This document shows, in pieces, positions 1 through 64,000 of a stretch of 64,000 nucleotides of DNA. Below the pieces are notes generated by a model, which had not been told where the DNA came from, did no database searches, and saw only the letters and a program-made list of their open reading frames with translations. The stretch covers positions 115,320,001-115,384,000 of the forward strand of contig NC_091994.1 in NCBI RefSeq assembly GCF_044704955.1, in the 5' to 3' direction. Source of the stretch: Pristiophorus japonicus. Its lineage: Eukaryota. The position numbers and the translations under genes are program-made. Each line of letters begins with the position of its first letter. Within the stretch, counting starts at the first letter, position 1.

Positions 1-650
1 TTACACAACACCTAGTCTAAGATGGCCTCCCCCCTAGTTGGTTCCTCGACATATTGGTCTGGAAAACCATCCCTTATGCACCCCAGGAAATCCTCCTCCA
101 CTGTATTGCTTCCAGTTTGGTTGGCCCAATCTATATGCATATTAAAGTCACCCATGATAACTGCTGCACCTTTATTGCATGCACCCCTAATTTCCTGTTT
201 GATGCCCTCCCCAACATCACTATTACTGTTTGGAGGTCTGTACACAACTCCCACTAACGTTTTTTGCCCTTTGGTGTTCTGCAGCTCTACCCATATAGAT
301 TCCACATCATCCAAGCTAATGTCCTTCCTAACTATTGCATTAATCACCTCTTCAACCAGCAATGCTACCCCACCTCCTTTTCCTTTTATTCTATCCTTCC
401 TGAATGTTGAATACCCCTGGATGTTGAGTTCCCAGCCCTGATCATCCTGGAGCCACGTCTCTGTAATCCCAATCACATCATATCTGTTAACATCTATTTG
501 CACAGTTAATTAATCCATCTTATTATGAATACTCCTTGCATTAAGACACAAAGCCTTCAGGCTTGTTTTTTTAACACCCTTTGTCCTTTTAGAATTATGA
601 TGTAGTATGGCCCTTTTGTTTCTTACCTTTGTTTACTCAGCCTTCCACTA
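1..650 (-). mobile_element. CR1 LINE fragment (ORF2 apurinic endonuclease region), cut by window edge
   Basis: ORF 12..503 contains APE motifs GITETWL, GGGVALL, GVVYRPP, MGDFN. Confidence 0.9.
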
Positions 651-2986
651 TTGCTGGGTGATATGTAATGAGAAAGGACTAATTAGCAATCTTGTTCGAG
701 GTCCCTTGGGGAAGAGTGACCATAATATGGTAGAATTCTTTATTAAGATGGAGAGTGAAACAGTTAATTCAGAAACTAGGGTCCTGAACTTAAGGAAAGA
801 TAACTTCGATGGTATGAGGTGTGAATTGGCTAGAAATGACTGGCAAATGATACTTAAAGGGTTGACGGTGGATAGGCAATGGCAAACATTTAAAGATCAC
901 ATGGATGAACATCAACAATTGTACATCCCTGTCTGGTATAAAAATAAAATGGGGAAGGTGGCTCAACCGTGGCTAACAAGGGAAATTAAGGATCGTGTTA
1001 AATCTAAGGAAGAGGCATATAAATTGGCCAGAAAAAGCAGCCTGAGGACTGGGAGAAATTTAGAATTCAGCAGAGGAGGACAAAAGGTTTAATTAAGAGG
1101 GAGAAAATAGAGTACGAAAGGAAGCTTGCCGGGAAAATAAAAACTGATTGCAAAAGCTTTTATAGATATATGAAGAGAAAAAGATTGGTGAAGACAAACG
1201 TAGGTCCCTTGCAGTCGGATACAGGTGAATTTATAATGGGGAACAAAGAAATGGCCAACCAATTGAAGAAATACTTTGGTTCTGTCTTCACGAAGGATGA
1301 CACAAATAACCTTCCGGAGGTACTAGGGGACCGAGGGTCTAGTGAGAAGGAGGAACTGAAGGATATCCTTATTAGGCGAGAAATTGTGTTAGGGAAATGA
1401 TGGGATTGAAGGCCGATAAATCCCCGGGGCCTGATAGTCTGCATCCCAGAGTACTTAAGGACGTGGCCCTAGAAATAGTGGATGCATTGGTGATCATTTT
1501 CCAACAGTCTATCGACTCGGAATCAGTTCCTATGGACTGGAGGGTAGCTAATGTAACACCACTTTTTAAAAAGGGAGGGAGAGAGAAAGTGTGTAATTAT
1601 AGACCAGTTAGCCTGACATCAGTGGTGGGGAAAATACTGGAATCAATTATTAAAGATGAAATAGCAGCGCATTTGGAAAGCAGTGACAGGATCGGTCCAA
1701 GTCAGCATGGATGTATGAAAGGGAAATCATGCTTGATAAATCTTCTGGAATTTTTTGAGGATGTAACTAGTAGAGTGGACAAATGAGAACCAGAGGATCT
1801 GGTGTATTTGGACTTTCAACAGGCTTTTGACAAGGTCCCACACAAGAGATTGGTGTGCAAAATCAAAGCATGTAGTACTGGGGGTAATGTACTGATGTGG
1901 ATAGAGAACTGGTTGGCAGACAGGAAGCAGAGAGTCGGGTCCTTTTCAGAATGGCAGGCAGTGACTAGTGGGGTGCCGCGGGGCTCTGTGCTGGGACCCC
2001 AGCTCTTTAGAAGATACATGAATTATTTAGATGAAGGAATTGAGAGTAATATCTCCAAGTTTGCAGATGACACTAAACTGGGTGGTGTGAGCTGTGAGGA
2101 GGATGCTAAGAGGCTGCAGGTTGACTTGGACAGGTTAGGTGAGTGGGCAAATGCATGGCAGATGCAGTATAATGTGGATAAATGTGAGGTTATCCACTTT
2201 GGGGGCAAAAACACGAAGGCAAAATATTATCTGAATAGCGGCAGATTAGAAAAAGGGGAAGTGCAACGCGACCTGGGTGTCATGGTTCATCAGTCTTTGA
2301 AAGTTGGCATGCAGGTACAGCAGGCGGTGAAGAAGGCAAATGGTATGTTGGCCTTCATAGCTAGGGGATTTGAGTATAGGAGCACGGAGGTCTTACTGCA
2401 GTTGTACGGGGCCTTGGTGAGGCCTCACCTGGAATATTGTGTTCAGTTTTGGTCTCCTAATCTGAGGAAGGACGTTCTTGCTATTAAGGGTGTGCAGCGA
2501 AAATTCACCAGTCTGATTCCCGGGATGGCTGGACTGACATATGAGGAGAGACTGGATCGACTGGGCCTTTATACATTGGAGTTTAAAAGGATGAGAGGGG
2601 ATCTCATAGAAACACAGAAGATTCTGATGGGACTGAACAAGTTAGATGTGGGAATAATGTTCCCGATGTTGGAGAAGTCCAGAACCAGGGGACACAGTCT
2701 TACGATAAGGGTTCGGCCATTTAGGACTGAGATGAGGAAAAACTTCTTCACTCAGAGAGTGGTTAACCTGTGGAATTCCCTGCTGCAGAGAGTTATTGAT
2801 GCCAGTTCATTGGATATATTCAAAAGGGAGTTAGATATGGCCCTTATGGCTAAAGGGATCAGGGGGTATGGAGAGAAAGCAGGAAAGGGGTACTGAGGGA
2901 ATGATCAGCCATGATCTTATTGAATGGTGGTGCTGGCTCGAAGGGCCGAATGGCCTACTCCTGCACCTATTTTCTATGTTTCTATG
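651..2986 (+). mobile_element. 5'-truncated CR1 LINE (frameshifted ORF2 RT) with TTTCTATG tail
   Basis: ORFs 607..2896 give [49 protein letters not shown]; ends tttctatgtttctatg. Confidence 0.95.
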
Positions 2987-3325
2987 ACAAGGTGGATGCA
3001 GAGAGGATGTTTCCACTGATGGGGGAGACTAGAACTAGGGGTCATGATCGTAGAATAAGGGGCCGACCATTTAAAACTGAGATGAGGAGACATTTCTTCT
3101 CTCAGAGGGTTGTAAATCTGTGGAATTCGCTGCCTCAGAGAGCTGTGGAAGCTGAGACATTGAATAAATTTAAGACAGAAATAGACAGTTTCTTAAACGA
3201 TAAGGGGATAAGGGGTTATGGGGAGCGGGCGGGGAGGTGGAGCTGAGTCCATGATCGTATTAAATGGAGGAGCAGGCTCGAGGGGCCGTGTGGCCGACTC
3301 CTGCTCCTATTTCTGATCTTCTTAT
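2987..3325 (+). mobile_element. 3' end of a second CR1 subfamily
   Basis: TRGH..RIRG, FFSQRVVNLWNSLP and CR1 3'UTR hairpin. Confidence 0.85.
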
Positions 3326-3539
3326 GATGATGATATCCTCCCATAGACACAGACACCTCTGTACCCCGAGTTTACAGAACTCTCACACCCCTAGTCTGAC
3401 AATTATAGATTCGATCAAACTGATGCAGATGTAGTTTTTTTGAAGGTTGGATTTAACAAACAGAATGTGAAGAGCCCAACATATATAAAGAAAAGAATGA
3501 GTCGCTGCCCCAGAAATAGTCTCCCCAGGCTCGGTTTGG

Positions 3540-3900
3540 TTAAATTATGGGATGTCCCGCCCAGGCCGGACACGTGACGCCTGAGAGGCGGAACGGAGGA
3601 GCTGGCGCTCGGTGGCCGGGAGCCCCCGGAGCGGTGTCAGTGCGGAGCGAGGAAGCGTTTGGGGACGGACCGAATATGGCGAGAGGCGGCGGGGAGAGGC
3701 GGCAGTGAGCGGGAGCGGCGTGCGGGAGAGTTCGGGGCCTGAGGGAGCGGCAGCGGCCACCATGAACTCCGACAACCTGTCGCTGACCGTGGCGGGCGGC
3801 GGTGCCGCGGCTGGCGTGACCGGCAACGGTAAGTGCGGAACTCGAGGCTCAGGCTGTGCGGCCTACAGATCCGGCCCCCGCTCCACCTCCCCCTCCCGGT
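3540..3900 (+). promoter_or_regulatory. CpG-rich promoter / first exon region of TAF10
   Basis: GC- and CpG-dense stretch in an AT-rich background; CACGTGACG (E-box/CRE-like) at 3571-3579; GCCACCATG Kozak context at ATG 3762. Confidence 0.75.
3762..3828 (+). CDS. TAF10: TAF10 coding exon 1 (MNSDNLSLTVAGGGAAAGVTGN)
   Basis: Kozak ATG; 67 nt followed by GTAAGT donor; phase 1 matches exon 2. Confidence 0.8.
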
Positions 3901-3914
3901 CCTCCTCCTCCCCC

Positions 3915-4513
3915 CCCGGCCTCTCTCTCTTCCTTCCCCCCCACGGCCTCTCTCTCTTCCTTCCCCCCCCCCCGGCCTCTCTCTCTTCCTTCCCCCCCCC
4001 CCGGCCTCTCTCTCTTCCTTTCCCCCCCCCCCCCCCCGGCCTCTCTCTCTTCCTTTCCCCCCCCCCCCCCCCCGGCCTCTCTCTCTTCCTTTCCCCCCCC
4101 CCCCCCCGGCCTCTCTCTCTTCCTTTCCCCCCCCCCCCCCGGCCTCTCTCTCTTCCTTTCCCCCCCCCCGGCCTCTCTCTCTTCCTTTCCCCCCCCCCGG
4201 CCTCTCTCTCTTCCTTTACCCCCCCCCGGCCTCTCTCTCTTCCTTTACCCCCCCCCCCGGCCTCTCTCTCTTCCTTTACCCCCCCCCGGCCTCTCTCTCT
4301 TCCTTTACCCCCCCCCCCGGCCTCTCTCTCTTCCTTTACCCCCCCCCCCCCCCCCCCGGCCTCTCTCTCTTCCTTTACCCCCCCCCCCCGGCCTCTCTCT
4401 CTTCCTTTACCCCCCCCCCCCCCCCCGGCCTCTCTCTCTTCCTTTACCCCCCCCGGCCTCTCTCTCTTCCTTTACCCCCCCCCCCCCCCCGGCCTCTCTC
4501 TCTTCCTTTCCCC
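3915..4513. repeat. Polypyrimidine minisatellite, about 19 units of GGCCTCTCTCTCTTCCTT(T/TA)C(n)
   Basis: Tandem array visible directly; unit length varies through the poly-C run. Confidence 0.95.
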
Positions 4514-4619
4514 ATTGAACAGTTTGCTGCAGTTAATGATCTGCCGGAACATTTGATTTTAAATTTCCTTCAGCTGATACTCTCTCTCCTATAATGTGCC
4601 ACACCACAACTGATTCTTC

Positions 4620-4941
4620 AATATTGTTATTTCACCAAAGCCATAAATCCCATTCACTGACCATTATCTTTGAGCCTTTGACACCATGAGCCTCGCCATT
4701 CTCCCCCCTCTGCCTCTCTGTTCTCCAGCTGGGCGGACTGTCCTTTCTTGGTTCCACTATTGCATCGCCAACCCCAGCCACCCCGTCTCTACTAATGTCT
4801 TCTCTTCCCACCCCTTCACCTTTCTCTCTGGTGTTCCCTAAGGATCCATCACTGCACTGAGACCATTCTCGACAGTCATCAATGCCATCCTTTCCAACTG
4901 TGGTGTGTTATTATCCGTTGACCTCTCCACAGTGTTCAACA
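4620..4941 (+). mobile_element. Old L2-type LINE remnant; continues at about 9120-9540 and 19820-20260
   Basis: Degenerate DLS..FDTV.H and DDTQLY RT motifs split across the insertions. Confidence 0.55.
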
Positions 4942-7900
4942 TAAAAACATAGAAAATAGGTGCAGGAGTAGGCCATTCGGCCCTTCGAGCCAGCACCACC
5001 ACCATTCAATATGATCATAGCTGATCATTCCCTCAGTACCCCTTTCCTGCTTTCTCTCGATACCCCTTGATCCCTTTAGCCATAAGGGCCATATCTAACT
5101 CCCTCTTGAATATATCCAATGAACTGGCATCAACAACTCTCTGTGGCAGGGAATTCCACAGGTTTAACAACTCTGAGTGAAGAAGTTTCTCCTCATCTCA
5201 GTCCTAAATGACCTACCCCTTATCCTAAGACTGTGTCCCCTGGTTTTGGACTTCCCCAACATCGGGAACAATCTACCCGCATCTAACCTGTGCCGTCCCA
5301 TCAGAATCTTGTAAGTTTCTATGAGATCCCCTCTCATCCTTTTAAACTCCATTGTATAAAAGCCCAGTTGATCCAGTCTCTCCTCATGTCAGTCCAGCCA
5401 TCCCTGGAATCAGTCTGGTGAGCCTGCGCTGCACTCCCTCAATAGCAAGAATGTCCTTCCTCAGATTAGGAGACCAAAACTGAACACAATATTCCAGATG
5501 AGGCTTCATCAAGGCCCTGTACAACTGCAGTAAGACCTCCCTGCTCCTCTACTCAAATCCCCTAGCTATGAAGGCCAACATACAATTTGCCGCCTTCACC
5601 GTCTGCTGTACCTGTTTTCCAACTTTCAATGACTGATGAACCATGACACCCAGATCTCGTTGCTCCTCCCTTTTTCCTAATCTGCCACCATTCAGATAAT
5701 CTGTCTGTGTTTTTGCCCCAAAGTGGATAACCTCACATTTATCCAAATTATACTGCATCTGCCATGCATTTGTCCACTCACCTAACCTGTCCAAGTCACC
5801 CTGCAGCCTCTTGGCGTCCCCCTCACAGCTCACACCGCCACCCAGTTTAGTGTCATCTGCAAAGTTGGAAATATTACACTCAATTCCTTCATCCAAATCA
5901 TTGATGTATATTGTAAATAGCTGGAGTCCCAGCACTGAGCCCTGCGGCACCCCACTCGTCACTGCCTGCCATTCTGAACCCGTTTATCCCAACTCTCTGC
6001 TTCCTGTGTACCAACCAGTTCTCTATCCACGTCAGTATATTACCCCCAATACCATGTGCTTTGATTTTGCACACCAATCTCTTGTGTGGGACCTTGTCAA
6101 AAGCCTTTTGAAAGTCCAAATACACCACATCCACTGGTTCTTCCTTGTCCACTCTACTAGTTACATCCTCAAAAATTCCAGAAGACTTGTCAAGCACGAT
6201 TTCCCCTTCATAAATCCATGCTGACTTGTACTGATCCTGTCACTGCTTTCCAAATGCTCTGCTATTTCATCCTTAATAACTGATTTCAACATTTTCCCCA
6301 CCACTGATGTCAGGCTAACCGGTTTATAATTACCTGCTTTCTCTCTCCCTCCCTTTTTAAAAAGTGGTGTTACATTAGCTACCCTCCAGTCCATAGGAAC
6401 TGATCCTGAGTCGATAGACTGTTGGAAAATGATCACCAATGCATCCACTATTTCCAGGGCCACTTCCTTAAGTACTCTGGGATGCAGACTATCAGGCCCC
6501 GGGGATTTATCGGCCTTCAACCGCATCAATTTCCCTAACACAATTTCCAGCCTAATAAGGATATCCTTCAGTTCCTCCTTCTCACTAGACCCTCGGCGGT
6601 CTCATACTTCCGGATGGTTATTTGTGTCTTCCTTCGTGAAGACAGAACCAAAGTATTTGTTCAATCGGTCTGCCATTTCTTTGTTCCCCATTATAAATTC
6701 ACCTGAGTCCGACTGCAAGGGACCTACGTTTGTCTTCACTAATCTTTTTCTCTTCACATATCTGTAGAAGCTTTTACAGTGAGTTTTTATGTTCCGGCAA
6801 GCTTCTTCTCGTACTCTATTATCCCCCTCTTAATTAAACCCTTTGTCCTCCTCTACTTAATTCTAAATTTCTCCCAGTCCTCAGGCTTGCTGCTTTTTCT
6901 GGCCAATTTCTTGGATTTAACACTACCCTTAATTTCCCTTGTTAGCCACGGTTGAGCCACCGTACCCGTTTTATTTTTATTCCAGACAGGGATGTAGAAT
7001 TGCTGAAGTTCATCCATGTGATCTTTAAATGTTTGCCTTTGCCTATCCACCATCAACCCTTTAAGAATCATTTGCCAGTCTATTCTAGCCAATTCACACC
7101 TCAAACCATTGAAGTTACCTGTCCTTAAGTTCAGGACCCTAGTTTCTGATTTAATTGTCACACTTCATTCCAATAAAGAATTCTACCATGTTATGGTCAC
7201 TCTTCCCCAAGGGGTCTCGCACAACAAGATTGCTAATTAGTCCTTTCTCATTACACATCACCCAGTCTAGTATGGCCAGCTCCCTGGTTGGTTCCTCGAC
7301 ATATTGGTCCAGAAAATCATCTCTAATACACTCCAGGAAATCCTCCTCTACCGCATTGCTACCAGTTTGGTTAGTCCAATCAATGTGTAGATTAAATCAC
7401 CCATGATAATTGCTGTACCTTTTATTGCATGCATCCCTAATTTCTTGTTTAATGCTGTCCCCAACCTTACTTCTACTGTTTGGTGGTCTGTACACAACTC
7501 CCACTAGCGTTTTCTGTCCCTTGGTATTCCGCAGCTCCACCCATACTGATTGCACATCATCCAAGCTAATGTCCTTTCTTATTATTGCATTAATTTCCTC
7601 TTTAACCAGCAATGCCACCCTGCCTCCTTTTCCTTTCTGTCTATCCTTTCTAAATGTTGAATACCCCTGGATGTTGAGTTCCCAACCTTGGTCACCCTGG
7701 AGCCATGTCTCCGTGATGCCAATTACATCACATCTGTTAACTACTATCTGGGCAGTTAATTCGTCCACCTTATTCCGAATACGCCTCGCATTGAGGCACA
7801 GAGCCTGCAGGCCTATCTTTCTCACACACTTTGCCCCTTTAGAATTTTGCTGTAATGTGGTCCTTTTTGTTTTTTGCCTTGGGTTTCTCTGCCCTCCACT

Positions 7901-9110
7901 TTTACTTTTCTTCTTTCTATCTTTTGCTTCTGCCCCCATTCTGCTTCCCTCTGTCTCCCAGCATAGGTTCCCATCCCCCTGCTACATTTGTTTAACTGCC
8001 CCTGGACACTCCACCTCGGACATTGGTTCCGCTCCTGCCCAGGTGCCGACTGTCCGGTTTGTACTGGTCCCACCTCCCCCCCCGAACCGGTTCCAATATC
8101 TCTGGAATTTGAATCCCTCCCTCCTCAAGCCACGTATTCATCTGAGCTATGCTGCGATTCCTACTCTGACTAGCACGTGGCACTGGTAGCAATCCTGAGA
8201 TTACTACTTTTGAGGTCCTACTTTTAATTTAGCTCCTAGCTCCCTAAATTTGTCTTGTAGGACCTCATCTCTTTTTTTAAACTCTATAGTTGGTACCTAT
8301 ATGCACCACGGCAACTGGCTGTTCACCCTCCCTTTTCTGAATGCCCTGCACCCGCTCCGAAACATCCCTGACCCTTGCACCAGGGAGGCAACATACCATC
8401 CTGGAGTCTCGGTTGCAGCCGCAGAAACGTCTTATCTATTCCCCTTACAATTGAATCCTCTATTACTATAGCACTCCCACTCTTTTTTTTTTTCCTGCCC
8501 ACCTGTGCAGCAGAGCCACCCATGGTGCCATAAACTTGGCTGCTGCTGCCCTCCCCTGATGAGTCATCCCCCTCAGCAGTACCCTAAGCGGTGTATCTGT
8601 TTTGCAGGGGGATGACCGCAGGGGACCCTGCACTATCTTCCTTGCACTGCTCTTCCTGTTGGTCACCCATTCCCTATCTGGCTGTGTACCCTTTTCCTGC
8701 GGTAAGACCAACTCACTAAACATCCTATTCACGTCATTCTCAGCATCGTGCATGCTCCAGAGTGAATCTACCCGCAGCTCCAGTGCCGCAATGCGGTCTG
8801 TCAGGAGCTGCAGGTGGATACACTTCCCGCACACGTAGTCGTCGGGGACACTGGAAGCGTCCCTGACTTCCCACGTAGTACAGGAGGAACATAACACGTG
8901 TCTGAGCTGTTCTGCCATGTCTTAACTCTTTAGATTAACTTAAATTGGCAACAACAATGCTATAGGTTACTTGCTGATATAGAAAGGAAAAAGAAAAACT
9001 ACTTACCAATCACTTACCCCCTTGGCTGTGACATCACTGTACGATTTCCTTCCATTTCTTTTTTCCTCCCTGCTGCAGCTGCACCGGCTGGCCTCTTGTC
9101 AGCCTCAGCA
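4942..9110 (-). mobile_element. Near full-length CR1 LINE: ORF1 (zinc finger + SGNH esterase-like) and ORF2 (APE + RT), frameshifted
   Basis: ORF 8466..8918 has CSSC...CGKC; 8323..8523 has a DSIVRG esterase-like motif; APE/RT ORFs 5164-7939; CATAGAAA-type tail at 4942. Confidence 0.93.
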
Positions 9111-9540
9111 ACGTCCCGTTGGTTCATAACGCCACCATTTTTCCTCTGGACTATCTCTGCGACTCCACCGTTGCTTGGTTCCACAGCCAGCAGATCTCCA
9201 GCAATGGCTTCTCCCACTGTGCATGGCCACCTTGGGTACACCTCGAGGTTACATCCTTGGCCATCTCCTTTTTCTCATTTGCGTGTTGGTAACATCACCT
9301 GATGACACCCAGCTTTATCTCTCCACCTTTAACTTCTTGATCATCACCACTATATTTTAGATTGCTGATGAGCCAACTGAATGTTGGCGTTTCATCAACG
9401 GAATATTGCCAAGATTATAGTCATCCAATTCGACTACGATGAAAAATCTCCTCACTTCACCCGACGACCTCATTGCTGGTCGCTCACTCGGGCAGAACCT
9501 GATGGTTTTTAACCTCCCTGCACTGGTCGACCATAAGCTC

Positions 9541-9644
9541 AGTGTCAGCTGTGGCTCAGTGGGCAGCACTCTCGCCTCAGTCAGAAGGCTGTGGATTCAA
9601 GTCCCGCTCCAGGAACTTGAGCATAAAAAAAAAATCTAGGCTGA
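9541..9644 (+). mobile_element. 5' tRNA-derived head of a Deu-domain SINE, split by a CR1 insertion
   Basis: A-box gtggctcagtgg and B-box-like gattcaagtcc; ends at ctaggctga and resumes as gacaccccagtgcagtactgagggag at 19451. Confidence 0.8.
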
Positions 9645-11062
9645 TGAGGTCCTATGAGACGAATTTAAGGAACTAGGAGCTAAATTAAAAAGTAGGACTT
9701 CAAAAGTAGTAATCTCGGGATTGCTACCAGTGCCACAAGCTAGTCAGAGTAGGAATCGCAGGATAGCTCAGATGAATACGTGGCTTGAGCAGTGGTGCAG
9801 CAGGGAGGGATTCAAATTCCTGGGGCATTGGAACCGGTTCTGGGGGAGGTGGGACCAGTACAAACCGGACGGTCTGCACCTAGGCAGGATCGGAACCAAT
9901 GTCCGAGGGGGGAGTGTTTGCTAGTGCTGTTGGGGAGGAGTTAAACTAATATGGCAGGGGGATGGGAACCAATGCAGGGAGACAGAGGGAAACAAAATGG
10001 AGGCAGAAGCAAAAGACAGAAAGGAGATGAGTAAAAGTGGAGGGCAGAGAAACCCAAGGCAAAAAACAAAAAGGGCCACTGTACAGCAAAATTCTAAAGG
10101 GTCAAAGTGTAATAAGAAGGCAAGCCTGAAAGCTCAATGCGAGGAGTATTCGGAACCCAGGAGAGGGCTCTGAGCTAGTTCGAGTGGGTGAGAGCTCAGA
10201 TGAACAGGACCCCAAGAAAGAATGCAAAAGGCAGGAGACAACAGAGCAGAATAGCACTGGGGTAAGTGTAAACCACAAGGTGATGGGAAGGGACAATATG
10301 TATGAATATAAAGGGGCTGCAGGAGGGGTCAAAACTAAAAATCATGGTTTAAAAACTAGGATTAAAACACTACCTAAACGCAGGCAGCATTCGAAATAAA
10401 GTAAATGAGTTGATGGCACAAATCATTACAAATGGGTATGATTTGGTGGCCATTACAGAAACATGGTTGCAGGGTGGCCAAGACTGGGAATTAAACATAC
10501 AGGGGTGTCTGACAATTCGGAAAGATAGACAAGAAGGGAAAGGAGGTGGGGTAGCTCTGTTAATAAAGTTTGATATCAGGGCAGTTGTGAGAGATGATAT
10601 TGGGTCTAATGAACAAAATGTTGAATCATTGTGGGTGGAGATTAGAGATAGTAAGGGGAAAAAGTCACTGGTGGGTGTAGTTTATAGGCCCCCAAATAAT
10701 ATCATGGTGGGGCGGACAATAATCAAGGGAATAATGGAGGCATGTGAAAAAGGAACGGCAGTAATCATGGGCGATTTTAACCTACATATCGATTGGTCAA
10801 ATCAAATCGCATGGGATAGCCTTGAGGAGGAATTCATAGAATGCATACGGGATTGTTTCTTAGAACAGTATGTTACAGAACCTACAAGGGAGCAAGCTAT
10901 CTTCGATCTGGTCCTGTGTAATGAGACAGGAATAATAAACGATCTCCTAGTAAAAGATCCTCTCGGAATGAGTGATCACAGTATGGTTGAATTTGTAATA
11001 CAGATTGAGGGTGAGGAAGTAGTGTCTCAAACGAGCGTACTATGCTTACACAAAGGGGGCTA
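9645..11062 (+). mobile_element. CR1 LINE (host copy), part 1: ORF1 3' end + APE
   Basis: ORFs 9721..9924 and 10410..11063 (AITETWL, GVVYRPP, GDFN, SDH). Confidence 0.92.
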
Positions 11063-14000
11063 ACATAGAAACATAGAAAATAGGTGCAGGAGTAGGCCAT
11101 TCGGCCCTTCTAGCCTGCACCGCCATTCAATGAGTTCATGGCTGAACATGCAACTTCAGTACCCCATTCCTGCTTTCTCGCCATACCCCTTGATCCCCCT
11201 AGTAGTAAGGACTTCATCTAAATCCTTTTTGAATATATTTAGTGAATTGGCCTCAAGAACTTTCTGTGGTAGAGAATTCCACAGGTTCACCACTCTCTGG
11301 GTGAAGAAGTTTCTCCTCATCTCGGTCCTAAATGGCTTACCCCTTATCCTTAGACTGTGACCCCTGGTTCTGGACTTCCCCAACATTGGGAACATTCTTC
11401 CTGCATCTAACCTGTCTGAACCCATCAGAATTTTAAACGTTTCTATGAGGTCCCCTCTCATTCTTCTGAACTCCAGTGAATACAAGCCCAGTTGATCCAG
11501 TCTTTCTTGATAGGTCAGTCCCGCCATCCCGGGAATCAGTCTGGTGAACCTTCGCTGCACTCCCTCAATAGCAAGAATGTCCTTCCTCAAGTTAGGAGAC
11601 CAAAACTGTACACAATACTCCAGGTGTGGCCTCACCAAGGCCCTGTACAACTGCAGCAACACCTCCCTGCCCCTGCACTCAAATCCCCTCGCTATAAAGG
11701 CCAACATGCCATTTGCTTTCTTAACCACCTGCATGCCAACCTTCAATGACTGATGTACCATGACACCCAGGTCTTGTTGCATCTCCCCTTTTCCTAATCT
11801 GCCGCCATTCAGATAATATTCTGCCTTCGTGTTTTTGCCACCAAAGTGGATAACCTCACATGTATCCACATTATACTGCATCTGCCATGCATTTGCCTAC
11901 TCACCTAACCTATCCAAGTCACCCTGCAGCCTCATACCATCCTCCTCGCAGCTCACACTGCCACCCAACTTAGTGTCATCCGCAAATTTGGAGATACTAC
12001 ATTTAATCCCCTCGTCTAAATCATTAATGTACAATGTAAACAGCTGGGGCCCCAGCACAGAACCTTGCGGTACCCCACTAGTCACTGCCTGCCATTCTGA
12101 AAAGTACCCATTTACTCCTACTCTTTGCTTCCTGTCTGACAACCAGTTCTCAATCCATGTCAGCACACTACCCCCAATCCCATGTGCTTTAACTTTGCAC
12201 ATTAATCTCTTGTGTGGGACCTTGTCAAAAGCCTTCTGAAAGTCCAAATATACCACATCAACTGGTTCTCCCTTGTCCACTCTACTGGAAACATCCTCAA
12301 AAAATTCCAGAAGATTTGTCAAGCATGATTTCCCTTTCACAAATCCATGCTGACTTGGACCTATCATGTCAACTCTTTCCAAATGCGCTGCTATGACATC
12401 CTTAATAATTGATTCCATCATTTTACCCACTACTGAGGTCAGGCTGACCGGTCTATAATTCCCTGTTTTCTCTCTCCCTCCTTTTTTAAAAAGTTGGGTT
12501 ACATTGGCTACCCTCCACTCGACATGAACTGATCCAGAGTCAATGGAATGTTGGAAAATGACTGTCAATGCATCCGCTATTTCCTTCAGTACTCTGGGAT
12601 GCAGTCCATCAGGCCCTGGGGATTTATCGGCCTTCAATCCCATCAATTTCCCCAACACAATTTCTCGACTAATAAGGATTTCTCTCAGTTCCTCCTCCTT
12701 ACTAGACCTCTGACCCCTTTTATATCCGGAAGGTTGTTTGTGTCCTCCTTAGTGAATACCGAAGCAAAGTACTTGTTCAATTGGTCTGCCATTTCTTTGT
12801 TCCCCGTTATGACTTCCCCTGATTCTGACTGCAGGGGACCTACGTTTGTCTTTACTAACCTTTTTCTCTTTACATATCTATAGAAACTTTTGCAATCCGT
12901 CTTAATGTTCCCTGCAAACTTCTTCTCGTACTCCATTTTCCATGCCCTAATCAAACCCTTTGTCCTCCTCTGCTGAGTTCTAAATTTCTCCCAGTCCCTG
13001 GGTTCGCTGCTATTTCTTGTTACTTTGTATACCACTTCCTTGGCTTTAATACTATCCCTGATTTCCCTTGATAGCCACGGTTGAGCCACCTTCCCTTTTT
13101 TATTTTTACGCCAGACTGGAATGTGCAATTGTTGTAGTTCATCCATGCGGTCTCTAAATGTCTGCCATTGCCCATACACAGTCAACCCCTTAAGTATCAT
13201 TCGCCAATCTATCCTAGCCAATTCACGCCTCATTCCTTCAAAGTTACCCTTCTTTAAGTTCTGGACCATGGTCTCTTGAATTAACTGTTTCATTCTCCAT
13301 CCTAATGCAGAATTCCACCATATTATGGTCACTCTTCCCCAAGGGGCCTCGCACAACGAGATTGCTAATTAATCCTCTCTCATCACACAACACCCAGTCT
13401 AAGATGGCCTCCCTCCTAGTTGGTTCCTTGACATATTGGTCTAGAAAACCATCCCTTATGCACTCCAGGAAATCCTCCTCCACCGTATTGCTTCTAGTTT
13501 GGTTAGCCCAATCTATGTGCATATTAAAGTCATCCATTATAACTGCTGCACCTTTATTGCATGCACCCCTAATTTCCTGTTTGATGCCCTCCCCAACATC
13601 ACTACTACTGTTTGGAGATCTGTACACAACTCCCACTAACGTTTTTTGTCCTTTGGTGTTCTGTAGCTCTACCCATATAGATTCCACATCATTCAAGCTA
13701 ATGTCCTTCCTAACTATTGCATTAATCTCCTCTTTAACCAGCAATGCTACCCCACCTCCTTTTCCTTTTATTCTATCCTTCCTGAATGTTGAATACCCCT
13801 GGATGTTGAGTTCTCAGCCCTGATCATCCTGGAGCCACGTCTCTGTAATCCCAATCACATCAAAATTGTTAACATCTATTTGCACAGTTAATTCATCCAC
13901 CTTATTACGGATACTCCTTGCATTAAGACACAAAGCCTTCAGGCTTGTTTTTTTAACACCCTTTGTCCTTTTAGAATTTTGCTGTACAGTGGCCCTTTTT

Positions 14001-14163
14001 GTTCTTTTTCTTGGGTTTCTCTGCCCTCCACTTTTCCTCATCTCCTTTCTGTCTTTTGATTTTGTCTCCTTTTTGTTTCCCTCTGTCTCCCTGCATTGGT
14101 TCCCATCCCCCTGCCATATTAGTTTAACTCCTCCCCAACAGCACTAGCAAACACTCCCCCTAG
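11063..14163 (-). mobile_element. Young CR1 LINE nested inside the + strand CR1
   Basis: ORF2 pieces 11156-14041; (CATAGAAA)2 tail at 11064. Confidence 0.95.
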
Positions 14164-15678
14164 GGATTGTGGAATGAGGGCTAAAGTAGACTGGGAACAC
14201 AGACTAAACGGTGGCACAATTGAGGAACAGTGGAGTACTTTTAAGGAGCTCTTTCATAGTGCTCAACAAAAATATATTCCAGTGAAAAAGAAGGGTGGTA
14301 AGAGAAGGGATAACCAGCCGTGGATAACCAAGGAATTAAAGGAGAGTATCAAATTAAAAACCAATGCGTATAAGGTGGCCAAGGTTAGTGGGAAATTAGA
14401 AGATTGGGAAAATTTTAAACGACAGCAAAAAATGAGTAAGAAAGCAATAAAGAAAGGAAAGATAGATTACGAAAGTAAATTTGCGCAAAACATAAAAACA
14501 GATAGTAAAAGCTTTTACCAATATATACAACGGAAAAGAGTGACTAAAGTAAATGTTGGTCCCTTAGAAGATGTGAAGGGGAATTTAATAATGGGAAATG
14601 TGGAAATGGCTGAGACCTTAAACAATTATTTTGCTTCAGTCTTCACAGTGGAAGACACAAAAACCATGCCAAAAATTACTGGTCACGGGAATGTGGGAAG
14701 GGAGGACCTTGAGACTATCACTAGGGGGGAAGTGCTGGACAAGCTAATGGGACTCAAGGTAGACAAGTCCCCTCGTCCTGATGAAATGCATCCCAGGGTA
14801 TTAAAAGAGATGGCAGAAGTTATAGCAGATGCATTTGTTATAATCTACCAAAATTCTCTGGACTCTGGGGAGGTACCAGCGGATTGGAAAGCAGCTAATG
14901 TAACGCCCCTGTTTTTAAAAAAAAAAAGGGGCAGACAAAAGGCAGGTAACTATAGACCACTTAGTTTAACATCTGTAGTGGAGAAAATGTTTGAAGCTAT
15001 CATTAAGGAAGAAATAGCGCGACATCTAGATAGGAATAGTGCAATCAAGCAGACGCAACATGGATTCATGAAGGGGAAATCATGTTTCACTAATTTACTG
15101 GAATTCTTTGAGGATTTAACGAGCATGGTGGATAGAGGTGTACCGATGGATGTGGTGTATTTAGATTTCCAAAAAGCATTCGATAAGGTGCCACACAAAA
15201 GGTTACTGCAGAAGATAAAGGTACGCGGAGTCAGAGGAAATGTATTAGCATGGATCGAGAATTGGCTGGCTAACAGAAAGCAGAGAGTCGGGATAAATAG
15301 GTCCTTTTCGGGTTGGAAATCGGTGGTTAGTGGTGTGCCACAGGGATCGGTGCTGGGACCACAACTGTTTACAATATACATAGATGATCTGGAAGAGGGG
15401 ACAGAGTGTAGTGTAACAAAATTTGCAGATGACACAAAGATTAGTAGGAAAGCGGGTTGTGCAGAGGACACAGAGAGGCTGCAAAGAGATTTCGATAGGT
15501 TAAGCGAATGGGCTAAGGTTTGGCAGATGGAATACAATGTCGGAAAGTGTGAAGTCATCCACCTTGGGGGGGGGGGGGGGGGGGAGGGAAGAGAAACAGT
15601 AATAGGGAATATTACTTGAATGGGGAGAAATTGCATCATGCTGTGATGCAGAGGGACCTGGGGGTCCTTGTGCATGAA
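14164..15678 (+). mobile_element. CR1 LINE (host copy), part 2: RT
   Basis: ORF 14174..15619, 481 aa, with all RT motifs. Confidence 0.95.
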
Positions 15679-17581
15679 ACTCTTTTTGGAGTTCACCTGC
15701 AAAACATAAAACATTAAACGGTGCCACCCGACCTGGGTGACACTCCAGACATTTACAAGACCCTTTTTCCCCCCCCCTTTTTTTTTTTTTTTTGTTTTTC
15801 TTTTTTTGGTTTTTTTTTGGGCACTAAAATCACAATTTTCCCCAGTGCCCCCTATAAAAGGGAAGGGGGACACTAAAAGCACCGGCAATTAAAACAAATT
15901 AAACTTAAAAACGTAAAATCAAATTAAAATTTGGTTGCCGGGCGTGATGATGCACTCCAGTCCCTCCGGTGCCCACCTCTCGCGGAAGGCCGCGAGCGTA
16001 CCGGTGGACACCGCGTGCTCCATCTCCAAGGACACCCTGGACCGGATGTAAGAGCGGAAGAGAGGCAGGCAGTCAGGTTGAACGACCCCCTCGACCGCCC
16101 GCTGCCTGGACCGGCTGATGGCACCCTTGGCCGTGCCCAGGAGCAGTCCTACGAGGAGGCCTTCGGACCTACCCGCTCCCCTCCGCACATGTGCCCAAAG
16201 ATCAGGAGAGTGGGACTGAAGTGCAGCCAGAATTTCAGGAGCAGCCCCTTCAAATAATGGAACAGGGGCTGCAACCTCGTGCACTCAATAAAAACATGGA
16301 ACACGGACTCCTCCAGACTGCAGAAATTGCAGGCGGCCTGGGAGTCCGTGAACCGGCTTAAAAATTTGTTGCACGGCACTGCTCCGTGCACCACCCTCCA
16401 GGCCAAGTCCCCGATGAATAGTGGGAGGACCCCTGCGTAGAGTGCCCTCCATCGGGGACCCCCGCCTCCTCCGGACGGCAAGATGGTACGCCATGGAGTG
16501 TCCGGACGGCCGGCGAGGATGGCAAAGTTGAGGGTGTGCAGGAGCAGCCCGTACAGGAAACCCCTCCGCGCGGAACTGAAAGGCACGGAGGGGATTTCCC
16601 CGAGGCGGCTCAAGTTGTGAGGCACCGGCCCCCGAGGGAGGTTCCGGGGTTTGGCGCCGATGAGGAATTCCGTCCGGACGGGGGTCAGTTCGGACGGGAT
16701 CTCCCCACGTGCTTGAGCCTCCTCGATGCACCTAACGGAGTCAGGGCCCAGAGCTGTTTTTAGCGACTCGATGGCATCGGCCGCGTGGCGGACGTTGGCA
16801 GAGTTTAGGCGCTGCGCCAGCGTGTCTGGCGCCATCCAGCCCGCTCCTCCGCCATCGAGCAGGTCCCTGACCCTGGTCACCTCACCAGCCACAGCCCTCT
16901 CTTCCGACCGCCACATAAAACCTCGGCCGTGGAGGTACGGATTCCCGAGCAGCGGTTCCTGCAGGACGGCCGCCGCTCCAGCCGGCGGAGAGCTGCGCTT
17001 GGTGGATACTTTGTTCCAGACCCTGATGAGTTCCCTGTAAAAGACAGGCAGCTCCCGGAGGGCGGTCCTGGCACCCACCAAGTTCACAAACAGGAGCTGC
17101 GTGTCATAATTGAGGTCGCGCTGCTGGCGGAAGAAATACCTCGCCAGAGCACACCACCTAGGAGGGGGCTCGACGTAAAGGTATCTCTGCAGGGTCTGAA
17201 GACGGAAAGTCGCGAGCTGGGTGCTGACGCACACCAACGACTGACCGCCCTCCTCAAGCGGGAGACTCAAGACCGCGGCAGAGACCCAGTGCTTCCTGTT
17301 GTTCCAGAAGAAGTCCACCAGCTTCTTCTGTATCTTGGCGACAAACGCAGGGGGAGGGGTCAAAGTGACCAGCCGGTACCACAGCATTGCGGCCACCAGC
17401 TGGTTTATGACTAGCGCTCGACCCCTGTAGGACAGCACTCGGAGCAGTCCTGTCCAGCGCCCTAGGCGAGCGGCGACCTTGGCCTCCAGCTCCTGCCAGT
17501 TCGCCGGCCAGGCTCCCTCGTCGGGGCTAAGGTAGACTCCCAGATAGAGGAGATGGGTCGTGCTCCAGGCAAAAGGCCTGA
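15679..17581 (-). mobile_element. Tx1-clade (L1 superfamily) LINE copy A, 5'-truncated
   Basis: YLGVYL, LSYRGRALVINQL, GGQSL, C-terminal CNFC...HVFIEC zinc knuckle; flanked by tccttgtgcatgaa direct repeats. Confidence 0.9.
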
Positions 17582-17595
17582 TCCTTGTGCATGAA

Positions 17596-18744
17596 ACTCT
17601 TTTGAGTTTACCTGCGAAAACATAAAACATGTATCCGTGCCACCCGACCTGGATGACACACACAAGACATTTACAAGGCCCTTTTTTTGTGGTTTTTTTT
17701 TTTTTGGGCACTAAAATCAAATTTTTCCTTATTCCAGTGCCCCCTATAAAAGGAGAGGGGGACACTAAAAGCACCGGCAATTAAAACAAATTAAACTTTA
17801 AAACGTAAAATCAAATTAAAATTTGGTTGCCGGGCGTGATGATGCACTCCAGTCCCTCCGGTGCCCACCTCTCGCGGAAGGCCGCGAGCGTACCGGTGGA
17901 CACCGCGTGCTCCATCTCCAAGGACACCCTGGACCGGATGTAAGAGCGGAAGAGAGGCAGGCAGTCAGGTTGAACGACCCCCTCGACCGCCCGCTGCCTG
18001 GACCGGCTGATGGCACCCTTGGCCGTGCCCAGGAGCAGTCCTACGAGGAGGCCTTCGGACCTACCCGCTCCCCTCCGCACATGTGCCCAAAGATCAGGAG
18101 AGTGGGACTGAAGTGCAGCCAGAATTTCAGGAGCAGCCCCTTCAAATAATAAAACAGGGGCTGCAACCTTGTGCATTCCATAAAAACATGGAACACGGAC
18201 TCTTCCAGACCGCAGAAATTGCAGGCGGCCTGGGAGTCCGTGAACCGGCTTAAAAATTTGTTGCACGGCACTGCTCCGTGCACCACCCTCCAGGCCAAGT
18301 CCCCGATGAATAGTGGGAGGACCCCTGCGTAGAGGGCCCTCCATCGGGGACCCCCGCCTCCTCCGGACGGCAAGATGGTACGCCATGGCGTGTCCGGACG
18401 GCCGGCGAGGATGGCAAAGTTGAGGGTGTGCAGAAGCAGCCCGTACAGGAAACCCCTCCGCGCGGAACTGAAAGGCACGGAGGGGATTTCCCTGAGGCGG
18501 CTCAAGTTGTGAGGCGCCGGCCCCCGAGGGAGGTTCCGGGGTTTGGCGCCGATGAGGAATTCCGTCCGGACGGGGGTCAGTTCGGACGGGATCTCCCCAC
18601 GTGCCTGAGCCTCCTCGATGCACCTAACGGAGTCACGGCCCAGAGCTGTTTTTAGCGACTCGATGGCATCGGCCGCGTGGCGGACGTTGGCAGAATTTAG
18701 GCGCCGCGCCAGCGTGTCTGGCGCCATCCAGCCCGCTCCTCCGC
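17596..18744 (-). mobile_element. Tx1-clade LINE copy B, shorter 5' truncation, in tandem with copy A
   Basis: Nearly identical to the 3' part of copy A; same flanking 14-bp repeat. Confidence 0.9.
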
Positions 18745-19450
18745 TCCTTGTGCATGAATCCCAAAAAAAAAAGTTAGTTTGCAGGTGCAGCAGGTAATCA
18801 GGAAGGCGAATGGAATGTTGGCCTTCATTGCGAGAGGGATGGAGTACAAAAGCAGGGAGGTTCTGCTGCAACTGTACAGGGTATTGGTGAGGCCGCACCT
18901 GGAGTACTGCGTGCAGTTTTGGTCACCTTACTTAAGGAAGGATATACAACTTTGGAGGGGGTACAGAGACAATTCACTAGGTTGATTCTGGAGATGAGGG
19001 GGTTACCTTATGATGATAGATTGAGTAGACTGGGTCTTTACTCGTTGGAGTTCAGAAGGATGAGGGGTGATCTTATAGAAACATTTAAAATAATGAAGGT
19101 GATCGACAAGATAGAGGCAGAGAGGTTGTTTCCACTGGTTGGGGAGGCTAGAACTCGGGGGCACAGCCTCAAAATACGGGGGAGCCAATTTAAAACCGAG
19201 TTGAGAAGGAATTTCTTCTCCCAGAGGGTTGTGAATCTGTGGAATTCTCTGCCCAAGGAAGCAGTTGAGGCTAGCTCATTGAATGTATTCAAATCACAGA
19301 GAGAGAGATTTTTAACCATTAAGGGTTACGGGGAGCGGGCGGGTAAGTGGAGCTGAGTCCACGGCCAGATCAGCCATGATCTTGTTGAATGGCGGAGCAG
19401 GCTCGAGCGGCTAGATGGCCTACTCCTATTCCTAATTCTTATGTTCTTAT
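18745..19450 (+). mobile_element. CR1 LINE (host copy), part 3: ORF2 C-terminus and TTCTTATG tail
   Basis: Resumes VHES..QVQQVIRKANG, RPHLEYC; tail ttcttatgttcttatg. Confidence 0.93.
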
Positions 19451-19815
19451 GACACCCCAGTGCAGTACTGAGGGAGCACTGCACTATCGGAGGTGCCGTC
19501 TTTTGGATGAGATGTTAAACTGAGGCCCTGTCTGTGTTCTCAAGTGGACGTAAAAGATCCCATGGCAGTATTTCGAAGAGGAGCAGGGGAGGTATCCCTG
19601 GTGTCCTGGCCAATATTTATCCTTCAACCAAAGTAACAAAAAAACAGATTATCTGGCAATTATCACATTGCTGTTTATGGGAGCTTGCTGTGAGCAATTT
19701 AGCTGCTGCGTTTCCTACATTACAACAGTAACTACTCTCTAAGTACTTCCATCAGCTGTAAAGTGCTTTGAGATGTCCGGTGGTCGTGAAAGGCACGATA
19801 GAAATGCAAGTCTTT
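19451..19815 (+). mobile_element. Deu-domain SINE body and 3' tail
   Basis: gtcctggccaatatttatcc, ttgctgtttatgggagcttgctgtg, gtgaaaggcacgatagaaatgcaagtc; related copies at about 28750-28950(-), 36760-36990(+), 44360-44580(-), 50850-51090(+). Confidence 0.8.
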
Positions 19816-21450
19816 TGCAAACCATATATGTCTTATTCACCCATGAAACTTTTTTCCTCCACCTCCATAATATCGCCCATCTTTATCCTTGCATCACTTT
19901 ACTGCCACTGAAATCTTTATTGATGCTTTTGTTACCTTTAAGCTTAACTTCAACACCTGAACTGCACTTTATACAAATCTGCCTGCATGCTATTCTGCAC
20001 CACATTCCATTTGTCTGTCACTCCTATTGTTGATGATCTCCTTTGTTGCCCTGCTGTACCTCTGCAACCTCATCCAGCTGTGCTCTTCCATCCTGCAGCT
20101 CCCTCCATTCTACCCTCGGTGACCGAGCATTCCATCTGTCTCAGCCACACTACTGGATCACTCTCGTTAAACACTCTGTCTTGTTTCCCTGCCTTTAAAA
20201 GTCGTCTTTAAAATCTTTCTCTAGACCATGCTTTCGGTCGGCTCTCCTAATTTTTCTGTTACTGCTCAGCATCTGCTTCTCCCTGACGAAAGAATATTCA
20301 GATCTGTTCACTGATTTTCTAAAAATTATTTTAATACATTATACATATATAATACAGACTTGTGCATGCTCACCCTCACCTCCTCAGCTTGTTCAATATT
20401 TGAGACAATGCCCCTTAAAGGAGTAACAAATTAATTTTTCTTCTGAGCTCTACTGGTGGCATTGCTTTTTTTCTTCCCTTGGGCTGCATTGTGGCGCCAC
20501 AGGTTTTCATTCTGTACCTCGTTCAAGTGGCTGTTAATTTATGTGTGAGCCTTGACCCCGGCTACCAGCAGGCGACCCAGCCGTGGAGATTATCACAGCC
20601 AGGTCCAATCCTGTTCTCGCTGTACTTGTCTGCACATGTCTACTTCCAATGGAGGTGGCTCTAAAGCCAGCAGGAGTTGGAACCTTTGGCTGATTCTCCC
20701 TCTTAACCAGATTCTCCCTCCGCAGCCTAAATTGTAAGGACTTTACCATGGTTCTGGCTGAGGTTGGCGACTCAAAGCAGGAGATCAAAATTACAATTTC
20801 ATGGTCTGAATGGCTGAGAGTTGCGACTACTCTCTGAACTGCCTGGAGAGCACATGGAAATATGTTGAATGAGAACTTGCACTGATTCAGATTGGGCTTA
20901 GCCAATGCTGGCCAAAAATGCATGATTTTTCTCAGTTAATTCAGCAATATCCGATCCACACAACCCAATGTGTATTCTGGACTGTGTTGTACTGTGTGAC
21001 CTAGTCATTTTGTGTTAATACAAAGAATCGTATCGTATCTACTGAACTATTTTTTTTTGTGGAACTTCCAGATATTTGATTTCCCCCCCCCCCCCCGCCA
21101 ATCACTTGTATAGCAGATACTGCCCGGTGTTGTTAACCAATGATGGTCATTATTGTAAACCTGGCAATGTGAATGTTAATATAATATTGGCAACATTAAC
21201 AAGGAGCAAAGATTCACACTCTGCAATTTTACTGAATTTGCTCTTAAGAATGTGTAAGAATTTATAAAAGACTTTGTACCTATTTTATGATATCTCAACC
21301 TGTAAGTCCCCATCAATAAGTGTATGGCAAAAGAGAAAGTATTGGGAAACGTCTAATGCAAATAGGAAATAATTCTCGTTGAATTGTGAAAGCTGCTGGT
21401 GTTCTGTTGTAATGTTGATCAGTGTATCTTTCCTTTCTGTGTTCTTTCAG

Positions 21451-21599
21451 TTCCAACTGCTGCTGTCTCTGCAACAGAGACTTCTGTTTCAAATGGTGTC
21501 TATGTTCCTCAAGGGATTGCCAATGGGGATGTCAAGCCTGTTATATCAACAACACCACTGGCAGACTTCCTTATGCAGTTAGAAGATTATACACCAACT
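21451..21599 (+). CDS. TAF10: TAF10 coding exon 2
   Basis: polypyrimidine-CAG acceptor, GTAAGT donor; encodes SNGVYVPQGIANGDVKPVISTTPLADFLMQLEDYTPT. Confidence 0.97.
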
Positions 21600-22904
21600 G
21601 TAAGTTTTTGTATTTTAATAATTCAAGCTCATATTGGAAACAATGTAAGTGCACAGTTAGAACTGGCTTTCCACATTTTCCATTCGCTTATCAATTAGCC
21701 AAGTAAACAAATTGCGTATAAATTATAATTAGCTGCAGTATAACAAAGTTACTGGTATGGCATTTGAACAGACAACGATTTCAACAGTTCCAATTCCCTG
21801 TAGAGCTTTGTAGTGCTGGAGATTTGCTCAGACTGAAGTTGATTTTAGGTTGTAGGGAGTGGGAGGCCAAGAGAACTTGGAATTCCGATCAATATTGATT
21901 TTCTGCAGATGGGACACGATGTTTAGAAATCCTTCATTCGAACATTTTTGAATCGAATAGATGGACATTAACTTGACATTTTCTGAATGTATAACCAGGA
22001 GTCCCGTTCAAGAAACTGAAACCATGGCAAAGGTATTTGGTGTTGCCTCAATAACTGTGAATTACAAAATAATCCTCCACTTTTTGTTGTTCAGAAAATT
22101 TACATGTGCAATATGCATATTCTGATCTATCATTCAAACTCCTTTTAGAGTACAAAAGTGCATCCATGTGTACAGCAAGCTTAAAATTAATTTTACTTGA
22201 TTAAAGTTTTTTGAGAGCACTTCATTCCAGTATAATGAACTGAACACAGTAAACTGGTGAAGCGTACAGTATCTGCATTCATATCAATTACAGAATTGTT
22301 TTTTGAGAATTAACAATTGTCTCTTCTCAAACCAACAACGTGAGTTTTGGTAAAGCTGTTTACAGTCTTGAGGGTCTGAGGAATTTTAGGTTTAGTTTTA
22401 CTTTATTTTCTGTGACTGTGGCATATGCCAGCACAAAGAAACTTTACATCAAAATCAGCTATACTCTAAAAGCTGGGCTGTATCATTCCATGCGTCTTTC
22501 CTTCAATGTTTCTCTGACACACAGGAGCTCTAACTGAGATTATTTAGAAAATGAATTGTTCAAAATCTAAGTACTTGGAACTCGCATAATTACAAAAGCT
22601 CTTTGCAAAGCATACTGCCTGTTTAGAACCTGGCATGAACTGTATTTAATATTGTCATTTAAGGAAATGGTCCCACAAACATGTAAGAATATTTGATAAA
22701 TGAGCAGTTATAATGGCCGCATGGAATCTCAGTATTGATTGGCTCTCGAGTAGGCTGTACTGCATTGTGGGATTTTCACAAGACGAGGTGGTGATAAAAG
22801 TATTGTTTAAATGCCAATGTATTCTGCCTTAAAGTGGTATGATATGTATACATAATTTTAAATGTAGCATTGCATTCTTATCTCTTGTTATTTGAACATT
22901 TCAG

Positions 22905-22969
22905 ATACCAGATGCTGTGACAGGATATTATCTGAATCGAGCAGGGTTTGAGGCTTCTGATCCTCGAAT
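22905..22969 (+). CDS. TAF10: TAF10 coding exon 3
   Basis: [24 protein letters not shown]/GT boundaries; phase 0 to 2. Confidence 0.98.
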
Positions 22970-23622
22970 GTACGTTAATGTTTTGACTTGCATAACTACC
23001 CATTCTAGTATAGATCAGCCATGATCTCATTGAATGGTGGAGTCGGCTCGAGGGGCCGAATGACCTGCTCCAAATTCTTCTTGTGCAATAACGTCAATTC
23101 CCAGCTTCTCTTCCAAGGTTTCTGCTTTGAGAAATATTTAATTTTTAAAGCATTTTATAATATATATGCAAAATGTTCCAAATAGCATGTTTCATGTCAT
23201 GTTTATGATAAAATTCTGAAATTCTGTACTGTTGGTCCCTGCAGTGAATCAAGCCTGCATGTATTCGGGAGTCTTTCCTCCTCCTTTAGTAAGCCTCTTT
23301 GCGAATGGACATTCAGAGTAGGAGAGGTTTATAAATGGATGGCGGTTATAATTGCTCGAATTTGTAGATTGAATGACTTCTCTGAAGAATTTGATTCCCC
23401 AGCGGAGCCTCCAGGAATGTTTTTAAAAAAAAAAAAAAAAAAAAATTTCTACTCGACAGGAATGAAAGAATTCCACAGAGGATGCTGTCTGTGTAATTTA
23501 ATTTATAAAACCTTCAATAATCTTTGAAGAAATAACATTTGTGTACTGTGAAATAAAACTGGATGTATCGCACTTAATGACCATTAAATCTGACATTTGA
23601 CCTAATTGTGTTTTCTAAACAG

Positions 23623-23737
23623 AATTCGTTTGATATCTTTGGCTGCACAAAAGTTCATCTCGGATATTGCAAACGATGCCTTGCAGCACTGTAAAATGAA
23701 AGGAACAGCATCAGGAAGCTCCAGAAACAAGAGCAAG
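23623..23737 (+). CDS. TAF10: TAF10 coding exon 4 (histone fold)
   Basis: IRLISLAAQKFISDIANDALQHCKMKGTASGSSRNKSK; AG/GT boundaries. Confidence 0.98.
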
Positions 23738-24034
23738 GTTTGTTCACATTGAACAGAGCAATGGTGCTGTGCTTCGAGCAATGCAAAGCACCTGTATAAA
23801 AGTTTTACTCACCAAAACCATGTTGCAAGAACAGAAAGTTTACTCTGAAGTGCACTGTGTAAAGTTGTAAAACTGCAGCCTTTGTAATTTAATTTATAAA
23901 ATTATTCTTTCTCAACCATGAGATTTATAAAAAAAAAAAAATCCGATCTAAGCTTGTATTTGTCACTATTTACTGTGCTATTCATTTGTTAGAATATTTT
24001 TGGCCGCACAAACTCGTTTTCATATTTCATTGTT

Positions 24035-24330
24035 CTCTAATTCTGCCCTCTTGAGCATCCCTGATTATAATCGCTCAACCATCGGCAGCTGTGCCTTCTG
24101 TTGCCTGGGCCCCAAGCTCTGGAATTCCCTCCCTAAACCTCTCCGCCTCTCTACCTCTCCTCCTTTAAGACGTTCCTTAAAACCTACTTCTTTGACCAAT
24201 CTTTTGGTCCTCTGCCGTAATTTCTTCTTGTGTGGCTCCATGTCAATTTTTTTTCTGCTCGTATAACACTCCTGTGAAGTGCCTTGGGATATTTTACTAA
24301 GTTAAAGGCTCTATATAAATACAAGTTATT
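24035..24330 (+). mobile_element. L2-type LINE/SINE 3' tail
   Basis: GP.LWNSLP motif, ccttaaaacctac and gtgaagtgccttggga...ctatataaat tail. Confidence 0.6.
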
Positions 24331-25416
24331 GTTCATAGACCAACAGCCCAAGGGAACTCCAGACTTTTTAAAACAAAGTTTTCAGCGTGCATACTAAACA
24401 CAAATCAAACTAATTTTACAATGAAAAAGCTTTGCAAATGTCAGGAATTGTAGTATTATGTTGAAATTACAATTACTTGGGCCAGTCTCGTAGAAAATTA
24501 TGCAGAAATTGCAACATGGAAACTGATCATTTTCAGCCCAACCAATCCGTGGTGGTCTTGATCCGCCACTCAAGCAGTGTCCTAATCCCATGTGCTGCCC
24601 TGTTGCCCTATACCTTTATCCCCATTCCTACAACCACCTATCGAATCTATTCTTAAATGTTGACATGGTCTCTGCTTCAGTCACTAACTCAGTACATTCC
24701 ACATCCGTGCAACCCTCTGTGTTTATAAAAAAAAATGCTTTCTCTTGCTTTCTGTCCTAAATCTCTCGTGTATATCTCCATCATTCTAGATCCCTCAATC
24801 TGGAAACAGTCTATTTCTATCTACCCGGTCACTCACTTCAAAATTTTAAACACCTGTATCAAATCATCCCTTAATCTCTTCTCTTTTAATGAAATCAGCC
24901 CCAATTTTTCAAGCTATTCATATTTGTACTGCCTCATACCAGGCAGCATCCTAGTGGATCTACACTGCACTCTTTACGGTGTCTCAGCTCCGTCCTGTAA
25001 CATTCCATTAGCTTTTTATTAATTGCCTTGGGCACTTGAGGTGCTGTTTTGAGGATCTGCATCCCTGAATCCATCCACTCAACTTTCCCCCATTCCCAGC
25101 ATATTTACCAAAATATACCACTTCACAATTATATTACAGTGGCATTGGATTCCTTTAGCCACTATTTTTGCCCATTCCACCATCTTTTCAATATCCCCAT
25201 GAAATTTACTTTGGTCCCCAGAATGATTTACTGTGTCTCCTATTTTAGTATTGTCTGGTGTTAATGGAGCAGGTGGGGGAGAAATAATCTCAAAAAAAAT
25301 AAAGACGTTTAATTTGAAGGTAGTTCAAGTTGAATTCTGCGAACCATGTCTTATGAGCTGCTGCTATTCTCGTTTTCTAAATCATTGGTTAAATAGCTGT
25401 ATTTTGTCATTTTTAG

Positions 25417-25506
25417 GACAAGAAGTACACCCTCACCATGGAGGATTTAATTCCTGCTCTCACTGAATATGGTATCAATGTGAAGAAACCTCATTACTTT
25501 ACATAA
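25417..25506 (+). CDS. TAF10: TAF10 coding exon 5 (stop)
   Basis: DKKYTLTMEDLIPALTEYGINVKKPHYFT*; spliced CDS totals 486 nt = 161 aa + stop. Confidence 0.98.
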   Translation, partial: DKKYTLTMEDLIPALTEYGINVKKPHYFT

Positions 25507-25611
25507 AGATCTGGAAGCATCTTCATCAGCAAACTGTGACTACTGATTGACATCCAGTGAGTGCTGTACAGTGTTGGCTCTGAATGCCTTTTGGAAAATA
25601 TGAAGGTGGAA

Positions 25612-26734
25612 AATAAATATGCCACAAGTTGAGAAGTTGCCCAGTTTGACAAGTTCCAAAGTGGCTTTGAATCTACAACCAACATTTGTTCATCTTTTGG
25701 AGGGCAGCATTATTTTTCACCTGATTCTTGCATTTCCTTTTGAATTGTTAGTTGTGATGATAGAAAGGGTTGAAATAATTTGAGTCTGTATACAATGAGT
25801 TTTGAAGGTATTGTTTTCCTTTTTTGTAAACCGAGTCAGGGTCGGTTTAAAATAGAACCTAAATTAAAACCCAATGGAATTTACTGGCCTTTAGGAAATG
25901 TTCTGTATAAAAGCAGCAAGCTAGTTTTATCAACCAGTGAGAGGATAGCCATATTATTTCCAGGTATAGTTGTATGTTTTTCATATGATGCTTTTCAAAC
26001 GTGTTCACTTGTAAATCTGTCCATGTAAAAAATAGTTTTGTGTCGTCAATATTGTTTTCTTTTTGAGGGGAAAGGAGAGCACAAGAACCTCCTCTGTATA
26101 TTTAAAAAAAAATTCAAAGCCACTCTGCTTTTCTCCAGCAACATCAGGTAGTTCCGCTCATTTACTCCGTAAAGTAGAAGGAAAAAAAGTTAGCCATACG
26201 AGAAGAAAAATATAATTTTTTTTTAAGTATACCATTTAAATTTGAAACTGCAGTTACAGATATATTGATCAGAACAGTGGTGGAGGTGTGAAACTGTTCT
26301 AATAGTTCATTTCTGGTTCTCTAAAACAAGTCCAACAAAATAATTACCATCTCTTTAAAACTGGGAACCTTTTAACAGAATATGTTGATTTAAGCTTTTT
26401 CTAAATTGATCTCTTTTTTTAAACTTAAAATTGAATTATATTGTTTGCTTAAATGTTTTTAAAAAGTTCAAGTAACCATTTGATCGTTAACTGCCTTAGA
26501 CTCCATCTCTCTTTTACCATAGAAGTTCTAAAGGATGTGAGCTTTAGAGAACCTCTGTGTTCGGTTTAATGAGTGAGTGGTTTTGTTCCTTTTTGGAGTA
26601 AGGGCTTATTACACTTAGATTGTCAGTCACATGAGAAATGCAAAACTGCAGTAGTTTCATACCTTTTTTTTAATTTGCAATCTTGCACAAAGAAAGATTC
26701 CTCCATTCTATAAATGTCCATTTCTTACAATAAA
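25612..26734 (+). promoter_or_regulatory. Candidate TAF10 polyadenylation signals
   Basis: AATAAA at 25612-25617 and 26729-26734, the latter followed by a T/GT-rich element. Confidence 0.45.
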
Positions 26735-29700
26735 TTTACACTTAATTTTGTGTTGTGACAGAATTATTGATGTGCAAACTATGACAGCTTGGGGCACTCT
26801 GATTTTGGTGGAATAAGTGGTTTGTTGAATGAAGCAGACATTGCAGTTTTCTACGATCTTACTGCTGTCCATTCACTAAAGCTCCCTTTCCTGAGTTGTG
26901 GTCTCTCTGCTGGATGTGCTGCCCGAGCGTGGCCAGCTATTGACCTAACCATCTTCTGTTATGGCCTGTCGACATGAGTGGTTTAAAAATAAAGCATTAA
27001 TAGTGTTCGGGACTTAAAAACATTTTTGGTGTTGACATAGATAAGTATTTGATATTAAATGTCTGGAGATGGGCTTGCTAATTCACTTTTTGTCGAAATA
27101 AGCAGGATTTTGATATACATGCATTTGAGATAAGTTGGTAGCAGTGTACATATTGAGTGACCTGCAGGAAAATGTTAATCTTTTTCCAGATTTAAGGTTA
27201 CAGCAAAGTTTGTCTACCATCTCCATATTGTGTCAAGTGCAGTGGTGGTGCACCTTTTTTATCTGACAAAATGAGTGCATATTCTGTTAGTGAAGTTAGT
27301 AAAGATGTGACGGCCTTAAGAGGATGCAGAAAAGATTTACAAGAATGGTTCTAGGGATGAGGCTTCATTTACTTAGACTGGAGAAGCTGGGGTTGTTCTC
27401 CTTAGAGCAGATAAGATCAGAGATTTGATGGCAGTGTTCAAAATCATGATGGTGGAGGCCGATCCAATTGTGGTTTTCAAAAGGGAATTGGGTAAGTACC
27501 CGAAGGCAAAATCATTTGCAGGACTACGGGGAAAGGGCGGGGGAGTGGGACTGGCTGAAGGGCTCTTGCAGAGAGTCGGGATGGGCCGAATGGCCTCCTG
27601 TGCTGTAACCATTCTATGATCTGGCCTGTGGGAACCATACGACCAACAGCTCCAGCTAGGTGCTTGGAGCTGCCAAGTCTGCCAGAAGATTAGAAGCTAT
27701 TCCTAATTTGCCATCTGTCTACAGGAGGCATAATCTAGAGTTCAGAAACTTATGAGGCGTTTTGTGAAATTACAACTCGCTGATTATCCTGATATTTCCA
27801 CATTTCATGTACCTTCAACTTCAGTTTGAACCCGAGCTCTGACTGCCCATGGTGGATCCATTTCCATTTACCTTTCTCCATGAAATCCTTGTGGTCTCCG
27901 TTCCTGTTGTGTTTCTTTTTATTCAATGACGTCTGTCTTCGGTGATGTTTAAATGTAATTTTTGAGAAACATTTGATTGTTAGAGCTGCCATTTCAGGAG
28001 CCTCAAACGAATTACATTTTTCTTTACCTTTTCTTTAAATCGAGGCCTTTTCTGAATCCGAACTGTAGCATCACTACAGGCCAAACCTGAGAAAGTTAAG
28101 TATTAAAAATGTAAAACAGCTTTTCTTGCAAGGTGCAAACCTGAGTTCTACCACTCTCTCATTTGTCATTCTGTGAAGAACACTTCACCATAATAGGGTA
28201 ATTGTACCACATGTGCTGCTCTCAGATTGGTACTCCAGTGTCGAGTGGAGCTAAGCTGTGACTCTGTTACATGCACAAGAACTATGTTTTTTAGTTTTAC
28301 CCAAGAGCAAATGGGAGTTCCTGCACAATTCCTGACATGCACCCAGCAGCAATCCAAAATTCTCTAAGCCGGGCTGCCTGGTTTAAAGAAAAAGCAATCG
28401 CTTGGCAGCTCTAAACACCTAATTGGAGAGATTAGCCACTGGCTTCAGCGAACCGTGCGTGTGCTTTTGGGTTGTTGCAATCAAAGGACTGGTTTTGTGT
28501 AGCTATATTTGCTTTCCATTGACATAAAAGTAGCAATATAACAATTCCTGTCTTCGAATCATGAATGGCCCGTTTCTGTGCTGCAACATTCAGCATCAGT
28601 TGAAAGATGCAAGTACTAGCAGGACACAGTCCAGTATAACACCAGCCTACCTCCTGAAAGATGTCTTGCAAGTTGTGCCTTTGATGTAATCAGCGGTGAG
28701 ATTGCTGCCTTGACTTCTGAGTTATAGTTCAGGTTTTGCTTAACCAAAAGAAAGATCTTGCATTTATATAGTGCCTTTCATGACCGTGGGATGTCCAAAA
28801 GCGCTTTACAGCCAATGAAGTATTAAGTGTAGTTGCTGCTGCACTGTGGGAAACACTATAGCCAATTTGTGCGCAGCAAGGTCCCACTGACAGCAATGGG
28901 ACCATGAGCGTTCCATTTTTTGTGATGGTTGAGGGATAAACATTGGCCAAGATGATAAATTGACATAAACTACTAATACACTTTCTTGCAGCATAGAACC
29001 AGGCTATGTGGTCTAGTCTGCACCAATGGTTCTGCACAAGCTGCTTACTCCAATCGCTTCTGCTTGCTTCCCATATATTTTAATATTTCTCAGTTTTAAG
29101 AAATGATCTAATTCCCTTTTAAAAGAAGTTGTGGATTCTGCTTCAATAATTTGGGGTTGAGCATTCAACATTCAACCCCCTCTTTTGTGCAAAGAATCTT
29201 TTCGATCCTCCCCTAATTCCTTTTATGATTATCTTAAATTTATGTCCTCTTGTTATCGTCTTGCCAACCAGTGGAAACAACTGTCACTATTTAACCTATT
29301 GTAACTCTTCATAATCTTGAGCACCCCTTTACCTTATTGGGGAGAGGTGGGGGGAGGGCGAGGCATTCATTCCCCAAATCTCTCTTCACAACTGTAACCC
29401 CTCAACCTACTAATATCATAGTGAATCTCTGCTGCACCTTTTCCATTGCTTTCATATCCTTCCTATAATGTACTGACCAAAACTATACATTATCCCAAAC
29501 GTGCCCTACTTAAGATTTTTTACAAGTTCAACATTATCTCTTTTTTAATTTGGTACCTCTAGGCATACCGAGGATGTCAGGCAGGCTTTTTATGGACTTG
29601 TCTGCTTGTGCTCTCATTTAAGTTTTATTTCTTTTCCTTATTCTTCCAAAGTGTAGTATTTCACATTTTTCTACATTAAACTGCTTTTGCCATCTATCTG

Positions 29701-29917
29701 CCCAAACTGCCAGCCTATTTTTGCCCTCCTGCAATCTTTTGCAATCCTCATCAAAATTTGCCAAACCCCTAATTTGATGTCCTCAGCAAATTTCAATTCT
29801 TATAGCCAGATTAAAAAGGGATGTGGATTTAAGATTGCCTTTTTCTTGCCTTTTGACTTTATTTTCTAGCCTTAAACTGAACTTAATTATATATTGGTCA
29901 CTGTTTCCTAAATAGTC

Positions 29918-31040
29918 TTCATAGGCAGTCCCTCGAAGTCGAGGATGACTTGCTTCCACACTAACAATGAGTTCTCAAGTGACTGATGAGTCCAATGCGG
30001 GACCTACAGTCTCTATCACAGGTGGGGCAGATGGTGGTTGATGGGTGGGTGGGGTGCTTGGGCTGTCGCACGCTCCTTCTGCTGTTTGGGCTTGGCTTCA
30101 GCTTGCTCCTGGTGAAGAGACTCGGTGTTCGGTGCCTTCCCGGATGCTTTTCCTGCACGTTGAGCGGTCTTGGACCAGGAATTCCCAGGTGTCACTGGGG
30201 ATGTTGAACATTTTCAAGGAGACTTTGAGGGTGTCCTTGAAGCATTTTCCCTGCCCAGCTGGGGCTCGCTTGCCGTGTTAGAGCTCCGAGTAGAGCACTT
30301 GTTTTCGGAGTCTTGTATCGGGCATGCGGATGATGTGGCCCGTACAACAGAGCTGATCGACCGTGGTCAATGCTTCGATGCTGGGAATGTCGGCCTGAGC
30401 GAGAAGACCGATGTTGGTGCACCTAAGATTTTGTGGTGGCAGTGTTGATGGTACTTCTCCAGTGCTTTGAGGTGTCTGCTGCATCTAGGAGGGTGGGTAC
30501 TGCTCTGTAGATTATGAGCTTGCTGCCGGGTTTGAGATCTTCGTCTTCAAACACTCTTCACCTCAGGCGACCGAAGGCTGCACTGGCACACTGAAGGTGG
30601 TGTTGGAATTCATCATCGACATCTGCCCTTGTTGACAGTATTCTCCCGAGGTATAGAAAATGGTTCTCGTTGTCCAAGGCCTCGTCGTGGATTTTGATAA
30701 CCGGGGGGCAGTGCTGTTTAGCGGGGGCAGATTGATAGAGGACGTATGTCTTAAGGATGTTTAGTGTAAGGCCCATGCTTGTACGCCTCGGTGAAGGTGT
30801 TGACAATGGCTTGGAAGTTCGGCTGCTGAGTGCGCAGATGCAAGCGTTGTCTGCGAACTGCAATTCAATGACTGAGGATGGGACGACCTTTGATATGACC
30901 TTGAGGTGACGGAGATTGAACAATTTCCTGTTTGTTCTGTGGATTGGCTCCACTCCAGCGGGGAGCTTACTGAGGATGAGATGGAGCATTGCAGCAAGGA
31001 AGATCGAGACGAGTGTTGGTGCGATGACACAGTCTTGCAT
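29918..31040 (-). mobile_element. RTE-clade LINE 3' fragment
   Basis: GCVIAPTL.SIFL, LQFADN, C-terminal CPTCDRDCRSRIGLISHLRTH. Confidence 0.85.
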
Positions 31041-32620
31041 CCTCCACCCTTCAAAACGAAGTTCGGAACCTGGAACGTCAGGAGCATCTGATGAACAACC
31101 CCAACAGTGACAGACCGGAATGTCGCACTGCTATTGTTGCCCGAGAACTCAGACGTTTCGACGTAGACATTGCCCCCTAAGCGAGTCCTGGCGGGCAAGG
31201 GAAGACCAGCTCAAAGAACAAGGTGGCTGTTACAACTTCTGGAAAGGGGTAGACGTTGACATAAAAAACGAGCTAGTCGGCCGTCAAGAGACTCCTTTGC
31301 GGGATAAATGAACACCTCATGATTCTTCGGCTCACCCTAGCCCAGAACCAATGCACCACACCCCAATACCGGAAGCTACAGATGGATCAAAGAGGAGTTT
31401 TATTCCAGCCTCAAACAATCCCTATCCCGAGTCCCAATGGACGACAAGCTGATCCTCCTGGGTGACTTCAACGCCAGAGTCAGAAAGAATACAGACCTCT
31501 GGGGACGTGTGATCGGCAGAGAGGGGGTCGGGAAAACCAACTCCAACGATCAACTCCAACGATACACTCCTGATGAAATGCTTAGAACATGACCTTGTTC
31601 CATCAGAGAGACAAGTACAAGGCTTCATGCCAGTGCTTGGAGCGAGAGTATTGCCATCTGCTAGACTACGTCATCGTCCAAGCGGGGACTTCGATGCTGG
31701 GGATGTTGGCCTAAACGAGAACACTGATGTTGGTGCACCTACCCTTGTACATGGCCTTCTTTGACCTCACAAAAGCCTTCGGCACTGTCAACCATGAGGG
31801 ATTATGGAGCGTCCTCCTCAGATTCGGCTGCCCTCAAAAATTTGTCACCATCCTCCGCCTGCATGACATGCTAGCCATGATCCTGACCAACGTTTCCACC
31901 ACAGACCCATTCCATGTTCGGACCGGGGTCACGCAAGGTTGTGTCATTGTACCAACGCTCTTCTCAATCTTCCTTGCAGCAATGCTCCATCTCACCCTCA
32001 GCAAGCTCCCCGCTGGAGTGGAGCTAAATTACAGGACAAACGGGAATCTGTTCAACCTTTACCAACCTGCCCCTGCCACACAGCACTGCCCCCGGTTATC
32101 AAAATTCATGACAAAGCCTTGGACAACGTGGATCATTTTCCATACCCTGGGAGCTGACTGTCAACAAGGGCAGAGATCGACGACGAGGGCCAACACCACC
32201 TCCAGTGTGCCAGTGCAGCCTTCGGTCCCTTGAGGGAGAGAATGTTTGAAGACCATAACCTCAAACCCGGCACCAAGCTCATGGTCTGCAGAGCATTAGT
32301 GATATCCGCCCTTCCATATGGCTCAGAGACATGGACTATGTACAACAGCCACCTCAAAGCACTGGAGAAGTACCACCAGCGCTGCCTCTGCAAGATCCTG
32401 CAAATCCACTGGCAGGATAGGTGCACCAACGTCAGTGTTCTCGTTTAGGCCAACATCCCCAGCATCGAAGCATTGACCACACTCGATCAGCTCCGCTTGA
32501 TGGGCCACATTGCCCGCATGCCTGACACGAGACTCCCAAAACAGCAGTCTACTCGGAGCTCCGACTTGGCAAGCGAGCCCCAGGTGGGCAGAGGAAATGC
32601 TTCAGGGACACCCTCAAATT
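31041..32620 (+). mobile_element. RTE-clade LINE fragments (APE start, then RT)
   Basis: KFGTWNVR, LLGDFNARV, AFFDLTKAF, LPYGSETW. Confidence 0.85.
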
Positions 32621-33744
32621 TTATAACCTTTACTTAAATCCCCAGTACAGGTAACTGTTAAAGCTAAACAAGGTCATGCTCACTGTAGCGGGAGACCTAA
32701 CCAAAGGCTCTTGTAAAATCAACGCTTTATTGAATGAGAATCTTTAGTGTGTTATCTTCTATGCTAAATTTAATACGTATCTGTTATAAAATTAGAGCTT
32801 ATTTAATTAGTTATTCCCTGTGGACTTTAACATCTTGCTCTGGAATATCCTCCCTAAACCTCTCCGCCTCTCGCTCCTCCTTAAAACCTTCCTCTTTGAC
32901 CAAGCTTCTCGTCATCTGTTGACTGTCGCAAGAGGGAATTAGCTCATTTTGCTAAGGTTGTGCTGCAGTCCTGCCTTCATTGGCTCAGGCATAACTCTGC
33001 ACCGGTCAATACGGTTGCTCAGAGTTATATAAAGCAGCATTATATAAACCATAGTCATATATGGTCGAGCTGTGGTCCAGTCCGTATCTACGTAGGACGA
33101 GAAAGGGCGCAGACCGGTCTGACACATGCAGGTCAAATATCCCAAGTTCGAAGAATATGTTCGATACGCAATGGATACGCTGTAAAATCTACTATCGCGT
33201 TTTTACAGGTGCCAGCAACTACGTAACAGAAGTCGTTATTTCGGGAGGTCATAACGAGAATTATCTGAATTGTGGTCAGAAAATGTAAAGGAAGAATTGC
33301 TGTTCACAGCCAATGAAGAACTTTTAAAAGTGCCTGTAGTTCCACGCCCTGGCCATTGGGTGTCTCTGCAGAAGCTCCAATCGTTTTCTTTGTGCGAGTA
33401 AAACAGTTCTTTCACATTTTGGGGGTAACTTTTCATGGGAGGGAGAGTTCTCCCACACAATCCGCCTTAACTTCAGTGGAAGAGCCACGGAAACCCGTGA
33501 AAAGTGGCGTTCGCACCGTGGTGTGGGGGATTTGGCAATCTATGGTTGGTCCCAGACATTAAGTGATCATTTCCCTTGTAACCACGACTCATCTTGCTTT
33601 GAGCACCGTGATTAGTTTGTGGGAATAACGGGCCTGAAAAATCTGTCAGTTGTCCATGGCAACCATTACTCATTCTTAACATCACAATGAAAAAGGGACA
33701 ACACGGATTGATTCGATGCGTATCAGTTCCCCTCCGAGTCACAC

Positions 33745-33950
33745 ACCATCCTGACTTGGAAATATATCGGCCGTTCCTTCATCGTCGCTGGGTCACAATC
33801 CTGGAACTCCCTCCCTAACAGCACTGTGGGAGCACCTTCACCACACGGACTGCAGCGGTTCAAGAAGCCGGCTCACCACCACCTTCTCAAGGAGAAATTA
33901 GGGATGGGCAATAAATGCCGGCCTTGCATTCACATCCCAGAAATGAATAT
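33745..33950 (+). mobile_element. LINE-derived 3' tail repeat (second copy at about 44580-44790)
   Basis: WNSLP..TVGAPSPHGLQRFKK shared by both copies. Confidence 0.65.
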
Positions 33951-34089
33951 AAAAAAATTCTTGGGTGAAAAAAAACCTTCAAAAATATATTACCTGGGTC
34001 ATAAACTGAATAAATATAAATTGGGAGGAAAGGGTTCCACATTGCTTTCCCATTTATTACGAAATGAATGGAGATGTATGTCGTACAGA

Positions 34090-34633
34090 CAGTTTTGGTC
34101 TCCTAACTTGAGGAAGGACATTCTTGCTATTGAGGGAGTGCAGCGAAGGTTCACCAGACTGATTCCCGGGATGGCGGGACTGACCTATCAAGAAAGACTG
34201 GATCAACTGGGCTTGTATTCACTGGAGTTCAGAAGAATGAGAGGGGATCTCATAGAAACGTTTAAAATTCTGACGGGTTTAGACAGGTTAGATGCAGGAA
34301 GAATGTTCCCAATGTTGGGGAGGTCCAGAACCAGGGGTCACAGTCTAAGGATAAGGGGTAAGCCATTTAGGACCGAGATGAGGAGAAACTTCTTCACCCA
34401 GGGAGTGGTGAACCTGTGGAATTCTCTACCACAGAAAGTTGTTGAGGCCAATTCACTAAATATATTCAAAAAGGAGTTAGATGAGGTCCTTACTACTAGG
34501 GGGATCAAGGGGAATGGCAAGAAAGCAGGAATGGGGTACTGAAGTTGCACGTTCAGCCATGAACTCATTGAATGGCGGTGCAGGCTCGAAGGTCCGAATG
34601 GCCTACTCCTGCAACTATTTTCTATGTTTCTAT
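34090..34633 (+). mobile_element. Young CR1 3' fragment
   Basis: Matches the 11063-14163 subfamily; TTTCTATG tail. Confidence 0.92.
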
Positions 34634-34912
34634 GACAGGAGGAATGGAGCAGCAGGAAATATACAGTAACATTTAGGTAAAATATGAATCAGCACTCCTG
34701 TTGCAGAGCATGGCAGGAATGGGAATTTGAGGAGGTCAGCTTGCTCAGTTCAATGTTCGCATGATTTTCTGTCTTCATTTTCAAAGAGGAGAGGCACTGG
34801 AGGAGAATAGTGTGCTCGGCTGTGTCAAAGACTGCAGAAAGATATGGAGGGATATGTGTATATCTTGCAGTATCTGCTCATTCTTGTTATTTCAACCTGA
34901 GCAAAAGTAAAA

Positions 34913-35315
34913 GCATAAGAACATAAGAAATAGGAGCAGGAGTCGGACATTCGACCCCTCGAGCCTGCTCCGCCATTCAATAAGACCATGGCTGATCTGA
35001 TCATGGACTCAGCTCCACTTCCCTGCCCACACCCCATAACCTTTTACTTCCTTATCGCTCAAAAATCTGTCTATCTCCGCCTTAAATATATTCAATGACC
35101 CAGCCTCCACAGCTCTCTGGGGCAGAGAATTCCACAGATTTACAACCCTCTGAGAACTCCTTATCTGAGTTTTAAATGGGTGGCCCCTTATTCTGAGACT
35201 ATGCCCCCTAGTATTAGTTTCCCCCATGAGTGGAAATATCCTCTCTGCATCCACCTTGTCGAGCCCCTCATTATCTTATGTTTCACTAAGATCACCTCTT
35301 ATTCTCTGAACTCCA
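34913..35315 (-). mobile_element. CR1 3' fragment
   Basis: CATAAGAA tail; ORF 35009..35254. Confidence 0.88.
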
Positions 35316-37289
35316 GAGTGTGACTGGAGTATTTAAACAGAAATGAGGGGAGAGCAGTGGCAGTGCAACCAGCAATGCAACAAGCTGTCCTTCATTGGCC
35401 TTAACATGCTTAATATCAGAAAGCAGAAGTGGAGACATTCGGTTTTGCTTGACTTCTAAATATAAACTCTAGCACAGCCTTTGTTCCAACACATTGCTTC
35501 CCATGAGTTCAGTGGTCATTCATCACCAGCATGAAATTGTTTGCATCCATCCCTTTTATTGACTCTGAGCTGCCCGCTCCACTCTGCGGGATATTGGAAT
35601 CCACAGTGATTAATGTATTAGCATTTCTTGCTGCTCTCTGTCTGCCTGATCACTGAGCTGGCGTGTAATAGTTCATTATTATTAGTTTGTTGACATTATC
35701 ATTGGTAATGTCAACTCATACTGATTCTGTCATCTCTTATAATATCATCCCTTTGAATACATGTGCGTTCCCTCTCACCATTACTGCCTCTCCAGCAATG
35801 ACACTTCCCTTTCTTACTCAGGTATATCTTTGGAAAGCATTCGTGGTTCTCTTAAATTCATTTTTTGTCCACCTTATGGTTGCAGCCACATTTCTGTAAT
35901 GCCAATAATTGTGTGAGTACGTCAAATTCCAAAAGTTTATTTGTAATTCCAGCTGTAAATTCTTATTCTTCCACACTTGATCCTGTACAATACTAGCTGA
36001 TCTCCCGTGGCATTGCACAGGGAATGGTTGAAGCGAATAGCACATATTCATTTAAGGGGAAGCTAGATAAACAGACGACGTGGGAGAAATGAATAGAAGG
36101 ATGTGCTGATGGGATGAGATGAAAAGGGGTGGGAGGAGGCTGGTGTGGAGAACAAACACCGACATGGACCAGCTGGGCCGAATGGGTTCTGTGCTGTGTT
36201 TTTGATGTGATAATGAATTGGGAAGTTTGGATTGAGGGGCTGCTTCTAGTCTGTAAATGGCGATGGATATATAAGCTGAGGCTTCTCTCTGACCCGAGTG
36301 ATGATAAGCAGTATTTGGGACAGACTGTGGTAATACTGGCCAATGTCTATAGGGTAGCCTTGTCATGCGGCCGCGTGGAGGAGCAGGAAGGTGGGCACGG
36401 GAGCTCGGCAGATATAGGCCATGACCATCCTAAAGCAGCCGCGGGAAAGCCAATGGTTCGCCATAGGATGCTTGTCCAGGGGCTGAATATGACAGAAATA
36501 CGAGACAGTGGGGACAGAGTATTGTCGTAGAGAAGGCGCTAGAATGGAACAGAGGGGGACACAGAACAGAGGTGCCAATGGTGGAAGCAGACTAGATCCC
36601 AATCATTTAATGCAGTAAAAAAGCATGGGGAACAGCAAAGTGTATAAAACTTTATAAATAACAAAAGATTAAAGTTCGTGTGATCAGCCTTTTAGTAGAA
36701 TCTCCCTTTTCCCGTGTACCATCGAGAGTTAAGATGTCCGCTCTCTTGGTGGTGCAGTGGGTGAATATTCTGACTAATTTCCCGGCCACCATTTTTCCCT
36801 CAATCACCATCACTAAAACAGATTCTGTGGCCGTGACCACATTGCTGTTTGTGGGAGCTTGCTGTGCGCACTCTGGCTGCCGCCAGATAGTACAAAGTGA
36901 TTACACTTCAAAAAGTACTTCATTGGCTGTAAAGTGCTTTGGGACGTCCTGAGGTTGCGAAAGGCGCTATATAAATGCAAGTCTTTCTTTCCAATGTATT
37001 ACTGAGCCATGCATTGGCAGAAAGCCCCATGTCCGGCCCAATCTATGCTAATGAGCCAACTGGCCTTCGCTGGGTGGGCGGGGCCTCAGTGTCTCGAGGT
37101 TGCAGATGGGGGCAAATCAATCGAATCTCCCTCTCCGAAGGTTAGCTAGTAACCCCCCCCCCCCCCCGCTGGAAAGTGTGAGGGTGCCGTTGTTGGGTGA
37201 GAAGCCCTCGCTCCCTCAGCCCACGGTGATGGAGCAGCGGAGCGGCCTGTGGAATTCAGAGCCGAGACTTCAGGTGATGGGGAGCGGAG

Positions 37290-37413
37290 TGTATGTGTGT
37301 GTGGGTTGTATGTGTGTGTGTGTGGGCTGTATGTGTGTGTGTGTGGGCTGTATGTGTGTGTGTGTGGGCTGTATGTGTGTGTGTGTGGGTTGTATGTGTG
37401 TGTGTGGGCTGTA
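37290..37413. repeat. TG-rich tandem repeat, about 21-bp unit x6
   Basis: gtatgtgtgtgtgtgtgggct iterations. Confidence 0.9.
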
Positions 37414-40400
37414 TGAAATACAGAAACAGGGAGAGTTCTACATATACCACTGAAGTGCAGCTCGCTACAGAATGAGGAGCGGCCCACACCGGCAGTGCCA
37501 GGAGTTGACCCTGTGCAGGGCAAATTATTTAAAGGCTTTTGCAACAATCAAACTACAGCTCAGGATAGCATAGAGGCATTTCAGGGGAAGCGGGATAAAC
37601 ACATGAGGGAGTAAGGAATAGAAGGATATGCTGATAGGTTGAGATGAAGTAGGGTGGGAGGAAGCTCGTGTTGAACATGGACCTATTGGGTCGAGTTACC
37701 TGTTTCTGTGCTGTAATTCTCTGTAATTCTATGTAATTATTAGAAGAGGTTAAGACTGACCTGTACACTCATCTTTGCCAAGATAGCCTGCTCACATAAC
37801 CACCCAGTGGTGAACGCTGGAACTGCAGCACCATAGGCGGCTCATTAATGGGGAAATTACATTCAACGCCTGTGATCAGACCCCAACGCAAATAACATCG
37901 AAAATCTCAGGCCTGGCACCACTGACATAAGACGCTTGATCGGAAAGATGACAAGGTATACAGATTTTAATAATATAAATGTTAGCTGTGCTTGAAATTG
38001 TGATGTGCCCACAGCTTAGTTTCCTGTCTGATTATTGGCAGATTATCCTGCCTGTATCAGTTTCTTCTCGTTTGAAAAAGTCTGGTTATCCACACAGCCA
38101 CGTGGTTGAATTGACAGTGCTGGTCACCTAATCCCAGTAAGGATGTTGCTGACCGTGATCTGGGGCACTCGGCACCAGTCGCTAATGTTACATTTCAGGA
38201 TGACCTTCCCGAAATGTTGAACATTGTAAAGGAAATTGTCAAAGTTGATCCAAGCAAATTGTTTATTACATCAAAGGGACCAAATACAGAATATCTCAGA
38301 GAAAGTTAGAGCTAAGAGGAGTCAGACAGACTGCATTTTGTAAAACAAAGTGCAATAGACAAAAAGAATAAGCTGTTAGGAAAGGCCATTGAAGAAAACA
38401 ATTGACATGGACTCAGGGGGCAACTAAATGTGTTTGTGAAAAGAGAAATTATTGAGGAATGTGGTGAAGGTGGGGATATCAATTGAAAAGAAGTGGACTA
38501 AAGCCAAATGGATTTTCCTAGTTTAATAATTATTCTACCAAACACTTTATCTGCTTTTCACATTGCCCAGATACACAATACAATCTTATTAACAATATGA
38601 TATCTACACATCTCTTTAGATATCAAGATTGCGTTCTCTGACTATTACAACAGGAGGAAGGGGTGATCGGGGGAGGCAAAGAGTTCCACAGTTTGGATTT
38701 CCTGGGAAAGAATATTTCAGGAGCAACACAATAAAGTTTAATTGTAGCACAGTGATTGTGCAAGGTCCAGGAGTAAGTGGATGTACTATTGAATTTTTGG
38801 AGTTTAGAAGAAAGTCAGTAAAAGAATTAAGCTAAGTTATTCTCTGTAGAAATATGTATTAAATCATAACACAACTTCATATGCGAATGAAGTCCCCAAA
38901 AGTTTAATGCATGATGTCAATACTTTTTTTGTATTTGACGTTTCTCATTCTCCATTTCATTTTGAAACAAGTAGAACTTGCAGAATAACAGGAAACAGAG
39001 CAAAGAAAATGAAACTTGCATTTCAGCTCTTTGTCGGTTCCCAGTCCGCCGGAACCTCAATCAGCATCTTCAGGTGCTGTTCTCGGATGAGGTTGTGGTC
39101 TTACGTTTATTCTGAAGGCAATGAGTGCCATCCGCCCCCAGAAATAAAAGTGTAGCTTTTATGCAGCAGTCTTTCTGAGTCACAACAACCTTCAAAAGGC
39201 CTTAAATTCTTGCATTATAACAAAACAGGTCCAATGTGGTTTGTGATTGTAAATGAAAACCATGTGGGCATTTGTAATCTGTATTCAGCATTGGTTGTGA
39301 GCATAAAGTTAGTGTGTAAACTCAGTAAATCTCAATGTGGTACACTCGCCTCTGAGTCAGAAGGTTGTGGGTTCAAGTCCCACTCCAGGGACTGGAGCAC
39401 AGAATCTAGGCTAACACTGCAGTCACAACTGGACTGGGAGACTGCTGCACATCTGCTTATTTTTCCAGCTCTGAATGATGGGGATGTATGAAAGTCTTCG
39501 GTACCAGGTGGGCACTGTTGTTCTCCCAACCAGAACTGCATTTTCCTAGCTTGAATGATTCGTGTCATCCAAGGATCCTCAAAGGCCAGATCATCTGTGC
39601 ACACTTGCAGCTGTGTTTATTTCAATGGGATATAATTTGAATGTACACCGCTTAGAAAAATATCATGCTGACAATGTTTTTCTTTTAGATTTTTGGCCAA
39701 CTCTTTGTTCACCATCTCTCCTCATTTTTGTTGGGTGTTCAGTGGAATGGATATGCGCATCACGGCCCAGTCAGTCTTTTTACTGGATATACACACATTC
39801 TGGCAATTGAACCACAGAGACAGGTAATCAAACCTGGGACATTTTGGCCTATATGGTTCAATACCACAGCTTGGGTTCATGTGCCCATTTTATTTGCATT
39901 AAAGAATACATATACCACATTTCACAAATACAAGCTTTAATATTATACACTGTGGAAACACACCGACTCCTGTCATTGAATTTAATGGAGTATTGAAGGA
40001 ACAACTATCGATAATACTGAAGGAAAGTGTGGGTAAATCAGAAATGTGTGCACTGTCCAAAACAAATAGAATCTAATAAGTTTATTCAGAAAAATGGCAA
40101 TTGCTTTCTTCATTTCCAGGATTAGCAATGTTCAGAAAGTTACCTTTTCAGGTCTTAGGATGCCGGTTCAAAAATATCTCAAATTTAAAATTCTCATCCT
40201 CATGTTCAATTCATCTCTGGCCTCACTGTTCCCTATCTCTGTAACCTCCTCCAGCCCGACAACTCTCCAAGAACTCTGTTCCTCCAACTTTGGCTTCTTA
40301 CACACTCCCCACTCCCTTTGGGCCATTATTGACGGCCATATCTTCAACCAATCTTCATCTTACGCTCTGCAATTCCCTCCCTAAACCATTTCACCTCTTC

Positions 40401-40475
40401 ACCTCTCTCTCCTCCTTTGAGACGCTCCTTAAAACCTACGTCTTTACCAAGCTTTTAGCTGCTAATATTTGGGTC

Positions 40476-40870
40476 ATAGAAACATAGAAAATAGGTGCAG
40501 GAGTAGGTCATTTGGCTCTTCGAGCCTGCACCGCCATTCAATGAGTTCATGGCTGAACATGCAACTTCAGTACCCCATTCTTGCTTTATCGCCATACCCC
40601 TTGATCCCCCTAGTAGTAAGGACTACATCTAACTCCTTTTTGAATATATTTAGTGAATTGGCCTCAACAACTTTCAGTGGTAGAGAATTCCACAGGTTTA
40701 CCACTCTCTGGGTGAAGAAGTTTCTCCTCATCTCAGTCCTAAATGGCTTACCCCATATCCTTAGACTGTGACCTCTGGTTCTGGACTTCCCCAAAATTGG
40801 GAACATTCTTCCTGCATCTAACCTGTCTAAACCCGTCAGAATTTTAAATTTTTCTATGAGATCCCCTCTC
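40476..40870 (-). mobile_element. Young CR1 3' fragment
   Basis: CATAGAAA tail; ORF 40567..40806. Confidence 0.92.
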
Positions 40871-41299
40871 AGTCGGCACCAATGTTTTGTTTGCGCTCCT
40901 GTGAAGCACCTTGGGATGTTCTCCTACATTCAAAGTGCTTTATAAATGCAAATTGTTATATAACACAGTACATGTATTCTGGAACATCCATGTACATTGG
41001 TAACAAAAAAGAGTTGTTCCAAGATCCAGAATATGTATCATTAGAATGTGAGTGTGTAACATTTCAAATATTAAAAAATTATGAATGTTATAAGCTTTAA
41101 AATGGATATTTCCAATTTGTATCACTGTTACAGAAATGTTTGCAGTATTTACAAAACTATGCTTCCCCATTGATTAGAAAATAATATATATATATAAAAA
41201 TGAAATCTACCTATGACTTACTAATTAGAAATTGAAGAAATGCTCAACATATCTTTTAGCAACAATATTAGGCAGAGATTTTCATAAAAATATTACCTT

Positions 41300-41530
41300 C
41301 AATATTAGATTGAACAATATCTACCAACAAACAATTCAGCTAAACATTATATCAACCTTTACAAAATGAGCATTTTTCTTCAATACTTTTTAAACAGATT
41401 TGAAGTGAAATATTGTTAAAGTAGATTGAAATAGACTGAAGAACTAACCCTTAAATTGACAAACCTGATGTATAAAGAAATAAAAACATGTTGAAATATT
41501 CAATGGCAAAAGTGCATCGCAGGTCATTCC
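41300..41530 (-). pseudogene. Candidate untranslated last exon of the TCR-like gene (3' end undefined)
   Basis: Acceptor ttatttatttcag at 41531-41543, the first strong acceptor beyond the CR1 block downstream of the TM-exon donor; expected from TRAC/TRDC-type architecture. Confidence 0.35.
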
Positions 41531-41649
41531 CTGAAATAAATAAATTAATCAGTGATTGTTAATTAAATAATCAAATTATAAAGAAGCGACTTGCAATATA
41601 ATCAGAGAACTTGTAAAATATATCACATTTGTTCACTGTTCAGAAATGT

Positions 41650-42845
41650 TCAGATAGCAAGAGTTTCTACAGGTATATACAAAGGAAAAGAGTGGCTAAA
41701 GTAAATGTTTGTCCTTGAGAGGATGAGACCGGGGAATTAGTGATGGGGAACATGGAGATGGCAGAAACTCTGAACAAATATTTTGTATCAGTATTTACAG
41801 TATAATGTGGATAAATGTGAGGTTATCCACTTTGGTGGCAAAAACAGGATGGCAGAATATTTCTGAATGGTGACAGATTAGGAAAAGGGGAGGTGCAGCG
41901 AGACCTGGGTGTCATGGTACATCAGTCATTGAAAGTTGGCATGCAGATACAGCAGGCGGTGAAGAAGGCAAATGGCATTTTGGCCTTCATAGCGAGGGAT
42001 TTGAGTATAGGAGCAGGGAGGTCTTACTGCAGTTGTACAGGGCCTTGGTGAGGCCACACCTTGAATATTGTGTACAGTTTTGGTCTCCTAATCTGAGGAA
42101 GGACATTCTTGCTATTGAGGGAGTGCAGTTTTGGTTTCCATATTAAAGAAATGATATACTTGCTTTGGAGGCAGTTCAGGGAAGGTTCATTAGGTTGATT
42201 CTGGAGTGGAGGGGTTGATTTATGGGGAAAGGTTGAGTAGTTTTGGCCTCTACTCATTGGAGTTCAGAAGAATGAGAGGTGATCTTATCAAAATGTATAA
42301 GATTATGAGGGGGCTTGACAAGGTGGATGCAGATAGGATGTTTCCACTGATGGGGGAGACTAGAACTAGGAGTTAGTGAAGTCCTTACTACTAGGGGGAT
42401 CAAGGGGTATGGCGAGAAAGCAGGAATGGGGTACTGAAGTTGCATGTTCAGCCATGAACTCATTGAATGGTGGTGCAGGCTAGAAGGGCCGAATGGCCTA
42501 CTCCTGCACCTATTTTCTATGTTTCTATCTAGGGGACATAATCTTAGAATAAGGGGCCGCTCATTTAGAACAGAGATGAGGAGGAATTTCTTCTCTCAGA
42601 GGATTGTGGATCTGTGGAATTTGCTGCCTCAGAGAGCTGTGGAAGCTGAGTCATTGAATAAATTTAAGACAGAGATAGACAGTTTCTTAACCGATAAGGG
42701 AATAAGGGAATAAGGGGTTATGGGGAGCGGGCAGGAAAGTGGAGCTGTGTCCATGATCGGATCAGCCATGATCGTATTAAATGGTGGAGCAGGCTCGAGG
42801 GGCCGTATGGCCTACTCCTGCTCCTATTTCTTATGTTCTTATGTT
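41650..42845 (+). mobile_element. Patchwork of CR1 fragments from two subfamilies
   Basis: CR1 ORF2 pieces with two tails (about 42527 and 42845). Confidence 0.88.
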
Positions 42846-43040
42846 CTAATTTTAAATATTTTTGATGATATATTCGAGAGTTTTGCACCCAATTGTCCAC
42901 TGCAGAAAAGTAAATGTCCTCAGACAATGGAGTTTAATAGTTGAGGTAATGTTTACAGTTCAGCTCTCAACAATGTGATGTGTTACGTTCAGAAACACGG
43001 TTTGTGGTGAATATGTGAGCGTTCAAATGTTGAGCTTTAC

Positions 43041-43147
43041 CTTAGCTTGAGACCGAAATGGCTGAAGTCATCAAACCGTTGAAAACCAAAGATTTAAGAG
43101 GATTCGCAGGGAGAATATAATTACTGGAAGTGAACGTGGGATCTCGT
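43041..43147 (-). pseudogene. TCR-alpha/delta-type transmembrane exon, frameshifted
   Basis: tttcttttctatcacag acceptor; DEIPRSLPVIIFSLRIL[frameshift]KSLVFNGLMTSAISVSS*, then G|GTAAAG donor; Arg, Lys and FN..MT signature. Confidence 0.85.
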
Positions 43148-45048
43148 CTGTGATAGAAAAGAAATAAAATGCACTAGTGCAAAATTCAGAACATTAAAAC
43201 CATCATCGTGAAGAAAGACCTGGTTGGTGTAAAGCCGCGGAGTTAGGGAGGAGTTAGATGGCCGAATCTGGTGGGTTGCCAACTCTGACTGGACATATTC
43301 CTGGAGATTTCATAACATGAGCTCCCCCCTCCAACCGCCCCACCCGGCCAAACAGCCTTTCTTCGCCATCTCCAATACGTTTATAACTAATAAATAAACG
43401 TGTTCAAAGAAAATGAAAAACAAACACACCATTTTTTCTCGCGGGTATCTCGCAGAACTGACCAGGAGATGAATCTTTAATTGCCGGATACTCCAGGGCA
43501 ATTCTGGAGAGTTGGCAACCCCTAATATCTAGCGATAATCTGACAGTAGCTGGGTTTTATACAGTTACCCTACAGCCGTCGGTCAGTGAGACACCAAGAT
43601 TCCTGGTAATGTTAACAAAGAGCCCACAGGGGACCCGCTCACCAAGTGACAAACGTCACCAGTATCCTGAGGTGAACTCTGCATGTCCTTAAAGCACTCA
43701 CGCGCAAAGCTGCACTTAACTTGTTGGGACTGGCACTGTAACTCGGCTCACTCTCAGAGCACGGTTACACTCTCGCTGCCAGGGGAGCGGCTCAGCCAAC
43801 AGACCCGGGATATATTGCCAATTCCAAGTGTCCGTTTAGCCAGCGGAAACATGGACATGTCATGCACAGATCGACTCAATGTTCTTAAAATATCTGTTGA
43901 ATTTTAACATTAAAAGGTTTGTTGGGTTATCAGTTTTCTGCTAACATTAAATAAACAACTAAAAATAAAGTTTGAATCACACCACATAGTTTGTTTCAAT
44001 GTGAAGATGATAAAAATGTTCTGGACTAACCGACCTATTGAAAGGGGCGGGTCGGAAGTAAAAAAGAGCTATTCTGGTTATATTATGTAACGACAGCATT
44101 ACAGGCCATCGCTGGAGACAGTTCAGGATCAGCCCTGAAAAGACTCAGTGAAATGGCCCTGTTTGGTACCAAGCAGTGAATTAGCCTCCAGATGAAAATA
44201 TTGTAACTAACACTCAAAGCTTCTAACTCCGAGCTCTCTCAGGTTTTCTAAATTCACAACCGCCATTTCTACAGCTGCTCACCACCGCTAAAGGCGCCAT
44301 ATAGGATTAGGCAAATATTTTGGTAAATTTATCATAAAAAAGGAACACTAGTAATAAAAAAAAGACTTTCATTTATATAGCGCCTTTCAGGATCTCAGGA
44401 CGTCCCAAAGCGTTTCACAGCCAATGGAGTAGTTTGGAAGTGAAGTCACTGTTGTAATGTAGGAAAAGCGACAGACAATCTGAGGCAAATCCCACAGCAA
44501 TGTGATACCTACCAGTTTAGGTGTTGGTTGAGGGATTAATATTGGCCAGGACCCTGGGCGTACTCCCCTGCTCCCCGTCACACTTCCCGATTTGAACATA
44601 TATGGGCCCTTTATGGTCTCCGGGTTAAATGCCTGGAACTCCCTCTCTAACAGCACTGTGGGAGCACCTTCACCACACGGACTGCAGCGGTTCAAGAAGG
44701 CGACTCACCACCACCTTCTCAAGGGGCAATTAGGGATGGGCAATAAATGCCGGCCTCGCCAGCGACGCCCACATCCCCAGATGATTAATAATAAGAGACA
44801 GTATGTGTGTGTGAGATTTAGAGGCGTTTCATTTCCAATAACCAAGTTACGCGCAACAACTCGAGAAGGGAAGAACATTCGAGTTCTGGTCGATGCCACA
44901 ATTTCTCCAATTTTTTGTGTAATCCTTTGTGTTTATCACCTAGTTACCAAACGCGGTATTCGAGATTCGACTCTTTATAAACTGCGTAGAGGTGAAGCTG
45001 AAAGATTTGAAAAAGATCTCGTTGTTTAAAATATGAAGCTGGACAAAC

Positions 45049-45093
45049 CTTCATCGGAGTCGACCAGGAGACATTCCTCTCGCAGCTTCTGGG
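45049..45093 (-). pseudogene. Connecting-peptide exon with interchain Cys
   Basis: ttcttacag acceptor; 45 nt, phase 1-1; AQKLREECLLVDSDE; GTTTGT donor. Confidence 0.8.
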
Positions 45094-45394
45094 CTGTAAG
45101 AATTTACAAAGAAAGTTAAAATCCCGAAAGAATAATGATCAAAGCGCGGTTCATTAGTGAGCAAAGAATTGTCCAAAACTTTCCTTTTCTATTTGAGGAA
45201 ACAGTGCAAAGCTTGAAAAATAACAAACATTAACAAAGAGACAAATTATTGTTTGGAGGGCGAGCCTTTCCCGCTGTCAGTGATGGATTCAGGTCCTCCG
45301 TGTCCTCTATTCCAGAGTCTATCCCCGCTCCCTAACACAGCAAACAGGCAGGGCGGCGTTAGATGGCTGGGGATGTCGAGAATCCAAATGGTAT

Positions 45395-45600
45395 TAAATG
45401 TAGAAAGTGCTGAAAGTGTCAGCGGGTCAGGCAGCATCTGCGGAGAGAGAAACAGAGTTAATGTTTCAGGTCAGTGACCCGTCCTCAGAACTCTGAAACA
45501 TTAACTCTGTTTCTCTCCATAGACGCTGCCTGACCCGCTGAGCTTTCCAGCATTTCTGTTTTTATTTCAGATTCCAGCATCGCGGTATTTTGCTTTTGTA
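45395..45600. mobile_element. Palindromic short interspersed repeat
   Basis: cagcgggtcaggcagcatct...gagagaaacagagttaatgtttcag mirrored by ctgaaacattaactctgtttctctc...gctgcctgacccgctg; related arms at about 51860-52170, 53780-53860, 63900-63980. Confidence 0.8.
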
Positions 45601-45756
45601 TTTGTACTAAATATATTTTGCCATTTGTATTACCCTTACATTAGTATGTGCCCGTGTAATTGCAAGACTTTGCTTTATATAGTATCATTATTACCACTCG
45701 TTATTTTAGCAGAGGGAGATTTAGTGAGACCATGCCATTATAGAATTTAAACCAAC

Positions 45757-46079
45757 CTCTGTCTTTTGACATGTCTGATGATACAGTTCTCACAGAGCGA
45801 GGCGGATCCGCTTGGCCGGTGTATGAGTTTCCAGCGTCTCAGCTTTGAACCGTGGCCGATGTTTGACTGTCTAGACTGTAATAGCCATCTCGGCCCACCG
45901 CCGCACCGAACTGCAGGCGACTCCCGCCGATAGGCGACTGGCCGGAAACATTCCAGGTGACTGTCAGCGAGTCCGGGTAAAACGATGTCAATAAACCGCT
46001 GAGGCTCGCACTCGGCCCTCCCTCAACACCGGCAGCAGGGGGCGGCAGGATAAACACAGAGGGGCACTGCTCGCGTGAC
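45757..46079 (-). pseudogene. Ig-superfamily C1 constant-domain exon (disabled)
   Basis: PSVFILPP...ASLSGLLTSFYPDSLTVTW...DGYYSLDSQ...S*DAGNSYTGQA; ttgcag acceptor, G|GTTGGT donor; TGA at 45839-45841; 323 nt, one short of a phase 1-1 exon. Confidence 0.9.
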
Positions 46080-48181
46080 CTGCAAATATTCCAACAGCAT
46101 CCGTCAGCAGAAAAACAGTTTCCAAATCAAAAACTTGTAATGAAAGAAATGGTGACGCGCCAACGGAATATTGCCGACATCAGTAACCATGTGGTGGAAT
46201 ATTCCTCCCAGAAAGTGATTTAGAGAAAGACTCCTATTTAAATAACGCTACTTTGCAACCAATGAATTAGAACTAATTCTGGTCAAACATTGCATCAGCA
46301 TTGTCACAGAAATGCCATCAAATCTTGCAATGTGACCCATGTAGATGCAGTGTCTGTTCCCGCTTTGTTACATAGGATCATTTTTCTCATTCATGCACTG
46401 CGTTCAGATGTGACGCTTTATTTATAAATTGCAGTGTCCTTTCTATTGCCAATTCTTGAGAAAATTGAATGGAATTGAATGAGAATTAGTCTGGATAACC
46501 TATTCCGTTAAAAGATTATAACTAACCCTGAATAATTGAAGACCTGTAAAAGTCCGCAGATATCACTTTAAGGATGTGCCGATATTAATATTACCCAAAG
46601 TTAAATCGTAATTAGTAAACTATCAGAAAACTATCAGAAAATCCCGACCCTTGAGGTTTCATCACTTTTAGGAAACTATTTTCATTGTATTTGCTTCAGA
46701 TTATTAACGGTGACGGATTTAATACAACATTTGATATTTGCAAAAATTCGATCAAGACATTCCAGGAATACTGACATCTAATGACGTTATTTTCTTGTTT
46801 GGAAACTTTATATGAAGTATTGGATAAAGTAATATTGCTGATTGCATATACAGAGAAAGCCAGTCTAAAGCACAATTGGATGAGTTCATAGAAATTATTT
46901 ATAAAGTCATTAAACGGTATTAAAGGGTTAAGTTAATATACTTGGAGTTAGTCTATCGGTTTATACACCGAGAGAATAGCCGATTCCAGGCGCCGGTTAA
47001 ATCTCTGGCACCTGGGAAATATTACTGTCGGCAGATGCGAATATTCTGACAGGAAAATGCGGAAAATATTCAAATATTTTTCCTCAGATCGTTCATGGGA
47101 TCTGCTGTTTAGTTTTTAGGGGAATCGTGGCAAAAAAATTAAAACTGATCACTTAATGATTACTGAAGGACAAATTTTAGGTTAATTCAATAAAAGCCAT
47201 TTTCTAAATTAAAAGCCCCGATTAAACTGAACTTCTAATGACCCTTTACCGCAGGAGCATAGAGCTTGGGGATGGACGGAGCGAACAGAGGAATGTTGTG
47301 TGTAATGGAATAAAGGGTTATGGGGAGCGGGCAGGGTAGTGGAGCTGAGTCCATGATCAGATCAGCCATGATCTTATTGAATGGAGGAGCAGACTCGAGG
47401 GGTCAGGTGGTCTACTCCTGCTCCTATTTCTTATGTTATTATGTTCTTAATATAGGAACATCTTCTTTTGAATGCACTTAGTGCCCAGAGTAATTCCACA
47501 ACTCCTACCCCTGGAAATTTCCTGCATAGTACTTTTATTCCCGCCAGTACTGTGAAAGGAAGACGGGCCAAGACAGATGGTTTGTGCAAAAAAGCTGCTT
47601 TCAAATACAGTGCTTGCCATTAAACTGTTGATCATTACTATAAAGACCTTAAGTGTGTATTTAATATCATTGCCGAACATAAGAGCAAATAAGACGAAAA
47701 GGAATGCACAAACTAAAAAATGGAAAGTACTCTGATGTAGCATAATTCTCCAGACTTCTCTAAAGTACTGCCACTTGTGTGTGTGTGTGGAATATATTGG
47801 AGAGGGGTGCGGGAGGACCAGGGGTAAGAAACAGACACATATGCATAGATTCATAGAAATTTACAACACGGAAGGAGGCCATTCGGCCCATCATGTCCGC
47901 GCCGGCCGACTAAGAACTATCCAGCCTAATCCCACTTTCCAGCTCTTGGTCCGTAGCCCTGTAGGTTACGGCACTTCAAGCGCACATCCAAGTACTTTTT
48001 AAATGTGCTGAGGGTTTCTGCCTCTACCACCCTTTCAGGCAGTGAGTTCCAGACCCCTACCACCCTGTGGGTGAAGAAATTTCCCCTCAAATCCCCTCTA
48101 AACCTCCCACCAATTAATTAAAATCTATATCCTCTAGTCCTCTGCCAATAACATAATGGCATTTTACAAAGTATCAGGTAA

Positions 48182-48600
48182 TCATCATAGGCAGTCCCTC
48201 GAAGCAAGGATGACTTGCTTCAACACCAAAAAGGGATGAGTTCACAGGTGTTTCAATGAAGGACCTAATATTCCATATCCCGAACTACACCCTGAAGGGT
48301 GGAAGATTCCTGTGCGTGGATTTTTTTTAACGTGTGGTGACCGTTGCACACCAGCCACACACCAGCTTGACAGAGCTAGGTCTTGATCCAGTTGCAAGGA
48401 TTAACCAGGACCGAGTGCGTGCACATATCGCAGTGTGGGCTGGCCCATGCTGCCCCTGGGCCCTCGCCTCTTCTGGGCCCCAAACTCACGCATCACCTGG
48501 GCCTGGATCATGTCGCTCGATGATCTCTCGCCACTCCTGCGCCCTGACCTCGCTGCTCCAGCTGTGTCTGCCCATGCTCCAATCAGCGACCTGGACCTTG
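48182..48600 (-). mobile_element. RTE-tail-bearing repeat (related tail at about 51130-51408, +)
   Basis: atcatcataggcagtccctcg..gatgacttgctt shared with the RTE end at 29918. Confidence 0.6.
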
Positions 48601-48691
48601 GTTAACATCTTGTATAGCAGCTAGAATGGAATAATTAGCTCCAGCTTTTGATAACTGGTTCCTGTTCTAATACTTTCATTGTTGGGGATTA

Positions 48692-49355
48692 CATAAGAAC
48701 AGCAGAAATAGGAGCAGGAGTAGGCCATTTGGCCCCTCGAGCCTGCTACGCCATTCAATACGATCATGGCTGATCTGATCATGGATTCAGCTCCACTTCC
48801 CTGCCCGCTTCCCGTAACCCTTTATTCCCTTATCACTCAAAAATCTGTCTATCTCCGCCTTAAATATATTCAATGACCCAACCTCCACAGCTCTCTGGAG
48901 CAGAGAATTCCATTGATTTACAACCCTCTGAGAGAAGAAATTTCTCCTCATCTCAGTTTTAATGGACAGTTCCTTATTCTAAGACTATGTCCCCTAGTTT
49001 TAGTTTCCCCTATGAATGGAAATATCCTCTCTGCATTCACCTTTTCTAAACCCCCTCATTATCTTATATGTTTCAATAAGATCGCCTCTCATTCTTCTGA
49101 ACTCCACTGTGTACAGGCCCAACCTGCTCAACCTATACTCATAAGTTAACCTCCTCAAATCCAGAATCAACCTAGTGAACCTTCTCTGAACAGCCTCCAA
49201 TGCAAGTATATCCTTCCTTAAATATGGAGACCAAAACTGCATGCAGTATTCTAGGTGTGGCCTCAGCAATACCCTGTACAATTGTAGCAGGACTTCTCTG
49301 CTGTTATACTCTATACCTCTTGCAATAAAGGCCAACATTCCATTTGCCTTCCTGA
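48692..49355 (-). mobile_element. CR1 3' fragment
   Basis: ORF 49000..49365 with RKANGML, RPHLEYC. Confidence 0.9.
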
Positions 49356-49647
49356 TTGTTGACACAGTTCAGCGTTTTACAAATTCAAAGGGAGCGAGAG
49401 AGGTGAAATCACAAGTCAAGATGCACAAAAGGCAATTGGGGCCCTGGAAGCTCTCCCACTGAAATCCCAAAGTCTTGCATTTTTATATCAGTCTGCGTTT
49501 TGAAGGTTTCTAATATGTTTCTCTCTGCTACCCACCTGCAGAATATTTAAACCACTTATCTTTCATTAACGAAGAAAATTGTCTCTAATTTAATTTTCAT
49601 TTATTTATTAAAGTATTATGGTCTAATTTAATGTATGTTTCACTAAC

Positions 49648-49719
49648 TGGCCACATTGACTTCAACATCGGTGTTTTGGCGAAGATTTGAGTGCACATTG
49701 ATTCAAATATAGTAAAACT
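49648..49719 (-). pseudogene. Degenerate J-like segment with decayed 12-type RSS
   Basis: Heptamer CACATTG (49694-49700, + reading) and nonamer-like AGTAAAACT 10 nt away; coding TQIFAK[-1]TDVEVNVA then phase-1 GTTAGT donor; FGxG glycines are not intact. Confidence 0.45.
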
Positions 49720-50074
49720 GAGAGTCAGTGCAGGATTTGACTTCTGCCCACACCTAAACCTCAAAAATAACATCCTCGAGCCTTCTGTCCTTACTAACTA
49801 CAGCCCCATCGCCAACCTTCTGGTCCTCTCCAAAGTCCTTGCACCTCTTCAGCCAGCAGTTAAGAGACAACCGTGTTTTTGTGGGACTGGAGTCACTTAT
49901 AAACCAGGGTTCCTTACCCAAAGGACATTAGTGAATCCGATAGGTTGGTATTAACTTTTTTAAAATGTCGAGTTATTTATTTAACCTGACTTCAAATTCT
50001 CAAAATACCATGGTGGGATTAGGCTGGATAGCCGAATGGCCTTCTCTGTGCTGTAAATGTGTATGAGTCTATGG

Positions 50075-50345
50075 ACACACAGCCCAACACTGACATCAAC
50101 ACACAGCCCAACACTGGCAGCAACACACAGCCCAACACTGACATCAACACACAGCCCAACACTGGCAGCAACACACAGTCCAACACTGGCATCAACACAC
50201 AACCCAACCCTGACATCAACACACAGTCCAACACTGACATCAACACACAGTCCAACACTGACATCAACACACAGTCCAACACTGATATCAACACACAGTC
50301 CAACACTGGCATCAACACACAGTCCAACACTGGCATCAACACACA
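50075..50345. repeat. 24-bp minisatellite, about 11 copies
   Basis: acacacagtccaacactgacatca variants. Confidence 0.95.
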
Positions 50346-52663
50346 GATTTTCCAGCAATGCCCGCTCGATATTTTATTAAAGAGGCGGATAGAAGTTGGT
50401 TATTTTATTGTGTAAGATGGTTTGAGACCATGTTCCTGTTTGTGATATCCTTATTTGAAATTGGATTTGTGTGAATAGGCTGTTTATTCAAACAATCCGT
50501 TTCCACAGCCGGATGATTGGTTTAGGGAATTTATTCAGAGTGACTGGAATATTTGCATGACGCTTTTTGAAGCGATGACTAATTTGGCACAAGTTTTAGA
50601 CAGATCCTAATTCCAAACAACATTGGCACAGAGAAACCCCAGCCCGGACCACTCCCTCTCACCCGCAGGATTCACACATAGAATGGTTTGAACATCATGA
50701 TTTTATCGCACTTAACCAATGTCCATGAAACAGCAGTCGGGGTCACTCTGGGATTAGTCTGGTTTGCCAGCTCTGCTCCGGGTCCGTGTAGCTGGACCTT
50801 GGCACAACAACCCGCCCAGTCCCAGAACCGTAACTGTAATTGGATGAGAGGCCCCATCTGCCCTCTCAGGTGGACACAAAAGATCTTGCTGTTCTGGTCA
50901 ATATTTATCCCTTGATCAATATCACCAAAACAGATGATCTGGTCATTATCCTATTGCTATTTGTGGGATCTTGCTGTGTGCACATTGGCTATCGGCTTTC
51001 TCTACATTACAACGGCGACTACACTTCAAAAGTACATCATTGGCTCTTAAACGCTTTGGGGTCTCCTGAGGTTGTGAAGGGCGCTATAGAAATGCAGAGT
51101 TCTCAGCTCCCTCCTAACCCTGGTCTCAGTCTGGAGTGGTGACCCTAAGTGGAGGAAGTACATCCGGGAGGGCACTGAGCACCTCGAGTCTCAATGCCGA
51201 GAGCATGCAGAAATCAAGCGCAGGCAGCGGAAAGAGAGTGCGGCAAACCAGACTCCCTGCCCACCCTTTCCCTCAACGACTCTCTGTCCCACCTGTGACA
51301 GGGACTGTGGCTTTCGGATTGGACTGGTCAGCCACCTAAGGACTCATTCTAGGAGTGGAAGCAAGTCTTCCTCGATTCCGAGGGACTGCCTATGATGATG
51401 ATGATGATTTAAACAGCCATTGGATTCAATGCCCTGAGGCAGGAAGCAGAGTTCTGAACATGCGCAGTTAAACCTCTGTGCAGGCTGGCTTTACCCAAAC
51501 TCTGGCGAAATGTTCATCTCTTCTCAATCGCTAATTAGCATGATTGCATCCGCATGCAAAAGTAAGTTAACAAAAGAGCCTCCTTTTTAAAAGTGGGACA
51601 AACAATAAATACCAAATTTAAATAAAAACAAAGGAAACTTGTCAAATTAAATCCCAATATTGTTGCAGGCGTCGACAAGCTGCCTGCAGTGCGCGGACCC
51701 CGGGCGCTCTCTCTCCAGGAGGCGAAATGTCTGAAGTTCGGAAAGACCTGACTCTGCTGGGAATCCCTTTCCAGGTTTAGAAACTGGTGCTGCTGGGCCC
51801 GGGGCCGCTTTGCTCTGGAGAAAAGGAGCGTCAGATGAGGGAGTCCAGACAGACCGGTATAAAACGAGAAAGTGCTGGAAATCCTCAGCGGGTCAGGCAG
51901 CACCTGTGGAGAGAGAGACAGAGCTAATGTTTCAGGCCCATGGCCCTTCAGATGTTGCTGTGGGCGAACAGCAGAGAAGGGGTATGTTTGGGAGCCGAGC
52001 GGCCTGTGCTCCAGGCGGAGGGAGCACAGTGAGATAATACCGTCTCACCTGGCGGTGTGAAGCTAAGGGAGGAACTTGCGGGGCTCCGCAAGGTTGCTGA
52101 GAACAAAACTCACCTGTCCTCCACAGATTCGGACTGACCTGTTGAGTGCTTGCAGCAGTTTCTGTTTTTGTTCCTTGGAACTAGGTTTATGACTTTCTGG
52201 AAGTTCTCGTTGGATTTTTGATGTCTGATCACTATTCACTGAATCACATTCACCAATATGGAAAACCTGTCTCATAGATTTGATGGAGGTGTTTAAAACC
52301 ATGACAGGGTTTTGATGGAGTAAATAAGGAGAAGCGGTTTCCAATGGCAGGGGGGTTGGTAACAGAGGAGCGGGAGTTGAGAATTTTTTTTACACAGCGA
52401 GTTTTGTGATCTGGAAAGCGCTGCCTAACAGGGTGGTGAAAATAGATACAATAATAACCTTAAACATGAAATTGGTAAAAACTTGAAGCCGAATTTCGGT
52501 GCGATGGGGAAAGAGCAGGGGCGTTGGATACATTGGATAGATCTGTTAAAGAGCATAGCACCAAGGTCCCAATGACCTCCTCCTGTGCTGTGTCATTCTA
52601 TTATTCTATGAATCTATGACATGACGATAAAATGCCTGCAAATAGGCCGACTACGCCCGGTTG

Positions 52664-52701
52664 GGATTTTGTGTGCAATCTCGTCTGTTTGCACCGCTGT
52701 G
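52664..52701 (-). other. Recombination signal sequence (23-class, 22-bp spacer)
   Basis: CACAGCG + 22 nt + ACAAAATCC directly after the V coding end. Confidence 0.9.
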
Positions 52702-53003
52702 GGAAACTAGCAGCGCAGAAATACACGGCGCTGTCGCCCAGGCGGAGCGAGGTTAAAATCAGGCTGCAGTTCCGAACCCTGGTCCAGAAACATTGAACCT
52801 TGCGGGAATTTCCAAAGTGCTCTGCCTCTGTGCTCCATATGTTTGTTGGGAATAGACGATGAAATGGAAGCTTTCCCCCGGAACCTGCCTGTACCAGTAC
52901 ATGTAATCCCAGGAAGCGCTCTGTCCGCAGTTTAGTTCCACAGCCTGTCCCACAAACACTGTGGCAGCAGGAGATTGTGTGACAATATTCTCAGGAGCGG
53001 TGC
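52702..53003 (-). pseudogene. TCR V-beta-like V exon with one frameshift
   Basis: ENIVTQSP...VELNCGQSASWDYMYWYRQVPG...RFNVSGPG[-1]RNCSLILTSLRLGDSAVYFCAASF; tattcag acceptor. Confidence 0.92.
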
Positions 53004-53167
53004 CTGAATAATGAAAACATTCAATCAGTTGCTGAAACTCTGCCTCAAAAAGTGTTATTATAAACCAAATTATTTCCTCACAGTCACTGGAAGATTAACT
53101 TCTTAAATAAACAGCAATCTACAGTCGAGTGGGGTGTTAAGCCCCGCTGCCCCACTAAAGTACTCAC

Positions 53168-53216
53168 TTGCCCAGGACAGAACGATGAGGGAAATGAGTA
53201 GAGTCGGCAGCATCAT
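53168..53216 (-). pseudogene. Leader exon of the V gene
   Basis: MMLPTLLISLIVLSWA, 49 nt, GTGAGT donor; phase 1 matches the V exon. Confidence 0.88.
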
Positions 53217-53250
53217 TTCCGAGCGGTGACACTGGGACAGTGAGAGCTCC

Positions 53251-53256
53251 TTTATA
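53251..53256 (-). promoter_or_regulatory. TATA box of the V promoter
   Basis: TATAAA about 35 nt upstream of the leader ATG. Confidence 0.6.
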
Positions 53257-53363
53257 CACGGCAGCATCCGCCAAGGAGGCTGGGCTCCCACTCTGCGGTC
53301 AGACTGATACACTCCTGTCACTCTGCAGCTGGCTCTGAGTACAAGGGAAGTAACAGCGGCCAC

Positions 53364-53617
53364 ATCCGTGCCAGGGTGTCCTTGGAGATGGAGTACGCGG
53401 TGTCCACCTGTACGCTCGCGGCCTTCTGTGAGAGGTGGGCGCTGGAGGGACTGGAGTGCATTGTCACCCCCGGCAACCAAATTTTAATTTGACTCTATAT
53501 GTTTTAAGGTTTAATTTGTTTTAATTGCCGGGTTTTTAGTGTCCCCCTCCCCTTTTATAGGGGGCACTTGTCAAATGTGGAATTTTAATGCCCTAAAAAA
53601 AACATACAAAAAAAATC
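53364..53617 (+). mobile_element. Short Tx1 3' fragment with 13-bp target-site duplication
   Basis: Same ORF end as copies A/B (ERWALEGLECIVTPGNQILI); TAACAGCGGCCAC at 53351-53363 and 53618-53630. Confidence 0.9.
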
Positions 53618-54726
53618 TAACAGCGGCCACCCTGTTTTCTGCACCGACACAACCAGCAATGGGAACACTGTAATGGGCGCTTCGGGTTTAATATTAACGG
53701 CACGGTATAAATATTCACATCATCTGGGCCAGCCAACGGAGGAGAATTGGGAAAGGTCATAGCTTTTAAAAGGGACCAGCGACCTGAAACATTAACCCTG
53801 CTTCTCTCTCCACAGATGCTGCCTGGCCCGCTGAGTATTTCCAGTACGTTCAGTTGTTATTTTGGAATTAATTCCTATTCTGCCTCCTCAGATACTTGGG
53901 TGGAATCTGCCTTGGACATTCAGTGAGTAGGAGAGCGCGAACGGAACCCATGCAAGCAACATTTGTCGCTCCAGTTCAGCGTGAGTTCAGGTGTATATTC
54001 GCTGCAGTACATTAAATGGTCAAAGTCAAGGCGCTGACAAGCAATGGGGGATCAGGCAGGTTGCTGAGCGTTAGGGGGCTGCAGTCCCAGAGAGGGATAT
54101 AAAAGGCAAAGATCAGGGAATTCTCCAGGGAAGTTCATCCTGCACTGCATTCAATCTGGTCTCATGGTCACCAACTGTTCTTTGCTTACCTCAATGCCTT
54201 CTCCTGTATACCATTTCAGGGTGTATCTTTCATTCCTTCCCAGTTGACCATCTCCAATATTAATTTATTGGGTACCATAGGACAGTACCCGCAGTGCTGC
54301 CCCACTCATCAGTCTCCAGCCCACCTGCCCAGCCCAGCACTGACCATTTTCCCTGGTGCTGCCCAGTTATCAGAAAGACCCAACATCCAGAAATGTAATT
54401 ACTTTTAAATTACATTGAAAAAGCACCCACAGTATTTGTTCTCATGCTGGGGAGCCATCTCATAATATAAAAGGGATAGATTCCCATCAGCAGCAACCTA
54501 CAGTGATCCACAATTATTTCTGTATGAAGAGGTGTTGGTCTCTCTGCTTCGGGTGGGAGCTGACTTTCTGCATGCAGATGATGGCTGGGTTCTTCCTTCA
54601 GCCTGCAAAGTACTTCTTGCACTCACCCCAACGTCCCCCCCCCCACCACCCCACATCACAATCTGCCCGAAACCTGCTTGTTGTTAAAATTCGGCCTCTT
54701 ATGTTAAGTGTCCTGAATATAGGTAT

Positions 54727-54970
54727 AGAAACATAGAAATTTACAGGGCAGAAGGAGGCCATTTCAGCCCATCGTGTCCGCGCCGGCCGACAAAGAGCCG
54801 CACGGCCCTCGGTCAGCAGCCCTGAGGTTACATATAAATCTATGAACAATGACGGAAAGGCAAAGAGCACCCAGCCCAACCAGTCCACCTCACACCACTG
54901 CGACATCCCTTATACTGAAACATTCTACACTCCCCCCCCCAACCGGAGCCATGTGATCTCCTGGGAGAGG
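54727..54970 (-). mobile_element. 3'UTR of a long-tailed CR1 subfamily (related 3' end at about 47850-48140)
   Basis: Reverse match to the 59090-59340 tail. Confidence 0.75.
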
Positions 54971-55599
54971 CATGTTTGCTTTATATTAAAATATTGTTTG
55001 GGTAAACCAAATCACTCACAAATACACATATTTTATTATGACTATATAAACTTTAATAGTGTTTCATATGCCAACATACATTTGGTGTTTGATATACAAT
55101 ACGGAAGTTATTCACTGGATAAGCTAATTTTTGAGGTCAGCTGTAAGGAACCATGAGATGTGATGTTATAAATTGCTCCTCTCATCATGGCCAGTTCATT
55201 CCCATTCACGGGAACTGCCACCACCTTATGCGGCAATATCACTATTATTGTCACTTTTTTATTAATAATGCAATGACGAACTAGTTACCGAAAGTGTTGG
55301 AATGTATTTGTTGGGGTTGATAGTGTGATGGCTGTTGCTTATTGTGCCTCAGTTCCCTGTGTGACACGCGGTGTTGGCGAGGCCTCAGGCCCACTCAGTG
55401 CCTGCTGTGCACCTACTACCACCCAGTGGCCACCCCGTGTCTGGGCAGGAAGTGTCTGAAAGGCTTCTTACGTTTTGATTAAAGCAACTTCCTATCATAT
55501 GGCTGGAGTGCCTGAGCGGCGATCAGAAATAGACAGTGCAAAGGAAGGCCCACAGAAATCGGTTTACATTTTATATCAGGGCCCCCAATCACTCCCTAT

Positions 55600-55770
55600 T
55601 CACCCCAAACTCATCTCGACTCATCTCCTACTCACCCCAATCCCTACTCACCCCAACCCCTACGGACCCCAACCCCTACTAACCCCAACCCCCTACTCAT
55701 CCCAACCCTCTACTCACCCCAACCCCTACGGACCCCAACCCCTACTCACCCAACTCCCAAGCCAGCCCCA
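55600..55770. repeat. C-rich degenerate tandem repeat (ctcaccccaaccccta)
   Basis: Visible directly. Confidence 0.8.
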
Positions 55771-56454
55771 ACTCAAGGCCTGACCTTCACAAGTCCAGTA
55801 CTCTATTGATGTGGGCATCAACCCTCCCCGCCACCCCCCCAAAAAAAATATACCGTAGCTCTCAGTTGGAGAATTTCCACATTGTGAGGAGCATGTGTTG
55901 ATGCATTTAAGGGGAAGCTCGATAAGCACATGAGGGAGCAAGGAATCGGATATGCTGATAGAATGAGATGAAGAGGAATGTGGAGCATAACCAGACCAGC
56001 TGGGCCAAGTGTACAGTTTCTGTGCTGTGAATCCTTTAGTCATCCTGTGCCAGGAACTGTTTATGTGGTGCTGGTACTGGGAATCCTGCAGAATTCACAC
56101 TCTGCCAGCGCATCCTGAGTAATTTCCTGGGAACAACCATTAATTAAGGATGCGTTTATTTGTACAAACTGAAAGGCTGCCGTTTCTCTGATTGGCTCTC
56201 CATTATCACATTATCTATTGCTGATTGGTCCTCTTGGAGGATAAGCCACACCCTGAAGCTTCTCTGGAATGTGCAACTGGAATCGCCCAGCCCAAGTTCT
56301 GATTGACTTTCCAATTTGTAATTCGATCCATTTTGACTTTAGAAGCCACAGAGGATAGATCTCCCCAAAAGCCACCAAGTTCCAGCCAAAGTCCCTTACC
56401 CCAGCGCAAGTGCATCCCCCCCCAGCCAAAGTCCCTTGTCCCAGTGCAAGATGC

Positions 56455-59345
56455 TTTTGTGACTGGAAGGATGTTTCCAGTGGTATACATTAATGATCTA
56501 GATTTGAATATAGGGGATATGATTAAGAAGTTTGTAGATGACACTAAAATTGGTTGTGTGGTTAATAATGAAGAGGAAAGTCATGTACTGCAGGAGGATA
56601 TCACTCTACTGGTCAGGTGGGCAGAACAGTGGCAAATAGAATTTAATTCGGAGAAGTGTAAAGTAATGCACTTGGGGAGGGCTAATAAGGAAAGGGTATA
56701 CACATTAAATGGCAGGCCATTTAGCAGTGTAGATGAACAAAGAAACCTTCGAGTGCTTGTCCACATATCCATGAAAGTAGCACGCCAGGTGGCTAACATA
56801 GAAACATAGAAAATAGGTGCAGGAGTAGGCCATTCGGCCTTTCTAGCCTGCACCGCCATTCAATGAGATCATGGCTGAACATGCAACTTCAGTACCCCAT
56901 TCCTGCTTTCTCACCATACCCCTTGATTCCCCTAGTAGTAAGGACTTCATCTAACTCCTTTTTGAATATATTCAGTGAACTGGCCTCAACAACTTTCTGT
57001 GGTAGAGAATTCCACAGGTTCACCACTCTCTGGGTGAAGAAATTCCTCCTCATCTCGGTCCTAAATGGCTTACCCCATATCCTTAGACTGTGTCCCCTGG
57101 CTCTGGACTTCCCCAACATTGGGAACATTCTTCCTGCATCTAACCTGTCTAACCCCATCAGAATTTTAAACGTTTCTATGAGGTCCCCTCTCATTCTTCT
57201 GAACTCCAGTGAATACAAGCCCAGTTGATCCAGTCTTTCTTGATAGGTCAGTCCCGCCATCCCGGGAATCAGTCTGGTGAACCTTCGCTGCACTCCCTCA
57301 ATAGCAAGAATGTCCTTCCTCAGGTTAGGAGACCAAAACTGTACACAATACTCCAGGTGTGGCCTCACCAAGGCCCTGTACAACTGTAGCAACACCTCCC
57401 TGCCCCTGTACTCAAATCCCCTCGCTATGAAGGCCAACATGCCATTTGCTTTCTTAACCGCCTGCTGTACCTGCATGCCAACCTTCAATGACTGATGTAC
57501 CATGACACCCAGGTCTCTTTGCACCTCCCCTTTTCCTAATCTGTCACCATTCAGATAATAGTCTGTCTCTCTGTTTTTACCACCAAAGTGGATAACCTCA
57601 CATTTATCCACATTATACTTCATCTGCCATGCATTTGCCCACTCACCTAACCTATCCAAGTCACTCTGCAGCCTCATAGCATCCTCCTCGCAGCTCACAC
57701 TGCCACCCAACTTAGTGTCATCTGCAAATTTGGAGATACTACATTTAATCCCCTCGTCTAAATCATTAATGTACAGTGTAAACAGCTGGGGCCCCAGCAC
57801 AGAACCTTGTGGTACCCCACTAGTCACTGCCTGCCATTCTGAAAAGTACCCATTTACTCCTACTCTTTGCTTCCTGTCTGACAACCAGTTCTCAATCCAT
57901 GTCAGCACACTACCCCCAATCCCATGTGCCTTAACTTTGCACATTAATCTCTTGTGTGGGACCTTGTCGAAAGCCTTCTGAAAGTCCAAATATACCACAT
58001 CAACTGGTTCTCCCTTGTCCACTCTACTGGAAACATCCTCAAAAAATTCCAGAAGATTTGTCAAGCATGATTTCCCTTTCACAAATCCATGCTGACTTGG
58101 ACCTATCATGCCACCTCTTTCCAAATGTGCTGCTATGACATCCTTAATAATTGATTCCATCATTTTACCCACTACCGATGTCAGGCTGACCGGTCTATAA
58201 TTCCCTATTTTCTCTCTCCCTCCTTTTTTTAAAAAGTGGGGTTACATTGGCTACCCTCCACTCCATAGGAACTGATCCAGAGTCAATGGAATGTTGGAAA
58301 ATGACTGTCAATGCATCCACTATTTCCAAGGCCACTTCCTTAAGTACTCTGGGATGCAGGCGGTTAAGAAGGCATATGGAATGCTTTGGCCAAGGCACAG
58401 AATATAAGAGCAGGGAGGTTATGCTTAAATTTTATAATACTCTGGTAAGGCTACAGCTGGAATACTGTGTGCAATTCTGGTTGCCGTATTATAGGAAGGA
58501 TGTGATTGCACTAGAGAGGGTGCAGAAGAGATTTACTAGAATGCTGCCTGGAATGGAGAATCTTAGTTATGAGGACAGATTGGATAGGCTGGATTTGTTC
58601 TCATTGGAACAGAGGAGGCTGAGAGGAGACCACATTGAGGTGTATAACATTTTGAGAGGCCTGGACATAGTGGATACCAAGGGCCTATTTCCCTTGGTAG
58701 AGGGGTCAATTACAAGGGGGCATAGTTTTAAGGTGGTTGGTGGAAGGTTCAGAGGGGATTTGAGGGGAAACTTCTTTATGCAGAAGGTTGTGGGGATCTG
58801 GAACTCACTGCTTGGAAGGGTGGTGGATGCAGAAACCCTCACCACATTTAAAAGGTGTTTGGATGGGCACTTAAAGTGCCATAACCTGCAGGGTTAGGGA
58901 CCAAGAGCTGGTAATTGGGATTAGACTGGATAACCTCTTGTTGGCTAGCGCAGATACGATGGTAAGTACAGCAGAGAATCGAATACAGCCAGAGTGATCT
59001 CCTGGACTAGTTTCGATCTCCTGGATGGATTGAAGAGGAATTTCCCAGATTTTTTCCCCAATTGGCCTGGGCTTTTATCTGTTTTTTGCCTCTCCCAGGA
59101 GATCACATGTCTCCGGTTGGGGTGGAGTGCAGAATGTTTCAGTGTAAGGGGTGTCGCAGTTGTGTGGTGCAGACTGGTTGGGCTGGGTGCTATTTACCTG
59201 TCCACCATTGTTCATTGTTCATAGGTTTATATGTAACCTTCAGTTCTGCTGACCGAGGGCCGTGCGGCTCTTTGTCGACCGGCACGGACACGATGGATCG
59301 ACATGGACTCCTTCTGCGCTGTAAATTTCTATGTTTCTATGTTTT
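56455..59345 (+). mobile_element. CR1 (long 3'UTR subfamily) split by a nested CR1
   Basis: YINDLD..KFVDDTK at 56480-56795; resumes at 58358 with RLQLEYC; TTTCTATG tail at about 59340. Confidence 0.9.
56796..58358 (-). mobile_element. Young CR1 with an uninterrupted 427-aa RT/C-terminal ORF
   Basis: ORF 56889..58172; CATAGAAA tail. Confidence 0.95.
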
Positions 59346-62300
59346 CTAAGTGCGTCCCTCCCCCAGTTGAAGACCCTTATCCCAGTGCAAGTGCATGACT
59401 TTACCCCCCCCCCCCCCCACCCCCATAGATGGGGCATTGTGTGCAGATTGTTTATCGGGTATGAAGTGAATAGTGACAGTGTCGTGATTTCTGGATTTCA
59501 TCCACCCAAATGATGTCCCTTGTAACACACGCAATGAGCTTGCATGCACCAGGGGGTTGCAAGAATGTTTATTTATCTTCCCTGAGTTCCCTCTCTCCCC
59601 TCCGATCCCCCTCACCTGTGTCTCTCTCCCCCAACTCTCTCTCTCTCTCCCCACCCCGCCCCTGCTCTCTCTCCCAACCCCCACTATCTCTCTCTCTATC
59701 TCTCTCCCTGTGTCTCTCTCTTCACCCCCCGCTTGAGGCTCGGTGGATGCATTCAGCTGTTCGGGCCTCGGGGGGTGGGGGAGTGCTGGGGGGGGGGGGG
59801 GGGGAGACTTAGTACAAATAGTTACTCCGATTAATTAATCGGAGGAGCTGACGGTGCATTAGGGGAGGAGGTCAGCTGATTTGTGGAAAGGTGTGCCAGG
59901 TGGCTGGTGATCTGGTCCCCGAACACACGCACTGACAGCTTGGGCATCACAGGGACCTTTCTGTCACTGTCTGTCTGCTCAGGCAATCCTGTCTGGTGTG
60001 AAAGCAAATTTAAACTTCCCGCTTTACTCACCGGATAACCTGGGAATGTTTTAAACTTCAATTTTACTGTTCGAGGGAAGTCTTTGCTCTCCTGGCTCTC
60101 GCCTCCTCCCCTCAAATTAAAGTGGAATTGGAAGTGTGCAAGGGGCAGCAGCAGTATAACTCTGGTCTGTTGGCAGCACATTACACTATAAAAGTTTCAG
60201 CCTGAGATCAGTACCTATTGTACAATGGTATTTTTAAACAGTGTAACTATTTGTACTGCACATTTTTGACAGACATGGATTGAATCATTCCCTCCACATG
60301 GTGCTGAGAAGAAGGACCTGATGCTCTGACTCTCTTTGCCCGCTCAAGCCCCGGCCCTGTCCCCCACCCCACCCTGCTCCTGCTCTCTCCCAGCCGCGAC
60401 CGACCTGGGGCTGAGAGCACGAGAGACTGGGGAGAGAGAGAGAGAGAGACTGGGGAGAGAGAGAGAGAGAGACATGGGGAGAGAGAGAGAGAGAGAGAGA
60501 CGGAGAGACGGAGAGGGTGGAGTTAGAGGGAGAGGCGGGGGGAGAGTGAAAGAGACCGGTGGGGCAGAGGCAGAGGGAGAGAGATAGGGGCGAGAGAAAG
60601 AGAGACTGGGTGGATAGAGAGAGAGAGACAGGGGGGAGAGTGACTGGGAGTGAGCGAGAAAGGCTGGGGGACGAGTGAGAGAGAGGGGAGAGAGAGAAAG
60701 AGGCTGGGTGGGGGGGGGGGGGAGAGACTGGGGGGGGGGGGAGAGAGAGAGAGACTGGAGGTTGGTGGGGGGAGAGAGAGAGAGAGAGAGAGACTGTGGC
60801 GGGGGGGGGGGGAGATTGGAGGGGAGAGGGAACTCGGGGAAGACGGATCACGTTCTTCCAACCCCCTACAAGGGACATCGAAGGAGTGGATGATATCCAG
60901 AAATCACAACACTCTCACTATTCACTTCATACCCAATAAACCTGTTAACAATCTGTACACAATGCCTGCCCCATCTTGGTGGGGTGGGGAGAGAGGGTAG
61001 GATGCACTTGCGCTGGGTAAGGCACTTCGGCTGGGGGAGGCATACGCGGACTGGGGTAAGGCACTTTGGCTGGCCCTTGCTGTCTTCTGGGGAGCTCTGT
61101 CCTCTGTGGCTTCAGGAAGTCAAAGTGGATCGAGTTACAATTTACAAAGTCAGTGAGACCTTGGGCTGGGCGGTTCCATTTACACATTCCTGTCAAACTT
61201 CAGGGTGTGGCTTATCCTCCAAAGGGACCAATCATAGACAAAGGGTGGAGCATGGTGGCCATGTGTGCAGTACAAATAAGCGCGTCCATTTTTAAACCCT
61301 GTATTTACATATATGCAGATTCTAATTCGTTAGCTGATTGTTTTTTGGTCAATATATGTACTGCCATCTGTCAGTGATTCACGGGAAGCTCCAACAACTA
61401 GCTGTTTATCATTGTAAATCTTATCATTGTAACTGGCAGAGTGAGACTCCTTCCATCTGTGCTTCCCAAACGTTTCCAGATTTACTGCAGACACGAGATT
61501 GTTTCTGGCCCACACCTTGTGGCCACTCAGCCTGCGGATATATTGGGATTGTTTGGTCCTGTTCCCCCCTGAGCTGCCTGTCGCTCACACCCTCTAATGG
61601 CAGAGCACACATGGCCAGTAATATCTGAAATACACTGGAATTGAGTGAGAGAGGTTCCCGTTCCTGGCCCATCAGTGAATGCAGCTGGACAGTGTGTGCG
61701 GGAGCGATCGGTGGGCGCCGGCACCGATTTGGTGAAATCCCGGCTCAACATTTGAGCTGGTTACGATCACAGGGGAGGAGCAGATATTTGGTGGAAGCAG
61801 GGGGCTGACCTGGTGCAGGGAATCCCAGACACCAGGTGAGTCCGTGCCTTCGGGAAAGAAGGGAAGAACATTGAAAATAAAACACACACATGCACACAGA
61901 AGATAAGGCTCTCCTCAATGCCGGGAATTTGTATTCAAAATAAATTCTTGTGAACTAATTGAATAAAATGGAAAAAAGGAACCACGTTTATCAAATAATT
62001 ATTCTCGTCATAGATCCAATGTTGCAAGTTTAATCAAACTACAGTTGTATGAGCAGATACAAAGGACAAACAGAAAAAGTATTGTACTTGTGATTTAATC
62101 ATTTGCATATAGGCATACAAATTGAGAAGAAAAAGTATTTGGAGGAAGGGCTATGCTTTCTGACCTCCGGCACTGAATGGTTTGACTGTAGATTACATCT
62201 TACAGAGATGGTAGATGTTTACTTTGATGTATTTGTTTAAACCAGTGTTTATTAACAGTTTGTCAAGGGCGCCAGTCCCAACATCATGCTGGAGGGCTGT

Positions 62301-63519
62301 TCTCAGCAGTTGAGTGATGGGATGTCCATCTCCACACATTTCCTCACACCAATTCCTGATTTCAATCAGGCCCATTGGACCACCGGCCACACAAATGAGA
62401 AAAAACTGTAGGACTATTTAATAATTCAGTGAAATCATCTCGATTTTAACCAGGCCTTTGAATTTGTTTGAATGAAAGCTGGGGTAACCTTGCATTCTAA
62501 TAGTATTCCCTTTGCTGGGGTGTTAGAGAGGTGGAAGAAGCGATTTTCGATCAACATCCCACAGCCGCCAGTCTCTGAATCATGACTGCGAGGTACATGG
62601 AGCTGTGACTAATGTCTGGCAGGCTGTATTCATACCACTGGTTTAGACTGTATGATTCAGAGTCATGTACACAAGGGGTGATTCTCCCCTCCAGTGCCCC
62701 TAGGGAGCATATCTTAGGAACGAGCAGGTGTGCAGCCTATAGCAGTACATCCAGTAAGAGGAATGGATGCAAACTCAGGACTGTGTCCCCACACCTCTCC
62801 CAAATGCACTCCCTGTGATTGCCAGTCCTGACTGGGAGAGCCAATCGTTCAATTATCTCGATCGTTTTTTTTTAACAACATAAAGCTTTTGGCTTTAATT
62901 AACTTTCACTTTTAGAAATTCAAAAGAATGTACATCAATATTAAACATAGTTTGTTTCAGAGTTAATACATTCAAAACTTAGGGTTATTGGTAGGTTGCA
63001 CAATAGTATTTATGGAAGGAGTGTGGCCTACAAATTGGAGGGTAGATATCAGCTACTAGTCAAATGCTTTTAATATGTTTATTCTCTGGAGTTTAAGGGG
63101 ATCTTTTATTTAACTTTTGAAAAAATTGCCATGTTTTTCTTGTGAGGCACATCATATGCTGCCTCTGCTCTCAACCTTCTCCCTCCTCTTTTGTCTTCAT
63201 ACTCCATACCATTCGTTTCTGCATTTTTATATTATCTTGCACTATTTGCAACACCAACAGCAGCTTTTTCTCTCTGTCTGCTGCACACTCATTCACCACT
63301 CACTATCATCTCTTGTTCCAGATATCAGACACTGTTTATGTGGCCTCCAAACACTGTTTCCATCTGAGGCAGTGATTTATGTGTACCACCTCCAATCTAG
63401 TATACCCTCAGTCCCAGTGGGTCATGGCATTCACAGGCAGTGTGGGCCAAAGATTCAAGTATGCCTTTTAATTAAACTATAAGGAGACACTGGCTTGTCC
63501 CAGTGCCATCAAACAAGAA

Positions 63520-63790
63520 AACCCAACAAAGGTGCCTCCTATTTAGAGGGGCACAACCAATAGAAAACTAAAGCTTAAACCAGGAAGCTCCAAAAATTAA
63601 ATAATAATGTTGTTACCCATGTCCGCAATGCCCCCCAGTCCCTGCTGTGCCCACTGGTCCTGATGATGCCCACCAGCCATGGAAGGCCTCAAATATACCT
63701 GAAGAATCCACATGCATCTTTTCCAGGGCCACCTGGACATGGACAAGGCCACAGACAGATAAGGTAAGGGTCCTGCATTGGCTGCGAATT
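63520..63790 (-). mobile_element. Old Tx1 3' remnant
   Basis: QWAQQGLGGIADMGNNIII* resembles RWAPEGLECIITPGNQILI*. Confidence 0.55.
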
Positions 63791-64000
63791 GAACCAATTC
63801 TCCTGTAGCAGCCAATAAGCTTACCCCTGAATCACCAAGTCTTGTGGAATTAACCCTTATTTTTTTTTTTATTGCTAGCTTCAATGAAGGATCCCATCTC
63901 AAATATTAACCTTTGTTTCTGTTTCTGATGTGGGTCAACCTGCTCGGCATTTCCAACAATGTCTGTTTCTTTCAACGGCTTTCAGTGGGGAGAATTCTTA

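Follow-up and report, generated by a model that had tools for sequence, protein, structure and literature searches.

How did two truncated copies of one LINE come to lie head-to-tail inside another LINE, with the same 14 bp at all three borders? The window, that is, the whole 64,000-nucleotide stretch analysed, holds TCCTTGTGCATGAA exactly at 15665, 17582 and 18745 (14-mer pattern scan); when up to two mismatches are allowed, the number of matches rises to 4, where 1.07 would be expected, and none of 100 shuffled sequences gave at least 4. The exact copies belong to a series of target site duplication (TSD), Tx1 element (1,903 bp), TSD, Tx1 element (1,149 bp) and TSD, both elements being antisense to a CR1 host. 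With a probability of about 0.72, we consider this arrangement to be the product of two separate target-primed insertions by a young Tx1-clade LINE, the predicted endonuclease of which prefers a sequence in CR1 ORF2. The preference for the CR1 site is likely to be strong, not absolute.

Structure of the locus

The host is a CR1-type LINE on the plus strand, with a 5'-truncated ORF2 at 14165..15664 (start approximate; RVT_1, E 3e-30). Its RT match covers about 14924-15562, a poly-G slip lies at 15567-15584, and a minus-strand CR1 match extends up to 14160, adjoining the host start. The first TSD copy (15665..15678, plus strand) is the target itself and encodes part of the DLGVLVHE motif. It is followed by Tx1 copy A (15679..17581, minus strand), which is 5'-truncated and contains the C-terminal part of ORF2, a zf-RVT-like region and a 3'UTR with an A-type tail (15679-15760). 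The second TSD copy (17582..17595, plus strand) separates the 5' end of A from the 3' end of Tx1 copy B (17596..18744, minus strand), also 5'-truncated, with a B-type tail at 17596-17680. A and B have their 3' end in common and unlike 5' ends, B beginning 729 nt further 3' than A. After the third TSD copy (18745..18758, plus strand), the second part of the host (18759..19451, plus strand) comprises the end of ORF2, the 3'UTR and a (TTCTTATG)2 tail.

The host peptide ...QRDLGVLVHE breaks at the insertion and picks up at ...SLQVQQVIRKANG 3' of the third repeat. The preliminary description had reported a 14-mer present three times around two same-orientation copies, unlike 5' truncations with diverged 3'UTRs, and a CR1 resuming past the third repeat; the exact matches, the 729-nt offset with 11 of 80 terminal 3'UTR differences plus indels, and the interrupted peptide bear this out. 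It had also placed the insertion inside the CR1 RT gene, which holds in that the site is within ORF2; the DLGVLVHE motif lies, however, past the matched RT core, the Pfam RVT_1 match ending near 15562, about 35 codons before it.

In a protein search, the best named matches of the host protein are RTs of shark, ray, bird and turtle, which makes a cartilaginous fish the likely source of the genome. Most LINEs of birds are of the CR1 type, and an 8-bp tandem 3' tail, here at 19436-19451, is typical of CR1. These named matches, none of which is itself named CR1, and features of this kind suggest that the host belongs to the CR1 clade. The host copy is 5'-truncated near 14165 and frameshifted, and is already dead at this locus. 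To call the Tx1 family a 'parasite of a LINE', as was done previously, is therefore too strong: dead DNA served as a landing pad, and harm to an active CR1 is not part of the finding.

A fragment of the Tx1 ORF2 (476 aa) is 44% identical to residues 749-1207 of Xenopus Tx1 ORF2 over 97% of its length. The comparison gives 422 bits (E 1e-120) with Xenopus Tx1 versus about 21 bits with human L1 ORF2p, these being pairwise scores for the C-terminal part only; neither copy retains the RT core. The zf-RVT match of the copies (E 1e-5 to 2e-5) is slightly below the curated cut-off, as is that of Xenopus Tx1. By their C-terminal scores and zinc-binding region, A and B probably belong to the Tx1 clade. 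Both being 5'-truncated, no endonuclease domain is found within the window; Exo_endo_phos is present in the full-length relatives P0001 and P0012.

A fixed 3' end, 5' truncation at varying points and a TSD, the hallmarks of target-primed reverse transcription, are present. Contigs from four public runs (X3, X5, X9 and X18, of 20 listed) were aligned over 15250-17685. In X3, 95 contigs run past 17581 into more Tx1 sequence, the first letter of which is G, so that the 5' end of A is a clean truncation without microhomology. At about 1% from a consensus-like contig, the family appears young. The summed X3 depth, which gives an order of magnitude only and no copy number, is about 1-3 million for the Tx1 body versus 2.4-3.6 million for CR1 (Tx1 is lower in X18 and X5); depth of the same order as CR1 in X3 marks the family as very abundant.

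The target site and its repeated use

In runs X5 and X9, CR1 sites without an insertion contain the 14-mer once, followed by TCCCAAAAAG: their contigs track CR1 to 15678 and then read TCCCAAAAAGTTAG, the sequence found here past the third repeat. As it is single in empty sites, the 14-mer is a true 14-bp TSD.

Run X3 contains 10 further distinct Tx1 truncation points joined to the same 14-mer and a Tx1 tail (15990, 15999, 16044, 16486, 16565, 16623, 16652, 16856, 16932 and 17685). Six of these joints begin precisely with the first base of the TSD, and the remaining four are offset by -2, +1, +2 and +3. With one more joint, described below, distinct tandem junctions number 11 altogether; they come from the best-supported joints (15 of 221) and spacers (12 of 123), a non-random sample. 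Differing truncation points mean differing reverse-transcription events, and stacking at the CR1 site is thus recurrent in the genome. All 11 target joints come from X3, possibly the same sample as the window, and have zero counts in X5, X9 and X18. The joints have depths of 46-215 and 8 listed X3 pieces depths of 11-45, a difference suggesting later multiplication of some junctions.

The same site accounts for 10 of the 11 listed tandem spacers, tandem junctions over-representing favoured sites, and two of the three close copies in the window lie in CR1, again a biased sample. In Kojima 2015, a Tx1 family counts as target-specific when more than 20% of its flanks are of one repeat type (PMC4494074). 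Variants of the site in CR1 subfamilies are of the types GCATGAA|TCCC, GCATGAA|ACAC and GTCATGGTACATCAG. The homologous position is also spanned by five further CR1 copies of the window; their sequence there is different and they hold no insertion, which fits subfamily-specific targeting on a small sample of 5 copies.

The following course of events would account for the locus. An APE endonuclease, as expected from the clade, would nick the sense strand of CR1 after ...GCATGAA; the 3'-OH at the nick would prime reverse transcription from the 3' end of the element. An early stop of synthesis would leave a 5' truncation, and the site would be duplicated by nicking once more at a distance of about 14 nt. 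Since every insertion would renew the 14-mer, a second element could land there again, building a head-to-tail stack in which the relative insertion order of A and B is indistinguishable. Young 3' ends of A or B type would then adjoin TTCATGCAC or other CR1 sequence, and the neighbours would have exchanged a tract of about 350 bp by gene conversion after insertion.

Two candidate contributions of the element tail were discarded. A hairpin of the tail with read-through target scored z -3.1 in B and -1.3 in A, but the gain given by the TSD was equalled by 12-27% of 14-mers that were random or shuffled. The 10-mer TTTGCAGGTG, common to tail A and the CR1 flank, has a post hoc frequency of 1% in random windows (4.8% for an 8-mer of B).

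Five internal joints were likewise dropped as insertion junctions: they have GATC or GANTC, which we take to be Hi-C enzyme sites, on both sides and are likely Hi-C ligation products, whereas these motifs occur at 0 of the 11 'from' ends of the tandem junctions. Five short internal deletions and four other spacers were left uncounted. A loose end at 15679 is absent from the 24 listed of 1,745 in X3, which has no weight either way. Searches for more loci gave nothing usable in metagenomes or viral sequences (pattern and protein searches of each) and one bacterial-contig match among prokaryote genomes, taken as chance. Rfam gave no match near threshold, and Pfam no match for a TAF10-like exon.

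Probable independence of the two copies

The ORF parts of A and B differ at 16 of 945 positions. The differences are unevenly spread, with 0 of 351 in a tract at 15908..16258 of A (17800-18150 of B, minus strand) and 16 in the 594 positions upstream of it (p=0.009 by scan permutation). Within this tract both copies have a 1-nt frameshift (16189-16190 in A, about 18082 in B), confirmed against P0003 and P0001; at 16190, about 95% of the X3 depth has another letter and about 5% keeps that of A and B. Given the shared frameshift, the copies are not wholly independent in sequence. Gene conversion between neighbours after insertion is likely the best explanation of the identical tract, to judge from the pattern of differences; alternatively, the tract may come from an assembly effect or from a small subfamily with the frameshift, to which about 5% of depth would belong.

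Tail types could be read from X3 and X18; the lack of a tail-covering contig in X5 counts neither way. The A-type tail has an X3 depth of about 310,000-370,000 at 15699-15708, the B-type tail 90,000 at 17616 and 350,000 at 17656, and both are also present in X18. At 7 of 7 listed sites outside the tract where 71-97% of the X3 depth is unlike A, B has the majority letter. An X5 contig that is 99% like A differs from it at 5 positions in 16312-16852, and B agrees with the contig at those; B differs from A at 5 other positions. These equal counts argue that A and B are of similar, young age, and the exchange of sequence between stacked copies confounds such dating. Independent, target-directed insertion, as originally proposed, is supported by the 10 additional truncation points at the same 14-mer and by two tails that are both high-depth genome-wide variants.

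A likely second site and a copy outside CR1

The 11th joint (from 15980; one X3 contig) carries ATGATCTTAT and resumes at TGAAACTC. Its spacer, ATGATCTTATTGAA, is also 14 nt long and matches the CR1 3'UTR; in the window it has 8 matches at up to one mismatch versus 0.06 expected, two of them exact, and a one-mismatch version is present in the 3'UTR of the host itself (19376-19389). It is like the main site at 6 of 14 letters, including the TGAA before the putative nick, and T comes next in both. We infer from this one contig that the CR1 3'UTR likely provides a second target site sharing TGAA|T. As 11 of 11 listed copies of the motif in the window are empty, this second site is rarely used. 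It could lie in a shared 3' tail of the HER1/HE1 kind, HER1 being CR1-like. HER1 (a LINE) and HE1 (a SINE) are described as a shark and ray pair with a common 3' end (PMC3747384).

A diverged, related Tx1 copy at 53364..53617 (plus strand) ends at an A-tract, without the terminal 90 nt or so. It shows 87% identity by blastn, agrees with A at 222 of 244 positions in an alignment and is flanked by a 13-bp TSD, TAACAGCGGCCAC, at 53351-53363 and 53618-53630. One of three closely related Tx1 copies in the window thus lies outside CR1, and specificity is not family-wide. Of the targeting of a CR1 subfamily suggested by the preliminary description, the recurrent site stands; exclusivity does not, given this copy and the second 14-nt spacer.

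Alternative explanations

Could the endonuclease instead follow a loose consensus (about T.T...TGAA|W) that is not CR1-specific, CR1 abundance dominating the tandem junctions while solo copies are mostly scattered? The small agreement of the second spacer with the main site and the position of the 53.4-kb copy point that way, as does a Tx1 depth in X3 close to that of CR1, hard to obtain with one site per CR1 unless stacking is heavy. However, a motif of 4-5 bases should yield many unrelated spacers, whereas 10 of the 11 listed are the identical 14-mer and the 11th is CR1-like too, and none of the 11 listed copies of the CR1 3'UTR motif in the window holds an insertion. We hold this explanation to be unlikely.

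The two remaining explanations dispense with a second insertion, and both are far less probable. LINE RTs are able to jump between templates, as is known for R2, and in one integration the RT may have switched to a second Tx1 RNA carrying 3' read-through target sequence; the range of spacer starts (-2 to +3 in 4 of 10 joints) would suit such a switch. Nevertheless, the read-through would have to be as long as the outer TSD (14), both at this locus and for six of the 10 joints; 14 nt is also the length of the unrelated second spacer, and targeting of the CR1 site would still be required, which makes template jumping very improbable. Hardly credible is a history in which a single insertion was duplicated in tandem at the locus and the copies then lost sequence and diverged, as is an artefact of the assembly. 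The 351-bp identical tract with its rare frameshift in both copies is what such a duplication would leave, but a deletion would have had to remove 729 bp and stop precisely at the TSD, the rare letters of A outside the tract are absent from B, and the two tail types, with 11 differences in 80 positions, are both genome-wide variants. Simple duplication, which the preliminary description had named as a possible refutation, is rejected by these tail differences and by recurrence at the site, and the tract was likely homogenised later.

Relation to known Tx1 elements

Among the closest parallels is Tx1L of Xenopus laevis, which is described as targeting the transposon Tx1D (PMC1950540, PMC4494074) and whose endonuclease in vitro nicks nearly only its own target, as reported (PMC1950540). 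Another transposon is thus the target in both cases, and identity with the fragment found here is 44%; in contrast, the target of Tx1L is a DNA transposon of the piggyBac type, and here it is a LINE coding region. According to the main text of Kojima 2015, Tx1 targets include piggyBac, Mariner, Harbinger, LTR elements, snRNA and 5S genes, satellites and microsatellites (PMC4494074). In crocodilians, the same text gives LTR targets for Tx1-8_Crp and Tx1-4_AMi, a Harbinger target for Tx1-9_AMi, and target preferences of 13% to 90% for Tx1 families and SINEU-3; tandem SINEU-3 copies sandwich one TSD, by sequential insertion (PMC4494074). Tx1-Mar, SINEU-3 and the other crocodilian families, as described there, resemble the present family in preferring other transposable elements and in tandem copies around a TSD, but no LINE is among the targets in the text passages covered (PMC4494074). 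Also given there are Keno, Kibi and Koshi, Tx1 families with sequence-specific insertion in fish and other animals, with the difference that their targets are U2 snRNA genes and microsatellites (PMC4494074).

A preference for other transposons and stacking around a TSD are thus already known from Tx1 families. What appears to be new, within the literature searched, is a LINE ORF2 as target: no Tx1 family targeting CR1 or LINE ORF2 was found in full-text sources, subscription papers and Repbase being outside this scope. A LINE coding region would so join the list of Tx1 targets. Targeting of multicopy DNA is regarded as sparing the host (PMC4640811, PMC8869645).

The family being young and abundant, its target choice is countable, and two natural sites are available for assays of its endonuclease. 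Should occupancy prove high, the survival of the dominant LINE in a shark-like genome would be shaped by another LINE, making competition between transposons testable. A bolder and, in our opinion, doubtful view is that of a hyperparasitic Tx1, which would have gained its 3' tail of about 90 nt together with CR1 specificity, would use two unrelated CR1 sites with one 14-nt stagger, and would have reached numbers near those of its host subfamily. Were it true, CR1 ORF2s would be broken genome-wide and CR1 subfamilies driven to escape by recoding the target; such an escape would be reflected in the five other CR1 copies of the window, which differ at the homologous position and are empty.

Origin of the Tx1 tail

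The two stacked Tx1 copies, A (15679..17581, minus strand) and B (17596..18744, minus strand), share a terminal tail of about 90 nt. A third, diverged Tx1 copy, which lies outside CR1 at 53351-53630 with a 13-bp TSD, has an internal A-tract as its 3' end. That this copy stops there suggests that the tail of A and B was gained later, or else that priming can start internally. The joint 17685->17582, a contig jump located at the edge of the stretch compared with the contigs, has an order that fits a tail-only insertion of about 90 nt, followed by the TSD and then by another tail.

Contigs from three public sequencing runs (X3, X5 and X18) contain a related CR1 subfamily that matches the window over 15649-15680 (loose ends at 15649 and 15680) and then goes on with ACAAAAAGTTAG, so that the target site in this subfamily reads GCATGAA-AC. 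The AC of this site corresponds to the final two bases of the Tx1 tail, and the terminal AC of the tail may be a read-through derived from the target. TTTGCAGGTG occurs both in the tail of A (sense; 15689-15698) and in CR1 sequence a short distance downstream of the target site (about 18777-18786). This match was noticed post hoc, and such sharing is reached by 1% of random windows.

Two GC-rich stem-loops are present in the Tx1 3'UTR (15720-15745 and 15850-15875, minus strand). Both are kept in A and B, and the proximal one is found in the third copy as well; their fold z-scores are weak. They are possible recognition signals for ORF2.

Other elements in the window

At 63600-63795 (minus strand) lies an old, distant fossil of a Tx1-like ORF2 C terminus (tblastn E 1e-4), around which a search for flanking repeats of at least 9 bp found none. 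At about 14160-14168 the host CR1 meets, head to head, a second CR1 that lies on the minus strand and belongs to a different subfamily (about 68% identity); no TSD was seen at this contact. An exon-like peptide, SNGVYV...GDVKPVISTTPLADFLMQLEDY, is encoded at about 21450-21620 (plus strand); a Pfam search of it gave no match. It resembles TAF10, and a TAF10-like gene may contain the locus or lie downstream of it. Immediately after the CR1 tail, a SINE-like repeat occupies 19453-19820, with 70-75% copies in the window at 36780, 44360 and 50887.

Follow-up and report, generated by a model that had tools for sequence, protein, structure and literature searches.

The minus strand of the window, i.e. 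the whole 64,000-nucleotide stretch of Pristiophorus japonicus DNA that was analysed, carries a broken gene with the parts of a T-cell receptor (TCR) chain. Two exons singled out in an earlier note, which encode a connecting peptide (CP) and a membrane anchor (TM), are the 3' end of a pseudogene that consists of a leader, a V segment with a 23-type RSS, J remnants, a constant (C) exon, CP and TM (Table 1). A TATAAA motif is found ~40 nt upstream of the leader exon. The V segment is followed by an RSS, as in TCR chains; a strict scan detected no other RSS in the 38-56 kb part of the window. Among 31 V RSSs identified in the antigen-receptor loci examined, 4 have this heptamer.

Table 1. Parts of the TCR-like pseudogene, in positions of the window.
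Feature	Position	Strand	Description
Leader exon	53168..53216	-	49 nt, phase 1, from ATG to GT donor; aligns by position with the leader of XP_078413805.1
V exon, TCR-beta-V-like	52702..53003	-	Pfam V-set; two-frame match to XP_078413805.1; trees
23-type RSS	52664..52701	-	Heptamer CACAGCG, 22-nt spacer, nonamer 8/9 of consensus
Candidate decayed J remnant 1	50799..50847	-	Top match of the DNA profile of P. japonicus TRAJ
Candidate decayed J remnant 2	50584..50633	-	Best match to the J of XP_078413805.1 in the V-C interval
C1-set constant exon	45757..46079	-	323 nt; Pfam C1-set; 58% identity to XP_078413805.1
CP exon	45049..45093	-	45 nt; interchain-type Cys kept
TM exon, alpha/delta type	43041..43147	-	Arg, Lys, Asn; 4-nt deletion just after 43098; stop codon and G ahead of GT

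The earlier note had described a 45-nt exon with a cysteine and a 107-nt TM exon with the geometry of TCR-alpha, and both exons were recovered as described. The CP exon is bounded by AG and GT, has phase 1 and carries its cysteine at 45073-45071. In the TM exon, arginine (CGA) is the 14th full codon (43106-43104), and the 3' end consists of a stop codon and a G ahead of the GT donor. Alignment with the TRAC and TRDC exons of P. japonicus revealed a similar geometry, and all three genes share this 3' end. TRAC has a CP exon of 48 nt and a TM exon of 108 nt, with arginine likewise at the 14th codon, and TRDC has a CP exon of 51 nt and a TM exon of 111 nt (counted by hand), with arginine at the 15th. 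Identity of the TM peptide was 19/35 to TRA of P. japonicus, 19/35 to TRA of a ray and 15/35 to TRD, versus 10/36 to TRG and 8/36 and 4/36 to TRB, which agrees with the proposed alpha/delta-type anchor; a mis-anchored teleost TRA row was left out of this comparison. All five PDB matches of the TM peptide were TCR delta or alpha, at weak scores (E 0.29-1.4). A genome search with the TRAC TM exon retrieved TRAC and TRDC only and missed the frameshifted window copy. No untranslated exon was identified downstream of the TM exon, where a LINE starts ~190 nt past the donor.

The spacing of arginine and lysine in the TM exon had led to the prediction of a 4-nt deletion, which holds on two grounds. 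DNA alignment to the TM exon of P. japonicus TRAC places a 4-nt gap directly after 43098, and the orthologue XP_078413805.1 (see below) reads R-ILFF-K, which implies an intact TM exon of 111 nt. The search for orthologous exons with an intact R-x4-K thus gave a positive result: arginine and lysine are five residues apart in XP_078413805.1, and the window copy carries the deletion. Moreover, XP_078413805.1 has both CP and TM directly after its C domain, with the Arg/Lys pair kept, in agreement with the proposed joining of these segments to the C exon. The rest of the gene indicates that it is not TCR-alpha or TCR-delta itself, and the window copy is a pseudogene. The disulfide link to a partner chain and the assembly with CD3 that had been proposed would follow from the conserved cysteine of CP and the Arg/Lys pair of TM.

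The gene is dead in P. japonicus. Its V exon contains a 1-nt frameshift near 52778-52780, and its C exon a frameshift near 46062, replacements of cysteine by glycine at 45997 and 45817, and a change of tryptophan to TGA at 45841-45839. In total, the window copy has three frameshifts (V, C and TM) and one stop, and has lost both C-domain cysteines. We rejected an assembly artefact as the cause of these breaks, because there are several independent lesions of different kinds. DNA and protein searches of the genome indicate that the gene is single-copy. Profile searches found no further V or C exon in the 100 kb downstream and 170 kb upstream, which leaves a single C exon over 334 kb.

A full HMMER search with the C exon yielded 119 proteins, of which XP_078413805.1 of the basking shark, Cetorhinus maximus, was 58% identical and the others 23-46%. 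This protein is the orthologue; its V domain is 70% identical to that of the window copy. A single open frame of 292 aa runs through its leader, V, J, C, CP and TM. Hence, all general parts of a TCR chain (leader, V-set, J, one C1-set, CP with Cys, basic TM and short tail) are present in XP_078413805.1, and they are broken in the window copy. Both C cysteines, the tryptophan and R-x4-K, all lost in the window copy, are kept. The CP exon is identical at 10 of 15 residues and matches at 38.4 bits, a score that none of the 540,026 flank positions reached. The TM exon is identical at 28 of 34 residues, with X at the break and the window match spread over two frames. The database name of the protein is 'immunoglobulin lambda-1 light chain-like', but an Ig light chain was ruled out, since CP and TM exons come after C whereas IgL ends after C without a membrane anchor. 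XP_078413805.1 is a one-member cluster and an automated model, seen on one contig (109 Mb). Word-based protein searches (window C against longer proteins; XP_078413805.1 against shorter and near-length proteins) revealed no further orthologue, and among the six matches of the near-length search only XP_078413805.1 itself was close. Rearranging genes often lack protein models. The assembly of the basking shark comprises ~4.0 Gb (PMC13044535, in the part available), versus 5.9 Gb for P. japonicus.

A strict scan for J segments and RSSs detected neither an intact J nor a D in the V-C interval, nor a 3' RSS. This interval was searched with two J models, namely a DNA profile of 35 TRAJ of P. japonicus and a codon model of the J of XP_078413805.1. 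Two J-like stretches ~215 nt apart ranked first and second in both models. Remnant 1 scored 0.4 bits with the DNA profile, versus 32-58 bits for real Js, and 6 of 200 shuffles reached that value; it scored 11.1 bits with the XP_078413805.1 model. Its 5' side adjoins a stretch that we take, by eye, to be a SINE. Remnant 2 scored 14.2 bits with the XP_078413805.1 model, a value attained at 1 of 540,020 flank positions and with an expectation of 0.012 in the interval. It has a heptamer-like CTCTGTG at 50633-50627, a mutated donor and no recognisable nonamer. This site lies 9 nt before the phenylalanine, versus 16-32 nt in all 42 TRAJ and TRBJ found in P. japonicus. Both candidates are decayed, and of their 12-RSS only this heptamer-like site was detected, with no nonamer. 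Just downstream of the remnants, the J-C intron contains a 24-bp tandem repeat of 11.3 copies (50075-50346).

In XP_078413805.1, the J resembles TRAJ, the CDR3 is of normal length and the V-J junction reads T-V twice. Such a repeat is expected where the heptamers of V and J are read through in frame, and suggests that XP_078413805.1 may be an automated splice across unrearranged V and J segments. The heptamer-like site of remnant 2 is in the same register as this junction.

The window gene lies on contig C18 (117 Mb), ~1.6 Mb from its end, and all four canonical TCR loci lie elsewhere. C23 carries TRAC, TRDC and many TRAJ. For TRB, a pair of C genes was found on C1166 together with J and V segments, and TM exons that match them were found on C11. 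TRG (V, J, C and TM) is on C1, where its neighbour is a MENTAL-family gene, likely STARD3NL. TRB is present twice in the assembly (C1166:375-475 kb and C11:26.08-26.46 Mb), as a second locus or a haplotig. The two C genes on C1166 are divergent and in opposite orientation, the TM exons are 84% and 50% identical across the contigs, and two unusual long-branch V genes (L110 and L112) lie inside the TRB region of C11. C1 domains of neither IgH nor IgL type occur at C4:117.28-117.30 Mb, C19:9.9 Mb and C23:6.85 Mb; those on C4 and C19 group together at 98-99 support and may be UrIg-type genes. On C18 itself, a separate cluster of V genes is located 68 Mb away, at 47.48-47.65 Mb (L115 and L116); from a motif, we take these to be Ig sigma-like light-chain V genes.

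Neighbours of the window gene were identified in a scan of 122 predicted exons, and more neighbours may exist. TAF10 exons are located at 21390-25500 (+) of the window, where all three PF03540 matches of the genome fall. Cyclophilin exons (L100:7212-7543) and a cold-shock-protein exon (L105:3656-3820, minus strand) were found 30-90 kb downstream of the window; by their motifs, we assume that they are PPIH-like and YBX1-like, respectively. Human PPIH and YBX1 are adjacent on 1p34. CNPY3, POLR1B and RPL7L1 were not found among the scanned neighbours. Positions 1-20000 and 56300-59000 of the window are densely filled with LINE fragments, part of them nested, in which long reverse-transcriptase frames occur. 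Within ~70 kb upstream of V lie two trypsin-type serine protease genes (G000:C18:115386004-115440529; L040, L044 and L045), which are divergently arranged, both have Asp at S1 and have trypsins as their best PDB matches. Trypsin clusters mark the TRB loci of tetrapods (PMC12529555, in the part available). In P. japonicus, no trypsin exon was found in the partial TRB, TRG and TRA/D stretches, nor near C11:26 Mb among the 150 of 375 candidates scored. We consider the trypsin neighbours a hint only, because the TRB-trypsin link did not show up in the TRB stretches examined in this shark.

Different parts of the gene resemble different receptor classes. The first V tree, with 58 rows, was distorted by two long-branch rows and was rebuilt with 29 of the 58 rows, and then with 21 of them plus seven TRGV. 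The V segment was nearer to TRBV in all three trees, and grouped with two TRBV families at 94/85 (29 rows) and 91/89 (21 rows plus TRGV), which is below the 95/80 mark. AU tests did not reject its joining to TRA/D V (p = 0.086 and 0.195). Its best matches in the genome of P. japonicus lie in the TRBV array. The C domain fell outside the TRA/TRD C group at 87/94 in a tree of 23 rows and was otherwise unplaced; an AU test on the earlier 27-row tree, before five rows were dropped and TRGC was added, did not reject its joining to TRA/TRD (p = 0.44). Identity of C was 19-35% to every class, with the highest values for IgH and UrIg-like domains, and it scored 45-61 bits against Ig and UrIg-like C domains, versus 29.6 for TRAC and 16.5 for TRDC. 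It was 28% identical to TRAC and ~19% to TRDC of P. japonicus, but TRAC of P. japonicus and of a ray are themselves only 36% identical; TCR-alpha C domains evolve fast, so that low C identity alone is little proof.

The C domain keeps the canonical C-strand Trp and the helix-Trp motif, which are absent from TRAC and TRDC of P. japonicus. DUF1968 (PF09291) gave no match in XP_078413805.1, with the TRAC of P. japonicus just above the cut-off. The PTCRA family PF15028 matched neither XP_078413805.1 nor the window locus (none of the four weak genome matches exceeded the cut-off). An alignment-based model predicted a full C1 sandwich with pLDDT near 90, although biased towards canonical C1 by an alignment rich in Ig chains; the single-sequence fold had a pLDDT of 30. 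Fab light chains made up most of the Foldseek matches of the alignment-based model, next to some TCR chains, and none of the matches was discriminating. Feature searches ranked TCR-beta clusters first, which we treat as a lead only, and PTCRA clusters at 0.91-0.93. The chain would accordingly be a mosaic of a beta-like V, a canonical C1 and an alpha-type TM.

Comparison with known systems suggests that the window gene is none of TRA, TRD, TRB, TRG, TRE, PTCRA, IgL and UrIg on the features tested. With TCR-alpha it shares the C/CP/TM exon layout, the arginine at the 14th codon, R-x4-K followed by N, the 3' end of the TM exon, a 23-type V RSS, a TRAJ-like J and a V-C interval in which no D was found. 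Unlike TCR-alpha, it has one V instead of an array, this V is beta-like, and its C is a canonical C1 with 28% identity to TRAC; the site (C18 instead of the TRA/D locus on C23), the retained Trp and the absence of a PF09291 match argue against TRA. TCR-delta and its offshoots TCR-mu and NAR-TCR also have an Arg+Lys anchor, in TRDC of P. japonicus on a TM exon of the 111 nt implied for the intact gene, and they show that an extra chain can occupy the alpha/delta seat. In contrast to them, the window gene has no D and no VH-type or NAR-type V, encodes a single V domain and lies outside the antigen-receptor complex on C23. The missing 3' RSS between V and C and the 19% identity of C argue against TRD.

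TRB, TRG and TRE were ruled out by the TM arginine, as their anchors are Lys-only, and by identities of 4-10/36 in TM. Nevertheless, TCR-epsilon of squamates resembles the window gene as a small extra locus (~16 kb, 2 V) with a TRBV-related V and a 23-RSS, away from its parent locus; according to the available part of PMC11754216, its C is of beta type, its TM has Lys only, and it includes a D. The window gene differs in its Arg+Lys anchor, in its flanking genes and in a C that is not grouped with beta. PTCRA shares a canonical Ig C followed by CP and TM, a TCR-beta partner and low diversity, but has no counterpart to the V, RSS and J remnants; it was excluded by the lack of a PF15028 match, the presence of V and the absence of CNPY3 or POLR1B synteny among the scanned neighbours. 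UrIg and UrIg2 are likewise shark antigen-receptor-like genes with Ig-like C1 domains that were automatically annotated as light chains, and are described in the available part of PMC12227049 with an unsplit VJ, 3-11 C domains and a secreted form or an IgM-like TM. UrIg (unsplit VJ, three or more C1) was dismissed because the window gene, with a single C exon and a TCR-type TM, has its V split off and followed by an RSS.

We interpret these findings as a single-copy, broken shark gene for a fifth TCR chain, apart from alpha, beta, gamma and delta, which is intact in the basking-shark model (probability roughly 60%). Four elements of this picture are observed, namely how the gene is laid out, its lesions, its location apart from the known loci, and an orthologue model that is intact. 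The gene is a pseudogene in P. japonicus and likely functional in other species. Support comes from a single orthologue, an automated model, in which rearrangement would be read from the letters of the protein. Where a species has the gene intact, RAG in its thymocytes would use the 23-type RSS to link the single V directly to a J, of which there would be one or two. With so few segments, the product would be a nearly invariant chain with diversity mainly in CDR3, and might serve as the semi-invariant receptor of a small T-cell subset. The cysteine of CP would bond to a Lys-only partner chain, and arginine and lysine of TM would recruit CD3 as in TCR-alpha. Known receptors combine one Arg+Lys chain (alpha, delta, mu) with one Lys-only chain (PMC11754216, in the part available); with its Arg+Lys and CP cysteine, the intact chain would thus occupy the alpha/delta position, with beta or gamma as its partner. 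We lean slightly towards TCR-beta as the partner, since the TM resembles alpha more than delta and the J is alpha-like; TCR-gamma is the less probable candidate.

The gene could also be an orphon, a copy of TCR-alpha or -delta that was displaced and then diverged. Mammalian TCR-mu and other relocated TRA/TRD loci offer parallels, and in newts TRA and TRD have been relocated (PMC12698447, in the part available). The similar exon geometry, the 19/35 identity of TM to TRA, the TRAJ-like J of XP_078413805.1 and the AU tests all suit such an origin, and TCR-alpha chains are among the best named database matches of XP_078413805.1. We nevertheless consider it unlikely, given a C domain that keeps both tryptophan features missing from TRAC and TRDC and scores higher against Ig and UrIg-like domains, and a V nearer to TRBV in every tree. 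Still less probable is a surrogate alpha chain, i.e. a nearly invariant, pre-TCR-alpha-like chain that tests TCR-beta in early thymocytes of sharks without PTCRA. One V and few J would give little diversity, an alpha-type TM on a Cys/Trp/Cys C domain is also found in PTCRA (PMC9614664), the available text of PMC9614664 and PMC12529555 reports PTCRA from amniotes only, and PTCRA clusters appeared in the feature search. However, PF15028 did not match, PTCRA has no V or RSS, and the loss of the gene in P. japonicus speaks against an essential checkpoint. The neighbours, too, are TAF10, the presumed PPIH and YBX1, and trypsin-like genes, instead of the CNPY3, POLR1B and RPL7L1 that flank PTCRA (PMC9614664, in the part available).

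XP_078413805.1 itself, with V and J in one protein and a junction of normal CDR3 length, might be taken for a germline-joined VJ-C1 receptor that does not rearrange, in the manner of UrIg/PRARP, with the split form in P. japonicus as a side branch. Such antigen-receptor genes are known in sharks (PMC12227049, in the part available), but the V of the window ends in a good RSS, and the repeated T-V and the heptamer-like site of J remnant 2 would fit a splice across unrearranged segments; we regard this reading as improbable. Least credible is that the gene was never a working receptor class, but a shuffled relic, inert in all sharks, with a frame that is open in the basking shark by chance or because the gene died recently. 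The heavy decay of the window copy and the lack of an orthologue beyond the single model point in this direction, yet no hallmark residue is missing from the 292 aa of XP_078413805.1, although it has diverged from the window copy by 30-40%, which is hard to explain without selection.

TCR chains listed in the available parts of PMC12698447 and PMC12529555 are alpha, beta, gamma and delta, together with NAR-TCR, TCR-mu and TCR-epsilon. We found no published description of a chain like the present one in the literature searched, which included the supplements of PMC12227049; most subscription journals, with much of the work on shark TCRs, were outside this search. The fifth chain proposed here can be tested directly, starting from its one accession, its small locus and its named neighbours, and loss of the gene in P. 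japonicus would provide a natural knockout for comparison. A bolder view, which we put forward as tentative and rather doubtful, is that the fifth rearranging chain is ancient and that sharks kept it with its beta-like V, unreduced C1 and alpha-type anchor. The trypsin-flanked region around the gene may then be a paralogue of the TCR-beta locus. The chain would represent a surviving intermediate that predates the present alpha/delta and beta/gamma forms, and would define an unrecognised semi-invariant T-cell lineage that was lost in some sharks. An extra chain in the oldest TCR-bearing group, with a beta-like V, an alpha/delta anchor and an unreduced C, would bear on the origin of the four chains, and on how sharks select TCR-beta without pre-TCR-alpha.
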